Positions 1 through 64,000 of a DNA stretch of 64,000 nt are shown one piece after another; within the stretch, counting starts at the first letter, position 1, and each line of letters starts with the position of its first letter. Position numbers and translations under genes: made by a program. The notes under the pieces are model-generated. The model saw only the letters and a list, made by a program, of their open reading frames with translations, was not told where the DNA came from and did no database searches. This stretch comes from Antedon mediterranea. Taxonomy: Eukaryota; Animalia; Echinodermata. Location: positions 7,541,888 to 7,605,887 of the forward strand of contig NC_092676.1 in assembly GCF_964355755.1 (NCBI RefSeq), in the 5' to 3' direction.

Positions 1-748
1 TACAGAGAAGCAGCTTTCCAGCTTATTTAGCCTAGCCTAGAGCAATAGGCTAGGTATTAGTAGGCTACCTAATTAGGCCTAGAGGCTCTATGCCTATATA
101 TTATTATTTAATTATTATTAATTTTTATTTTTAATATATTTACAGTATTTATTACAAATAATGTTTATTATGAGGATACCTGGTTATATATACCCTATGC
201 AATGACATAAGGCATATATGCCTACCCTGTATGTAATAATTACAATTATTATAAATAATGAATTTTAACATTTGTTTTTGCTCATCACTGCATATTCAAA
301 TTAGTATGTATGCAACCATAGTAAATTTAATAAGTTAATTTTAATTAATTCTTATTATAATGTTATACTATTACTATTACTATTTTTTAGGTACATATAT
401 AGCGGCAACCCAAAATGGCTAAAACATTTTAAACAGATTTGGACCAATACCTATACCTACCATCTATATAGGTAAGTTTATTTTACTGTTCAAGAACTAG
501 TAAATTTTAAATTGTGTTTACCATGCTATGAATGTGTAACTTTAACAATCAATCACTAACACATGTACAGTACAGCAGTAGTACTATCAATCAATAGTAA
601 TTAGTTAGTAATTGAAATATAGACATACTATAGTATTACTTTTACATATTCATTATCATTAGGCATTGTTAAAAGGAAATCAATACAATGCAATATTCCT
701 TTAACATTTAAAAATGTACAATATTTTATGATCATTAATGTTAATGAA

Positions 749-1025
749 TCATTCTTTGTTGGCTTTCTTGCATTTGTTGGGTTTTATTATTTCATTTTGT
801 ATCATTGGAGATGTGAAAATCAGATGAGTCTAAGTTTGACTCTAATCCACACTGCTGTTTTGTGACGGTTGAGTTTGGCATGTATTAGCTCCCCGCCTTG
901 CTCAGAGACCCCCTTCCATTCTCTCATGAATGCAATAGCATGGTGCTCAAGCATATGTAGCTTAGGCTGTATTACACCTGGTGCAATATGCCTGTATTCT
1001 GCTAAAAATACTTGTATGATATTTT
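749..1025 (-). pseudogene. Transib/RAG1/Chapaev-like transposase catalytic C-terminal exon
   Basis: Manual translation: IIQVFLAEYRHIAPGVIQPKLHMLEHHAIAFMREWKGVSEQGGELIHAKLNR. This has PKxHxxxxH followed by SEQGxExxH, the third (E) catalytic motif. A frameshift follows, then …TSPMIQNEIIKPNKCKKANKE*. Confidence 0.75.
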
Positions 1026-1369
1026 TATGGAATTAAAAAATACTTAATTTACACATTAATACATTTTATAATTTCAGAAATTTTGTGATGAAAAAGTCAA
1101 TCTGTGGTGACTGTAGAATGGACCCAAGATCTGACTATCTTAGACATTTAAATAATAGAAAGTTCTGACAATTTTGTTGAATAGAAATATACAATGTATG
1201 ATGTAATCTTAATTGAAAATTGGCGCTTTTTAAACTATGTATATAAATTAGGATGAGAAAACAGTTATTTGATTATGAGGTATGTTCATTTAATTAAATT
1301 TGTTAGTATAAACTTTCAAAAAGAGTGAAGATATAAAGAAGAAAAGCAGATTATGGAGCAGCTGTATCA

Positions 1370-1706
1370 GACAAAAAACTGTTCCCTTAAACGCCAGTGT
1401 GTTCTTTCACTTGTGAATGTAGTTTTGGCCCAGGTCATAGTTGTTGTTGAAGTGTAGCATGCCAAGCAATTTGGTCCATGCCCTGTTAATTTAAATGTTA
1501 GCGTGGTAGTATACAGTATCCATTGAAAATTCGCGAATGGCAGGTTGTATAAATGTATATAGGTTGTAATTTTACATTTGTTAGATTTAGTGCAAATTTG
1601 TGATGGTTTTCATATTTTTTAAGTTGTATTTTTTATCCTTTTCTTTAAATTTTGTTCCACAACAGAAGCAAGTAGAACGTAAAGCCTTTTCGTGAAACTG
1701 TGTTGC
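1370..1706 (-). pseudogene. RAG1 N-terminal-like (Chapa/CND-type) zinc-binding exon, two frameshifts
   Basis: After the acceptor tttttgtag, manual translation gives ATQFHEKALRSTCFCCGTKFKEK / …NVKLQPIYIYTTCHSRIFNGY / TTTLTFKLTGHGPNCLACY. The spacing matches the RAG1 motifs H..LR..CRICG..F, IHP..FC..C and W.PH...C..C. Confidence 0.7.
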
Positions 1707-2586
1707 CTACAAAAAAGAAAAGAAATTTTAATTTTACCAACCTTTAATGTTATATTATATTTATCATACAGTAGTTTGAGTATTTTTGTATAGGCTTTAA
1801 TTTTAAGGGCCTAGCTAGGCCTGGTAGTTAGTAGTTTTACTAAATTTTTACATTTATGATGAATTATATTCAGTTGAAATAAATACAATGATAATAATTA
1901 AGCTTATTATTTATTCTATTGTAAATTAAAATGATGTATAGTATGATTACACTACTTATACGTACCAACTAGGCCTAGCTACAACCTAGGCCTAGTTGCG
2001 TACAGCCTAGCGAGCGGTTATCAGCCGCGTTCATCGACCTCTCGCCAAATACGCTGTTTCGCATTTAACAAAACAGTCGAGTTTTTACATGAAAATTTCT
2101 TGAGATTTTCACCGTCACCTCCTAACAATTCAATGTCTCATGTAAGCATATATAATCAAACTTTTACCTAGATTTTCCAAGTATTTATGAAAATTACGAA
2201 TAAAAACAAAAAGTGTACAATTTGACAAGCATTTTTTCAAACTTTCCATTGTTTACATTTGCTAGGCCGATCGATGTTAATTTTTAAAACTTCCGGGTGT
2301 AAATAATTTCGTAAACTTGTTGTTATGCTTAATTACTTACTATTTCCAAAAAATCGGTAATTAAGAATCTTATTTTCTAACAAATAGTATAAAAATGGTT
2401 TTATAATATTTATGACGAAATTGATTAAATTAATTTAAAGTGTAGTTATAAAAGTTGCAAATGTCGCGAAAGTTGAACGAGATTCAACCACTCGCGCGGC
2501 GTCACGCTCAGGCACATATCGCCGTCTGACAATATTGAGGGCGCTTGACTTTTTCTATTTATTTTACATTGGTTGAAACAGCTGTG

Positions 2587-3400
2587 GTCCATACGCGTTA
2601 GTTGTCTCAGTGGTTCTAAGATGTCTGACAAAGTTGGTAAGAATCTACTTAAGTAGTTGATGAAACCAATAAACCTCCTAACCTCATTTAAATTCTGTGG
2701 TGTTGGCATGTTTAGTACAGCCTTAATTTTGTTGTCATCTGGCTTTACACCTTGTCTTGTGACCTTGTGACCCAGAAAAGTTATCTGTGGTTCACGGAAT
2801 GTGGACTTATCCTTATTTAACTTAATGTTTAGTTGCTGGCACCGCTCTAGCAATAACTTTAAGTGTTTATCATGGTTTTGAAGTGCAGCTTCATCTGTTT
2901 CACCCTTACCATAAACAATTACCATATCATCGGCCACACACATTATCCCCTCTAGCCCTTCTAAGGCTGTGTGTAATCGGCTTTGAAATAGTTCAGATGA
3001 TGTACATAGGCCAAATGGCAATCGATTCCATTGGAATCTGCCAAATGGAGTATTAAAACAGGTAAGTTCTCTCGATTTGTGATCTAGTTTTATTTTCCAA
3101 AAAGCTTCACTCAGATCCAGTTTCGAGAATATTTTGGCATCATTCAGTTTTGGTAATACATCATCAATAACTGGTAACTGATAGTGAGCTCGTTTTAAGG
3201 CTTTATTTAAGGGTCGGGGGGTCAACACATATTTTTAGTTTGTTGTTGGCTTTAGTAGCGACAACCATCTGACTTACCCATTGTGTGGGGTGGTCGGGTG
3301 CTACTTTTTTTATTACCCCTCTTTGTTCCATTTTAGTTAGTTCGTCTTTTTCTCTTTGTTTAATTGAGTGGGGAATTCTCCTCGCTGGAAGTACCGTACC
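2587..3400 (-). pseudogene. pol: Gypsy reverse transcriptase (frameshift at ~3225; cut at 2587)
   Basis: ORFs 3203-3775 (3' part: WVSQMVVATKANNKLKICVDP) and 2446-3228 (RT core). The last ~47 aa of the 260-aa ORF are read-through into the inserted transposon. Confidence 0.92.
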
Positions 3401-6070
3401 ATTTTCATCAATGTCTATTTGGCTTACTTGGGGGTACCCTTTCTTTGGTTTTGTGGTTTTGGATCTGCAGCATGCAGCAAAATGGTTTGGTTTATCGCAC
3501 TTGTCACATGTGCGTCCCCTCGCAGGGCACTGTTGATGACTTGCATTATAGCCACATTTTCCACATTTCTTCGTCGAGTCTGATTTATGTCCCTTGTAAT
3601 GTGAGGGCGCTGTTTTATTATATCTTTTTGTTTTGTCAGTGTTGATTTTATGCACTTGGCTTTCGCCCTCCATCACCTTTAAACTTTCTTGGGATGTCTC
3701 ATAATTGAGTGCAATGTTAATCGCTTTGTCAAGGGTTAGCTCATCTCCTACGTCAAGACATTTGTGTACCGCCAAACCAAAACCAGGCGTTTGTCGGCAG
3801 CAAGGGATTTCTGTAAAATGCTTCTGAATGTGTAAAACCTATATCTTGACCATTTTTAGTTTTTTAAATAATCTTACAGAAAATTTACCGTAGATTCCAA
3901 AAATCTATGTATTTTAAAGAAATTATAAGTATAAATCAATGAAAATAACATTTTAATGAGACCCCCTTTTTCGTCTTTGGTGAAAAAATCAAGTTCTATT
4001 CTGTAATTTGTGTCTATTTCTAACCAACTTTTACATCTTTGATTATGAGAAGACCCCTTAATGTGTGGTATTTTTAGAAAGCTCGTGAAAAAATCTTTCC
4101 AAAGATAAAGGTTGTAGGTCATGTAAAATAATAGTATAGCCAATCAAACACATTCTTTAATAACCTTTTGGTATAAGCAAACCAGTCTTGTTGCTACGGA
4201 ATCCTGAAACAGGCAATTTGATTGGCTAACAGAGTGGCTAAAGTCATTGAAGCGTTAAATTTGCCTTTAACAGTTATTCAAAGTACACTGAGGAAGCGGT
4301 AAGGTTTTAACAAAACTTTCTTACTGTAAAAAACATTCAATATTAATTCATACTTGCTATTTATGCATCCTAGATAATAATAAAACAACAAAGAATAGTT
4401 TAATGATTTATATAATATGAAAAGTAGAAATATTGGCTTCACTAGCGAATCATAAACAACAAGAGGTTAGAAAGTACGAAATGACTTTCTAGCGCGACAC
4501 ACTCAGTTTGGTGAACACAGAAACACTTTTGATCAAAATATTAGGCCTAGCCTAGGCATAAGATAAGAGATGAACTGTATGCCAGCTTAGTACTTCAAGT
4601 TAGCCTAGTAAAACCACCTAGCATACCTTGGTCTAGGCCTAGCCCAAAAAAAAATGATTTTTAAATGTGTTTAAAAAAGTTTAATTTAATTTTTCATTCT
4701 GTTTTCAGATCTTGATTGGTATACTGTAATGTAATACCAATAGTTTTGACAGTGGTGGTGATGCTGTTGCTACTTTCTCTTCTCAAAGAACTCCAATAAT
4801 GGTGATACGGTGCTTAATATAACTTTACAAAAATGACTTTGATTCTGATGATACATGACACATGTATTCTATTATGCAACGTAACCCTGAATAAAACCGT
4901 GAAATAATTGTGTCGAAAAATATGTATGTATTTAAATGACCCGGCACAAAAGATGATAATACTGTTGTTGTAATACGCAGCCTAAAATGACCAAAATTTT
5001 ATAATTTAAAGTGTACCAATTGTAAATAAATTTAAACACATCAAACACAATCAACTGTCTGTGTATCATTAATTTTGGTTCATTTCTATGTGTTGTATTT
5101 TTATTGTCACTTTATTAATAGTACTTATTTATAGTTATTACAAGCCTCACACATAACATAAGTTTAGTAAAAAAAAGTTTACTAACGTATGTTGTTATTT
5201 GAAGTCTCATTTGACAATGTTATTGTTACTGGATTTCTTTGAAAATTTCAATGATTATAGAAAAATGTATTAGTTACATTTGTGCTAAATTTCAAAGTCA
5301 TAGGTATACTAGAAGTTAGCGTTGTCAAGGTGAACATGAGTCGCTGTCTGCCAGCACATTTAAACTTCCTGTTTGAACTATTGTTTATCTTTGAATGCAT
5401 TTTTCACTGCTTAATAAAAATGAATTCTTACTTGTATTTCTTTACTTATTGTATCATAACTATAAAAATACTTGACCAAATTGAATAATTTTTTCAGTAT
5501 TTTAAAGAAAATTATGTGCTCTGTACAAATATCTTGAAAACTCAAAATGTCACATTTACGACAAATGCCTGGTTTTGATTTGGCTGTACACATTTTTCTC
5601 TCACCTTGTGTTCCTTTGCTTTTACGACGATCGCGTCTCTCAACATTCTATCCTCGTCATCGTACTCACAACGCTTTATCAACACTCTTAGATCGGTTAG
5701 AAATATATTTAAAGACTCACCGTCTCTTTGTGCCCGTCCGTAAAATTCTACGGTCGCTTTGATGACGTTCTTTTTCGGCCTAACATAAAGTTCAAACCTG
5801 TTAAAAACACCTGTTAGTGTATCATTTTCGGCTGGCGTGGCTGGCTGGTCGTCGATCGCCTCGACGGCTGACGCCCAGTCTAGTGTGTCGAAAATTTCTC
5901 GGCCTCGATCCCCGAAGTATGTCATGAAGTAATTTACCTTCTGCAACTCGGTTTTCTCAGATAATGGGCCGTTAAATGTAAATTGACAATGCTGCCTGAA
6001 CCTCTTGAATTTTTTGTACAGGTCTACAGATGCCCAGTCCATCTGGGGCGTCTTTGATTTCGTAGCCATA
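3400..6070 (-). pseudogene. gag: Gypsy gag split by a MITE insertion
   Basis: …DRMLRDAIVVKAKEHKVREKC | LDVGDELTLDKAINIA…CGKCG…H..CPA.G.TCDKC.KPNHFAACCRS rejoins in frame when 3764-5591 and one TSD copy are removed. Confidence 0.88.
3764..5591. mobile_element. Non-autonomous TIR element (Sola1-like), 1828 bp
   Basis: ~33-bp imperfect TIRs GTGTACCGCCAAACCAAAACCAGGCGTTTGTCG / CGACAAATGCCTGGTTTTGATTTGGCTGTACAC. The 4-bp TSD ATTT (3760-3763, 5592-5595) fits the AWWT target reported for Sola1. Confidence 0.75.
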
Positions 6071-6118
6071 ATACTGGAATGTTCGGTAATATAGGCTAGC
6101 AAACACCGCTTGTCACCA

Positions 6119-6247
6119 TGTTGTGTTTCTCTATATTGACTCACGTGTACAGACATACAAGACAGACACGTCTTCACTTGGTAACAGTACTTTATTTAGT
6201 GACTCGTTCATTAACATAGGTCATACAATAGAGGGCTCACTACATCA
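6119..6247 (-). repeat. 5' LTR (~129 bp) with adjacent primer-binding site (6103-6118)
   Basis: On the minus strand it runs TG…CA with an internal AATAAA, immediately followed by TGGTGACAAGCGG (PBS-like) upstream of the gag ATG. Confidence 0.7.
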
Positions 6248-6589
6248 CCTGGTGGACTGATCTGAAGGTTTTCAAGAAGTTCATCGTTGCTCGATTCTTG
6301 GTCGTAACGTATACGTTTTTTGCGGTAGCTGCACATGTTGGCTGAGCACGCTTTCTGGAACGTCTGGTTACACCTCTACTAGTACTTGCTGTAGATATGA
6401 AAAACAGATTTTGTTGAGACGGTGTTTACACAGTTTATAAATACTTGTACTGTTCGAAATGTTATCAGTGTAAACATATATCATTCAACAAAGGCTAATG
6501 AATATATTGTTTGTTTCGATTATAATATTATGCTCTAGAGGTCAAAATAGAGAAAAATGTGAAAACACTAAATTAAGATTTGATGCCAT

Positions 6590-6995
6590 TTACAGTGGAT
6601 ACTTACGTTGATCTTCATCTAACGTACTGGTAGACCTAGCTGGTGAGCTTGCAGCTGAACTAGATTGAGATCGATAAAAGAATGACGGCCACCAGCTGGA
6701 TGAAGCTGGTCGATTTTCAGACTCAAGTGAATAGTGTCCTAGCCGCAGCTTCCTTGCAACCTCAATCATTGTTTGAGAAAACAGCTCGTGCGTGCCACCT
6801 CGTTGACGATATGATGCCACTAATTTCTTAAATGAATCTACTGATTGACTAAACTTGAAGATCTCCTGGTCTGCGAAACCCAATTCATAGTCAAAGAGAT
6901 AAAAAAGATTACATTCCAAAAGTTCTTGTTGGAATTTAGCAATTTGGTTTTTTTCTCTCTTCTTCTAGAGTGGTACATGTTAGGAGAAAGTGCAT
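6590..6995 (-). CDS. Short intronless ORF of unknown function (possibly mobile-element or viral cargo)
   Basis: 109-aa track ORF with the frame open further upstream (…MYHSREERKNQIAKFQQELLECNLF…). No motif recognised. Confidence 0.25.
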
Positions 6996-7019
6996 AATGG
7001 TTTCTTCTTCATTTCTGTT

Positions 7020-7720
7020 GCACAATTTACAACAACCATTAGCATTAGGGTCATTTGACCATTTAGATGTTTTTCTTTCAAGGGGAAGGGTGTTTGAAAT
7101 TTTAACGATACTCCTTCAAAGTCAATTTTATCAAGTAGATACTGTTCAAGTTTTGGTTCATTTTTTATATATATAATGTTCAATTGACGTTTTACATTTA
7201 CCGTCTTCAACCCAATGCGAGAGAGCTAGATTTTTCATAATTATTTTTGTATTGGAAGCCCAGTTGGCATCAAAGTTATCATTACCATTTCGAATATCAG
7301 AAAAAAATATCATGTGTACCACAATTATCAATGATATTTCGAACACACAATGGAATTTTAAATGATAGATCATTAAAGTTCTCTGTCAATTTAACTAGTG
7401 TTTTCAGTAATATCCTAGGCCAACGTTCATCTTCCATCTTTAAAATTCTTTCCATATAATTAATTCTATTTACATTTTGAGTATGTGAGATTTTTGACCA
7501 CCCAAGTTCCCCGAGAGGCCTTAAGGATAAACCTTGCCATTTGTAATTGCAGTCTTTCAATTCTTTCACAATCACTTTTGCTACCAACCCAAATAGTACT
7601 ACCATAATTTATTGATGGGAGTGCAATTGTTCGCCAGAGGATATCACCATAATATACTCTATTAAAATTGTTTAAATTACCAATTATGGCTTTTATATAG
7701 CCGGCCTATGAGTCGGTTAC
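7020..7720 (-). mobile_element. Non-LTR retrotransposon 3' ORF2 remnant
   Basis: LGELGWSKI…RINYMERILKMEDERWPRILL resembles the post-RT region of LINE ORF2. Fragmented over several frames. Confidence 0.55.
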
Positions 7721-7775
7721 ATTTTTGTATAATATATTCTACATGGCTATGGTCATTTGCACCTCTTGATATCAT

Positions 7776-10700
7776 TATAGTTGTTGCAAAACAATATAAT
7801 ATGCGCACATATAGCGATATTATTGCATAAATTGAATTTTAAAAAGTCGATATTTGTACTATAGTAAGGGATTTTTTCAGAAAATGGCAAAATATCTACC
7901 CTATTAATTTTCGACAAAACTGTGTATTATGGCTCTATAAGTTGTTGCAAAACAATATATGCACACATATAGCAATATTATCGCATAATTATTGAATTTT
8001 AAAAAGTCGATATTTTATGCATTTTTCGAAAAAAAATCAGTGTACCAAAGTACATGGATTTTTTCAGAAAATGGCGAAATTTCCACCCTTTTATTTTTCG
8101 ACAAAACTGTGTATTATGGCTCTATAAGTTGTTGCAAAGCAATATATGCGCACATATAGCGATATTATCGCATAATTATTGAATTTTGAAAAGTCGATAT
8201 TTTGGGCATTTTTCGAAAAAATCACTGTACAGGGATTTTTTCAGAAATTGTCAAAAATTTCGACCCTTTTATTTTTCGACAAAACTGTATATTATGGCTC
8301 TATAAGTTGTTGCAAAACATTATATGCGCACATATAGCGATATTATCGCATAATTATTGAATTTTAAAAAGTCGATCTTTTGGGAATTTTTCAGAAAATT
8401 GCAAAATTTCTACCCTTTTATTTTTCGACAAAACTATGTATTATGGCTCTAAAAGTTGTTGCAAAACAATATATGCGCACATATAGCGATATTATTTCAT
8501 AATTATTGAATTTTGAAAAGTCGATATTTTGGGCATTTTTCGAAAAAATCCCAGTACTATATAGTAAAGGATTTTTTCAGAAAATGGCAAAATTTCTACC
8601 CTTTAATTTTTCGACAAAACTGTGTATTATGGCTCTATAAGTTGTTGCAAATCAATATATGTGCACATATAGTGATATTATCGCATAATTATTGAATTTT
8701 AAAAAGTCGATATATTGGTCATTTTTCGTAGTAAGGGATTTTTTCAGAAAATGGCAAAATTTCGACCATTTTAAATTTCGACAAAACTTTGTATTATGGC
8801 TCTATAAGTTGTTGCAAAACAATATATGCGCACATATAGCGATATTATCACATAATTATTGAATTTTAAAAAGTCGATATTTTATGCATTTTTCGAAAAA
8901 AAATCAGTGTACCAAAGTACATGGATTTTTTCAGAAAATGGCGAAATTTCCAGCCTTTTATTTTTCGACAAAACTGTGTATTATGGCTCTATAAGTTGTT
9001 GGAAAGCAATATATGCGCACATATAGCGATACTATCGCATAATTATTGAATTTTGAAAAGTCGATATTTTGGGCATTTTTCGAAAAACAGGGATTTTTTC
9101 AGAAATTTTCAAAAATTTCGACCCTTTTATTTTTCGACAAAGCTGTATATTATGGCTCTATAAGTTGTTGCAAAACATTATTATGCGCACATATAGCGAT
9201 ATTATCGCATAATTATTGAATTTTAAAAAGTCGATCTTTTGGGAATTTTTCAGAAAATTGCAAAATTTCTACCCTTTTATTTTTCGACAAAACTATGTAT
9301 TATGGCTCTAAAAGTTGTTGCAAAACAATATATGCGCACATATAGCGATATTATTTCATAATTATTGAATTTTGAAAAGTCGATATTTTGGGCATTTTTC
9401 GAAAAAATCCCAGTACTATATAGTAAGAGATTTTTTCAGAAAATGGCAAAATTTCTACCCTTTAATTTTTCGACAAAACTTTGTATTATGGCTCTATAAG
9501 TTGTTGCAAATCAATATATGTGCACATATAGTGATATTATCGCATAATTATTGAATTTTAAAAAGTCGATATTTTGGGCATTTTTCGTAGTAAGGGATTT
9601 TTTCAGAAAATGGCAAAATTTCGACCATTTTAAATTTCGACAAAACTTTGTATTATGGCTCTATAAGTTGTTGCAAAACAATATATGCGCACATATAGCG
9701 ATATTATCGCATAATTATTGAATTTTAAAAAGTCGATATTTTATGCATTTTTCGAAAAAAAATCAGTGTACCAAAGTACATGGATTTTTTCAGAAAATGG
9801 CGAAATTTCCAGCCTTATGGCTCTATAAGTTGTTGCAAAACATTATATGCGCACATATAGCATTATTATCGCATAATTATTGAATTTTAAAAAGTCGATC
9901 TTTTGGGAATTTTTCAGAAAATTGCAAAATTTCTACCCTTTTATTTTTCGACAAAACTATGTATTATGGGTCTAAAAGTTGTTGCAAAACAATATATGCG
10001 CACATATAGCGATATTATTGCATAATTATTGAATTTTGAAAAGTCGATATTTTGGGCATTTTTCGAAAAAATCCCAGTACTATATAGTAAGGGATTTTTT
10101 CAGAAAATGGCAAAATTTCTACCCTTTAATTTTTCGACAAAACTGTGTATTATGGCTCTATAAGTTGTTGCAAATCAATATATCTGCACATATAGTGATA
10201 TTATCGCATAATTATTGAATTTTAAAAAGTCGATATTTTGGGCATTTTTCGTAGTAAGGGATTTTTTCAGAAAATGGCAAAATTTCGACCATTTTAAATT
10301 TTGACAAAACTGTGTATTATGGCCCTATAAGTTGTTGCAAAACAATATATGCGCACATATAGCGATATTATCGCATAATTATTGAATTTAAAAAAGTCGA
10401 TATTTTGGGAGTTTTTCGAAAATATCCCCGTACAATAGTGAGGGATTTTTGTCAGAAAATGGCAAAATTTCGACCCTTTTATTTTTCGACAAAAATGTGT
10501 ATTATGGCTCTATAAGTTGTTGCAAAACAATATATACGCACATATCGCGATATTATTGCATAATTTTAAAATTTTATAAAGTAGATATTTTGGGCATTTT
10601 TCGAAAAAATCCCTGTACTAAAGTTCATGGATTTTTTCAGAAAATGACGAAATTTCCACCCTTTTTATTTTTCGACAAAACTGTGTATTATGGCTCTATA

Positions 10701-11440
10701 AGTTGTTGCAAAAACAATATATGCGCACATATAGCGATATTATCGCATAATTATTGAATTTTAAAAAGCCGATATTTTGGGCATTTTTCGAAAAAAATCC
10801 CTGTACTATAGTAAGGGATTTTTTCAGAAAATGGCAAAATTTCGACCATTTTAAATTTCTACAAAACTGTGTATTATGGCTCTATAAGTTGTTGCAAAAA
10901 CAATATATGCGCACATATAGCGATATTATCGCATAATTATTGAATTTTAAAAAGCCGATATTTTGGGCATTTTTCGAAAAAAATCCCCGTACAATAGTGA
11001 GGGATTTTTTTTCAGAAAATGGCAAAATTTCGACCCTTTCATTTTTCGACAAAAATGTGTATTATGGCTCTATAAGTTGTTGCAAAACAATATATACGCA
11101 CATATCGCGATATTATTGCATAATTTTCAAATTTTATAAAGTAGATATTTTGGGCATTTTTCGAAAAAATCCCTGTACTAAAGTACATGGATTTTTTCAG
11201 AAAATGGCGAAATTTCCACCCTTTTAATTTTCGACAAAAATTCCATTTACTATAGTACGGTACAGGGAATATTTTCAGAAAATGGCAAATTTTCGACCCT
11301 TTTATTTTTCGACAAAACTGTGTATTATGGCTCCATAAGTTGTTGCAAAGCAATATATGCGCACATATAGCGATATTATCGCATAATTATTGTATTTTAA
11401 AAAGTTGATATTTTGGGCATTTTTCGAAAAAATCCCTGTA
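7776..11440 (+). repeat. Tandem satellite, ~20-22 monomers of ~150-190 bp, with ~860-bp higher-order repeat
   Basis: Recurrent core TTCGACAAAACTGTGTATTATGGCTCTATAAGTTGTTGCAAAACAATATATGCGCACATATAGCGATATTATCGCATAATT. Near-identical spurious ORFs recur at 8513, 9372 and 10036. Confidence 0.95.
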
Positions 11441-11664
11441 CATATATCATCAACTGGCATGCACAGACGCACATAATATGTTCTGCGCATGCTACCTCAA
11501 TATTATATACATACTTTAAAATGTCGAATGAAAATTATGTTTACATCATAGATTGTGTTTGTTTATAACCTTTGTAACATGGAAAATATATATTTATTAT
11601 AATATGTTAATATGCTATACAAAAACTAATAAAGAGACATATAGAGAAAATGTGCATTCTGTAA

Positions 11665-12350
11665 GAACAAGGCCATATACATGGCTGTAGTCGCGTGTTT
11701 CAATTTGAGTTAGTGTTTACTGACCGACAAACCGACCGAGAAGGTGTTAGATGAAAAAGGAAATCTTATAGATTATTAGAAGAGGTGGCAAGAAGAGAAA
11801 ACCAAGGGCTGAAGAGAGAAAGCCCCACATGGAGATGCTAGATGATATTATTAAATATCACGCAGTGCGCGTGGAAAAACTGCGCACTCATGGCAATTTT
11901 TTAAACGCTTAAAATTTCCTGAAACGTACTCTAATTTCATCGAAAATAAATTTTGACAATTTTAAGCGCGCGTACGCATGCGTTATATGCCCTAAGCACG
12001 TAATTGTATTGCCATATGATGAAATATGACCTAAAATTTATGAGTACCAAATTTTATTTAATTGTGATTCATGCTTGTGAAGATATGATTACAAACGTTC
12101 GTTAAATCGTGCGTAGACCGCGTAATTTTTGACTGCGCACCGTAAAAACATGACCACATCGATTCCTGGCCATAAGGAATATACTGTAAAAAATTGTCTT
12201 AGCTAGATGAAACTGATATCAAGACAAGGCCATATACAAGTTAGTGTTTACCGACCGACCGACCGACATAGTGAGCTGTAGAGTCGCGTTGCACGCGACT
12301 AAAAACAAGGCCATATAGGGCCTACGTGGCTGCAGTCGCGTGCTCGCTGC
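11665..12350 (-). mobile_element. DINE-1/HINE-like (Helentron non-autonomous) element(s), tandem/partial
   Basis: Same core as 30466-31233 (GCGCACTCATGGCAATTT…AAGCGCGCGTACGCATGCG), (GACC)n, and the AGTCGCG…CGCGACT inverted repeat. Confidence 0.7.
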
Positions 12351-12499
12351 CTTTCTGGCCTACCTAGGTCTAGGACTGTTAGTATTAGGGTAGGCGCGTT
12401 AGCCTAGCTAGGATTGATTATTTGGTCGTACGTTTGTTGGCAAAATTAACAATGTGAATTAAACCGTAGGCCTAGCTATCTTCTATTCAATCTGATTCA

Positions 12500-13443
12500 A
12501 ATATTTTTTTTTTATTTCCTTGACTTTATTCCAAATCACAATTTTTTTTACTTAACAATTTTAAAACAAATGCAATAATATGAAAAGGAATAGGGCATCC
12601 ACGAACAAGCAAAGCTTTACAACTGTGGCACCCTTTAAAAATATAAAACAAATTATTTTAATAGTATGCATGAAAGAATCGAAATTTACTAAAAATAGTT
12701 TTTTTATTGTACTGCAAGATAATAAATATGAAACTATACTAACTTATATATATATATAATTAATAACATTGTAAATAATAACAATAATAATACATAATGA
12801 TGATTACTTTTTTCTTTGCAAATAAGACATTTTTCTTCTTGACACAAATACTTTATAAAATGATAACGTTCAATATAAATACAATCTAACTTCTTCTTAA
12901 ATAATGATATATTTCTACATTGTTTTATATCATCCGATAGATTGTTCCATACCTTAGACCCAGTATACGAGAAGCCTTGACTGCCAACATTTGTATGCTT
13001 CAGATCTATTACAAGATTGTTTTTATTGCGCGTGTTATAATCATGATACGAGTCGAAGGTGTGGAAAAATCCATCAAATGACTCTGGTAATTTTCCATTT
13101 TTTTAGAGGAACATTAAATTTGCTACATTTTTTTCATATACATCGTGTTTAAGGTATTAGTTTTAATGAATAATGGAGAAGATGGATGTAGGTAGTGGAC
13201 TTTACATATTATTCGGAGGGCCTTTTTTTGTAAAACGTGAATTCTATTTAAATTATTTATGCTACCAGTACCCCACACAGTAATGCCATATGTAATGATG
13301 GGAAGGATAAGGGATTTATAAATAATGAGCAATATTTCATATGGTAGTATGGTTTTTAAGAGATTCATAGCTCCAATAATAATGGCTGACATTTTACTAG
13401 TGATTACATTAATATGCTGTAAGAAATTTATTTTTTTCATCAA
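12500..13443 (-). mobile_element. CR1/L2-group LINE 3' fragment
   Basis: LLIIYKSLILPIITYGITVWG…LQKKALRII is a typical CR1/L2 ORF2 C-terminus. A-rich tail near 12505. A related shorter copy lies at ~57800-58110. Confidence 0.75.
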
Positions 13444-13632
13444 ATGACAGGAATCTATTTAGATGTTATATATTCGGTCATGCTATTTGTTTTCCATACA
13501 CTCATAAATATTCATTATTTGTATAAATAATGACCTTTCATATGTATTGTCATTTACCAACATTTCAAAAATACAAAATACATTCACATTACAATTGAAT
13601 CCTGTTTCGAATTTTCGTAAAAAAAACACTAA

Positions 13633-16600
13633 TTATTTTCCAAAACAAGCATCGTCACTGTCATAATCATCACTTTCTTCATCACTTTTATTTGGATAAT
13701 CTTTTTCTTTATCTTCTTCTTTTTCTGAATCGGATGATATTAAACTTCCCTGATCGCTAAGTTCTTCTGAAGAAACACTTTCCTCATCACTCGACTCCCC
13801 GGATTCGGTTTCTGATTTGTTTTCCACTGAAAAAGATAAATATAAACATCATTTAAAATGTAAATACAAAAACAAGGTATTTCAAATATTGTTGATTAAA
13901 ACAACAAATTGTATACAGAAAAAGTATTAGCATAATCGTCATAATATTGTAATTGGTGTATGATCTTCCTCATATGTTCACATTCACCACTGATCATGAT
14001 CAAACCATTCATTTTACAGTATGTGAACCTAATCATGATTAAATTACGTGATCAGTTTAATCACCCTAACAGGATCAGTGGAGCAAGTTAGAGAAGCATG
14101 TTAGCCTAGTATAACATGATTCATAAAATAGAATCATTCAATCAGCATCATTGCACATCACCTTATTGACCCATTTTCCATTCCACGTGACACTCATTAG
14201 AATAAATTGATCATGATCTAGGCCTAATGTCTGTGTGAACAAGGCCATCCAACAACAGGGCACTGAGCTCGCCATGACAGTAACTCGTAACAGTTCTTTG
14301 GTCTTATGTCTGGCTGCGAAATACCAAAGTGTATGGGTCATGGGACCGATTGTGTCGCAGAAACGAATAGACCCTTTTATCTCCAGAGCTCAACATCCTG
14401 TTGTTGAACGTTTTCTCTTTATCCTGCTAATCTTATGACAGCAGAACGATGATAATTAAGTCAAGATATTCTATATGAATGAGCCGTGTCATCTGTACTT
14501 ATTCTTCTTGAGGATTTGCTCAAGATCTTTCTCACAAAAAGACTTATTATTGATCATTGTAATTGTGTATTTACCGGTATCTGTCATGACTTGATTTCCG
14601 GGATCTGAAATAATTATAATGATAAAGGTTTATTAAGCACATTCCCACGTGATTATGAGTGGACACTATAGTTTGCTTGGTTCCGACAGGACGCCAAACT
14701 CAATTTATTTGACCAATCATAATTTTTTTATTTTTTTTTTTATTTATTTTTTTTTTTTAATTAAGTGATGGATCTCTACTGTTTCTTGTGATTGATTGTT
14801 TTGAGAGCCCTACTAAACTATTGTCGTCTGCCTAGATATAGAATAAAATTAAATTAGAAAATAAGCTTCCGGGTCATATAGCGCAAAAATGTTTAACCTA
14901 CCGATATCTAAATCTGTAGTAGATTCTACAGAAAAATCAATGCAACTTTCATCATCTGTTGAATACAAAATAAATACGTATAAATTGATGATTGAAATAA
15001 AAGGTATAATATATTAGTTGGTCTCATTAATTGAACAAACAATGTATACAAACCAATTGTCACATCTAGTGATATTTCACTTTCCTGTAAATAAAAGAAA
15101 AATAGTTATTAGAATAAGCATTTTAATAAAGAATTCCTTAATATTTGAGAGTGTTGGGGATGGACATTTAAATAGTGTCTCTCTAACTGGACAGTTTATG
15201 GATGACAATTGCTCATACAGTAATGCTCGAAATCTCTGCTTCACCAATGATAACAACCCTCTCCATGCTTCCTACTTACAAGTTTGATATCACGTGCTAA
15301 TGTTTGAGAGGACAATGACCTATTAAGTCTTCGAACTTCGTGCATCTAAAAATCAAAAGTATGTTCAAGTAAACTTTTTCATAACAATATTTTTTAGAAA
15401 AAAAAAGTTGCATAGGCCTATTGAAGATGATAATTGGTCAGATGTTTTGCCCCACTCTGACGTAATCACCAGCCTTGCGAGTATTCTCAATGTACTTAGT
15501 ATAAAGTGCAAATTACGTCAGAGTAGGGAAAAAAATCTGACCAATTTCTCAAAACCTTGTCGCAAAACTACTTCGCAGTAGTTATAAACAATTATAATCC
15601 GAGGTTGATAATGTTTAAATAATGGTGTATACTTACCTCATAAGAAATGTAGCAATAGATGGCGACAAAGATACCATTAGAAGCAAACAGTAAACTGAAG
15701 AATAGCCAGAATACGTATTCGTCATCCACCATTAGTGAAAACATCCAAGTACAGATAAAGAAAGGGAAAAGAAAACAACTGCATTCCAAACAGCGTCTAC
15801 AGTACGGTAGAATAAAAGTATATATATATATATATATATATCCGTTACAAGCTGTGGATCCTCAATTAAGCCCTGTCTACAATATCAAACTGTGACAAAA
15901 TGTGTTGTGCCCATATAAAATAGACACGATGACGTCATATCACTACCATTATTATTTGGGCGCATCACACTTTGTGTGTAGATAGTGTAGACAGAGTTTC
16001 AGAAAATGCATTATTGTTTTATAATACAGAATTGTTTCTAAAAAAGTTAGAACTTACCGTATTTGGGCTGCAATATATTCTTTTCGTTTCTTTCCGTTGA
16101 ATTTCGTTATAAATATTACGATGATTAGAATCATCCGAATCTGTTAACGAAAAGAACAGTCAGAACACATCACTCATCCTTTTGTTTAGGATACAACATC
16201 GCAGGGTCTACATAGGCTATATGCTGTACTTTACAGTTCTACGCCTTATTAAATCATAGCAAAGGCAAAATAATAATTTCTTACAAGAATCAGTGTCATT
16301 GCTGGGAATATGAACGCAACTAAACTGCCAGTCTCAAACTTCAGCCAACATCTAAAATAAGTGACATGCATTGTGAATATCTACTAAGAAGTAGAGAGGT
16401 GAGTGATTACAAACATCAGTTTTCTGATAGAGATAGTACACAAGCGAATTGCAATTTTGCATCTCAGTATTATAGCAGACATATACAGTATATTTAGATA
16501 CACCATGTCATTAACAACAATTTGTCGTTATCTATCTATATTGTTATCATTAATGTGCTTACCCGCTTATTTCGTTATAACCATAGTGAATACCAAAGAA

Positions 16601-19600
16601 TAAGCCTGATGTACATGCGGCGCCTCCCCATCCGCAAAGTAGATACCCCGGTCTCTTGGATACAGTTACGCCTTCTATTCGTGCTTTTGTTTTTAGCATG
16701 TAGAAGTATATGCATTCAACAATCAACCACGTAAGGATGGCCATGTAGAAAAAGTGTATTAGAACACCAAACGTGGTGCACAAAATCTATAGCAATAAAC
16801 AGAAATAAACAGAGTTAGACCTAGTCATAATCAATGTTACTTTGTAATACTTATTTAGGAGATAGGATCAAAATGTTTTCTTATACGTACGCTGTAGTCC
16901 ATTGTCTCTGAACTGATGATAAATGTTACCGTCAATAACAACCCAGCAATTAACAAGTTACAATATATAAAGATTGACACAGGTCCCTTAAAAATGCCCC
17001 TGTAAGTGCAATAGTAAACACAGTGATCGAACCAACGATACATTATATTTTTATCAAAATAATTATATTTAAAAATTCAGTAATGTTAATGAATATGTTA
17101 ATATAAAATGAATGATATATCAACAACAATTTCTTACCAAGTAAAATGAATGATTTTCAAAATGTATATACTCGCGATTATTGAAATAAGACAGAGTAGG
17201 TAAATGCCCATACGTTCTCCTAAGCGTTTAAAATCAAAATCCTACAAAGCAAAACATTTTTCATATTAAATAAAATGTTGATAATACCAGGAAAGAGTGA
17301 ACTTGCATTCACTCTGATAATACATTATATCATTGGTAAATATTTGTTAAATGTTCATATTTAATATTTGCTTGAAAGTACGTGGATATTATTATGCAAT
17401 TCAGAAGTTGAACTTGACAAAATGCAGAGACATAGCAAAAGAGGGCGTGCTACTTCCTACTTCAGTCAATATTAAAGATAAAATAGCTCGAGATTTGGAT
17501 AAGTTTTTGTGACATTACCAATACATCGATTTTCCTAAAAATTAATAGGCATGGTCTATGGGTAGTTATAAAAACAATTCAGAAAGATAACTTGAACATT
17601 TTGGACGTTTGTGCAAATAAACATTCAAAGTAAATATATGCATACAAGCATTGTGTTGATAAGGTTGAGTGAATAAATACAAAGTAATCCAATGTAACGT
17701 ACGCTATATTTTTCCACTGGTACAAATATACCGAATGTTGTGGTGTGGTCACAATGGCATTCAACTGGTGACATTATCTCAATGACGTCAGTGCGCCTAC
17801 ATCCTGATGTAGACCATTTACTAAAATGTAAACAAATGAAATGCAAGTAATTGTGTTTCCAAAGATACCTTCATATGTAGGCTACACAAAGGGCGCATGA
17901 GCAGAAATTGATAATGGCCCATGTGGCAGACAAACCTGTTGTCTTCATCCCAAAAGCTGCATACAGCATGTTCCTTGTAGTATAGTTCGTCTTCCTTTAT
18001 TTTCTGAGAATGATAAACGTGAACAACATCATGTTATTAGGAATTGACATTGGGTTTTTTTCTTTCAGATATGTAAATTGCAATGGCCTAGTTACATACT
18101 GTGTATAATTCCATAGAATAGTCAACAGCTACTGAGTATTTTGATGTGTTTGATGCTACCGTGCACGTGATCAGGCCAGTGGCCAGCTCATATGGGACAG
18201 GCACGATGTAATCACTGTTGTAAAGAAGAAGAAAAACAGAATATAATTTCCATAAAAAGCTGGTTTTAATGAAAATTCTAGCAGAGCTATATTTGTATTT
18301 ATTGAGTTGAGTTATATGGAATATCGTGCCAATGTTGGGATTATGCAAACATAATTCCAACAGAAACCGCTGCAATTACTGTAAATTGGTAAATTGTTTA
18401 CCTTATTGTTGTTATTATAGATATTAATTGAATGTAAAACATACCGTATCCATTCCTAAAAAAAGTACAGTATTTATTTTAATTTGAAAATACATGATAC
18501 TTTAAAAATGAATTACATACGCTTCAATTTCGTCAAAAGTTACTGATGATTTTTCATTCCCTTCACTTTCTTCAAACACCGTTTGTTCGTAATATGATAC
18601 TACCATGTATGCCGTTTCTGAAGAAAAACAAATAATAGGGACGGTTCATTTTCGTATCGAGTCGAAAAGTCATTAGTCATACTCGGAAACATATGAAAAT
18701 AGCTAATAATGAAGATAGAAATTGAAAAAGAGTTGAAAGTAAAATTATCATGGTTTGAAATTAAATTAATATAAGCGACTTACCAGGAACATTTCTCGCT
18801 GAACTCGGATCAATTCTCAGAAATCCTATGTCGTTATTGCCAATCATTTTGGCATTATCTGTTTCTGTATCTAAAACGTTTTCTTTGGGTTGAATATGAA
18901 ACGACCAGACACGATTCTTTGTCAACGCGATGTTTGATGCTACAAAAAAATTACTACATTATAGCTCATGTTTGTCAAATCTTAAGGCCTGTTTTGTTTA
19001 TTTGACATCCCTCAACACTCTGTTGTAGTGTGTGAATGAAGTATGGAGAAACAAATAAGGAGAGAAAGACTACATCTTAATAAGGTTCTATGTGTAATGT
19101 GGTCAAATCAACTATGATTTTAGGAAAATGTATTATGAATAATTCAACGTTCCCCTAAACGAAAATCTTACCAACTGATTCGGACGATCTTTTCCATGTT
19201 GAATTACTTTCTTTAGTTGCAATTACTGTCAAGATTTTCTCAGACGCATGTACAATATCAATTTGTTCCGCCATGTTCTATAAATTTTGTAACAAATAAA
19301 TTATATTTCCGCAATCAAATCATAACATACGCGATAAGAAAAATCAAGCGATTTGTTACGTAAAACAGTAGTAAGTACATTTTTGCATTAAAATAACATT
19401 TGATCCTATTTTTACAGCAAGTAAGTTTTATAACTTAATTGTTGTAAGAATATTGAATAATGTTTAATTGTAACAAAAAACACACCTTACCTTCTTACGA
19501 GCTAGAACAGTTGTTGTCACGTTAATGATCTCCTTTTGAAATAATGACCAAAACAATACAATTAATTGAAAACAAAAATAAGGAATAATAACAATATTTT

Positions 19601-22600
19601 AATATGTAAAGTTGTAACTAACGGTTTATTTGTATATAAGTAAACAAGGAGAAACTGAGGTTTCGATCAATATTTTTCGACCATTATATATTTTATCGAC
19701 AATTTGAGGTGTTGTGCCACTGACGCAAAAGTAAACTTACTATAAAAATAAAGTTAGTTCACATGGTATTCCTGCGATAGTTATAAGCCACAGTACAACT
19801 ATTAATTACTGCTTCGTTCCCACGCGTAACCTTTCGTAGTCTACGCGTGGGACATTTTTTCATTGATCCCAAACATACGAAGTATTGTCTTTTGATCACG
19901 ATCCCACGCAAGGTATTGTTTTTTTTATCGCGTTCCCACGCGATCACACGCGCTCCAACGGGAAAGGAATTGTTTTTGGATCGCGATCGGCCTATCAGTT
20001 TGTTTCTATTTCTTACCTCTGTCATAATGCCTGCTTCCCTATTTCCTATTAATGTCGTAGTTTCGGAAATAGTTAACAAAGTAATCTGCAAATTGTCTAT
20101 TTCATCTTCAGTCAATGGTCTATCCTTTTTCCGTTCGGTTGCAATGGCTGATATTTCCAAGATATCAACATCATCTGTCCCGTTGTAAAGCTGTTGAAAC
20201 AAGGGAATATTATAATGGGTTCATTGCTCGACAGTTAATTTTCTCAATGGTAGGAAACATACATCATGCCGTATTTACTTAAGAAATAATCATACTAAGT
20301 TAGTTCCATCGTCTGCTGAAAGTGGAAGTGACGGTGGGAATTCTGCTATAATGTATCAAAATATATCCTTCAAGACTGAAACACTAGGCAGCTGGATGTT
20401 GCAAATGAGACGGGAGCTGTCCTCTTGTTTTAAGTGTAGGCCTACTGTTAATTCTTAATAAGTTTTTTTTTTTATTAAAGGCACGGGCTTAAAAGACTAA
20501 AACTAAAAGATGTAACAGTTTCTCAAGTCTAGTTTGTGTACAGTATCTAATAGATGTATATTTATTTGCAGTAAACAAATGCCATTATTCATACCATGAC
20601 TCGTAGGTCACTGAAGGCATTTCGGATGGTGACCGTAAACGTATGTGTCTGGATGTTTCCACTTTCATCAGTAGCTGTGTAAATCACTTCGGTGACTCCG
20701 ACGGAAAATACATCTCCTGGGTCGTGAGTGGATTCTAGCAGTGGTAATGCTCCTGAGTTGTCATCCGGATATGGTGGATCCCATTTAACCGTTACGTTTG
20801 AATAGATTGAATCTATGAACACTTGAATGTCTTCAGTGAAATTCGTAAAGTACGGCACATCTACGTCTATTTAAATGAAAAATTTAAATACAACTTGTTT
20901 TAAAATAGTTAAAAGGGCGGTGGGGTGGTTAATTACCATCGTGTACGGTATTGTAGTAAATGGGTTCTTTATAGAAACAAATTAGAACGATAAGGGTAAA
21001 AAAGACGAAAGATGCATTATGTTGTGGAAATTGATAATACAAAGGTTAAAATGGTTGCATGACAATGACAATTAGCCGTTAATCGTATATACGTGGAAAT
21101 GTATAATAGAAAAAAAAAAGAAATTACCATTAACAGTAATTGTGAATTGACAAAGCTCAACATTCCCAGCTCCATCGACTGCCGTGTATGTTACTAATGT
21201 ATCGTATAAAGGGAAGATATCGCCAGGATTGGCGTCTGACGTCATGTGTGGTGTAACTTCAGAATTATCGTGCCCTGTTGTTACAAACCAAGTTACATTT
21301 GCATATGCAGTTCCTGGAATATTGTCTACATCAAAGTCTAAGGTGCAGTTTGTAAAATAAGGCTTTTCAACATCTGAATCAAAACGAAATATATGTTATT
21401 GTAAATTACATTGCCTAGCATAATGGCATATGTTCTTAGGTTCTAAAGTGTACACAGCACACATACTCCGTCAGCAAAAGCCTATGTGATTTTCGGTAAA
21501 AGAAATCGGGAGTGTACGCTTGGAAAACAAACTTTAAAAACGTTACAACGTTACCTATAACAGTTATATTAAATTGACAATCCTGAAAATTCATCGCTTT
21601 ATCTGTTGCATTATAAATTACAGTCGTTAATCCGAGACGAAATACGTCATTCGGATTGTAGTTCGATACGATTTCATGAACACCAACGTTATCGGTAACA
21701 TTTGGTAACTGCCACGTCACGTTTACGTATGGCGATCTGTACCATGTTGCTATGACTATATCAGTAGGACAGTAAATGAAGACAGGAGATTCTCGATCTG
21801 AAATACCAAATCAAAATACATTTTCAAAGTCGAAATACACTGTAAAAAAACTAAACCGGCAATTGTCAAATAACTTCTACTCAATTATGCATTATAGGGT
21901 GGATGAATATTATTATTTTTTATATTAAGCTTTAACCTTACCTAAGACAAGTATACTAAAAGTAAACCACTCAATATTCCCGGATTGGTCAATAGCTGTA
22001 TACGTCACGTATGTTAATCCCACATAGAATAAATCACCTGGATAGTAGGTTGATGTGACGTTCAGAGGTTCACCAGAATTATCCCAAACAGCGACAACTA
22101 CCCAACTGACATGCGCAAAGTTCACGCTGGCTTCCGTGAGAACAGTAATATTTGGAGTTAAGTTGTAGAAAACTGGAACTTCAATATCTGATTACAAAGA
22201 AGTGAAATGTAAGGTCTCGTTTACACTATAAAACCATTGTTTGGAAAAGTCTAGTCTACAACAAGAAAACTTTACCAAACCTTTGTTTGCACATTTTGAA
22301 TTTATTACAGTACTGTTTGGAGAAGTCTTTAAAATTTACAGTAACTCTATGTTACTGGATGTTCACATGACTACAAAGACTTACTTGATTGGCTGACTTC
22401 ACAAAACAATCAGAAAACTAGTTTGTCAACTAGTTATCTACAATTTTCTAAAGCTAACTGGTTTACACTAGCAACAATTTGCAATGTTTTATTGGAGTTT
22501 TTTTAACAGAGGTTTCCAAAATTTCGCTGGGTAGATTTCTACAAGTTTTTTTAAAATCCTGGCATAATGTGTCAACTGGAGTACACTACCGACGTCATGT

Positions 22601-25600
22601 GGTAATCTGATATCCAGTAAGCACAACTTTCTTCAAGATTTGAATATTGCTACTGGATTCATGGTGGGATGTTTTTAAGAATGTATGCACTAGTCCTATT
22701 ATAGCAAAATGTTTACCTAGTACAGTTATATTGAAGGAAAATTGATTGACATTCTTGAATATATCATACGCCCAATATATCACAGTTGTGTCTCCTATTG
22801 GAAATGTCGTATTTGGTTGATGGGTTGAATTCACAAACACCTCTTCCATTGAATTATCGAATACAGTCGGAATAATCCATTCCATTAAAGCATGAGGCTG
22901 GCGTGAGTCTGTTTCTACTATTGTACTATTAGGTTGACTGGTGAATAAAGGAATTTCTTCATCTGCAAATATCATAAATTACAAATAATTATACAATTTA
23001 ATTATGTATAATGAGCCAATTTATCACATTAATTAAAGGTAAATTTAGAATGTAATTGATGCATTTTAGTATATTGTGCTTACTAGTACTAATACACTAA
23101 TTACTTATTGGTTCTATTGCTGTGAAATACATCAAAATAATTCCAAAGTACCTATAATTGCAACATAGAACGTATGTATAGCATAATTTCCAGCATCGTC
23201 GGTGGCAACACAGTTAATAGTATAGTTGCCAAACCTGAAGACATGTCCTGGGACGTACGTGCAGTTAATGATAGGGATCTCTTCTGAGTTGTCTCGTGCA
23301 ATATCTGTTACAGACCACCAGACAGGTGATGTTGGCAAGCCCGGGTTTGTGTTTAACACAAGGTTACGAGATCCATTGAAGAAAATTGGATCCTCTGAAT
23401 CTGAAAAATATAATTAAGTTTTGAATTCCTTTAGAATATTTTTTTTTTTCTGGTTAGGGTCAGGTCTCAAAATTCTTGGTTTAGGTCAGGTTCAGATTTC
23501 TTGTTCAGGACAGATTCCTGGTTAGGTTCAGGTTCAAGTTGCGATTTCTGGTTTAGGTTAGGTTCACTACCGGGTTCCAATTCCAAATTGTCGAACCACA
23601 GAGCAATAACTGTAACCAAGTTGACGGCAGGATAAATTTACAACAATGTGAAGAGACCGTATAATAATGTAATTCAAAATCTTACCAAAAATTGTTATTG
23701 AAAAGTTACATTGTGCCTCATTGCCACTAAAATCAGTGGCAATGTAAGTTACTTCATGGATTCCAAGTCGAAAGACGTCGTTTGGATAAAAACTTTGGTT
23801 CACCAATGGACTCACACCAGAGTTATCTGATGCTATAGGGTCACTCCAGACAACGTTAGTTGTAGGTAGAAGAGCATCAGTCGGCAAGGAAATGTCGTCA
23901 TGACAGCCAGAAAACACTGGAGATTCATTATCTATAATATAAAATATTATAATAAACAATTTCATCTGGCATTTTACCATTCGTTATTATGTTTTGATTA
24001 TCAAGTCAAGTCAAGTCAAGTATCATTTATTATCATTTGTTTTAAGAAAAAACATAGAAATTCTGTTTACTCTGTTGGCGGAGCACAATATCCAACGGAC
24101 ACAACACGAACTCAAAAACAAAAACATTACAAAAAAGTGTCTACATTATATTTAAGGCTCTAATAGATCCTGGAAAGAAACTATTTGTAAATCGTGCCTT
24201 ATTGACCTGAACAAAACGAAATCGCCGACCACTGCGCATCAACTGGAACATACTAGAGGCCGGATGAAATTGATCATCTTTGATAGCCACTGCCTTTTCA
24301 GAAAACGATCCGAAAATATGTTCTCCAAAGGCAATTGTGCAGATCCAATTATACGCGATGCGGTCTTGACTATTCTATTTAGGTCACGCTATTCATTTTT
24401 GGTAGCGCTACCGAACCATACCGTTAAAGAATACGTTATGACACTCTCTATAACTGACCTATAGAAGGACGACATTATTTCAGCGTTTATACCAAATGAT
24501 CTAAGTCTACGTAGGAAGTAGATTATGATTCTCAATGTCAATACAGGTAATATTTTTTTTATAAACTAAATGCATAATTATATTGGTGTTTAATCGATTG
24601 ATCGGAATATAAATACTGTATACAGTAATAATTAGCTTTTGAAAAAGTTTTCTGAAATCAAGTTACGTGCTATAGTTTCAACAAATCTGACCCCTGACCT
24701 ATGACTGTCACAGTAAATCCACATGTTGCAGTGTTTCCAGCTTTGTCGGTTGCGTTAAATTCGATAGCTGTCTCTCCGATAGGATAATCTCCACCAACAA
24801 GAGTTACATCATCAATAACAGGATCGACTAAGCTGTTGTCGGTGGCCTGCAATTCATTCCAAGACGCCGATCCAAGTTCTCCGCCAGGCAGCGTATTCAC
24901 AACAATATCAGAATGGCAATTAGTAAAAACGGGTGCCGTTACATCTGCAAATTTACAGATTAGAAATTTAGTAATTGTCATTGCAAGTAATCTAATACTT
25001 CGGCTTTTAGGGGTTTTCTAATGAGTGATTTCCACTAGAGACAAGGACACACGCGCAATGCACAAGCGAGCTGACCAATGGCAAGCGACAGTTGCGAAAA
25101 GTCAATCGGTTGTGACGTCATTGCGTTGCATCTTAGTGGAACAATTAACATATACAATTATTTGGACAAAGTTTATTAAAGAAAGCTGTAATTAATTGAT
25201 GCTTTATCCTACGGTTTTATTATTTTTGTTTGTATAATATTTACTGATACATATTAGTTATACGGGGCGCCGTTCGAGACATTATGGTAAAATAATTAGC
25301 AACCAATAATTAAGGCCTCATAAGTCGGTAATGTTGATAAGACAATATCCACAACGGTTACCAAATAATCTGACGATAAATTGACATTGTATTTCTAGGC
25401 CAGCACCATCGGTTGCCGTGACATTCACCGTCGTATCGCCCAACGGGAAATTTTGGCCATTAGTATGAGTACTTGTAACACTTGGTGCAACTCCAGAATT
25501 ATCTAAAAATGTTGGATTAGTCCAGGAACCGGGTGCCTCTGATGCCAAGGGTGAAACATTAACCTCTACAACATCTGGGCAGAAAATGACATCGGGTGAT

Positions 25601-28600
25601 TGTATATCTGAAGAACGAAACGTATCATTGTAAGTAGACATATACACCATGTATGGAGAAAACAACCGACTAAAATGGTATTGGAACGCTTTCAATTTGA
25701 CGACCAACAACCATCCTAAATCATTTTGTGCATGTAGAGATATAGTGTCCTCGCTCCTCACCATGATAATGATTTGATGGTTTCTGGGTCTCAAATTGAG
25801 AGTTTTTAATAGTCTATTAAATGTTCCCAATATTACTGTACATATGTAAGTCAGATCACTGGTAGGCTATTATAAACGCCTAGGTTTGATTCACAAAATA
25901 ATCTGCATAAACAAGGTGTTATTACTTATTAATATTTGTGAGTAGAAGAGTTCTGGCGTCTGACAGGATTTTAACCCATCGGCGACATTCTTTGTTGGTT
26001 AATAGAGAAAAAAAGACTAATCTACTTTACCAAGGCATTTTTAAATTACCAGTAACTGTGACATCATAAGTGCATTGATCCTGATTAGTAGCGGCATCTC
26101 TGGCTGTACATGTGATTGTCGACACTCCGATGGGCATGTTTCTTAGTCCAGATTGATCACATGATAATGACGTAACACCTACGTTGTCAGTTGCTGTGGG
26201 ATCTTCTAGTGTTAATGCAGCATGTGGTGAATCTAAATCTGTCACTGCATCAGTAATCGTGGACGGACAGGTGATAACCGGGTCTTCAACATCTGAATGA
26301 CCATTAAAACAGGTTATTGGGTTTACTATGTAGTCTAGGGCGTGTATGTTGGTGGAATCCTCGCCCCAAACCAAAGCTTACCAACCTATTTCTACAGTTG
26401 TAAGCCCATACTTACCATATACAACAACATAGTATGTGCATACTTGAGGCGACGTGCACCACCCCTCCTCGGAAACGTCGTGTCGGACAAGGTATGTTCC
26501 TGGACCTATTATATCTCCCGGGCATATTGTATTCCATCCACCAGTTGCACAAGTATGTGTGAACGAACCAGAGTTATCCGATATTACTGGAGTTACCTGG
26601 TATGTCATCGTGCTTGCACCCACTGCTAGGTTATATGTTTCCAAGCTACATGCTGGGCTGGAAATAACTGCATTTTCCCAATCTGCAATGTGAATTATGA
26701 AAGTTTTATAAAATTATCATCACTGCTGATGAAAAATCTCGCAAAGACAAAATAAATGTTGCTCCGATAGTTTTAAGAGTAAAAGTTACCACAATGCTTG
26801 CCAACTGGATGTTTGTGTGTATACGTTATAATGCTTGAGACGCAACGTAATTTGACCAATCGGAAAGGATGAAATATTCCTGTCACTTATCATTGGTCAA
26901 CTAACAAAAAAGCGGGGATACAAGGTATTTGTCATCATTGAATGAAAAAAAGATGTTGTATTTTCATTTAAACATACCTTCGAACGAAACAAACAAACCA
27001 CCGGATAACAACAATAAGGATAGTCGACCTAGGCCTAAAGAAAGCTGTTCGATGAAACCCGTTTTTGTTAAAGCGGATGAAATTCCTTCACAGAACAACA
27101 AATCTTACATGAGAGATGAAGAGTTATGTATCGCGTTAACACAACGTGTTGATGCAGAAAGTATAGTCGGGGTGCAGAAGATAAGAAATTTGTGGCGCAT
27201 TTATGTGAATAATCGAAAAGACCGAGTAAGTCTGATAACAGGTGGTGTTAATCTAAGGAGTTGTAATGTAACTGTATATGACAGAAATCCCTACATTACA
27301 TTCAATTCATTGGAAACAACCAGAATACTCGTTAAGGACATACCTTTATCAGTAGTCTGGGCTCCAGACGGAGTTTGTCTTAATATTAGTAAAAATATAA
27401 ATATTTTTGCACATATGGCGTTTCATATGTGTATTACTTGAGTTTAGATACTCCGTCTGGGGAAACACGCACAAGTCACGTGGTTTGACACCAAGAACTC
27501 TTGGTGCATAAATTATCCAGTTGACTAGATTCAGCCGCATGCCATTGGCTACTCACTTGTAGCCAGTTTTAATATTCATATTTAAGAATTTCAAAGACTC
27601 AACATCTAAGATGATACGCATGCGCTATGCTACGTTTAGACAATGTGTGCTTGGGTACATTGATGAAAGTTTCTGAAGGCTAGAAATGATTTTATATGCC
27701 TAGTAGTAGTCTGGTAAACATTTGATGGGATTTTTCCCAAGAACATGAAAACTCGTCTTGATATGATAGGCTAGCTTCTCCGCCAAATCAAACATTGAAT
27801 GGATAATAATTATTATGCGGAGATAATTTGATTTAATTCTCACCCAGACCCTCTCCTGTTCTCCTGTGTGTGGTAGTGTAGCCCTGTTGTGTGCCGGTCG
27901 GTGGTGGTATGTACCTTAAGTTTACTGGCGTTTTATTTGGCAGGTCATACGTACGAGTTGAGTAGCCGTACGAAGGAGGCCTAGGCCAGGACTAAACAAT
28001 TAATAAACAAAACAACTTGGCAACACGATTTTATATTTCAACAGTTGTTCAGTCGATCGTACATTCAGCACTGTACGTACTCGATCTTTTTCATTTTGAA
28101 TCAAAATGATCATTGGTTGATTCGAAATCCATATTTACATACCGCCCGCCCCATATAGCCAAATACGGTATGATAATCTACGTTATTCTTATCGGATGTT
28201 TGTGGTCTGCAAATCGATTTCTATACGTGTTTCACAAGTCTGTCTTTTCAGACAAAAATCGCGGTCGAAATAAAAACAAATAAATAAAAAAAAAACAATA
28301 AATACAGACTTGGGGCAAGTCTACTTTATCAGTGGCAGACTCTGAAATTGTTAATAAGCTTAAACTGCTGGGATGTAAACCAGTAGGTGAAGTTATGAAG
28401 CTTAAAATAAGAGTTGGTGGAAAATTAACCAGCTGGCTCAATGGAGATAGATCCATTTTTGTTGAAAAATGAAAACCTCGATTCCAAGGCAAGTTACTAT
28501 AATAAATGGTTTTAAAGCCCCGCATATTTCATGAAGGGCAAGAATTAAGATGCACAAAATGTCTTAAAGTAGGTCATCTGTCATGTAAATGTAAAGCAGA

Positions 28601-31600
28601 TGCTGTCTGTCTCAAATGCAACCAGGAAGGGCATATGAAAAATAAATGTCCAAATTCAAACAAATCAAACTCATCTGTCGGATCACCAGGATCTTACATC
28701 AATCAAATGTGGGAATCATTTGTTGGAAATAAAGCTGACTAGGTATCTAAACCTGAAGAAAGGAGAGAAGACGATGCAAACTTACAAGAGATAGAAGAAG
28801 GAAAAAGCAATAAAAGTGTATTTAGCGTGAGCGATTCAAGCAATGCAGAGACAAGTGATGAGGAAACAATTGATTGTGTGCAAAATGGAAATAAAAGTCT
28901 GCCAAATCAAAAGGAAGATAGTACCATTAATGATGGTTTGATCACAAAAGATAACAAAGAAAATAATGAAGGACAGGAACAAAAAAAGGTAACCGATTAC
29001 TTTGATGCATCTACCAGCAAAGGTTAAAAAAAGTTGGAAAGGTACACAAGAACAGCCTTCTTCCTCTACAACTTCTTCTACTGCTACAATGGCCAAGAAT
29101 GTTGACCAAGACCGAAATCAAAACATGACATTGGAAGGAAAGCAAGCAACACCTAAAAGAAATCTTAGAAAAAAAGAAAAAATAGCGGATTATCTATACA
29201 AGAGTTTTACCTGAAAATTAAATAACTTTAAGTAATACGGCAAGCAATACTTTTCATTGTGTTTCGCTAAATGTCAGAGGTCTACGTAACCAAACCAAGC
29301 AAAGGCAAATCTTCAAATGGTGCAAGGACCAAAACACAGAGATTCTGCTTATCCAAGAAACACACTTTACGCCAGAGTTGTTAACCAAAGTTAATGTTCT
29401 CTGGAATGGCACCTGCTTTCATAGCATAGGAAGTTCTAGTAGCACTGGAGTATCTATTCTTTTTAAAAAAGAGTTTGATTTTAGAGTAATTAACACGGAC
29501 ATTGATAAAAATGGAAGGTATATTATTGTAAAAATAGAAATGTTTAGAAAAAGCTATGTTTTTGTTAATATATATGCGCCAAACAATTGTAAAATAAGAA
29601 GTGTGTTTTTTAGAGAGATTCAGAAAGTCTTAGCCAACATGGTTGATATTGAAGAAGATAAAATTGTTATTGGTGGAGATATAAATTGTGTTTTGAACAG
29701 AAAATATGACCAAAAAAATAGCGCTGAGCGAAATGACAAATCAGTTTTTACTGTTAAAAATGTTATGAGTAAACTAAACCTAGTTGATGCTTGGCGAAAA
29801 TGCAACCCTGAAAAAACACACTTTACATGGCGTAGAAAAGGTGGTCAAATTTATAGACGACTAGATTATTGGCTGGTCTCAAAAGGTTTGTTAGATTGTA
29901 ATGAGATTATATCATGCGACATAAGACCTACAATACTTACTGAACATCAAGCAATATCTCTAAAGATTGGGTCTAATGAATCAAAAAGAGGTCGGGGCTA
30001 TTGGAAATTAAATAATAGTCTTCTAAATAATGTTGAATATCAGAATACTATTAAAAAGATTATCAGAGAAACACAAACAAACTATAATGATCTTAGTATC
30101 AGTGTAGTGTCAATTCGAGTATTGATAATGAATAAATTGAGACAGAAATAGATCTAAAAACAAAGGAATTGGAAAATATTTATAGTAAAGAAACGAAAGG
30201 TGCATATATACGATCAAGGGTTAAATGGATAGAGGAGGGAGAGCGTAGCACAAAATACTTATTAGGTTTAGAGAAAAGTAATGGATCAAAAAAGCACATA
30301 AAATGTATTAAAAATAATAATGGTAACTTATTAAAAAGACCAAAGGAAATCATTTGTAAATAAATAAGATTCTTTAAGAAACTATATGCTAATAAGGGAA
30401 TCTCCCAAGCTAATATAAGTGACTATCTAGATCATTCAAATGTAAATGGTTTAACATATGAAGAAACAAGGCCAACAGCCATTAAGTCGCGTGCTACAAT
30501 GCATAGTGATACCGGACCGACAGACAGACCGACAGACAGACCGACAGACAGACCGACCGACCAACATAGTGAACTATACTGACCGAAATTACTAAACATG
30601 TTTAAAAATGTTGAAATGTTTAAAAACATTTATATTTTTTTAATTTACACGTGCGTAGCCTGTCACTTTTGACGTGCTCGTATAACGTAATTTCGAGTTG
30701 AAAAGTAAGTCAAGAAAACAGAAATCGGGCAAAAAGAGTGCGCAATAACATTTAACGCGTAGTGCGCGCGCAAAAATATGCGCACTCATGGCAATTTTGT
30801 AAACGCTTAAAATTGCCTGAAACGTACTCTTATTTCATCGAAAATAAATTGTGAAAAATTTAAGCGCGCGTACGCATGCGTTACATGCGCTACGCACGTA
30901 ATTGTATTGCCATATGATGATTTATGCCCAGAAATTTATGAGTACCAAATTTTATTGAATTGTGATTCATGGTTGTGAAGATATGATTTCAAACGTGATT
31001 TCGTTAAATCGTGCGTAGACCGCGTAATTTTTTATTGCGCACCGTGAAAACATAACCACATCGATTCCTGGCCATAAGGAATATACTGTGAAAAATTGAC
31101 CAAGCTAGATTAAACTGATATCAAGATAAGGTCAGAAAGCGATAAAACGCATAGGGATACCGGACCGACAGACCGACCGACCGACCGACCGACCGACATA
31201 GTGAACTATAGAGTCGCTTCCACGCGACTAAAAACAAGTTGTGAAGGTTTAATCACAGTACAGGAATGCAGGGAAGCATTAAAACTTATGAAATTGAATA
31301 AAGCCCCAGGGTATGATGGTTTAACTGTTGAGTTCTACAAGTATTTTTGGGAAGAGCTCAAATATTTAATATGTGATGTTTTTAATGAATGCTATTTAAA
31401 CAGTTAAATGAGTAATATGCAAAGACGTGGTGTTATTAATCTGTTATATAAGAAAGGGGATAACAATCTATTAGAAAATTGGCGTCCTATTACTCTGCTA
31501 ACCACAGATTATAAAATATTAACACACATCCTTAGTAATAGACTACATAAGGTAATTAATTCTGTTGTAAATAGTGACCAAAAAGGGTATATAAAAGGTC

Positions 31601-34600
31601 GTTTTGCTGGAGAAAACATTAGGCTCATTGATGATCTCCTATGCTATACTGTTGAAGAAGATGTTGAAGGTGCTTTTTTGTCACTTGATTTTAGAAAAGC
31701 ATTTGACTCTGTGAGTAGAGAGTTCATGTTTAAGGTGTTGGAAAAATTTAACTTTGGAAAGTCCTTTTGTAAATGGGTAAAAACAATTTATAAAAACACA
31801 GAATGTGTCATTGTTAACAATGGATGGGTATCTGAAAATTTTGAAATGAAATGTGGTATACGACAAGGCTGTCCCTTGTCAGCACTACTATTTCTATTGG
31901 TTGTAGAAACAATGGCAAGTAACCTAAGAAATGATCAACATTATAATGGAATTTTGCTACCTGGTCCTACAAAAGAGGAAGTACGTATAGCACAACTTGC
32001 AGATGATACAGTATTGTTTGCAAGAAACGAAAAAATTATAAAAAGAGGTCTATTCATTGTTAATAATTTCTGTGAAGTATCTGGTTTAAGCTTAAACAAA
32101 AACAAAACTAGTGACATGTGGATTGGTAAAAATAGATATAAAAAAGATAAACCTTTTAATTTAAATTGGGTCACTGATCCTTTAAAAATCTTAGGAATAT
32201 ACTTAGGGTATGATGCTGAATTATGTAAAGAATTAAACTGGGCTAAAAAATTAACCAACCTTGAAAAAGTATTAAACTCTTGGAAAGCAAGGAATCTTAC
32301 AATTTTTGGAAAAGTCACAGTTTTAAAAAGTTTAGCTTTAGCCCCATTAATACAACGCATCCATAATTGATGTGCCTGAAAGTGTCGTTAAAAGGATAAC
32401 ACAATTGTCTTATGAATTTCTTTGGGATGGAAAAAATGAAAAGATAAAAAGAAAAACATTAATTGGTAATATAATTGAGGGTGGCATTAATATTCCAGAT
32501 TTTTCTACTCAAGTTAAAACACTTAAAATCACATGGGTAAAGAGAATTCTTTGTAGAAAACATATAAAATGGAAAGTACTTCCACTGTATTATATAAACA
32601 AGATTGGAAGTGAATATATGGTATTTAATATGTCAAACTTGAATATAAGAAAGGGCAGTTTTTGTTAGCTAAGATGCCCTTATTTTATTCAAATGTAATA
32701 AAAAGTTGTGCAGAATTTAATACAAATATAAACAGTAAGGCAAAATCTTATAATAATGTTATACAAGAAAACCTATGGGGTAATAAGGAAATTTTTGGTA
32801 AAAACACTACTTTGTTTTATAAAACGTGGAGTAATGTAGGTTTCAATCAGATCAATGATTTAGTAAGAATCAATAGACTAATGAACCCACATGAAATTTT
32901 ATCAAAATTAAATGTCAAAAGAAACTGGCTTAGTGAATATGCTACGCTCATGCAAGCTATTCCTAAAGGTTGGCTGGATTTAATAAAAAATTATAATGGA
33001 GATAGTGTTAAATTAAATTCAGATGATTATAAAATAAATAAGATATTTCAGATGAAATCAAAACAGATATATTCAAGTTTTATAGAAGGTACGTTTGTTG
33101 CTCCTATCACTATTCCCAAATGGGAAAAAGAAATTGATATTGAAATTACAAACTGGTTTGATATTTTGTCAAGAAAAGTAAAAAATGAGAAAAACAAAAA
33201 ATATGCACAACTTAATTACAAATTACTTCTTAGAATTTTACCAACAAATTTACAATTATATAAATCGAATATTAAGAACACAAAAAAATGTGAGTTATGT
33301 GATGTAACTGAGGATGAAAAGCACATGTTTTTCAAATGTAAAAGCAATGTCTTATTATGGAAAAAAAATCAATGAAATATTTAAAAAGTTAGATAATAGT
33401 AACTGTTCTTTTGAAGAACTTGTTTTTGGGTCTGAATGCAACATAAAATATAAGTTATACTCAATTGCTCTATATTCTATATATAAAATAAAAATATTGT
33501 CAGAATTAAATAAGTCAGTCTGCAAAAACTCATGGATAATGTTTAAAAATATACTTACACAAGAGTATACCATGAATGTATTTTATTAATTTTTTATTTT
33601 GGAGGTTACTGTAAATAAAGTAATTTGTACAAAAATGTAAATAGAGCAAATAAAACAGAAAAAAAAAGAAAAAAAGGAAAAAACAATAAAAAGAAGTGTA
33701 AAAAAAAATAGCATGGTAAATGCTATAGGCCTACTCTACAAGCAACTGGTTATTGAGTTGCTTTTTATTTTCCATATTTATTGATATTGTTTTCAGTTTA
33801 AATGTAATGTAAATGTGTAAATGATATCTTGCAGAGTTTTTTAAGATGTAAGGGGAAACTTTATGTCTATGAATGAAAATAGTATATATTTAAAAAGATA
33901 ATATACAAACATAATAAAATTGTTTATTTATGTTTTGAAATGAAATAAAGGTGAGTGAACCTCACAAAAGAGAAAAAAAAACATACCGTCTACATATACT
34001 GTGAATTTGCAATAGCCAGTAGCTCCGCTATGCGTTGCTGAGATCTCTACTAGTGTTGTTCCAAGAATGAATTGGTCTCCGGGTTGGTGTGAACTGGTAA
34101 TCGGTACGTTTTGGCCATCAATAGTTACGACTGGAGGGGTCCATGTTGCAGTGGCGTAGTCAACACCACTTTCGGTTTCCATAACTATGTTACTGGGACA
34201 AGATTGTTCCAGTGCGGCAACAAAATCAGGTAAAGGCCCATTACTGACAACTTAAAAAATTAGAACAACAGATATTTCAGGATCAACCGGGTCATAATTT
34301 AAAAGAAAATGGGGAAAATTACTATTTATATTACAAGCTATATTACATGGTATACATTGTTACCGTGTGGTACAAACATGATTTTACTTTAATTGTCTAA
34401 GGATTGAAACGTACGGTAATCAAAGTATATTATTTACACAAATAGTTACCAATTGTATTTTTGCATATACCGCAATATCCAGCATTACATGATACTTCTT
34501 CCCAGTCGTGGTTTCTGCCTCTGTCAAATGCGTGACAACGTTCTGGCAAGTACGATTCTAAGTCTTGTGCATCGTCAATAAAGTCAACAGGAGTGCCATC

Positions 34601-36286
34601 AGTCCAATCCAGGTGTTCGTGAGTAAGTTGACCCCATGAGTATCCGACTGCTTCCAGGCCTATAAAAACACTACTGTGTCCAGAGTCTATACATATTTGC
34701 CTCAAAAATTCGTTCTCAGCATTTGAATGAATTGATACAGGTTCAGCATTCATAGACTGACAGTTGCTAACGTAGTCGTTGTAGTTACTGTTGCCACATT
34801 CCATTATATAGCAGTTTCCTTCAAATGTTGATCCGGGACATGGTTCAGTTGATTCTATAGTCAAATACAAAATGGGGTCGATGTATGTTTATGTTATTTT
34901 TATTTCTTTCTGTATCAAAAAGTCATTGCCCAATTTTCATAAGTGATGGTTTCATAGCTGCAGTATGCCTAAGTTGGAAATTTGCGCTCTAGTTGAGTGC
35001 CCACCTACATTATTAATCATTACGTTCACATTTGATTAAACCGTTTAAATAATATTTTTGTAGGCCTACAATTTAATTATTTCAAATTATAAAACGTTTC
35101 CAATTTGTTAAATAAGATAATAATAACATTGACTTTGTTTCAAATACTTAACCCGAATGATTACTTTTAAAATCATCAGTAAAGGTAAGTCTGACCTTTC
35201 TTATCTTCGAACACTACACTAATTAACTAAACTAAAACAATGATGGAATGACCAACTGGGGAAACAATAATTGTGCCATGTTTTCCTGGTCACTTCACTT
35301 TATTCATTATAAAGTATCACAAGAAAAATGACCTCCAAATCCCTAATTAAAAATAAAAAGATATACGAACGTAAGATCACTGAAAACTCGCAGACCGCTC
35401 TGTTGCACGAGAAATCGGTATAAATGTGAGAAACCCGGGTGACGCCAGCAAAGAATTCATCAGATTCGTACAAGACTACTTTTATTGGATTGTCGTCAAT
35501 GTAATCGATGACTGTTGAATCAGGAATTGATGGTGATGATTTACTCGTTTCGCCATCGCCTAAGGTTATATAAACGTCACCGGGACAAAATGTGATATTC
35601 GGTATCTCTTCGTCTGTGGAGAATGAAATATCAAAATGTAAAATTGATTTATTGTTCATCACAAGATATTACATAATATAGGACTACGGTACATAATTGT
35701 ATTATAGTGACGTCATTCGTTACACACTATCATGCATAATTAAGTAATAGAATGACGTAATGAATAAAAGGCATAAATATGGATTTCAAATGGATTCAAC
35801 TCATGGTTCACTGCGAGTAGATAATTGTCGTTGTTTTACACTTTAGTCAATAAGTATTGATAGATATCACATGGTATAAGTGTGAGAAATACTTTGATAT
35901 GGCCATTAATTACAATGAAACATGGATCGAATGTAAATGATTGTTTTTTTAACAAACTGTAAATATAATATAAATAAAAAAATACTGTGTACAGACATTT
36001 TACGGCGGAAGAATGATGGTAACAATAAGCGTATAGTAATTGTAATCACCTGTAATTGTTACACCGAAGTTACAGTTTGCTTGATGGTTCCCGTCATGGC
36101 TCTTTGCCACAATCCGTACAGTATGTCCGCCAAATTCAAAATACTGGCCACTTTGATGCGTAGACGAGTGCACATACCCATCGGACACGGCTACTTCTCC
36201 GTTCCAATAAATACGTTTCCGGTTTGTTCCAAAATCAGCTGCTTGGGTTTTTCCTCCTGGACATTTATTAAAGTGCACGGCAAAAC
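13633..36286 (-). CDS. Adhesion GPCR, copy A (multi-exon): HYR x2 - C-type lectin - HYR x12 - GAIN/GPS - 7TM - acidic tail; 5' signal exon not identified
   Basis: GT-AG-bounded ~240-270 bp HYR exons (D.E.P…CP.D…V.W..P.A.DNSG…F..G.T.V.Y.A.D..GN…C.F.V.V). GPS reads CSFWDEDNS/KWSTSGC…CHCDHTTTFGIFV. Family-2 7TM exons are present. Confidence 0.88.
15637..17243 (-). CDS. Copy A 7TM exons (secretin/adhesion family)
   Basis: Exons ~17139-17243, 16891-17000, 16563-16787 (C…GVLIHFFYMAILTWLIVEC…GWG), 16285-16351 (CWL…AFIFP), 16058-16141, and 15637-15798 (LFPFFICTWMF…ASNGIFVAIYC). Confidence 0.88.
17703..20191 (-). CDS. Copy A GAIN domain and GPS exons
   Basis: Short exons ~20018-20191, 19491-19533, 19173-19278, 18785-18940, 18521-18618, 18100-18215, 17938-18005 and 17703-17820 splice in compatible phases. 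They end in the GPS C.C.H-T-T motif. Confidence 0.8.
20595..26683 (-). CDS. Copy A proximal HYR stalk (11 one-domain exons)
   Basis: HYR exons at ~20595-20867, 21129-21374, 21555-21798, 21942-22188, 22717-22962, 23152-23401, 23686-23932, 24700-24945, 25362-25608, 26050-26293 and 26415-26683. Confidence 0.88.
24001..24522 (-). mobile_element. Rex1/Babar-type LINE 3' fragment in an intron of copy A
   Basis: Minus-strand YFLRRLRSFGINAEIMSSFYRSVIESVITYSLTVWFGS with a (CTTGA)n tail. Absent from the matching B intron. Confidence 0.75.
27353..28323. mobile_element. Non-autonomous Academ(H)-like DNA element inside L1 ORF1
   Basis: Termini TAGTCT…AGTCTA, each with a short hairpin (GTCTGG-gct-CCAGAC; AGACTTG-ggg-CAAGTCT). 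Perfect 9-bp TSD CTTTATCAG (27344-27352, 28324-28332). Removing it restores …KDIPLSVADSEIV…. Confidence 0.72.
30466..31233 (-). mobile_element. DINE-1/HINE-like element inserted in L1 ORF2
   Basis: Sub-terminal AGTCGCG inverted repeats, (GACA/GACC)n microsatellites and a short terminal hairpin, inserted in an A/T run with no TSD. Removing it restores LTYEEKTSCEGLIT. Confidence 0.75.
34451..34855 (-). CDS. Copy A C-type lectin domain exon
   Basis: CP…FEGNCY…C…SIHSNAENEFL…FIGL…WTDGTP…C…W…C…IC, the CTLD pattern. Confidence 0.88.
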
Positions 36287-36374
36287 CTTTCAATGAATAA
36301 ATTAATAATATTAAATAATCTTGCTCGTTTTTCTCACTCATAAAACATCACCTTATTGAAATTTCTATTTAAAA

Positions 36375-37356
36375 AAAGAACAGAATTAAATAAAATAATA
36401 GATTGTTTCAAGGATCAAAATAAGAACAATTTGGGAGTTTTTCCCGTTTTAAAGATATATTTATAAAGTATTGTGATTTCATAATAGGAATAGATCGTCT
36501 TACTATTATAAGCAGTTTATAAATGATATATGTATTATTCCAAATCCTCAAATGAAATGGGAAATAGAATTTAGAGATGAAATTATTGACTGGAATGAAA
36601 TATGGAATAGAAAAGTATGTAGAATGAAAATGAAACACATGGTAACAGTAGCTCAATTTAATTTTAAGTTGTTACATCGAATCCTTATATATGTAAAAAA
36701 AGACTAAAAAGATGGAAATTATCCACAAGAGACAAAGATGGAAATTATCCACAACAGACAAATGTAATAAGTGTACGAATCATATAGAAAATGAAAAACA
36801 CTTATTAATTGCATGTAAAACTATTCAACCAGTCTGGAAAAAGTTTAAAGATATGCTGGTTCAGTGTCTTCCAAATGAGGTTACAGTACAGCAAGACTTC
36901 CCAAAGTGGGTTAATGTAATTTTGGGAACATCAAACAAATTTGTAAACGAATTAATTTCAGTCTTTACTTTTTGTATATATAAATCTTCCATAATATATA
37001 AAGAACTAGAAACGACAGAAAAAAAAAATCTGCAAATATTTGGGGCTATTTAAAAATGAAATTATAAACCTCATAAATAATGAGTATTCGTATAACTTTT
37101 ATACTGCTGATCAGAAATGGAAAAATAGTAAAGACAGGATATTTGACCTATTGAATAATTAAAATATATATGTGCTGGAGATCTCTATCCCTACGTTTTA
37201 CAATTGTATTTTATATTAGTGTGACATATGATGTATGTAAGTTTTAATATAAATGTGTAGCCCTTTTTTATTTCAAGTGATTTTAAATGTAATCCTTGAT
37301 TATGTTTTTAGACAATTTTAATAACTTATATGAAATCTGTAATTATTGGTATTTAT

Positions 37357-37420
<64 letters not shown>
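36375..37420 (+). mobile_element. Second L1/Tx1 3' fragment followed by (TA)n
   Basis: …AQFNFKLLHRIL…CNKCTNHIENEKHLLIAC (C-terminal CCHC), frameshifted. (TA)n at ~37362-37418. Confidence 0.75.
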
Positions 37421-37425
<5 letters not shown>

Positions 37426-37470
37426 ATAAATAAAATAACAGCAGAAAACTTGGTTACTTCATTGTTTTAA

Positions 37471-37526
37471 TCACTACAAATTTGTTTCGTACGACCAGCA
37501 TGTAGCTGGCCGCACTCTTCAGGTGA
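37471..37526 (-). ncRNA. Type I hammerhead ribozyme (identical antisense copy)
   Basis: Exact reverse complement of 37700-37755. Confidence 0.85.
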
Positions 37527-37699
37527 AATATAAAACATAAGTGACACAGTTGTCTCATAGTGCTTAATAAAAGTGAGTTACAATAGCCTATTGTTTTAGA
37601 TAAACTGTTTGGATCTGCAATTTAGTAAGAATTTTTTCCTTTGTCTACAAGTAGAGACTAACTCGTTCTGTGACAACTGTGTCACTTATGTTTTATATT

Positions 37700-37755
37700 T
37701 CACCTGAAGAGTGCGGCCAGCTACATGCTGGTCGTACGAAACAAATTTGTAGTGA
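37700..37755 (+). ncRNA. Type I hammerhead ribozyme
   Basis: TCAC-CTGAAGA-GTGCGGCCAGC-tacat-GCTGGTCGTAC-GAA-ACAAATTTGT-A-GTGA: CUGANGA and GAAA cores, an 11-bp stem II, a palindromic stem III, a GUA cleavage triplet and a TCAC/GTGA stem I. Confidence 0.85.
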
Positions 37756-38170
37756 TTAAAACAATGAAGTAACCAAGTTTTCTGCTGTTATTTTATTTAT
37801 TTATGCTCTACCTTGGTATTGAGCACTCTATCCAAACGGTCTGAAAATTTCAACCTGAATATGTGTTTATATATATATATATATATATTTTTTTTTCTAT
37901 ATTTGCAATATTCATATTGTATACATGTCAATGTTATCTGCATGTATTTGTATTTGTCCAATATATATATTTTTCTATATTTGCAATATTTTTTTTCTCT
38001 TTTGTGGCGTTAACAGCTATTTATTCATTTCATTTCATCAACAGATTAATACAATTATTTCTAATAATAATAATAACTATTCATTGTTATTCTTACTTTT
38101 GTTTGGTTTATATATACGCCGAGAATGTTAAAGAGTCGCTATCCAATCGAGTTCGAACAATACCATGAAA

Positions 38171-38242
38171 GCCCCAGTGGTCTAATGGTTAGGACATCTG
38201 CATATCAAGCAGGCGGTCCGAGTTCGAGTCTCGGTTGGGGCG
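38171..38242 (+). tRNA. tRNA-like cloverleaf, anticodon ATC (Asp-like; probably repeat-borne pseudo-tRNA)
   Basis: Acceptor GCCCCAG/TTGGGGC, D-arm GTC…GAC, anticodon arm TCTGC-ATATCAA-GCAGG, T-arm CCGAG-TTCGAGT-CTCGG, followed by TTTTT. Confidence 0.55.
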
Positions 38243-38534
38243 ACTTTTTCTCATTCTCACAGATTTCCTCATCTTTATCGTTTCAAATTAATTAATTAAA
38301 TTTCAGTATATCACCGGGCGGTTTAGAATTAATGTTCTGTGCCTGATTTGTTTATATATATAAAAGTATCTCTTCTGAGATTCCGCCTCGTGAATAAAAA
38401 TACTGTAAGATGAGGGCGTATCAATTTGATCTCTGGTGCGCGTGCGTACAACTGAGGACTAGTGCTGTTCCGCCGTACCACGCCGAGAATGTTAAAGAGT
38501 CGCTATCCAATCGAGTTCGAACAATACCATGAAA

Positions 38535-38606
38535 GCCCCAGTGGTCTAATGGTTAGGACATCTGCATATCAAGCAGGCGGTCCGAGTTCGAGTCTCGGTT
38601 GGGGCG
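38535..38606 (+). tRNA. tRNA-like cloverleaf, anticodon ATC (second tandem copy)
   Basis: Identical to 38171-38242. Confidence 0.55.
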
Positions 38607-38713
38607 ACTTTTTCTCATTCTCACAGATTTCCTCATCTTTATCGTTTCAAATTAATTAATTAAATTTCAGTATATCACCGGGCGGTTTAGAATTAATGTT
38701 CTGTGCCTGATTT

Positions 38714-38769
<56 letters not shown>

Positions 38770-41700
38770 ATCAACGTTACTGTTCTTGGAATCAGAACAT
38801 TAAAATTTCTTTTCTGTTATCCACCTTTTTTCATAATTTTCTAGTATTTTGTTTTGTTCTATAATTCTCAACATCTAAAATTGTGAACACTTAACTAATA
38901 AATGTACAGTAGGAGATATATTTACTAATGTTGTATAGTTAATTTCGGTAGTATTTTTTGACATATAATTCATTTATACCCTATAAACAGATTATATAAA
39001 TTATTTTAAAATACGAATATAAAAAAAAAACAAAAACAAAAATATTAAAAATGCTTTTCTTACTCCTGTGTCTAGTTTTATGTCTCATGGTTATATTTGT
39101 TTGCTTATCTTCTCGTGCGTTACTTATGTTGCGTTACGTTTCTTTTTTGTTCTCAATATTAATTTATACAATTTTTTTTAAATTGATATTTCATATAAGA
39201 TAAAATGAAACTGCCTATGTGTATTATACAACATTATTATGTAATATATTTTAAATAATATTATATATAATTTTAATATAATAATAATATTTGCAATATT
39301 TTATATCGTAAATACAAATTGTAAGTAGTAGTTGTACCAAGGTGACATCGGGTATGAAGCGTCTCACATACGCACAGAGCCAAAATCGCATCTTGGACTT
39401 GCATAGTGTATGGACTCTAACCTTACGGTTTTCATTAAATATATCATTGCATGCTACCATTCTAAATATCTGACTTTCAAACTTTTGCATTCCTCTTTTT
39501 TCATTTCATCCTTTTTATCTTGGTGAAAAGGGAGGATACTACATTTTCCTCCCCTGAGTTTATAGCCTCTCTACTCGAACACAAATAAGATCACAAATAA
39601 AATAGTTTAACAAGAAAATTTTAATCGTGTATTTTACCGCCATTTTTCATTTTTACATCTAAAATTTTAAATGAAAACTAATATAGTTAATACTGAATTC
39701 AAGCATCTTATTATGTAAATATCCCTGTATTTTAACTACTTTAAACACTTACTTTTAATTGTCACAAATGTACTTATATGTATATAATATATTCACCAAT
39801 GAGAATTTAAATAAACGTGAGATGAACTCACACAAGACAACAAAAAAAGTATTGTGATTTAGTATCTCAATAATTAAAATATTATAATAACCACTTACAT
39901 AGTTGGTATGTTTTCCACATCAATAGTATCTATAAAAATAAAGTTGTAATCATGTTTAACTGCTGTGGAGTAGCTTTAAAAACAAAGATATTCAAATAAT
40001 CAACGAACGTATTCGTAAGACGTTTTGAATAACAGTTTCTGTAGCCAAACTGAAAAAGATGGTTACAACTGTTCGTAATAACAATAATTTTCACTGAAAC
40101 AATATTTAAAAGATGACAATGGATTTGTTGACTTATATTCAAGATATGAATTAGCACAATTATGGAACCCATATTATAAAGTTCTTACGTATAAGAAAAC
40201 AAATGTGCAAGTAGGCCTACCTTACAAAACAAATTCATGTTGCCTCATCTCCGGCCAATTGTCTCTTCATATTCCTCGGTAAATTGTCTTCAAACAGGCA
40301 TTCAAAGACTGTTTAATTTAATCAATTATGCCATATTGATGGGGAAATAGTATATGAATCAATGATACAACAAAAACTTAGGACAAATATTCTGTACGTG
40401 TTTTCTAATGCATCGATTAATTCAAGTGTTTTGTTTTTATTATCTCCCCCGTTCCTTTGGCAATTCGATACAAGGTCAAACTCATTATTATTTTAATTAA
40501 AGGAAATCAATAACGTAACCAAACGAAAAAAAATGATCGCCTTTTGTACCTTTTGAATAATACGATGATCCTTAAAGATGTATTGTTCTCCAAAAACATG
40601 AAAAATAAAGATTAATAAAATCAAACTTTGAATAGATTATTTTGTCATTTTAATAAAGTTAATCACTTCCGTAGAAACAGAAAGCGAAAAAATAATGTTT
40701 TCACTTATAAAATGACAAAATAAATGGTTAAATTCAACTAAAAATCCATTGGCTGGCAGCCAATTTGACTATTTTTTTTCCTTTAAATTACTGTTTTTCA
40801 GGTAAATACATTTTTTTCGATCTAGTTTTTGGTCAAATTGGATAAACTATTATGTGATATTAAAATGGCATATTCAACAGAAATTTTTTTAATAATTCTT
40901 TTTCAGGGGGACAATACATCTTTAAAACAATATTCAACAGTGAGAAATTTAGTAAAGAAAATTTAAATTTAAGAAAATTGAACGAAAACAACATATCTTT
41001 GGATAATCAATTAATGTCACATGACTATTAAGGTATGAAGATAAATTTAATAAGATTTTGAATAGGCCATTTTGTTATTTTAATCAAGTTAATCAATTCA
41101 GTGTTTTCACTTCTAAAATGACAAAACAAACGGTTAAATTCAACCAAAACCCATATTCTGGCAGCCAATTAGAATATTTTGAGTTTAAAGTTATTTAGGT
41201 AAATACTTTTTTTTAAATCCAATTTTTGGTAAAAGATTTTTACTTTACTACGCTAACGACAAAAATATTTACTGTTTATGGTCGTTAGCAATTCAAACTA
41301 TGTGTCTTTAGTCTATAGTTTGTTCAAAATTATGAAGTATTGTAGCCTCATAATTGATTTTTTTTTCTTCTTAGGCAATCAATCGTTTACCATGTGTAAT
41401 TAGGAAATTAACATTTTGAATCTGCATCGATTTTAATTGTTCTTTAATAGGCAAATTGTGATGCTTTTATTTTCCACTGATTACTATATCATAAATGGGC
41501 ATGCGCAGACGCACATAATGTGTTCTGCGCATGTTACCATAATATTGTATACATATTTTAAAATTTCGATGTTTGGCCATTTTTCGACCCTTTCATTCGT
41601 AACTGGTTACTATATCATAATTAGCATGTTACCTCAACATACATAGGCCTATTTTAAAATGTCGATTGTCCATTTTTCGAAAATATAGTACAGTGTAGGC

Positions 41701-41772
41701 CTACATGGATTTTTTCCAAAAAAATGGTCAAATCTCGAATCTCGACCCATTTATTTTTCGACGTAGGCCTAA

Positions 41773-43707
41773 TAGTCTAGGCAAAAAATGTGAAAAAAAT
41801 GAGTTAGGGGGAGTGGAATGTTAGAGGCTGTCAACATAGCCAGATATCCTAATTAAACCCTTCTGATCACTCTAAGCCCTGTTGACACTTAATTTTTTGC
41901 CTCGTCTTGAAATGGCGGCCATTTTTCAAAATGGCCGCCATTTTTTTATAAAATGTGGATAAAATCAGATCTAAATAAGGTAGATACACAATCTTGGTGT
42001 CTAAACACATGTACTTCAGACACGGAATCCATTAGGCCTTGTTGACACTTCAGTTTTTGCCTCTTATTAAAATGGCAGCCATTTTTCAAAATGGCCGCCA
42101 TTTTTATATAAAATGTGCATAAAATCAGATCTAAATAAGGTAGATACACAATCTTGGTGTCTAAACACATGTACTTCAGACATGGAATCCATTAGGCCTT
42201 GTTGACACTTTAGTTTTTGCCTCGTATTAAAATGGCAGCCATTTTTCAAAATGGCCGCCATTTTTATATAAAATGTGGATAAAATCAGATCTAAATAAGG
42301 TAGATACACAATCTTGGTGTCTAAACACATGTACTTCAGACACGGAATCCATTAGGCCTTGTTGACACTTCAGATTTTGCCTCGTATTTTATAGAAATGT
42401 GCATAAAATCGGATCTAAATAAGGTATATGCCCGATCTTGGTGTCTAAACACATGTTTTTTTCAGGCAAGGAATCCATTAAATCTATAATAAATAAATTT
42501 AAATAGTTTAATTAATTAATTTTTAAAGTTAAGTGCACAGTAGCTAACATTTTTCAAAATGGTTACCTAATTTATCTGTTCATGAAATCGAAAATCTGGA
42601 ATTTGTTTTACAAATTGGTAAAGGTTTAGTTTGTATAGAGCCATGACTAGGATTTTAAAGCCTCAGCTTTTGTTGAATTCATTTGCATGTAACTTCACAG
42701 ATGTTTCATCTTGACTGTGTAGGCCCTCCTATTAGGCCTACATAAACTAATATTATTTACCTCCGCTAAGGAGATATATATGTAGTCTATCGCGTACCCA
42801 AATCAGCTGGATTTGAACTATGTCAAGCTAATATCTAAAGCAAAAAAATGTATCATTCAACATACTCCCTATCAGTGGATATATTTTGCCAAGTACTTCA
42901 CTCAGTTTCTGAGTGCTTTCATTTGTTTGTCTGTTTGTTAGCAGGATTACTCAAAAAGTTATTGCAAGATCTTTACCAAAATTAGGGTTAGATAGATATG
43001 TGGTCAAGTTCCACTCCTTTACATTTTAGAGGCAATCCGGACCACGGTCCCAATTTTGGACCACTTTTTAGTATTATTTTCAGACCTGCTATTTTTAAGA
43101 GATAGGAGAGAATTTTCAAAAGCCGGCGAGCAGTCTTAAAGTAAAGTAAACTGAATCTGCATTTTCTCGAGAACTACTTGTCCAAAAAACTTTTTTAGAT
43201 CTGATTTTATGCATATTTTATATAAAAATGGCGGCCATTTTAAAAAATGGCTGCCATTTTAATACGAGGCAAAAACTGAAGTGTCAACAAGGCCTAATGG
43301 ATTCCGTGTCTGAAGTACATGTGTTTAGACACCAAGATTGTGTATCTACCTTGTTTAGAACTGATTTTATGCACATTTTATATAAAATTGGCGGCCATTT
43401 TGAAAAATGGCCGCCATTTCAATACTAGGCAAAAATTGAAGTTTGAACAAGGCCTAATGAATTCCGTGTCTGAAGTACATGTGTTTAGACACCAAGATCG
43501 TGCATCTATCTTATTTAGATCCGATTTTATGCACATTTTATATAAAATTGGCGGCCATTTCAAGACGAGGCAAAAAATTAAGTGTCAACAGGGCCTAGAG
43601 TGATCAGAAGGGATTAATTAGGATATCTGGCTATGTTGACAGCCTCTAACATTCCACTCCCCCTAAATTGATTTCTAAGCATCTTTTCAGATTTTTGTCC
43701 TAGACTA
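41773..43707. mobile_element. Foldback-type non-autonomous element (Academ-like) with long modular TIRs
   Basis: Termini TAGTCTAGG…CCTAGACTA with a 3-bp TSD TAA (41770-41772, 43708-43710). The arms contain ~178-bp tandem units (AAAATGGCGGCCATTTT…GTGTCTAAACACATGTACTTCAGACAC) in opposite orientations. Confidence 0.8.
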
Positions 43708-45275
43708 TAACTGGTTACTAAATCATAAACTTGCATGCGCAGACGCACTTAATGTGTTCTGCGCATGTTACCATAATATTATATACACATTTTAAAATGT
43801 TGTTATTTGTACTATACAGGAATTTTTCAAAAAATTTACAAATTTCGACCCTTATACTTTTCGACGTAACTAGTTACTATATCACAAATTGGCATACTCA
43901 GACGCAAAATAATGTGTTCTGAGCATGTTACAATAATATTATACTTCTATATACTGTAGCTGAAATAAACTTTGATGCCAGGTTTTATTATACTGTACAA
44001 TCTACTATTGCATTTTTTATTCAACAAAAAAATATTTAAAAAATCGTGAATACAATTTTACATTTTGTATTTTCCATTATTATTGTTATATTATAATATA
44101 CTTATAATATTAATATAAACACAACAGGCATAGAAATAAATTCCAAACCGAAAATTATTTAATTAATTTTTGAAACGATAAAGATGAGGAAATCTGTGAG
44201 AATGAGAAAAAGTCGCCCCAACCGAAGCTCGAACTCGGACCGTCTGCTTGATATGCAGTTGCCCTAACCATTAGACCACAGGGGCTTTCATGGTATTGCT
44301 CTTTAACTCGATTGGATAACGACCCTTTAACATTCTCGGCGTGGTACGGTTGGAACACAACTAGTCCTCAGTTGTACGCACGCGCACCAGAGATCAAATT
44401 GATACGCCCTCATCTATAATTCAGTATATTTATTCACTAAGCGGGATTTCGAGAGATACTTTTATATATATATATATAAACACAACAGGCATAGAAATAA
44501 ATTCCAAACCGCTCGTTGGTACAATGAAAATTATTTATATTTTATTAATATAAATATATAATATTAATAATACACATTATATAACACCTTAGTAGATTTC
44601 TGGCATTTGATTGGACGATCATGGGTCGCATGGCGTTCAATAGTACGCATCATTGAACGGTCGTTTAATAGTACTTTTTAGGGAAAAAAATCGCGTTTGG
44701 AAAATATTTTTGTTTATTAGTCACTGGTTGATAAACAGTGTCTTAGGCTGCTTTTGTGCTTTCTTTTGGCATCTCGTGACTATGATTTTATATTTTCTTC
44801 TTGCGTCATATTTGTTTAATTTGTTGATTTGTATTATATTTGTATTGTATCCTTTGCCTGAATAAATAATAATACTATTGCTTTTGACATACAACAGAAG
44901 ATGTGTGATAACTAGTATCACGACAGAAGTACATTTTTGGAGAGATACATGTACTAATTTAGACCAAAAAAGCATTTTTTGATTAGTAATCGATCGTTTT
45001 TATTATGTTGATTATTTAATGGGAACTTCTCTACAATATGTGGAATTGTTTGAAAAAAAATGAAGTACAACTACATTTTTGTACTGTTTCCTCGTTCAAC
45101 TCATGCCATTATTTGTACCATACACACACCAACATTCATTATTTACATATTCATTTTATTTATATTCATATCTTATTTTTTCTATAGATCTATATATTAA
45201 TACAGGGTCATTGACCAACATTTTGAAAATACAGAATAAATCCACATTACCATTAAATCCTTTTTTTTTTTTTTA

Positions 45276-48200
45276 TTATTTTCCAAAACAAGCATCGTCA
45301 CTGTCATAATCATCACTTTCTTTATCACTTTTATTTAGATAATCTTTTTCTGAATCGAATGGTATTGAATTTTTCTTATCACTAAGTTCTTCTGATGAAA
45401 CCCTTTCCTCATCATTCGATTCCTCAGATTCGGTTTCTGATTGATTCTCCACTAAGAAAGATAAATATTACATTTAAAATAAAAAAAATAAAAATAATAC
45501 GGTAATTTAAAATATTGTTGAAACAACGCAGACACAAACCAACCCTTTGATCTCCGGAGCTCAACATCCTGTAGTTGAACGATTTCTCTTTTATCGTGCT
45601 AGGATCATGATAATTAAGTCACGACAATCTATATAAACGAGCCTACACCTATTTGCTCAAAATCATTCTCATATAAAGACTCATTGAGTATTGTAATTAT
45701 TTATTTATCATGACTTGATATTCAGGAAGAGGAATAATTATAACGGTTTATTAAGCATATTCCCACAATAATTGTCTTGGTTCCTGTGGGACGCCGAAGC
45801 GCTCAATTTCTTTAATCAATCACAAGTGGCGGATCTCAATAGAGTAAAAATAAGATAGAAAATTAGCTTCCAAGCCAAAAAAAAAAAAAACTTGTTTTGC
45901 CTACCGGTATCTAATTCTGTAGTAGATTCTCCATGCAAATCAATGCAACTTACATCATCTATTGAAAAAACAATATAAATACGTATGAAAAGATGATTAT
46001 TTATATAATGAATGAGAACGCCCTAACCGAGATTCAAACCCGGAAGGTTCTGCTTGATATGCAAATGGCCATTAGACCACTTGGACTTTCATGGTATTGT
46101 TCGAACCCGATTAGATAACACTCTCGGCGTGGTACAGCGGAACAGCGCTAGTCCTTCAATTGTACGCACGCGCACAAGAGATCAAATTGATACGCCTTCA
46201 TCTAATCAGTTTTTATTCACGAAGCGGGATCTCCGAAGAGATACTTTATTACCATATAAACACAACAGGCAAAGAACACCCGGTAATATACTGAAAATTG
46301 ATGAATTAATTTGAAGCGATAAGATAATTAAATCTGTGAGAATGAGAAAGAAAAAAAGTCGCCCCAATCGAGATTCGAACCATTAAACTTTCATGGTATT
46401 GTTGAAACACGATTGGATAGCCAATATTTAACACTCTCGGCGTGGTACAGCGAAAAACTATTATAACACACAAAAAACACTTTGTTGACTTGTTTAGCAT
46501 TTCAATAAATTGCTTGTGACTTTAATATGATATTTATAAATGATTAATCACAATAAAACTCCACAATTTCAATACAATTTAAAACTGTTTCCATTTCATT
46601 AGTTAGTTTCATTAATTGAACAAACAGTGTATACAAACCAATCGTCGTATCTAGCGATAATTCACTTTCCTGTGAGTAGAAAAAAAAAAGAGTTATTAGA
46701 ATAAGCATTTTAATAAAGAATTCCTAAATGTCTGAGAGAGTTGGGGAAAATAGAGAGATTTAACTGGACAGTTATCATGGATATGACAATTACAAATACA
46801 GTAGTGCTCCGAATCTCTGCCTCATCACTAATAGTAAAAACTTCTACTTACAATTTTGGTGTCACGTGCTAATGTTTGAGAGGACAATGACGGATTGATT
46901 CTTCGAACTTGGTGCATCTATAAATCAAAACATGAAATCGACTTTAATATGAAATTATGTAAATTTGAAATCACTAGACTTGTTTTTTCGCAAACATTCT
47001 CAGTGTACTTATAAATATATAAAGTGAAAATTACGTCAGAGTAGGGCAAAACAACTGACCAATTACTCCTGAAGCAAAACTACTTTACTTTAGTTACAAA
47101 AATGTATAATCTGAGGATGTTTATGTTTTAATACCTGTTGTAAACATACCTCGTAAGAACAGTAGCAATAGATGGCGACAATGATACCATTAGAAGCAAA
47201 AAGTAAACTGAATAATAGCCAGAATACGTATTCGTTATCCACCATTAGTGAAAACATCCAAGTACAGATAAGGAAAGGGAAAAGAAAACAACTGCATTTC
47301 AAACAGCGTCTACAGTACGGTAGAATAAAAGTAAATATCCGTTATTAATCCTCAATTAAACCCTGTAATAATAATAATAATAATAAGATTTTTATAGCGC
47401 ACATACCACTCCAGAGTGCTCAAGGCGCATTTAAAAATAAAAAAGAAATAAATCATACAAATTCTGGCAAATAAAATGCAATTTCTTTGGAGGGTCCCCA
47501 TCCGTTGTCATTCTGTCGCGGTCCCGGACCCCTACCTAGGTGACCAAACAAAGGAGCAGGATACACATTTGCCTTGCCACAGACGACCGGGTGCTCAGAG
47601 ACAACAACCAAGACAGAGGCACCCCAAAGAGAATGCTGGCCAGGAAAAGGTATACAAAACAATTCTAAGTCTAAACAACTTTAAGAAACCTCATGATTTC
47701 CATATGCCTTAATGAATAAATGTGTTTTTAATAATTTTTTAAAAGTATCAACAGTTTTGCAAAATCTTATAGAGCTCGGTAGAGCATTCCACAGACGAGG
47801 AGCAGTAACGGAGAATGCTGTCTACAATATCAAACTTCATGTGAAAAAAATTGATCTGCCCATATATGGACACGATGACATCATTCACTACCCACATTTT
47901 GGAAGTATCAGAATACATTGTTGTTATAATATATACTATAGAAATGATTCAAATATGTCACTTTTACCATACCGGGTTTACTTACCGTATTTGGGCTGCA
48001 ATATACTCTTTTCGTTTCATTTCATTGAATTTCGTTCGAAATATTATGATGATTAGAATCATCCTAATCTGTAATAAAGAAAAGAAATCAGAACACATCC
48101 CATATCTTCTTGTTTAGATCACAGGGTCTACATAGGTTATATGCTGTACCGTTGTAACTAACAGTTGTAAGCATAATATCATAGCAAAGACAAAAGAATG

Positions 48201-51200
48201 ATTTCTTACAAGAATCAGGGTCATTACTGGGAATATGAACGCAACTAAACTGCCAGTCTCAAATTTCAGCCAACATCTGAAATAAGTGATAAACATTGTG
48301 ATTATCTACTATGATGTAAAGAGGTGAGTTATTACAGTTATTACAGACATCACTTTATTTTATTTATTTTATTTTATTAAATTGAAACCAACAGCCGTAG
48401 CCTAATTACCGCCATTAACAGGTTTGATATTGCTAATTACAATTTTGAATTCAGTTTTTTCAGACTTTTAAATTTAGTCAACGTTAATTACATGAGATCA
48501 ATATATTAACAACGATATCTATCTATATTATTATCATTAATTTGCTTACCCACTTATTTCGTTATAACCATAGTGAATACCAAAGAATAAGCCTGATGTA
48601 CATGCGGCGCCTCCCCATCCGCAAAGTAGATACCCCGGTCTCTTGGATACAGTTAAGCCTTTTATTCGTGCTTTTGTTTTTAGCATGTAGAAGTATATGC
48701 ATTCAACAATCAACCACGTAAGGATGGACATGTAGAAAAAGTGTATTAGAACACCAAACGTGGTGCACAAAATCTATAGCAATAAACAGAAATAAACAGA
48801 GTTAGACCTAGTCATAATCAATGTTACTTTGTAATACTTATTTAGGAGATGGGATCAAAATGTTTTCTTATACGTACGCTGTAGTCCATTGTCTCTGAAC
48901 TGATGATAAATGTTACCGTTAACAACAATCCAGCAATTAACAAGTTACAATATATAAGGATTGACACAGGTCCCTTAAAAATGCCCCTGTAAATAAAAAG
49001 TAGACACAGTAGAGAATGGATCAATAATAAATATTCTTCAATCAAAAAACATGATTAATGTTAATGAATCTCACTACGGAAAAAATGTCTTACCAAGTAA
49101 AATGAATAAATTTCAAAACGTATATACTCGCGATTATTGAGATAAGACAGAGTAGATAAATGCCCATACGTTCTCCTAAGCGTTTAAAATCAAAATCCTA
49201 CAAAGAAAAACAGTTTTGATATTAAATAAAATAGTGATAATACCAGGAAAGAATGAACTTGCATTCACTCTTCACTGATAATACATTATATTATTGGTAA
49301 CTCTTAAATATTCATATTTTTTATTTTTCTTGAAAGTACGTGGATATATTATGCAACTCAGAGGTTAGGCAAAAAACTTAGACTTAGCAAAAGACGGCGT
49401 GCTACTTGATATTTCAGCCAATATTGAAGATATAATTAGCTCGAGATTTGGGTAAGTTTTTGTGACATTACCAAACCAATCGAATTTCCTGAAAATTAAT
49501 AGGCATGGTCTATGTGTAGTTGTAAAAACACTTCAAAAAGATAATTGGAAATTGTTGACGTTTGTGCAAATAAACATACAAACAAACAAAGTAAATATAT
49601 GAAAAAGACAAAATAATCCAATGTAACGTACGCTATATTTTTCAGTTGGTACAAATATACCGAACGTGGTGGTGTGGTCACAATGGCATTCAACTGGTGA
49701 CATTATCTCAATGACATCAGTGCGCCTACATCCCGATGTAGACCATTTACTAAAATAAAACAAACATTGAAGATGTAAGTAATTGTGTCTTCAAAGATGC
49801 CTTCATATGCACTGCACTTTTAGGCGTATGAGCAGAAAATAAATATATATGGACTGTATGGCAGACAATCATACCTTCTGTCTTCATCCCAAAAGCTGCA
49901 TACAGCATGCTCCTTGTTGTATAGTTCGTATTCATTTATTTTCTGAGAATGATAAACGTAAACACTTCAACATCATCGTCATGATCAATGGAAAATTATG
50001 ATTAATTCTACACACAAGACAATATTTTGTTTAAGCGTCTCCGCGTTAACATACAGGAGAACCTTGGGGACCCATAAGTGTTCCTTTTTCTGATAAAATA
50101 GGCTCAAGTTAAAATATATGCAAGCCTAATTCAATTAACTAAAGATAATTGTATTTTATTTGTTGCTTTATCCAGAAGTTATCCAGATGGCACTAAAATG
50201 CACCACAGCGTTAATATTTTGAGTAGAAGATTTTTAATTCTTTAAAAGACACATGTTATTAAGTATTGAAATTGGGGTTTTTCTTTTCAGATATGTACAT
50301 TGCAATGGCCTTGTTACATACTGTGTATAATTCCATAGAATAGTCAACAGCTACTGAGTATTTTGATGTGTTTAATGCTACCGTGCACGTGATCAGGCCA
50401 GTGGCCAGCTCATACGGAACAGGTACGATGTATTCACTGTTGCAAAGAAGAAAAAGGATTATTTATATCCATAGAAATTTCGTTAATTAAAAGTCTAGCT
50501 ATTTTTTACTTGTTGATTAGTTTGTTCAGTTCAATGGGATATCATATCTTTCTGTAAGTTGGCACATTATTACCGTATTTTTTTATAGATATAAGTTAAT
50601 GTCAAACATATTCATTCCTAAAGAATGTACAGTATTTATTTTAATTTTAAAATACATGATATTAATTACGTACGCTTCATTTTCGTCAAAAGTCACCGAT
50701 GATTTTTCATTCCCGTCACTTTCTTCAAACACTGTTTGGTCGTAATATGATACTACCATATATGCCGTTTCTGAAGGAAAGAATATTAGAGACTGTTCAT
50801 TTTCCTATCGAGTCGAAAAGTCATTAGTCATGCATGGAAACATGCGAAGAGTGACTATTATGGAAACAATAGTTAATAATAAATGGAGAGGAAGTCCGCA
50901 TAGAAAATGAAAAAGAGTTGAAGGCGGTAACATCATCACGTAATCTGCGTTCTAGTGATACGCTGCTTCTACATTAGCCTAGTCTCACCGCTCATGGGGA
51001 GACAGAACTTTTTTCCGTTACTGCTCCTCGTCTATGGAATGCTCTACCGCGCTCTATAAGATTTTGCAAAACGGTTGTTTCTTAAATGTTTTATACTTAA
51101 AATTGTATAGTGTACTTTTTCCGGGCCAGCTTTATCTTTGGGGTGCCTCTGTCTTGGTTGTTGTCACTGAGCACCCGGTCGTCTGTGGGAAGGTAAATGT

Positions 51201-54200
51201 GTTTCTTGCTCTTTTCTTTAGTCACCGAGGTAGGGGTCCGGGACCGCGACAGGACGAGAACGGATGGGGACCCTCCAAAGAAATCGCATTTTATCTGTCA
51301 GGAATTTGTATGATTTGTTTTTTATTTTAAATGCGCCTTGAGCACTTTTGAGTGGTATGTGTGCTATAAAAAATTATCATTATCATTTTTATTATTATTA
51401 TTATTTATCATGGTTTGAAATTTAAATTAAAGACCAATGGTTAGGTAATACTGTAATATAAGCAACTTACCGGGAACATTTCCCGCTGAACTCGGATCAA
51501 TTCTCAGAAATCCTATGTCGTTTTTTCCAATCTTTTTGGCATTATCCGTTTCTGTATCTAAAACATTTTCTTTGGGTTGAATATGAAACGACCAGACACG
51601 ATTCTTAGTGAACGCGATGTTTGATGCTACAAAAAAGAATTGCACGACTTTTACGCTACTACATTTTTTTTTTCTTTTATTTAAAACATATTTACACAGG
51701 ATAAAAACATATCGGGTATAGATATTGCACATACGGTTCTGTTTTTTAGCAATAGATATGATTAAAAATAAAAACTTACAATAAAACTTTAAAGGCTCAT
51801 ATTTTTTTTGGGGAGGGGTAAAGTATTATAGCTTGTTTGTTTATTTGACCTTCCTCCACACTCCTTTTTACTATATCTACATATAGCATATTACTATGTT
51901 GCAATGTTTTATTGTAGTGTGGAAAAACAAATAAAGAAAGAATACATCTTAAATAGAGTTTCCTGTGTAAATGTGGACAAATCAACTACTGTATAATATT
52001 AGGAAAAGGTGAAAATGTTTATAAATAATCTAATGGAAAGGAAGGAATCTAATGAAATCTTACCAACTGATTCTGACGATCTTTTCCATGTTGAATTCGT
52101 TTCTCTAGTTGCAATTACTGTCAAGATTTTCTCAGACGCATGTACAATATCAATTTGTTCCACCATGTTCTATAAATTTTGTAACAAATAAATTATATTT
52201 CCACAATTAAATCATAACATACTCGATAAGAAAAATCAAACGATTTGTTACGTAAAACAGTTAGTAAGTACATTTTGTGGACACATTAAAATAAGAGATT
52301 TGATCCCATTTATAGCGAGTAAGTTATAACTTAACTTAATTCTTAATAAAACGTTGTTTAATTGTAACTAAAAACACATCTTACCTTCTTATGAGCTAGA
52401 ACAGTGGTTGTCACGTTAACGGTCTCCTTTTGAAATAATGACAACAATAAATAAAATTAATTAAAAAATAATTACAATAATTAAATATGTAAAATTGTAA
52501 CTAACGATATATTTGTATATACTTAAACAAGGCACACTGATGTTTCGATCAATATGTTTTGACTATTATAGATTTTATCGACAATTTGAGGTGTTGCGCC
52601 ACTGATGCAAAAGTAAACTTACTATAAAAATAAACTTAGTTCACATGGTATTCATGCGATAGTTATAAGCTAGGCCTATCAGTTTGTTTTTATTTCCCAC
52701 CTCTGTCATAATGCCTACTTCCCTATTTCCTATTAATGTCGTAGTTTCGGAAATAGTTAACAAAGTCATCTGCAAGTTGTCTATTTCATCTTCACTCAAT
52801 GGTCTATACTTTTTCCGTTCGGTTGCAATGGCTGATATTTCCAAGATATCAACATCATCTGTCTTGTTATAAAGCTGTTGAAACAAACAGGATATTTTTA
52901 TAATTAACTTTCTCTTTTTTCATACTTACTTAAGATTGCAGCACCAGAGTGGAGTGGACGTGGTAGTGAGCATTCTGCAAATGTATACTATAAAATACAC
53001 ATTTCTCTGTGACGTCTAAATTTCTACACTATAAAACTAGTTTGACAAAAAAAAAAGGTGTGAAATGCCCAAATATGGTAGTGATATCCCCCAATATGGT
53101 GCTGATATGACATTATCATGTCCATATATCACAATTTGTTGTCATATAAGGTTTAATAGGGTAGACAGAGCTTAAATGCTAAAACACCAGGCAGCTGCGT
53201 GTTGCAAAAGAGACGGGAGCAAATTATGTTGTTTTAATTGTAGGCCTTACTGCAAATTCTTAATAAGGAGTTTTCCTATTAAAGGCACAGACTAAAACTA
53301 AAAGATGTGACTCAGGTCTCTGTACCTAGACCACCATTGTTTTTTGTATAGTATATAAGATTTATATTTATTTTCAGTAAACAAATGCCATTATTCATAC
53401 CATGACTCGTAGGTCACTGAAGGCAATTCGGATAGTGACCGTAAACGTATGTGTCTGGATGTTTCCACTTTCATCAGTAGCTGTGTAAATCACTTCGGTG
53501 ACCCCAACAGAAAATACATCTCCTGGGTCGTGAGTGGATTCTAGCAGGGGTAATGCTCCTGAGTTGTCATCCGGGTATGGTGGAGCCCATTCAACTGTTA
53601 CATTTGAATAGATTGAATCTATAAACATCTGAATGTCTTCAGTGAAATTCGTAAAGTACGGCACATCTACGTCTATTTAAAATGAAGAATTTGAAGCTAA
53701 GTACAGTTAAAAAGAATAGCGGGGTAGGTAAATAGCAAACGCAGGAAATAAATAAAATAACACAACAGGAGATTGTTAGATATTTATTATTAAACAGAAC
53801 ATTACCAATGGGTTGTTTATATAGAACATAATTAGGAAGAACGGAAAATAGACAAAAGATGCATCATGTTGTGGAAATAGATAATACAAGAGGTTAAAAT
53901 GGTTGGATGACAGGTAAATAGCCATTAATCATAAATATGTTGAAATGTATAATAGAAAAACAAGAAATTACCATTAACAGTAATTGTGAATTGACAAAGC
54001 TCAACATTCCCAGCCCCATCGACTGCGGTGTATGTTACTAAAGTATCGTATAAAGGGAAAATATCACCAGGATTGGCATCCGAGGTTACATGTGGTGGAA
54101 CCTCAGAATTATCGTGCCATGTTGTTATAAACCAAGTTACATTTGCATAAGCAGTTCCTGGAATATTGTCTACATCAAAGTCTAAGGTGCAGTTTGTAAA

Positions 54201-57200
54201 ATAAGGCTTTTCAACATCTGAATCAAAACGAAATATATATTATTATGTGTACACAACAACTTTTCAAGAAAAAAAATGGGTGTACGCTTTGAAAACAAAC
54301 TTTAAAAACGTTACAACGTTACCTATAACAGTTATATTAAATTGACAATCCTGAAAATTCATCGCTCTATCTGTTGCATTATAAATTACAGTCGTTCCTC
54401 CAAGACGAAACACGTCATTCGGATTGTAGTTCGATACGATTTCATGAACACCAACGTTATCGGTGACATTTGGTAACTGCCACGTCACGTTTACGTATGG
54501 CGATCTGTACCATGTTGGTATGACTATATCAGTAGGACAGTAAATGAAGACAGGAGATTCTCGATCTGAAATAGAAAAAGTCGAAATACACTGTAAAAAC
54601 TAAACAGGCAATTTTCAAAAATCTTCTACTTTATTATGCCATAGAATTGATGATGATTATTATTTAAAATAACCTTTAACCTTACCTAAGACAAGTATAC
54701 TAAAAGTAAACCACTCAATATTTCCTGATTGGTCAATAGCTGTATACGTCACGTCCGTTAATCCTACATAGAATAAATCACCTGGAGAGTAGGTTGATGT
54801 GACGTTCAGAGGTTCACCAGAATTATCCCAAACATCAACAACTACCCAATTGACATGCGCAAAGTTCACGCTGACTTCCGTGAAAACGGTAATATTTGCA
54901 GTTAAGTTGAAGAAAACTGGAACTTCAGTATCTGATTACAAAAAAAGTGAAATGTAAGGTCTCGTTTACACTAGAAAATCTTTGCAAAACTCCGAGTTTG
55001 AAACGGGAGAAGCCTAGTCTACACATGAAAACTACCGTTTGTACATTCTGAGTTTGCTACAGTAATTTTTGAAGAAGTTCTTTAAAACTAGTCATGTCAC
55101 TCTGGAGGTTCACATGACTACAAAGACTGATTTGATGGGCTGGTTTTCGACAAATAGAAACTAGTTATCTGCAATTTGCCAACTGGTTTACACTAACAAA
55201 CATTTGCAATGATTTAGTGCCAGACTCGGAGGTTGCTGAAATATTGCTGTTTGACAAAGTGTGTCAACAGATCTACACTACCAAGGCCATGATATCCAGT
55301 AAGCAAGGGATGTTTTTAAAAATGTTTACTAGTCCTAAAATAACAAAAAAAATGTTCACCTAGTACAGTTATATTGAAGGAAAACTGATTGACGTTCTTA
55401 AATATATCATACGCCCAATAAGTCACAGTTGTGTCTCCTATCGGAAATGTCGTATTTGGTTGATGAGTTGAATTCACAAACACCTCTTCCATAGAATTAT
55501 CGAATACAGTCGGAATAATCCATTCCATTAGAGCATGAGGCTGGCGTGAGTCTGTTTCTACTATTGTACTATTAGGTTGACTGGTGAATAAAGGAATTTC
55601 TTCATCTGCAAATAGCATTAATTACACTTAATTATACTGTATACAGGCTCATTTACACTAGGACGATAACGATCGACGATAAATAGACAAATATGCATTT
55701 TTCATACATAAAACAAAAGAAATATAAAAACTTTTTTATTCTAGAACAATAGAATAACCATTTATGCTTCCTTTGATGAAAATGATATTTTCACACGTCC
55801 AATAAAATGAAGTCTTGATTAGTAAGAGCAATAATATCGTGACAATAGAACGATTTTATTGTTTTTATTTATAATGACGTCATTTGATTAGAATTTTAAA
55901 AATATTATTTTTATCAAAGACAGCATAAATGATTATCCTATAGTTCAAAAACGAAAATCTTGCTAATTTTTTTTGTTTTATGTAATAAGCAATAAAAATA
56001 ATTCTGCAAAAAAACATTAAAATAATTCCAAATTACCTAAAATTGCAATATAGAACGTATGTATAGCATAATTTCCAGCATCGTCGGTGGCAACACAGTT
56101 AACAGTATAGTTGCCAAACCTGAAGATATGTCCTGGGACGTACGTGCAGTTAATGATAGGGATCTCTTCTGAGTTGTCTCGTGCAATATCTGTTACAGAC
56201 CACCAGACAGGTGATGTTGGCAAGCCCGGGTTTGTGTTTAACACAAGGTTATGAGATCCATTGAAGAAAATTGGATCTTCTGAATCTAAAAAAATATATA
56301 ACGGAGAATATATATTATTATTCTTTAGAATAAGAGTTGGTTAGGTCAGGTTCATATTCTTGATTCAGGTAAGGTTGTGATTCTTGGTTAGGATCAGGTT
56401 GAGATTGGGATGTTGTTCTGCTCATTTTCAGATTCCTAGTTCAGGTCAAGTTGTGATTCCTGATCAGGGTCAGGTTGAGATTGCGATTTCTCGTTCTTGT
56501 CTGGTTCAGGTTCCATTTCCTGATTCAGGTGAGGTTCTGATTTCTGGTTAGGGTGCGGTTTAGGTTGCGACTTCTGGTTCTGGTCAGGTTCAGGTTCCAA
56601 TTTCTGGTTCTGATCAGTTCCAATTTCTGGTTCAGGTCAGGTTCTGATTCCTGGTTAGAGTCAGGTTCAAGGTTGCGATTCCTGGTTAGGGTCAGGCTCA
56701 GGTTAGGGTTAGGATTTCTGGTTCTCCAATTCCAAATCGCCGTAACACAGAACAATCAATGTTAACAATCTGACTACAGGATAAATAATATAATGTGAGA
56801 CGGTGTCTTATTAGATATAATTTTCAAAATCTTACCAAAAATTGTTATTGAAAAATTACATTGTGCCTCGTTGCCACTTAAATCAGTGGCAATGTAAGTC
56901 ACTTCATGAATTCCAAGTCGAAAGACGTCGTTTGAATAAAAACTTTGGTTTACTACTAATGGACTCGCACCGGAGTTGTCTGATGCTGTAGGGTCGCTCC
57001 AGACAACGTTAGTTGTAGGTAGAAAAGCGTCTGCCGGCAAGGAAATGTCGTCAGGACAGCCAGAAAACACTGGAGATTCAGTATCTTTGATATTAAAAAT
57101 TTTAAAAAGAATTAAATATGGCCTTACAATATTATATTTTTATAATGCATGATAATATTGGGATTTAATCAATTGATCGGAAAATAAATTTTTACTGTAT

Positions 57201-60200
57201 ACAATAATAATTAGCTTTTTAAAAAGTGTTCTAAAATCAAGTTATGTACTATGTTGCGATAAATCTGACCCCTGACCTATGACTGTCACGGTAAATCCAC
57301 ATGTTGCACTGTTTCCAGCATGGTGATATGTTCCCAAGTTACATGCCGTGCTGGAAATCACTGCACTGCAAAAGATGCTGTATTACGGATTTGGGACAAA
57401 TATTTTCAAATGTGGAAATACAGCACAGCACAAAGGATGATGAAAAATCACCAATATCTCAAGCGAAGGAAAAATACATTTGATGTTTCACTTCACTTTA
57501 TTCCAAGTCATATTTTTTTCACTTAAATTTTTTTTAAGAATGCTAATAATATGGAAAGGAATTGGGCAACCGAGACTCGAACTCGAACCGTCTGCTTGAT
57601 ATGCAGTTGCCCTAACCATTTGACCACTGGGGCTTTCATGGTATTGTTCAAACTCGATTGGATAGCGACTCTTTAACATTCTCGGCGTGGTACGGCGGAA
57701 CAGCACTAGTCCTTAGTTGTACTCACGCGCAACAGAGTATATATATATATATATATATATAATAGTTTGTGTAAATAATAATACGTAATGATGATTAATT
57801 TTTTTTCTCTGAAAATAAGACAGATTTGATTAGATTATTCCACACCTTAGACCCAGAAAATTAAGAGAAGCCTTGACGGTCAACATTTGTATGCTTCAGA
57901 TCTATAACAAGATTGTTTTTATTTCGCGTGTTATAATCATGATAAGAATCGAAGGTGTGGAAAAATCCATCAAATAACTGATTGATGACTGACTGATTGT
58001 AGAAGAACATTAAGTTTGCTACATTTTTTCATATAGATCGAATAATATGTTTAAAGTATTAGTTTTATTGAATAATGGAAAAGATGGATGTAGGTAGTGG
58101 ACTTTACATTTCGCTCTGTGTCAAGTGTAAAAGTTACCACCTTGCTTGCCAACGTGATGTTCGAGCGTACATACGTCATAATGTTTGAGACGTAACACAA
58201 GTGATTTGACTAATCGCCAAGGATTATTCCTGTCGCTTTTCATTGGTCCACTCGCTTGCCTTGCGTCTACTGTAAGGTATTTGTCATTATTGATTGAAGA
58301 AAAAGTTGGTGTATTTTCCTTTAAACATACCTTCTACATATACTGTGAATTTGCAATAGCCAGTAGCTCCGCTATGCGTTGCTGAGATCTCTACTAGTGT
58401 TGTTCCAAGAATGAATTGATCTCCAGGTTGGTGTGAACTGGTAATCGGAACGTTTTGGTCTTCAAGAGTTACGACTGGAGGGGTCCATGTTGCAGTGGCG
58501 TAGTCAACACCACTTTCGGTTTCCATAACTATGTTGCTGGGACAAGATTGTTCCAATGCGGCAGCAAAATCAGGTGAAGGCCCACTACTGACAACTTTAA
58601 AAACATTTAAACAACAGATATTTCAGGATCAACCGGTTCGTATTTGGAGAATAATAATTACTGACACAATAAATATTGATTATATCATAAACGATATTAC
58701 ATGGCATACATTGTTACATTGTGGTACAAAATAATTTTACATTAATTTTCAACAATTGAGATATTGGCCCCTTTATCGGGGGATTGAAGCGTAATCAAAG
58801 TATATTATTTACACAAATAGTTAGTTACCATGTTTGCATATACCGCAATATCCAGCATTACACGAAACTTCTTCCCAGTGATAGCTTCTGCTTCTGTCAA
58901 ACGCGTGACAATATTCCGACGACCGTGAATCTAAATCAGGTGCATCAACATCAATAAAGTCAACAGGAGTACCATCATTCCAATCTAGCTGCTCGTCAGT
59001 AAGTGTACCACTGGTAGATCCGACTGCTTCCAGGCCCATATAAACATTGTTGCGTCCAGAGTCTATACACATTTCCTTCAAAAATTCGTTCTCAGCATTT
59101 GAATGAATTGATACAGGTTCAGCATTCATAGACTGACAGTTGCTAACGTAATTGTTGTAGTTACTGGTGCTGCATTCCATTTTATAGCAGTTGTCTTCAA
59201 AAGTTGATCCGGTACATTCAGGTGATTCTATAATCAAAAACAAAATAATTACCTTCGCCAGAGGTTATGTTGTCAATGTATGTTTGTTTCGTTCTTTCTA
59301 TATTAAGTCAGTTACCAGGATTACTCAAAAAGTTGAGTATTCATCTACTTGATACATGTTATTAATCATTAAGTTCACATTTGAATAAACATTTTAAATA
59401 TTATTATCGTAGAGAGTATAATTATGCCAAATTGTATTTGTAAAATTTGTAAAATAGGTTAACAATAACACTGACTAACACTAATACTTAACTCGAATGA
59501 TTACTTATCGGTAAAAGTCAGTCTGACCATTCTTATTTTGGAACACTTCACTAATTAACTAAACTAAACCAAACCAATGTGGTAACGACCAAGGGGGAAA
59601 CAATTATTGTGCAATGTTTTCCCGGTCACTTCACACGTTCTATTATTCATTATAAAGTATCACAAGAACAATGACCTCCAAATGCCAAATTAAAAATAAA
59701 AAGATATACGAACCTAAAATCACTGAAAACTCGCAGATCGCTCTGTTGCACGAGAAATCGGTATAAATGTGAGAAACCCGGGTGACGCCAGCAAAGAATT
59801 CATCAGATTCGTACAAAACTACTTTAACGGGAGTGTCGTCAATATAATCGATGACTGTTGAATCTGGAATTGATAGTGATGATTTACTCGTTTCGACGTA
59901 GCCTAAGGTTATATAAACGTCATCGGGACAAAATGTAATATTCGGTATCTCTTCGTCTGTGGAGAATGAAATATCACAATGTAAAATTGATTTATTATCA
60001 CAAAATATTACATAGTATAGGCCCACGGTACATAATTGTATTATTGTGATGGAACTAGTTACACACTGTTATGCGTAATTAAGTAATAGAATGAAAAGTG
60101 TTTCTCAACTGATTTGTGTCTCATGGTTCACTGCGAGTACAGTACGGAGTACAGTACGGAGTACAGTACGGAGTACAGTACGGAGTACAGTACGGAGTAC

Positions 60201-60965
60201 AGTACGGAGTACAGTACGGAGTACAGTACGGAGTACAGTACGGAGTACGGTGTAACAAGCCTGATATGTTGTAAATAAAGTACGAATGAATTAAGCTAAT
60301 TGTTGTTGTTTTGTACATGAGTATTGATCGACATCACACAGTATAAGTTTGAGAAATACTTTGATATGGCCATTAATTACAATGAGAAATGAATCGAATG
60401 TAAATGATTGCCTTTTTAATTAACACAAACTGTAAATATACCAAATAAAAATTCACGGTGTACAGACATCATTTTAAGGCGGAGGAATGTAGGTATTGTA
60501 ATAATAAGAGTATAGTAATTGTAATTATCTGTAATTTTTACACCAAAGTCACAGTATGCTTGGCGGAACCAATGTGACAATTAATTACAATGACAAATGG
60601 ATCGAACGTAGGCTTAAGTGATTGCCTTTTTAATTAACAAACTGTAAATATAACAAATATTCACTAAGTTCAGACATTTTACGGCGGAAGAATGATGGTT
60701 ACAATAAGCGTATAGTAATTGTAATCACCTGTAATTGTTACACCGAAGTTACAGTTTGCTTGATGGTTCCCGTCATGGCTCTTTGCCACAATCCGTACAG
60801 TATGTCCGCCAAATTCAAAATACTGGCCACTTTGATGCGTAGACGAGTGCACATACCCATCGGACACGGCTACTTCTCCGTCCCAATAAATACGTTTCCG
60901 ATTTGTTCCAAAATCAGCTGCTTGGGTTTTTTCTCCTGGACATTTAGTAAAGTCCACGGCCATAC
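45276..60965 (-). CDS. Adhesion GPCR, copy B (tandem paralogue): HYR x2 - C-type lectin - HYR x8 - GAIN/GPS - 7TM - acidic tail
   Basis: Exon-by-exon collinear with copy A (e.g. 48546-48770 vs 16559-16783; 55316-55618 vs 22595-22975; 60679-60972 vs 36000-36341). Ends in the same …DDYDSDDACFGK*. Confidence 0.85.
47367..47817 (-). mobile_element. L2-type LINE 3' end in a copy B intron
   Basis: AFSVTAPRLWNALP C-terminal motif, GCGCCTTGAGCAC…GCGCTATAAAAA 3' end and (ATT)n tail. CTGT flanks both sides. Absent from A. Confidence 0.8.
50923..51405 (+). mobile_element. L2-type LINE 3' end, same family, opposite orientation
   Basis: GDRTFSVTAPRLWNALP, with the same 3'UTR and (ATT)n tail. Absent from A. 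Confidence 0.8.
56337..56730 (+). repeat. Degenerate GGTTAGG/GGTTCAGG minisatellite
   Basis: ~24-30 bp units such as GATTTCTGGTTAGGGTCAGGTTCA. A shorter homologue lies in A at ~23450-23585. Confidence 0.8.
58829..59227 (-). CDS. Copy B C-type lectin domain exon
   Basis: ORF 58821-59243 with a conserved CTLD cysteine/W pattern. Confidence 0.88.
60135..60250 (+). repeat. Perfect 12-bp minisatellite (GAGTACAGTACG)x~9.5
   Basis: Directly visible. The homologous A intron (~35810) has no array. Confidence 0.95.
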
Positions 60966-61039
60966 CTTTCAATGAATGAATAATAATTATTATTAAATGC
61001 TACTATTAAATTTAAATCTATAAAACTCTTTGAATTTTT

Positions 61040-61135
61040 GCAAACGCGACTCTGCAGCTCACTATGTCGGTCGGCTGGTCGGTCGGTCAGTCAGTCTGTA
61101 AACACGAACTTAAATTTGAGCACGTGACTATATAA
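61040..61135 (+). mobile_element. Short DINE-1/HINE-like remnant
   Basis: CGCGACTCTGCAGCTCACTATGTCGGTCGG… is the reverse complement of the ends seen at 12250-12300 and 31170-31230. Confidence 0.6.
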
Positions 61136-63335
61136 ATTATGAGAACTTAATCTTTTTGCCACAATGTTTAATAAATAAAACATATTTAAATTTGTATCCG
61201 TTTTTGTCGACAGGACCACAATGCAAAACAAGTTTATTTCTACTTGATTGTGTATTATCCTGTATAAATATGTTGTTAAATAAAAATAAATAAGTAAAAA
61301 AATGTAAAAAAAACATGAAATAATAGTGGCTAGAAGGATTTTAAATTTCTTAGAACATCAACGCTACAAGTTTAATAACTTGTTACTAAACTGTCAGCTA
61401 TTGTTATAACATGATATATATAGTTAACATTTAGAGATAATGACATTTTAGGTGTTCATTCGTTCATTTCTTTCCACAAAAACAACCTACAATATCCTAA
61501 AAAAACAATTTGCACCAACGCTGATGTAAGTTGTATTGTGGAAGTACGGTAATTATGGTTTGAATCAGACTATTGCAACTGTCATGAATTCTGTTCTTAA
61601 AACTAAGTATGAATGTTATTGTGCATTTGTTACCACAATCTAAGCTTATATATTAAAATCGTTGTAAAACAGAAAACCGTGTTATTTTGTTTTATTATGA
61701 GGTTATCGATCAGAATGTAAAGATATGTTTACATTGGGCCCAGATTCCGGATTTAAATCGTAAATAAATAGGTGTAGTATTATATTATATTAATACGCTT
61801 TTACCAGTAGGCATGTAAACAAAAATTCCAAAATTTATATTCATACTAGCCAAACTTACCAAACCATGTTTCAGTTTAATTTTCAGCTATTTTACTGATG
61901 TTGTACGTTGACTCAACATACAAAAGATGTATTGTGATGGCGCTAGTTACACTCCGATATGCGTGATTACTTAATAGAATGACGTAATGCATAAACCGCA
62001 TTATTACGGAGCAAGATTACTACCGTACTACTCTAATCTTGGTCTATTGCGGGTACGGGAAACCAGTGCACGTTATGTTATTGTAACAACAGTGTAAAAA
62101 AACAAATAAATTTAGCTTATTGTCGTTGTTTTGTACTTGTCGCCAGAAGAATATTGACCGACATCCATGGTGGAGAACATGTAGTTCGGCTGTATCAATG
62201 TAAACCACATACATAAGCCATCGTCTTCTCCATGGTTTGAGCAAGTATAATTTTGCGCACATTATTTCCAGTTTACTGCATTCTATTTGAAATAGGTTAG
62301 AATTGTTTTGTCCAATAAAGCTTTAAATACCAATGTCCTTATACCTAATAAAACGCACTTTATATTCATTACTACTATATTTGGTTATGTTGGTTAATGT
62401 AACGGGTTAAGTGTTACAGCTTCAAACGTCATCAAGTTGGTTCTAGTTTACGACAATTCACCAGCAAAATAATTACTACAGTATTAATCATACACTGTAA
62501 AAATAGTGTTTAGATAGATCTTTTAAGATGTTTAAAAACATGTGGAGCAATGTAAAGACACGTTTAGGTTTTAACCGTGTTTAATTTGCAGTGTGTGGAG
62601 CTCATGTGTGGAGCTTTTTTCCGCCACAATAAATTCATATGCACGCAACGCTAAACACGTACCTAAACATGTTTCCTGAACATAATAGTGACATGTTGAC
62701 TGCTAGTGGGGTGGAGGAAACAACCTGTAGCTATAAACACATTTAGGTTTTAAACACGCTAAACATATATCTACGTGTTTAAAATCTAAATGTGTGGAAA
62801 AAGTGGCTTTGAATAAACGCCCGGGCCCCTCTTCCAACCCCTAGAACATCATTTGGAAAAAGCAAAAGCGCCCCCTCGAATAAACGCTTCGGGGCGTGTA
62901 TTTATTTCGTCCCACATACATATACACAATATTACAACACATTTATATTTGTAGTCGAATTCATGATCTATAATTTAAAGCATTTTGATACAAGTTTTAT
63001 TGTATGTTATCACTTCTTAACTGTTTTCTTTTCTATATTGTATTGTTGTTAAATTTTTTGGTAAATCCGGTTATCTATATATTGGTTAAGGCTGTCGGAA
63101 TTTCGGAATTGTTGGAGCGTGGCACGAATGAAAAATCTTTTTCAGTGTTCAGGGTACTGAAAAGCGCTCTATCACCAATACGACCATGGAACAGTAAAAT
63201 GATGTAAGTTTAATCTTTTCCGAGACAACTTACAAATTCTATAAATACATGATAAAACATACGATAGAAACTGTTAATATAATTATTGCAATTATCGTTT
63301 TTATAAAATAAATTATACAATGTTCATATCTACTA

Positions 63336-63465
63336 AAGCTCTGTCTACACTATCAAACTTTATGTGAAAATGTGATGTGCCTATTATATAGAAATGATGA
63401 TGTCCTATCACGTATCATATTTGAGCACATCACACTTTTGTTGTCAAACTAGTTTGACAGTAATA
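63336..63465. mobile_element. Short MITE family (AGCTCTGTCTACACTATCAAAC…), further copies at ~15868-16000, ~47818-47900 and ~53025-53175
   Basis: Shared palindromic ends CTGTCTACA…TGTAGACAG and similar internal sequence. Confidence 0.55.
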
Positions 63466-64000
63466 GTAAAACAAAGTGTATACGTATAAATTATAACTAG
63501 AGTCGGCGTTAATGATAAAGTTGAGGTAAGTAAGTAAAGTAATAGAGAGTTTGGGCAAACCCACCTATACGCATCCGGAGGTTTCCCGAACTGTAGGCCT
63601 ATATTATTTTCGATGTTTTTAAATCGAGCACGAATCGGTTATCCGATGTCAAGCAAGGTCATAACCATAAATATAATTAAATACGGTACTTACCACAAAA
63701 CATAGATAAACTCACATTATTTTCACCCGTTGAGTAAATGTATATTTTTTCTTTACAACAAACAAATTTGACGGGTTGTTTGTTGTTAACTCCATTGTGT
63801 TGGTTCGGAGGAGGTAAACCCCATAACTAAAATTACTTTCTACTTGCAGGCCTACTAGGCCTATTAAAGTAGGCCTACTATTTAGCCAAAAAATACATAT
63901 TTCTTACCACCGATTTATATGATGAATAGCCTAAGGCCAAATAAATTACATTTGTAGGGACGTGGAGACCTCAATTGTTTTTCTATAAGTGCATTATTCC

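What the first reader, a model, noticed from the sequence alone, without database searches (positions are those of the whole stretch)
749..2586. Hidden RAG1-related transposon combining a RAG1-type N-terminal zinc domain with a Transib-like catalytic tail
Seen: no ORF call here, but manual minus-strand translation gives (i) HEKALRSTCFCCG…QPIYI(Y)TTCH…TGHGPNCLAC and (ii) PKLHMLEHH…SEQGGELIH, in apparently spliced pieces within one element. Known: the first pattern resembles the RAG1 non-core N-terminal Cys/His domain shared with Chapaev and N-RAG-TP transposons. The second resembles the H…H plus catalytic-Glu region of RAG1/Transib/Chapaev. Inference: this is an internally deleted member of a RAG1-related family. 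It inserted into a still well-preserved Gypsy RT, so it was mobile fairly recently and intact relatives may exist in this genome.
Basis: partly seen in the sequence, partly recalled or inferred. Interest (0 to 1): 0.85.

Follow-up and report, generated by a model that had tools for sequence, protein, structure and literature searches.

The report
Gutted Chapaev transposon inside a Gypsy
This is a broken, repeated piece of jumping DNA, sitting in an older retrotransposon, that keeps only the zinc-finger head and the last catalytic stretch of a Chapaev-type transposase, a known distant cousin of the antibody-gene enzyme RAG1; it is likely moved by an intact partner elsewhere in the genome and is ordinary.

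Summary
Both peptides are real. The tail (1026-749, minus) is 69% identical to a crinoid protein. Its full-length relatives (800-1200 aa) carry Pfam DUF1280 (22 of 22 long ones scanned), which the literature equates with Chapaev transposases; many also carry a RAG1-type N-terminal zinc domain and a RING. The N-terminal piece (1706-1454) is a frameshifted Chapa domain: it beats 5000 shuffles, and sister copies in sequencing runs lack both frameshifts and carry the missing Cys. One contig bridges both pieces, and the element's CACAG end at 2586 has different flanks in other copies. It is therefore one multi-copy, internally deleted element. It runs past window position 1, so 749 is only the stop codon; the 3' end and target duplication are untestable. 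The tail has no sequence match to RAG1, RAG1L or Transib; a relative's model folds like RAG1 at 13-14% identity. Chapa + RING + Transib-like core is the published Chapaev architecture (PMC4411706). Verdict: new non-autonomous member of a known superfamily, not a new RAG1 lineage. The scan reported similar Chapaev relics in three other genomes.

The parts
2560..2586 (-). 5' terminus of the element, starting CACAGCTG (candidate terminal inverted repeat; its length is unknown because the partner end is outside the window)
   Evidence: Loose ends with other flanks behind 2586 in runs X1 and X5; summed depth falls from about 600 to 61 in X1 and from 3800 to 89 in X8 at this point; Gypsy RT homology stops at 2587
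1707..2559 (-). 5' subterminal region with CpG-rich stretches, probable promoter, first exon (not identified) and intron ending in a pyrimidine tract and AG at 1708-1707
   Evidence: Sequence and CpG counts; covered by high-depth contigs with 0-4 differences in X1 and X5
1454..1706 (-). Decayed Chapa / RAG1-NZD-type zinc-finger exon: H-x7-C-x2-C ... (C>Y)-x2-C ... H-x3-C-x2-C, frameshifted at about 1606 and 1514-1519
   Evidence: 13.1 bits against a Chapa profile, best of 5000 shuffles 10.2; sister contigs read Cys at codon 1551-1549 and lack both frameshifts; pattern fits the CHAPA alignment in PMC4411706 supplement 5 by eye
1027..1453 (-). Junction region: end of N-terminal homology, the large internal deletion (RING, NBD-like region, both catalytic Asp, C(2)C all missing) and intron-like AT-rich DNA
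   Evidence: No middle part of the family profile is found in 1-2700; diverged sister contigs leave the window sequence at 1371
1086..1230 (.). Short stretch shared with other repeats (possible nested repeat or piece common to several derivatives); right edge approximate
   Evidence: Loose ends at 1086 in X1 (8 contigs), X5 (3), X8 (7) and raised depth in bin 1101-1210; weak match to window 11495-11556, 78% over 64 nt
749..1026 (-). Last exon of a Chapaev transposase: PKLH-x4-H zinc motif, EQGGE with the catalytic Glu, C-terminal helix and basic tail; 4-codon deletion before EQGGE, a further deletion with frame change at about 830-846, stop at 751-749
   Evidence: 69% identity to P0001, E 2.1e-18; tblastn of P0001 and P0186 hits 1029-847 and 826-788; 43.3 bits against profile A1; family profile aligns its EQGgE with RAG1 SEGNE
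1..748 (-). 3' region of the element, AT-rich, no reading frame over 56 codons on either strand; the 3' terminus is likely beyond the window start
   Evidence: Repeat-level depth to position 1 in three runs, contig X1-1 spans 508-1125; frame lengths; no matching inverted end; no Rfam match
2587..3234 (-). Host sequence: Ty3/Gypsy-type reverse transcriptase, cut by the insertion
   Evidence: RVT_1 E 7.5e-25 (the Gypsy label is from recalled motifs); a sister contig in X1 ends exactly at 2587 with 13 differences and 4 gaps over 629 nt

Best explanation
This is one copy of a repeated, internally deleted Chapaev-type DNA transposon that keeps its CAC end, a frameshifted Chapa zinc-finger exon and the last catalytic exon, cannot encode a working transposase, and was likely cut and pasted into the Gypsy RT by an intact family member acting in trans. 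Shown: both coding remnants, their linkage in other copies, the 5' end, the loss of the protein's middle, the Chapaev (DUF1280) kinship of the tail. Inferred: the parent was a single spliced gene of about 900-1000 aa with Chapa, probably RING, an NBD-like region and a RAG1/Transib-fold DDE core; transposition would use the ends only, with a 3-4 bp target duplication as published for Chapaev; the copy is young because it is over 99% identical to the dominant contigs of a second study.
For: Tail: 69% to Anneissia japonica P0001, 56% over 43 aa to Hydra P0174, whose RING region resembles Chapaev-4/6/7_HM of PMC4411706 supplement 5 by eye. A Hydra relative used as query finds 1707 proteins at E<=0.001; of the best 150, 22 long ones were scanned and all 22 carry DUF1280 above cut-off, 10 hit RAG1_imp_bd (8 above cut-off), 12 hit a RING family at E<=0.05. 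DUF1280 = Chapaev transposases (PMC3985635, passage). Tree: window tail + P0001 (100/98), + Asterias P0171 (100/96), which carries DUF1280. Family invariants D486, D556, C575/C578, H878/H883, E904 in P0015 numbering match the C(2)C, LH, H(4)H hallmarks. Linkage: X8 contig 22 (796 nt) covers 864-1648. End: CAC start, variable flanks. Youth: 11 differences over 1853 nt against four X5 contigs, 3 over 1992 nt against five X1 contigs.
Against: No named Repbase Chapaev sequence was available for a direct alignment or tree; membership rests on Pfam DUF1280 in relatives plus by-eye comparison with a published alignment. The closest relatives (P0001, P0186, P0171, P0188) are partial gene models without an N-terminus, so Chapa and tail are linked in this subgroup only by the window and the contigs. 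The Chapa score is modest, and the His of the usual HP motif is Gln in the window and was not restored in any sister contig. The 3' end and target duplication are outside the window. No intact parent was seen; contig depth is not a copy number, and X1 may be the window's own sample. The tree has no outgroup and the window row fills only 42% of columns.
Confidence: 0.9

Rival explanations
1. It is a deleted RAG1L/ProtoRAG (TransibSU) or a new lineage closer to RAG1 than Chapaev is, possibly with a RAG2-like gene beyond the window start.
For: CACAG end resembles the RSS heptamer start; the family profile matches mouse RAG1 101-489 (E 4.8e-15) through the zinc domain, RING and NBD; a relative's model is closest to RAG1 (Foldseek E 1e-15; VIA Z 24.5) ahead of BbRAG1L (Z 22.8) and HzTransib (Z 21.7).
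Against: The window tail has no hit among PDB sequences, which include RAG1, BbRAG1L and HzTransib, at E<=10. The family core matches RAG1 only at 3.3 and 1.8 bits and 13-14% structural identity, whereas TransibSU cores are over 30% identical to RAG1 (PMC4411706). No RAG1-core Pfam family is listed for 31 relatives scanned. No frame over 56 codons in 1-760. CAC ends are shared by Chapaev.
Confidence: 0.03
2. The two coding remnants come from different elements joined by nesting or recombination, and the chimera was then amplified.
For: Many contigs leave the window sequence at 1086 and at 1371; a 3726-nt X5 contig shares 1371-1411 and about 405-429 with the window, with no tail piece listed between them; no single protein in hand matches both remnants closely.
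Against: Order, strand and content are those of a single Chapaev gene; relatives of the tail begin with the same Chapa domain; a contig of another organism bridges both; no second terminus lies between them. Both donors would still be Chapaevs.
Confidence: 0.06
3. The N-terminal pattern is chance in Cys-rich AT-rich DNA and only the tail is a transposase remnant.
For: No Pfam hit for the separate pieces; first read-through was reached by 2 of 2000 shuffles.
Against: With break points taken from sister contigs it beats all 5000 shuffles; sister contigs independently lack both frameshifts and read Cys, Phe and Glu at the expected places; a splice acceptor sits directly before it.
Confidence: 0.01

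Closest known systems
Chapaev transposons with type I Chapa domain (Chapaev-1/2_BF, -1/2_NV, -4/6/7_HM; CMC/CMCT clade; Pfam DUF1280 PF06918; PMC4411706, PMC4079192, bioRxiv 10.64898/2026.01.24.700457)
   Same: CAC terminus; N-terminal Chapa zinc finger with one N-terminal His and a C-terminal H-C-C set; LH and H(4)H motifs before the catalytic Glu; relatives carry DUF1280 and often RING; internally deleted non-autonomous derivatives are described for Chapaev (PMC4079192).
   Different: New family from a likely crinoid host; tail forms its own small echinoderm branch with Anneissia and Asterias proteins; keeps spliced, decayed exons; RING, DUF1280 and two catalytic Asp are deleted in this copy.
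RAG1 and RAG1L / ProtoRAG / TransibSU
   Same: Homologous N-terminal zinc domain (family profile vs PDB 21WB, E 8e-12), same core fold in a relative's model (Z 24.5), CAC end.
   Different: Core only 13-14% identical; tail motif differs (PKLH..EHH..EQGGE vs RAG1's own) and gives no sequence hit; no RAG2-like frame in the part seen; 5-bp duplication untested.
Canonical Transib (HzTransib, Nozomi/Kodama)
   Same: H...H plus catalytic Glu region, same fold (Z 15-22); amplification of centrally deleted derivatives (10.64898/2026.08.26.747230, passages).
   Different: Transibs have no Chapa/NZD domain (PMC4411706; 10.64898/2026.01.24.700457); no sequence hit of the tail to HzTransib.
N-RAG-TP of Aplysia
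   Same: RAG1 N-terminal-like zinc domain in a mobile element.
   Different: Described as made only of RAG1 N-terminal-like sequence (PMC8355894, passage); this element also has a catalytic tail. I could not align to N-RAG-TP itself; that it overlaps the Aplysia Chapaev families is my recollection, not tested.

Membership tests
Chapaev | 5'-CAC terminus | tested here: met
   Element starts CACAG at 2586, boundary fixed by variable flanks; hallmark from PMC4079192
Chapaev | Matching GTG-3' terminal inverted repeat | not testable with these tools
   3' end lies beyond window position 1; no genome held
Chapaev | 3-4 bp target site duplication | not testable with these tools
   Other flank is outside the window
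Chapaev | N-terminal Chapa zinc finger | tested here: met
   Decayed but significant: 13.1 bits vs best 10.2 of 5000 shuffles; sister contigs restore frames and Cys
Chapaev | LH and H(4)H motifs and catalytic Glu | tested here: met
   PKLHMLEHH and EQGGE align to profile A1 at 43.3 bits
Chapaev | Two catalytic Asp, C(2)C and DUF1280 region | tested here: inconclusive
   Deleted from this copy; present in relatives, including the near relative P0171/P0188
Chapaev | Groups with named Repbase Chapaev transposases in a core tree | not testable with these tools
   No named sequences in session; by-eye likeness of P0174 to Chapaev-4/6/7_HM and of KGGRP-bearing relatives to the BF/NV group
RAG1L / ProtoRAG / TransibSU | Core over 30% identical to RAG1 | tested here: not met
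   Tail has no PDB sequence hit; relative P0015 13-14% in structural alignment; threshold from PMC4411706
RAG1L / ProtoRAG / TransibSU | Convergent RAG2-like gene | tested here: inconclusive
   No frame over 56 codons in 1-760, but the element continues outside the window
RAG1L / ProtoRAG / TransibSU | 5-bp target site duplication | not testable with these tools
   3' flank outside the window
Canonical Transib | Transposase core without Chapa domain | tested here: not met
   Chapa remnant present
N-RAG-TP | Only RAG1 N-terminal-like coding sequence | tested here: not met
   Catalytic tail present in the same element; definition from PMC8355894 passage

The most novel reading that the evidence does not exclude
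An intact parent of this family is still jumping in a feather star and represents an undescribed echinoderm branch of Chapaev with the whole RAG1 domain order (zinc domain, RING, NBD-like region, RAG1-fold core) in one gene; it would be a living, RAG2-free model for testing what the RAG1 N-terminal zinc domain does in transposition, which has not been tested in any Chapaev according to the 2026 preprint.
Probability: 0.3. Interest if true: 0.4.

Novelty: new member of a known kind. Interest (0 to 1): 0.17.

Why it matters
Little by itself: it adds a crinoid family to a superfamily whose link to the RAG1 N-terminus has been in print since 2015 at the latest (PMC4411706) and was modelled structurally in 2026 (10.64898/2026.01.24.700457). 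Its modest value is as a pointer: a young, amplified derivative implies a recently active Chapaev transposase in this lineage, and long unbroken relatives exist in Antedon mediterranea (P0015, P0075, P0170). These could serve for a first biochemical test of a Chapaev enzyme, an outgroup for RAG evolution. It is not evidence of a RAG transposon in crinoids, from which one 2017 preprint reports it lost (10.1101/100735, passage).

Tried and rejected
No whole genome was held, so full-length copies, the 3' end and the target duplication could not be sought. Search of the window for the partner end: only a 10-of-12 match at 850, inside the tail coding sequence, taken as chance. Pfam on the four window pieces: nothing. 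PDB sequence search with the tail: nothing. Search for longer relatives of P0001 gave four proteins, none both close and full length; search with alignment A1 gave 12 proteins, none named Chapaev. Supplement search of PMC12730594 for Chapaev: no occurrences in the text held. Yuan and Wessler 2011 is not held; it is cited only through PMC4079192, PMC3985635 and PMC12730594. The protein atlas did not hold the window tail; the relative P0171 ranked unnamed and DUF1280 clusters first (0.96-0.97) and RAG1 clusters lower (0.93-0.95), a lead only. Rfam on 1-6500: no match, so no sign of the histone-type 3' end noted for other transposases of this genome. No RNA holder listed. The count of 20 of 26 long proteins with a Chapa hit is circular, as the profile was built from them, and is not used as evidence. 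First exon and start codon could not be assigned. Run X10 covered only 7 of 30 bins and was not used. Literature searches; none listed a paper on crinoid Chapaevs, which is no proof of absence, and Repbase Reports are not searchable here.

Full report
Observation. The window is AT-rich animal DNA; no whole genome is held. The nearest protein hits are from crinoids and earlier notes on this genome call it a feather star (unchecked). The Cys/His pattern runs through three frames between 1706 and 1454, behind a pyrimidine tract and AG. The second peptide lies in one frame from 1026 to about 847, followed by a last piece in another frame ending at TGA 751-749. The coordinate 749 is thus the stop codon.

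Element limits. Gypsy-type RT (RVT_1, E 7.5e-25) stops at 2587, and the minus strand continues with CACAGCTG. Contigs of four public runs laid on 1-3300 show loose ends with other flanks behind 2586 in X1 and X5, and a drop in summed depth there (about 600 to 61 in X1, 53 to 9 in X5, 3800 to 89 in X8). Depth is not a copy number, but variable flanks mark a repeat end. High depth continues to position 1 in three runs, and no matching inverted end lies in 1-748, so the 3' end and the target duplication are outside the window. X8 contig 22 (organism B, 796 nt) covers 864-1648 with one 32-nt skip, so both remnants are joined in other copies too. Against five X1 contigs the window differs at 3 of 1992 nt, against four X5 contigs (a second study) at 11 of 1853 nt; X1 may be the window's own sample. 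The same deleted layout at 2-4% divergence in organism B suggests that the deletion is older than the latest amplification (inference).

The tail. A search for longer proteins gave 3 hits among 6 candidates: two from Anneissia japonica (69% and 58%) and one from Hydra. The Hydra protein as query found 1707 cluster representatives at E<=0.001, of which the best 150 were returned; 33 of the 152 proteins then held were 700 aa or longer. I scanned 22 of these plus the two short seeds: all 22 carry DUF1280 above cut-off, 10 hit RAG1_imp_bd (8 above cut-off) and 12 hit a RING family at E<=0.05; the seeds have neither. Named members come from Antedon, Branchiostoma, Amphiura, Asterias, Ptychodera, Diadema and Hydra. 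DUF1280 is stated to correspond to Chapaev transposases (PMC3985635, passage). The 34-sequence alignment A1 conserves D486, D556, C575/C578, H878/H883 and E904 of P0015, the DDE, C(2)C, LH and H(4)H hallmarks named for Chapaev (PMC4079192, passages). The window tail scores 43.3 bits against A1, shuffles at most 2.9, and nothing of the protein's middle is left in 1-2700. In a tree of 61 rows (long proteins and close short ones, chosen from 132 with the motif; no outgroup) it joins P0001 (100/98) and then Asterias P0171 (100/96). P0171 carries DUF1280.

The head. No single piece hits Pfam, and a first read-through with guessed break points scored 10.0 bits, reached by 2 of 2000 shuffles. A second laying on 1330-1780 gave independent evidence: organism-B contigs have one more base at 1606; diverged contigs in X1, X6 and X8 lack 5 nt at about 1514-1519; each change joins the frames. 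Of 27 substitutions examined, 1550 turns Tyr into the missing Cys of C-x2-C, two different changes at 1487 both give Phe, and 1482 gives Glu before the His, as in the W/F-x-x-H motif; two give stop codons, and none restores the His of the HP motif. With these break points and a trimmed profile the window scores 13.1 bits against a best of 10.2 in 5000 shuffles; with sister variants 14.9 against 13.2 (22.4 against 16.6 without composition correction). By eye the pattern fits the CHAPA alignment of PMC4411706 supplement 5 and the type I ligand scheme of the 2026 preprint (passages).

Relation to RAG1. The A1 profile matches mouse RAG1 101-489 (E 4.8e-15) and the NZD structure 21WB (E 8e-12), but the catalytic core only at 3.3 and 1.8 bits; it places EQGgE on RAG1 SEGNE. 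An AlphaFold2 model of the relative P0015 (pLDDT 83.7) matches RAG1 cores (E 1e-15; Z 24.5, 452 residues, 14% identity), BbRAG1L (Z 22.8) and HzTransib (Z 21.7 at best). The window tail itself finds nothing among PDB sequences. So the family works like RAG1/Transib in fold, but is not RAG1L, whose cores are over 30% identical to RAG1 (PMC4411706, parts 1-2 of 4 read). That paper already describes Chapaev as Chapa, in two subgroups RING, and a core only distantly related to other Transibs. No RAG2-like frame lies in 1-760, with the caveat that the element runs on.

Mechanism. Shown: this copy has lost RING, NBD-like region, both catalytic Asp and C(2)C, and what remains is frameshifted; it cannot make a transposase. 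Inferred from the family: an intact Chapaev transposase binds the CAC ends, excises the element and inserts it with a 3-4 bp duplication; internally deleted derivatives that keep the ends are amplified in trans, as described for Chapaev (PMC4079192) and for Transib (10.64898/2026.08.26.747230, passages). The joints show several differently deleted sister families, one on a 3726-nt contig, so longer relatives exist; an intact one was not seen.

Other papers seen: PMC1131882, PMC8355894, PMC3014272, PMC12730594 and 10.1101/100735 as passages; others only as search listings. Supplements of the bioRxiv preprints were not seen and may hold Chapaev sequences that would allow a direct placement. Earlier scan notes reached the same Chapaev reading on other genomes; they are not evidence.

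Verdict. Real, correctly spotted, and explained: a non-autonomous Chapaev of a likely new crinoid family. New member of a known kind; interest 0.17.

Noticed in passing
window 3764-5591: A second, 1.8-kb gene-less DNA transposon inside the same Gypsy copy: inverted ends GTGTAC...GTACAC (41-nt arms, 85% complementary) with ATTT on both sides. A 4-bp AWWT-type duplication recalls Sola1 (from memory, untested).
   Followed up: partly
window 2587-6195, minus strand: The Gypsy copy is damaged beyond the two insertions: the gag zinc knuckles run straight into the RT lead-in with no protease seen, and the frame changes at about 3205-3234.
   Followed up: partly
run X5, contig of 3726 nt: Shares window 1371-1411 and about 405-429 with about 3.6 kb of other sequence between; a longer sister family that might hold more of the transposase. 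Its letters could not be read.
   Followed up: no
protein P0048 (247 aa): A relative that runs from a partial Chapa domain directly into the catalytic tail, apparently the same kind of internal deletion in another genome.
   Followed up: no
proteins P0015, P0075, P0170 (Antedon mediterranea): Long unbroken Chapaev-type proteins of 951-975 aa in a feather star, one cluster in several loci; candidates for an active enzyme.
   Followed up: partly
window about 7780-11510: Tandem array of about 186-nt units, partly in both orientations; may relate to the satellite-filled foldback element noted elsewhere in this genome.
   Followed up: no
window about 29220-33370, plus strand: LINE-type element with endonuclease and RT frames, preceded by an ORF1-like frame at 26905-27438.
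   Followed up: no
window about 16500-60100, minus strand: Host gene or genes with many HYR-like and C-type lectin-like exons (labels from recalled motifs), with large blocks duplicated about 24 kb and 33 kb apart at 87-98% identity.
   Followed up: no
window 41783-43687 and 47389-51372: Two long inverted-repeat structures (arms up to 371 nt at 94%, and 217 nt at 88%), likely foldback-type elements.
   Followed up: no

What the first reader, a model, noticed from the sequence alone, without database searches (positions are those of the whole stretch)
2548..2586. Transposon end reads as a 23-RSS: CACAGCT-N23-AGAAAAAGT
Seen: on the minus strand the element starts CACAGCT (5/7 to heptamer CACAGTG, invariant CAC kept). 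Exactly 23 nt follow (GTTTCAACCAATGTAAAATAAAT), then AGAAAAAGT (6/9 to nonamer ACAAAAACC, A-tract kept). The CAC sits exactly at the break in the Gypsy RT. Known: Transib and ProtoRAG TIRs are RSS-like. Inference: the other end may have a different spacer, as in a 12/23 pair. The nonamer match could be chance in such AT-rich DNA.
Basis: partly seen in the sequence, partly recalled or inferred. Interest (0 to 1): 0.8.

Follow-up and report, generated by a model that had tools for sequence, protein, structure and literature searches.

The report
Chapaev end; relatives show 12/23-like spacing
This stretch is the end of a broken Chapaev jumping gene sitting in a retrotransposon, and its likeness to an antibody-gene recombination signal is likely chance; but related Chapaev elements carry one shared motif about 12 bases behind the first seven letters at one end and about 23 at the other, a layout that would, if the enzyme needs it, push the 12/23 design back beyond the RAG/Transib family.

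Summary
The letters are as described: CACAGCT, 23 nt, AGAAAAAGT. The CAC is the true edge of a multi-copy insertion in a Gypsy pol gene. The element is a non-autonomous Chapaev, not Transib or RAG. Its C-terminal piece belongs to DUF1280 transposases. Its first 13 nt match the ends of related elements, 19 of 28 of which have exact 4-bp target duplications.

The nonamer is weak: 2% of window sites score 6/9 or better, and 0 of 36 relatives' ends do so at spacer 23. Contigs suggest the family's second end is a same-length repeat of about 64 bp, so it is likely symmetric. This copy's duplication was not seen.

Unexpected result: in a sister clade of Chapaevs, both ends share a block (GGRCACTTAG) whose offset differs by 10-12 bp. 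Spacers are 11-13 at the 5' end and 22-23 at the 3' end, in 9 of 10 families; 0 of 300 shuffles reach the score. A predicted Chapaev transposase has the RAG1 fold and a segment that aligns with the nonamer-binding domain. I found no paper reporting this. Function is untested, nine of the ten families come from one assembly set, and the window's own end lacks the block.

The parts
2574..2586 (-). Terminal 13 bp of the element (CACAGCTGTTTCA), the conserved Chapaev end
   Evidence: Identical to the 3' end of L077 and one letter from L076; depth step and loose ends at 2586/2587
2548..2556 (-).
   Evidence: 6/9, background 2%; 0 of 36 relative ends reach 6/9 at spacer 23; two changes here in a sister subfamily (2549, 2551)
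2523..2586 (-). Inferred imperfect terminal repeat of about 64 bp, shared with the family's second end
   Evidence: A contig class at the depth of the element body matches 2523-2586 with 64 letters on 64 places (9 other letters, 2 compensating gaps), then runs into unrelated sequence. Not physically linked to the element; inference
2539..2556 (-). 18-bp block inferred to be identical in both ends, starting 23 nt behind the heptamer at both; candidate transposase site of this family
   Evidence: Arithmetic on mismatch counts of overlapping contigs: X9 record 27 and X11 records 12 and 14; inference
1370..1706 (-). Degraded, frameshifted N-terminal piece with the Chapa pattern H-x7-C-x2-C-G and later C/H motifs
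   Evidence: Seen directly. Pattern compared by eye with the CHAPA alignment in PMC4411706 supplement 5. Best hit in the window for a Chapa HMM, but not significant (E 0.15); no BLASTP support
823..1020 (-). C-terminal Chapaev transposase piece (PKLHMLEHH...EQGGELIHA), with a small deletion; the middle of the gene, with both catalytic Asp motifs, is not found in this copy
   Evidence: 70% identity to P0001, Anneissia japonica; HMM positions 756-843 of 866, E 3e-14, and no other significant piece
1..2586 (-). Non-autonomous Chapaev derivative; its other end is not in the window
   Evidence: No partner repeat in 1-6500 or in the window; raised depth throughout
2587..2590 (+). Predicted 4-bp target duplication (GTCC); not observed
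   Evidence: Extrapolated from 19 of 28 end pairs of relatives
2587..3234 (-). Gypsy reverse transcriptase, interrupted at 2586/2587
   Evidence: RVT_1 E 4.7e-25; contigs of the uninterrupted site in all four runs
3764..5591 (.). Second, unrelated DNA-transposon insertion in the same Gypsy: ends GTGTAC..., terminal repeat of about 33 bp, ATTT on both sides

Best explanation
The site is the 5' end of an internally deleted Chapaev cut-and-paste transposon inserted in a Gypsy pol gene, and its match to the RSS nonamer is likely chance on top of the CAC end that Chapaevs have anyway. The element is likely moved in trans by an autonomous Chapaev transposase. That enzyme would grip the terminal 12-13 bp (CACRGNNGTTT), cut at CAC and leave a 4-bp duplication (shown for relatives, inferred here). 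This family likely has near-symmetric ends of about 64 bp, with a shared 18-bp block beginning 23 nt behind the heptamer at both ends. In a sister clade the ends are bipartite and asymmetric (shown in sequence): one block GGRCACTTAG lies 10-12 bp further in at the 3' end than at the 5' end. It is likely read by a domain that sits where RAG1 has its nonamer-binding domain (predicted fold; binding untested).
For: Family: closest homologue 70% identical. Homologues carry DUF1280, which PMC3985635 equates with Chapaev transposases. A full-length homologue matches RAG1 only in the N-terminal Chapa/RING region, residues 164-372, and a 95-sequence profile finds no RAG1 or Transib chain by sequence. 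Ends: of 82 loci scanned, 28 gave an end pair; 19 have an exact 4-bp duplication, 1 has 3 bp, 3 have 2 bp and 5 have none. A motif-free search gave 34 pairs at 4 bp, 14 at 3 and 1 at 5, chance pairs included. Nonamer at spacer 23 scores at most 5/9 in 36 of 36 distinct ends, and both key As are present in 6 of 36. Second end of equal length and similar depth. Asymmetry in relatives: best pooled shift +11, score 7.9 against null mean 5.7, maximum 6.3, 0 of 300. A motif found de novo starts at 16-18 in 11 of 13 5' ends and at 27-29 in 22 of 23 3' ends. The transposases of the 10 families are 37-67% identical. The model of P0076 (pLDDT 95.4) matches RAG1 at Z 28.3, rmsd 3.4 A over 457 residues. 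In several rows model residues 57-120 align from RAG1 391-401 onward (rmsd 7.5-9.8 A for those longer alignments).
Against: The second end was not linked physically and this copy's duplication was not seen (no genome held). A true 12-type partner end would share too few letters to be laid. The 18-bp block that includes the 'nonamer' is inferred to be identical in both ends while the letters just outside it differ, so the position may well be functional even though the RSS likeness is not. The Chapa piece is not statistically significant. The window end lacks the relatives' block (best score 0.1) and is no closer to their 3' ends than shuffles are (72 of 200). Nine of the ten paired families lie on contigs with one accession prefix. 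The tenth (L063) does not show the 5' block, and in the per-family 9-mer test L009 and L063 gave other best shifts (8 of 10 fit). Absolute spacers of 12 and 23 depend on my choice of register; only the 10-12 bp difference does not. Conservation of positions 1-11 is partly circular, because ends were picked with that motif.
Confidence: 0.85

Rival explanations
1. The window family is itself a 23/12-type pair: this end is the long-spacer end, the true partner (outside the window) has the same block about 11 bp closer to the tip, and the 64-bp contig class belongs to another family.
For: A sister clade has exactly such asymmetry. The block starts at spacer 23, like the relatives' 3' block. The second end is not physically linked.
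Against: The 64-bp class has about the depth of the element body (X9 277 vs 275-290; X11 1101 vs about 1030-1270) and leaves the window sequence for unrelated DNA, as a second end would. In relatives the long spacer is at the 3' end, whereas this is the 5' end. No similarity to their 3' ends beyond shuffles.
Confidence: 0.1
2. The element is a Transib or RAG-like transposon with a true 23-RSS.
For: CAC kept, and nonamer positions 5 and 6 are A, the positions PMC1131882 names as essential; Chapa-like piece shared with RAG1L.
Against: The C-terminal motif and all close homologues are DUF1280/Chapaev; no RAG1 core match by sequence; relatives make 4-bp duplications; no RAG2-like gene was noted among the ORFs (by eye, not searched with a profile). 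10.1101/100735 reports the RAG transposon lost in crinoids, the likely host group.
Confidence: 0.03
3. The 10-12 bp offset in the relatives is a neutral by-product of one ancestral element in one host and is not needed for transposition.
For: The paired cases form one clade in a quick tree and come mostly from one assembly set. L025 and L059 deviate (starts 25 and 23). The window family seems to do without it.
Against: The offset is held to 10-12 bp while the spacer letters are nearly unconserved (mean consensus share about 0.5) and the proteins are 48-67% identical among the nine families that show it. The 3' position 27-29 also holds in more distant branches (L035, L038, L074, L034).
Confidence: 0.3

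Closest known systems
Chapaev transposons (CMC group; Chapaev-1/2 type, Pfam DUF1280)
   Same: CAC terminus; Chapa-like N-terminal pattern; H(4)H motif plus catalytic Glu region; relatives with 4-bp duplications (PMC4079192 gives 3-4 bp and invariable CAC/GTG).
   Different: This copy lacks the middle of the transposase. Its inferred repeat of about 64 bp is longer than the 12-13 bp shared between the relatives' two tips. Bipartite asymmetric ends were not mentioned in the passages read.
Chapaev3
   Same: CAC ends.
   Different: Chapaev3 makes 3-bp TWA duplications between A and T. The flank here begins GTCC, and relatives give 4 bp of varied sequence.
Transib and V(D)J RSS
   Same: CAC heptamer plus an internal block; 12/23-type asymmetry in some Transib families (PMC1131882); shared predicted fold.
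   Different: 5-bp duplication; A-rich nonamer; in the Chapaev relatives the block is GGRCACTTAG (3-6 of 9 to ACAAAAACC) and positions 8-12 are conserved too.
RAGL transposons (ProtoRAG, PflRAGL-A, AanRAGL)
   Same: N-terminal zinc finger; asymmetric bipartite ends with a 9-10 bp difference in PflRAGL-A and AanRAGL.
   Different: No RAG1 core by sequence, no RAG2L seen, 4-bp rather than 5-bp duplication in relatives.

Membership tests
Chapaev | Termini 5'-CAC...GTG-3' | tested here: met
   The end in the window begins CAC at the insertion boundary; the other end is inferred only
Chapaev | Chapaev (DUF1280) transposase core | tested here: met
   C-terminal piece hits an HMM of 83 homologues at E 3e-14; homologues carry PF06918. 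The piece lies outside the DUF1280 model and has no Pfam hit itself
Chapaev | N-terminal Chapa zinc finger | tested here: inconclusive
   Pattern H-x7-C-x2-C-G present; top window hit but E 0.15
Chapaev | 3-4 bp target duplication | tested here: inconclusive
   Not seen for this copy; 4 bp in 19 of 28 end pairs of relatives
Chapaev | Intact DDE triad (autonomy) | tested here: not met
   Only HMM positions 756-843 of 866 are found in the window: a non-autonomous copy
Transib / RAGL | RAG1/Transib core by sequence | tested here: not met
   No PDB sequence match for P0001 or profile A3; P0005 matches RAG1 only at 164-372; no RAG1 core family is listed for the 109 homologues
Transib / RAGL | 5-bp target duplication | tested here: inconclusive
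   Not seen for this copy; none of the 28 relative end pairs has 5 bp
RSS-like 12/23 ends | A-rich nonamer conserved at spacer 23 or 12 across families | tested here: not met
   6/9 or better in 0 of 36 ends at 23 and in 2 of 36 at 12
RSS-like 12/23 ends | One-turn length asymmetry between the two ends, window family | tested here: inconclusive
   Contigs point to equal length, but the second end is not linked
RSS-like 12/23 ends | One-turn length asymmetry between the two ends, sister clade | tested here: met
   Difference of 10-12 bp in 9 of 10 families; 0 of 300 shuffles
RSS-like 12/23 ends | Enzyme requires one short and one long end | not testable with these tools
   Needs a cleavage or excision assay
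RAGL | Adjacent RAG2-like gene | not tested
   No profile search run; the 3' part of the element lies outside the window

The most novel reading that the evidence does not exclude
Chapaev transposons obey their own 12/23-type rule: a domain homologous to RAG1's nonamer-binding domain reads a block one helical turn from one end and two turns from the other. The one-turn/two-turn architecture of V(D)J signals would then predate the split of Chapaev from Transib/RAG, and the echinoderm family in the window would be a secondarily symmetric 23/23 form.
Probability: 0.35. Interest if true: 0.8.

Novelty: new variant of a known kind. Interest (0 to 1): 0.55.

Why it matters
The window copy by itself is an ordinary new member of Chapaev. 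The novelty rating is for the end architecture found in its relatives. Where the 12/23 asymmetry came from is debated (Transib seed versus RAGL-A; PMC10462144), and Chapaevs are cited in that debate mainly for the N-terminal zinc finger. A Chapaev clade with a held 10-12 bp offset, a non-RSS block and a predicted NBD-like segment offers an outgroup system. It would allow a direct test of whether spacer asymmetry is ancestral or evolved twice, with apparently symmetric and asymmetric families side by side.

Tried and rejected
No whole genome is held. No partner end was found in the window. An exact end pattern found nothing in metagenome contigs. Viral contigs gave no relatives; genome contigs gave 2 loci. 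Loose ends gave no pair from which to read this copy's duplication. My by-eye idea that the window end resembles the relatives' 3' ends failed the shuffle test (72 of 200). BLASTP of the N-terminal pieces against P0030 was not significant. A two-copy fold of the NBD-like segment (P0076 45-122) gave no verdict: score 0.00, alignment not used, fold uncertain; it is no evidence either way. The careful tree did not finish; the quick tree left out the window piece as too short, so its place is taken from P0001. Two look-ups of earlier findings returned nothing. Yuan and Wessler 2011 is not held. P0007 and P0027 were unrelated hits and were dropped; P0012 was also left out of the alignments.

Full report
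OBSERVATION. The minus strand from 2586 reads CACAGCT, 23 nt, AGAAAAAGT: 5/7 and 6/9 to the RSS consensus, and 23 is the best spacer between 5 and 59. The Gypsy RT (RVT_1, E 4.7e-25) stops there. Contigs of four runs of one sample show a depth step at 2586/2587 (X9: about 275-290 over most of the element body against 15 on the Gypsy side). They also show ends that leave the window at 2585/2586 with other flanks, and Gypsy contigs that join at 2587 with other letters before them. Depth is no copy number, but it fits a young multi-copy family. Chance: 2.0% of window sites score 6/9 or better. 13 of 399 CAC heptamers have such a nonamer at 12 or 23, with 42 hits at +-1.

WHAT THE ELEMENT IS. On the minus strand it holds a frameshifted piece with the pattern H-x7-C-x2-C-G (1706-1370) and a C-terminal piece PKLHMLEHH...EQGGELIHA (1020-823). 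The latter is 70% identical to a crinoid protein, P0001. With HYR and C-type lectin exons nearby, this suggests an echinoderm host (inference). Longer homologues carry DUF1280, and some also carry RING and RAG1_imp_bd. PMC3985635 (passages) equates DUF1280 with Chapaev transposases. A full-length homologue matches RAG1 only at residues 164-372, and a profile of 95 homologues finds no RAG1 or Transib chain. An HMM of 83 homologues hits the window significantly only at positions 756-843 of 866 (E 3e-14), so the middle of the gene is missing. The Chapa piece is the top hit of a Chapa HMM but only at E 0.15. The other end is not in the window, and no genome is held.

THE FAMILY'S SECOND END (inferred). 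One contig class covers 2523-2586 with 64 letters on 64 places, with 9 other letters and two compensating gaps, then runs into unrelated sequence. Its depth is close to that of the element body. Comparing mismatch counts of overlapping contigs places no difference in 2539-2556, four in 2523-2538 and five plus the gaps in 2557-2586. So both ends likely carry AGAAAAAGT at spacer 23: symmetric, not 12/23. Against the nonamer being special: a 5'-end subfamily has 2 of its 6 differences over 79 bp inside it (2549, 2551), and another class has a spacer 3 nt shorter. For it: the block is inferred identical between the two ends while the letters just outside it differ. This copy's duplication could not be read.

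RELATIVES WITH FLANKS. A metagenome scan gave 208 relatives, of which the best 80 were kept; two more came from genome contigs. A motif-free search for CAC..GTG pairs first showed ends CACGG..GTTT with 4-bp duplications. With that motif, 28 of 82 loci gave an end pair: 19 with an exact 4-bp duplication, 1 with 3 bp, 3 with 2 bp and 5 with none. A second motif-free pass gave 34, 14 and 1 pairs at 4, 3 and 5 bp, chance pairs included. The window's first 13 nt equal the 3' end of L077. Among 13 distinct 5' and 23 distinct 3' ends (16 of them single ends without a duplication check), none scores 6/9 to the RSS nonamer at spacer 23, two do at 12, and 6 of 36 have both key As.

THE UNEXPECTED PART. 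These relatives have bipartite, asymmetric ends. For 10 families with both ends (9 with exact 4-bp duplications, plus L076), the best pooled shift between 5' and 3' subterminal DNA is +11. It scores 7.9 against 5.7 +- 0.18 in shuffles (maximum 6.3, 0 of 300). Per family the best shared 9-mer is at +10 to +12 in 8 of 10; L009 and L063 differ. A motif found de novo over all 36 ends, TGGGCACTTAG, starts at 16-18 in 11 of 13 5' ends and at 27-29 in 22 of 23 3' ends, a few with weak scores. In the register RCACTTAG the spacers behind the heptamer are 11-13 and 22-23, a difference of 10-12 in 9 of 10 families, and the block matches ACAAAAACC at only 3-6 of 9. The register is my choice; the difference is not. 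The transposases are 37-67% identical. In a quick, midpoint-rooted tree these loci form a clade of 25 (SH-aLRT 97), apart from the echinoderm clade of P0001 (99); the window piece was too short and was left out. Nine of the ten families share one contig prefix, which limits breadth. The window end lacks this block and is not closer to the 3' set than shuffles are.

MECHANISM. Shown: boundary, family, loss of the catalytic middle, 4-bp duplications and the offset block in relatives. Predicted: an AlphaFold model of homologue P0076 (pLDDT 95.4, pTM 0.85) has RAG1 as its top structural match (Foldseek E 2e-15; Z 28.3, rmsd 3.4 A, 457 residues). HzTransib follows at Z 25.9, rmsd 3.1 A, 405 residues. 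In several rows the model's residues 57-120 align from RAG1 391-401 onward, the nonamer-binding region (NBR 387-480 in PMC1131882), at rmsd 7.5-9.8 A for those longer alignments. The segment starts with a conserved TGGQP...PRK motif. P0076 is from neither the window's clade nor the asymmetric clade. Inferred: this segment binds the internal block, and a one-turn offset lets it tell the two ends apart, as RAG1's NBD does. The window family is moved in trans and has shifted to near-symmetric ends. None of this was assayed.

LITERATURE. Seen as passages: PMC4411706 (plus supplements 4 and 5), 10.64898/2026.01.24.700457 (19), PMC4079192, PMC10462144, PMC1131882, 10.64898/2026.08.26.747230 (notes that duplication length is labile in Transibs, so it is a supporting trait only), PMC3014272, 10.1101/100735 (80), PMC12730594, PMC9435367, PMC3985635. 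Searches for Chapaev with nonamer, heptamer, recombination signal, asymmetric or TIRs showed no report of asymmetric bipartite Chapaev ends in the listings or in the passages read. Repbase Reports, Yuan and Wessler 2011, subscription papers and bioRxiv supplements were not seen and could hold such a remark.

VERDICT. The flagged site is an ordinary Chapaev end whose RSS likeness is likely chance, worth about 0.2 alone. Following it up exposed a statistically firm 12/23-like offset in a sister Chapaev clade, with a plausible reader domain, untested and so far narrow in host range. Overall interest 0.55.

Noticed in passing
window 3764-5591: A second DNA transposon sits in the same Gypsy element: terminal repeats of about 33 bp beginning GTGTAC, flanked by ATTT on both sides. 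Superfamily not determined; Sola1-like is a recalled guess, from no call.
   Followed up: partly
window 2531-2540, minus strand: CCTCAATATT, 47-56 nt from the tip, matches 9 of 10 letters of the internal element CCTCAAYAYG given for AanRAGL ends in PMC9435367, but at a different distance. Noticed after the fact and probably chance.
   Followed up: no
L059:7968: The apparent 5' end looks like a shortened copy of the 3' end of the closely related L080; it may be a nested element or an end replacement.
   Followed up: no
window about 16500-23400 and 48500-56300; 33900-36300 and 58300-60950: Two large duplicated segments (87-98% identical in the pairs listed, about 32.7 kb and 24.4 kb apart) with HYR and C-type lectin exons: a tandem gene duplication.
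   Followed up: partly
window about 26900-33400, + strand: LINE-type retrotransposon with endonuclease and reverse transcriptase ORFs.
   Followed up: partly
window about 7800-11500; 41800-43700; 60135-60250: Irregular satellite of 150-190 bp units, an inverted array of 160-bp units, and a 12-bp tandem repeat.
   Followed up: no
window 1086-1150: Many contigs share this short stretch and then leave it, so a piece of another repeat likely lies inside the element.
   Followed up: no
L081, L082: Two Chapaev-type transposase relatives lie in bacterial MAG records, probably host contamination.
   Followed up: no
window 42696, + strand: CACAGATGTTTCA, a second Chapaev-type terminal motif, inside the inverted array; no partner checked.
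   Followed up: no
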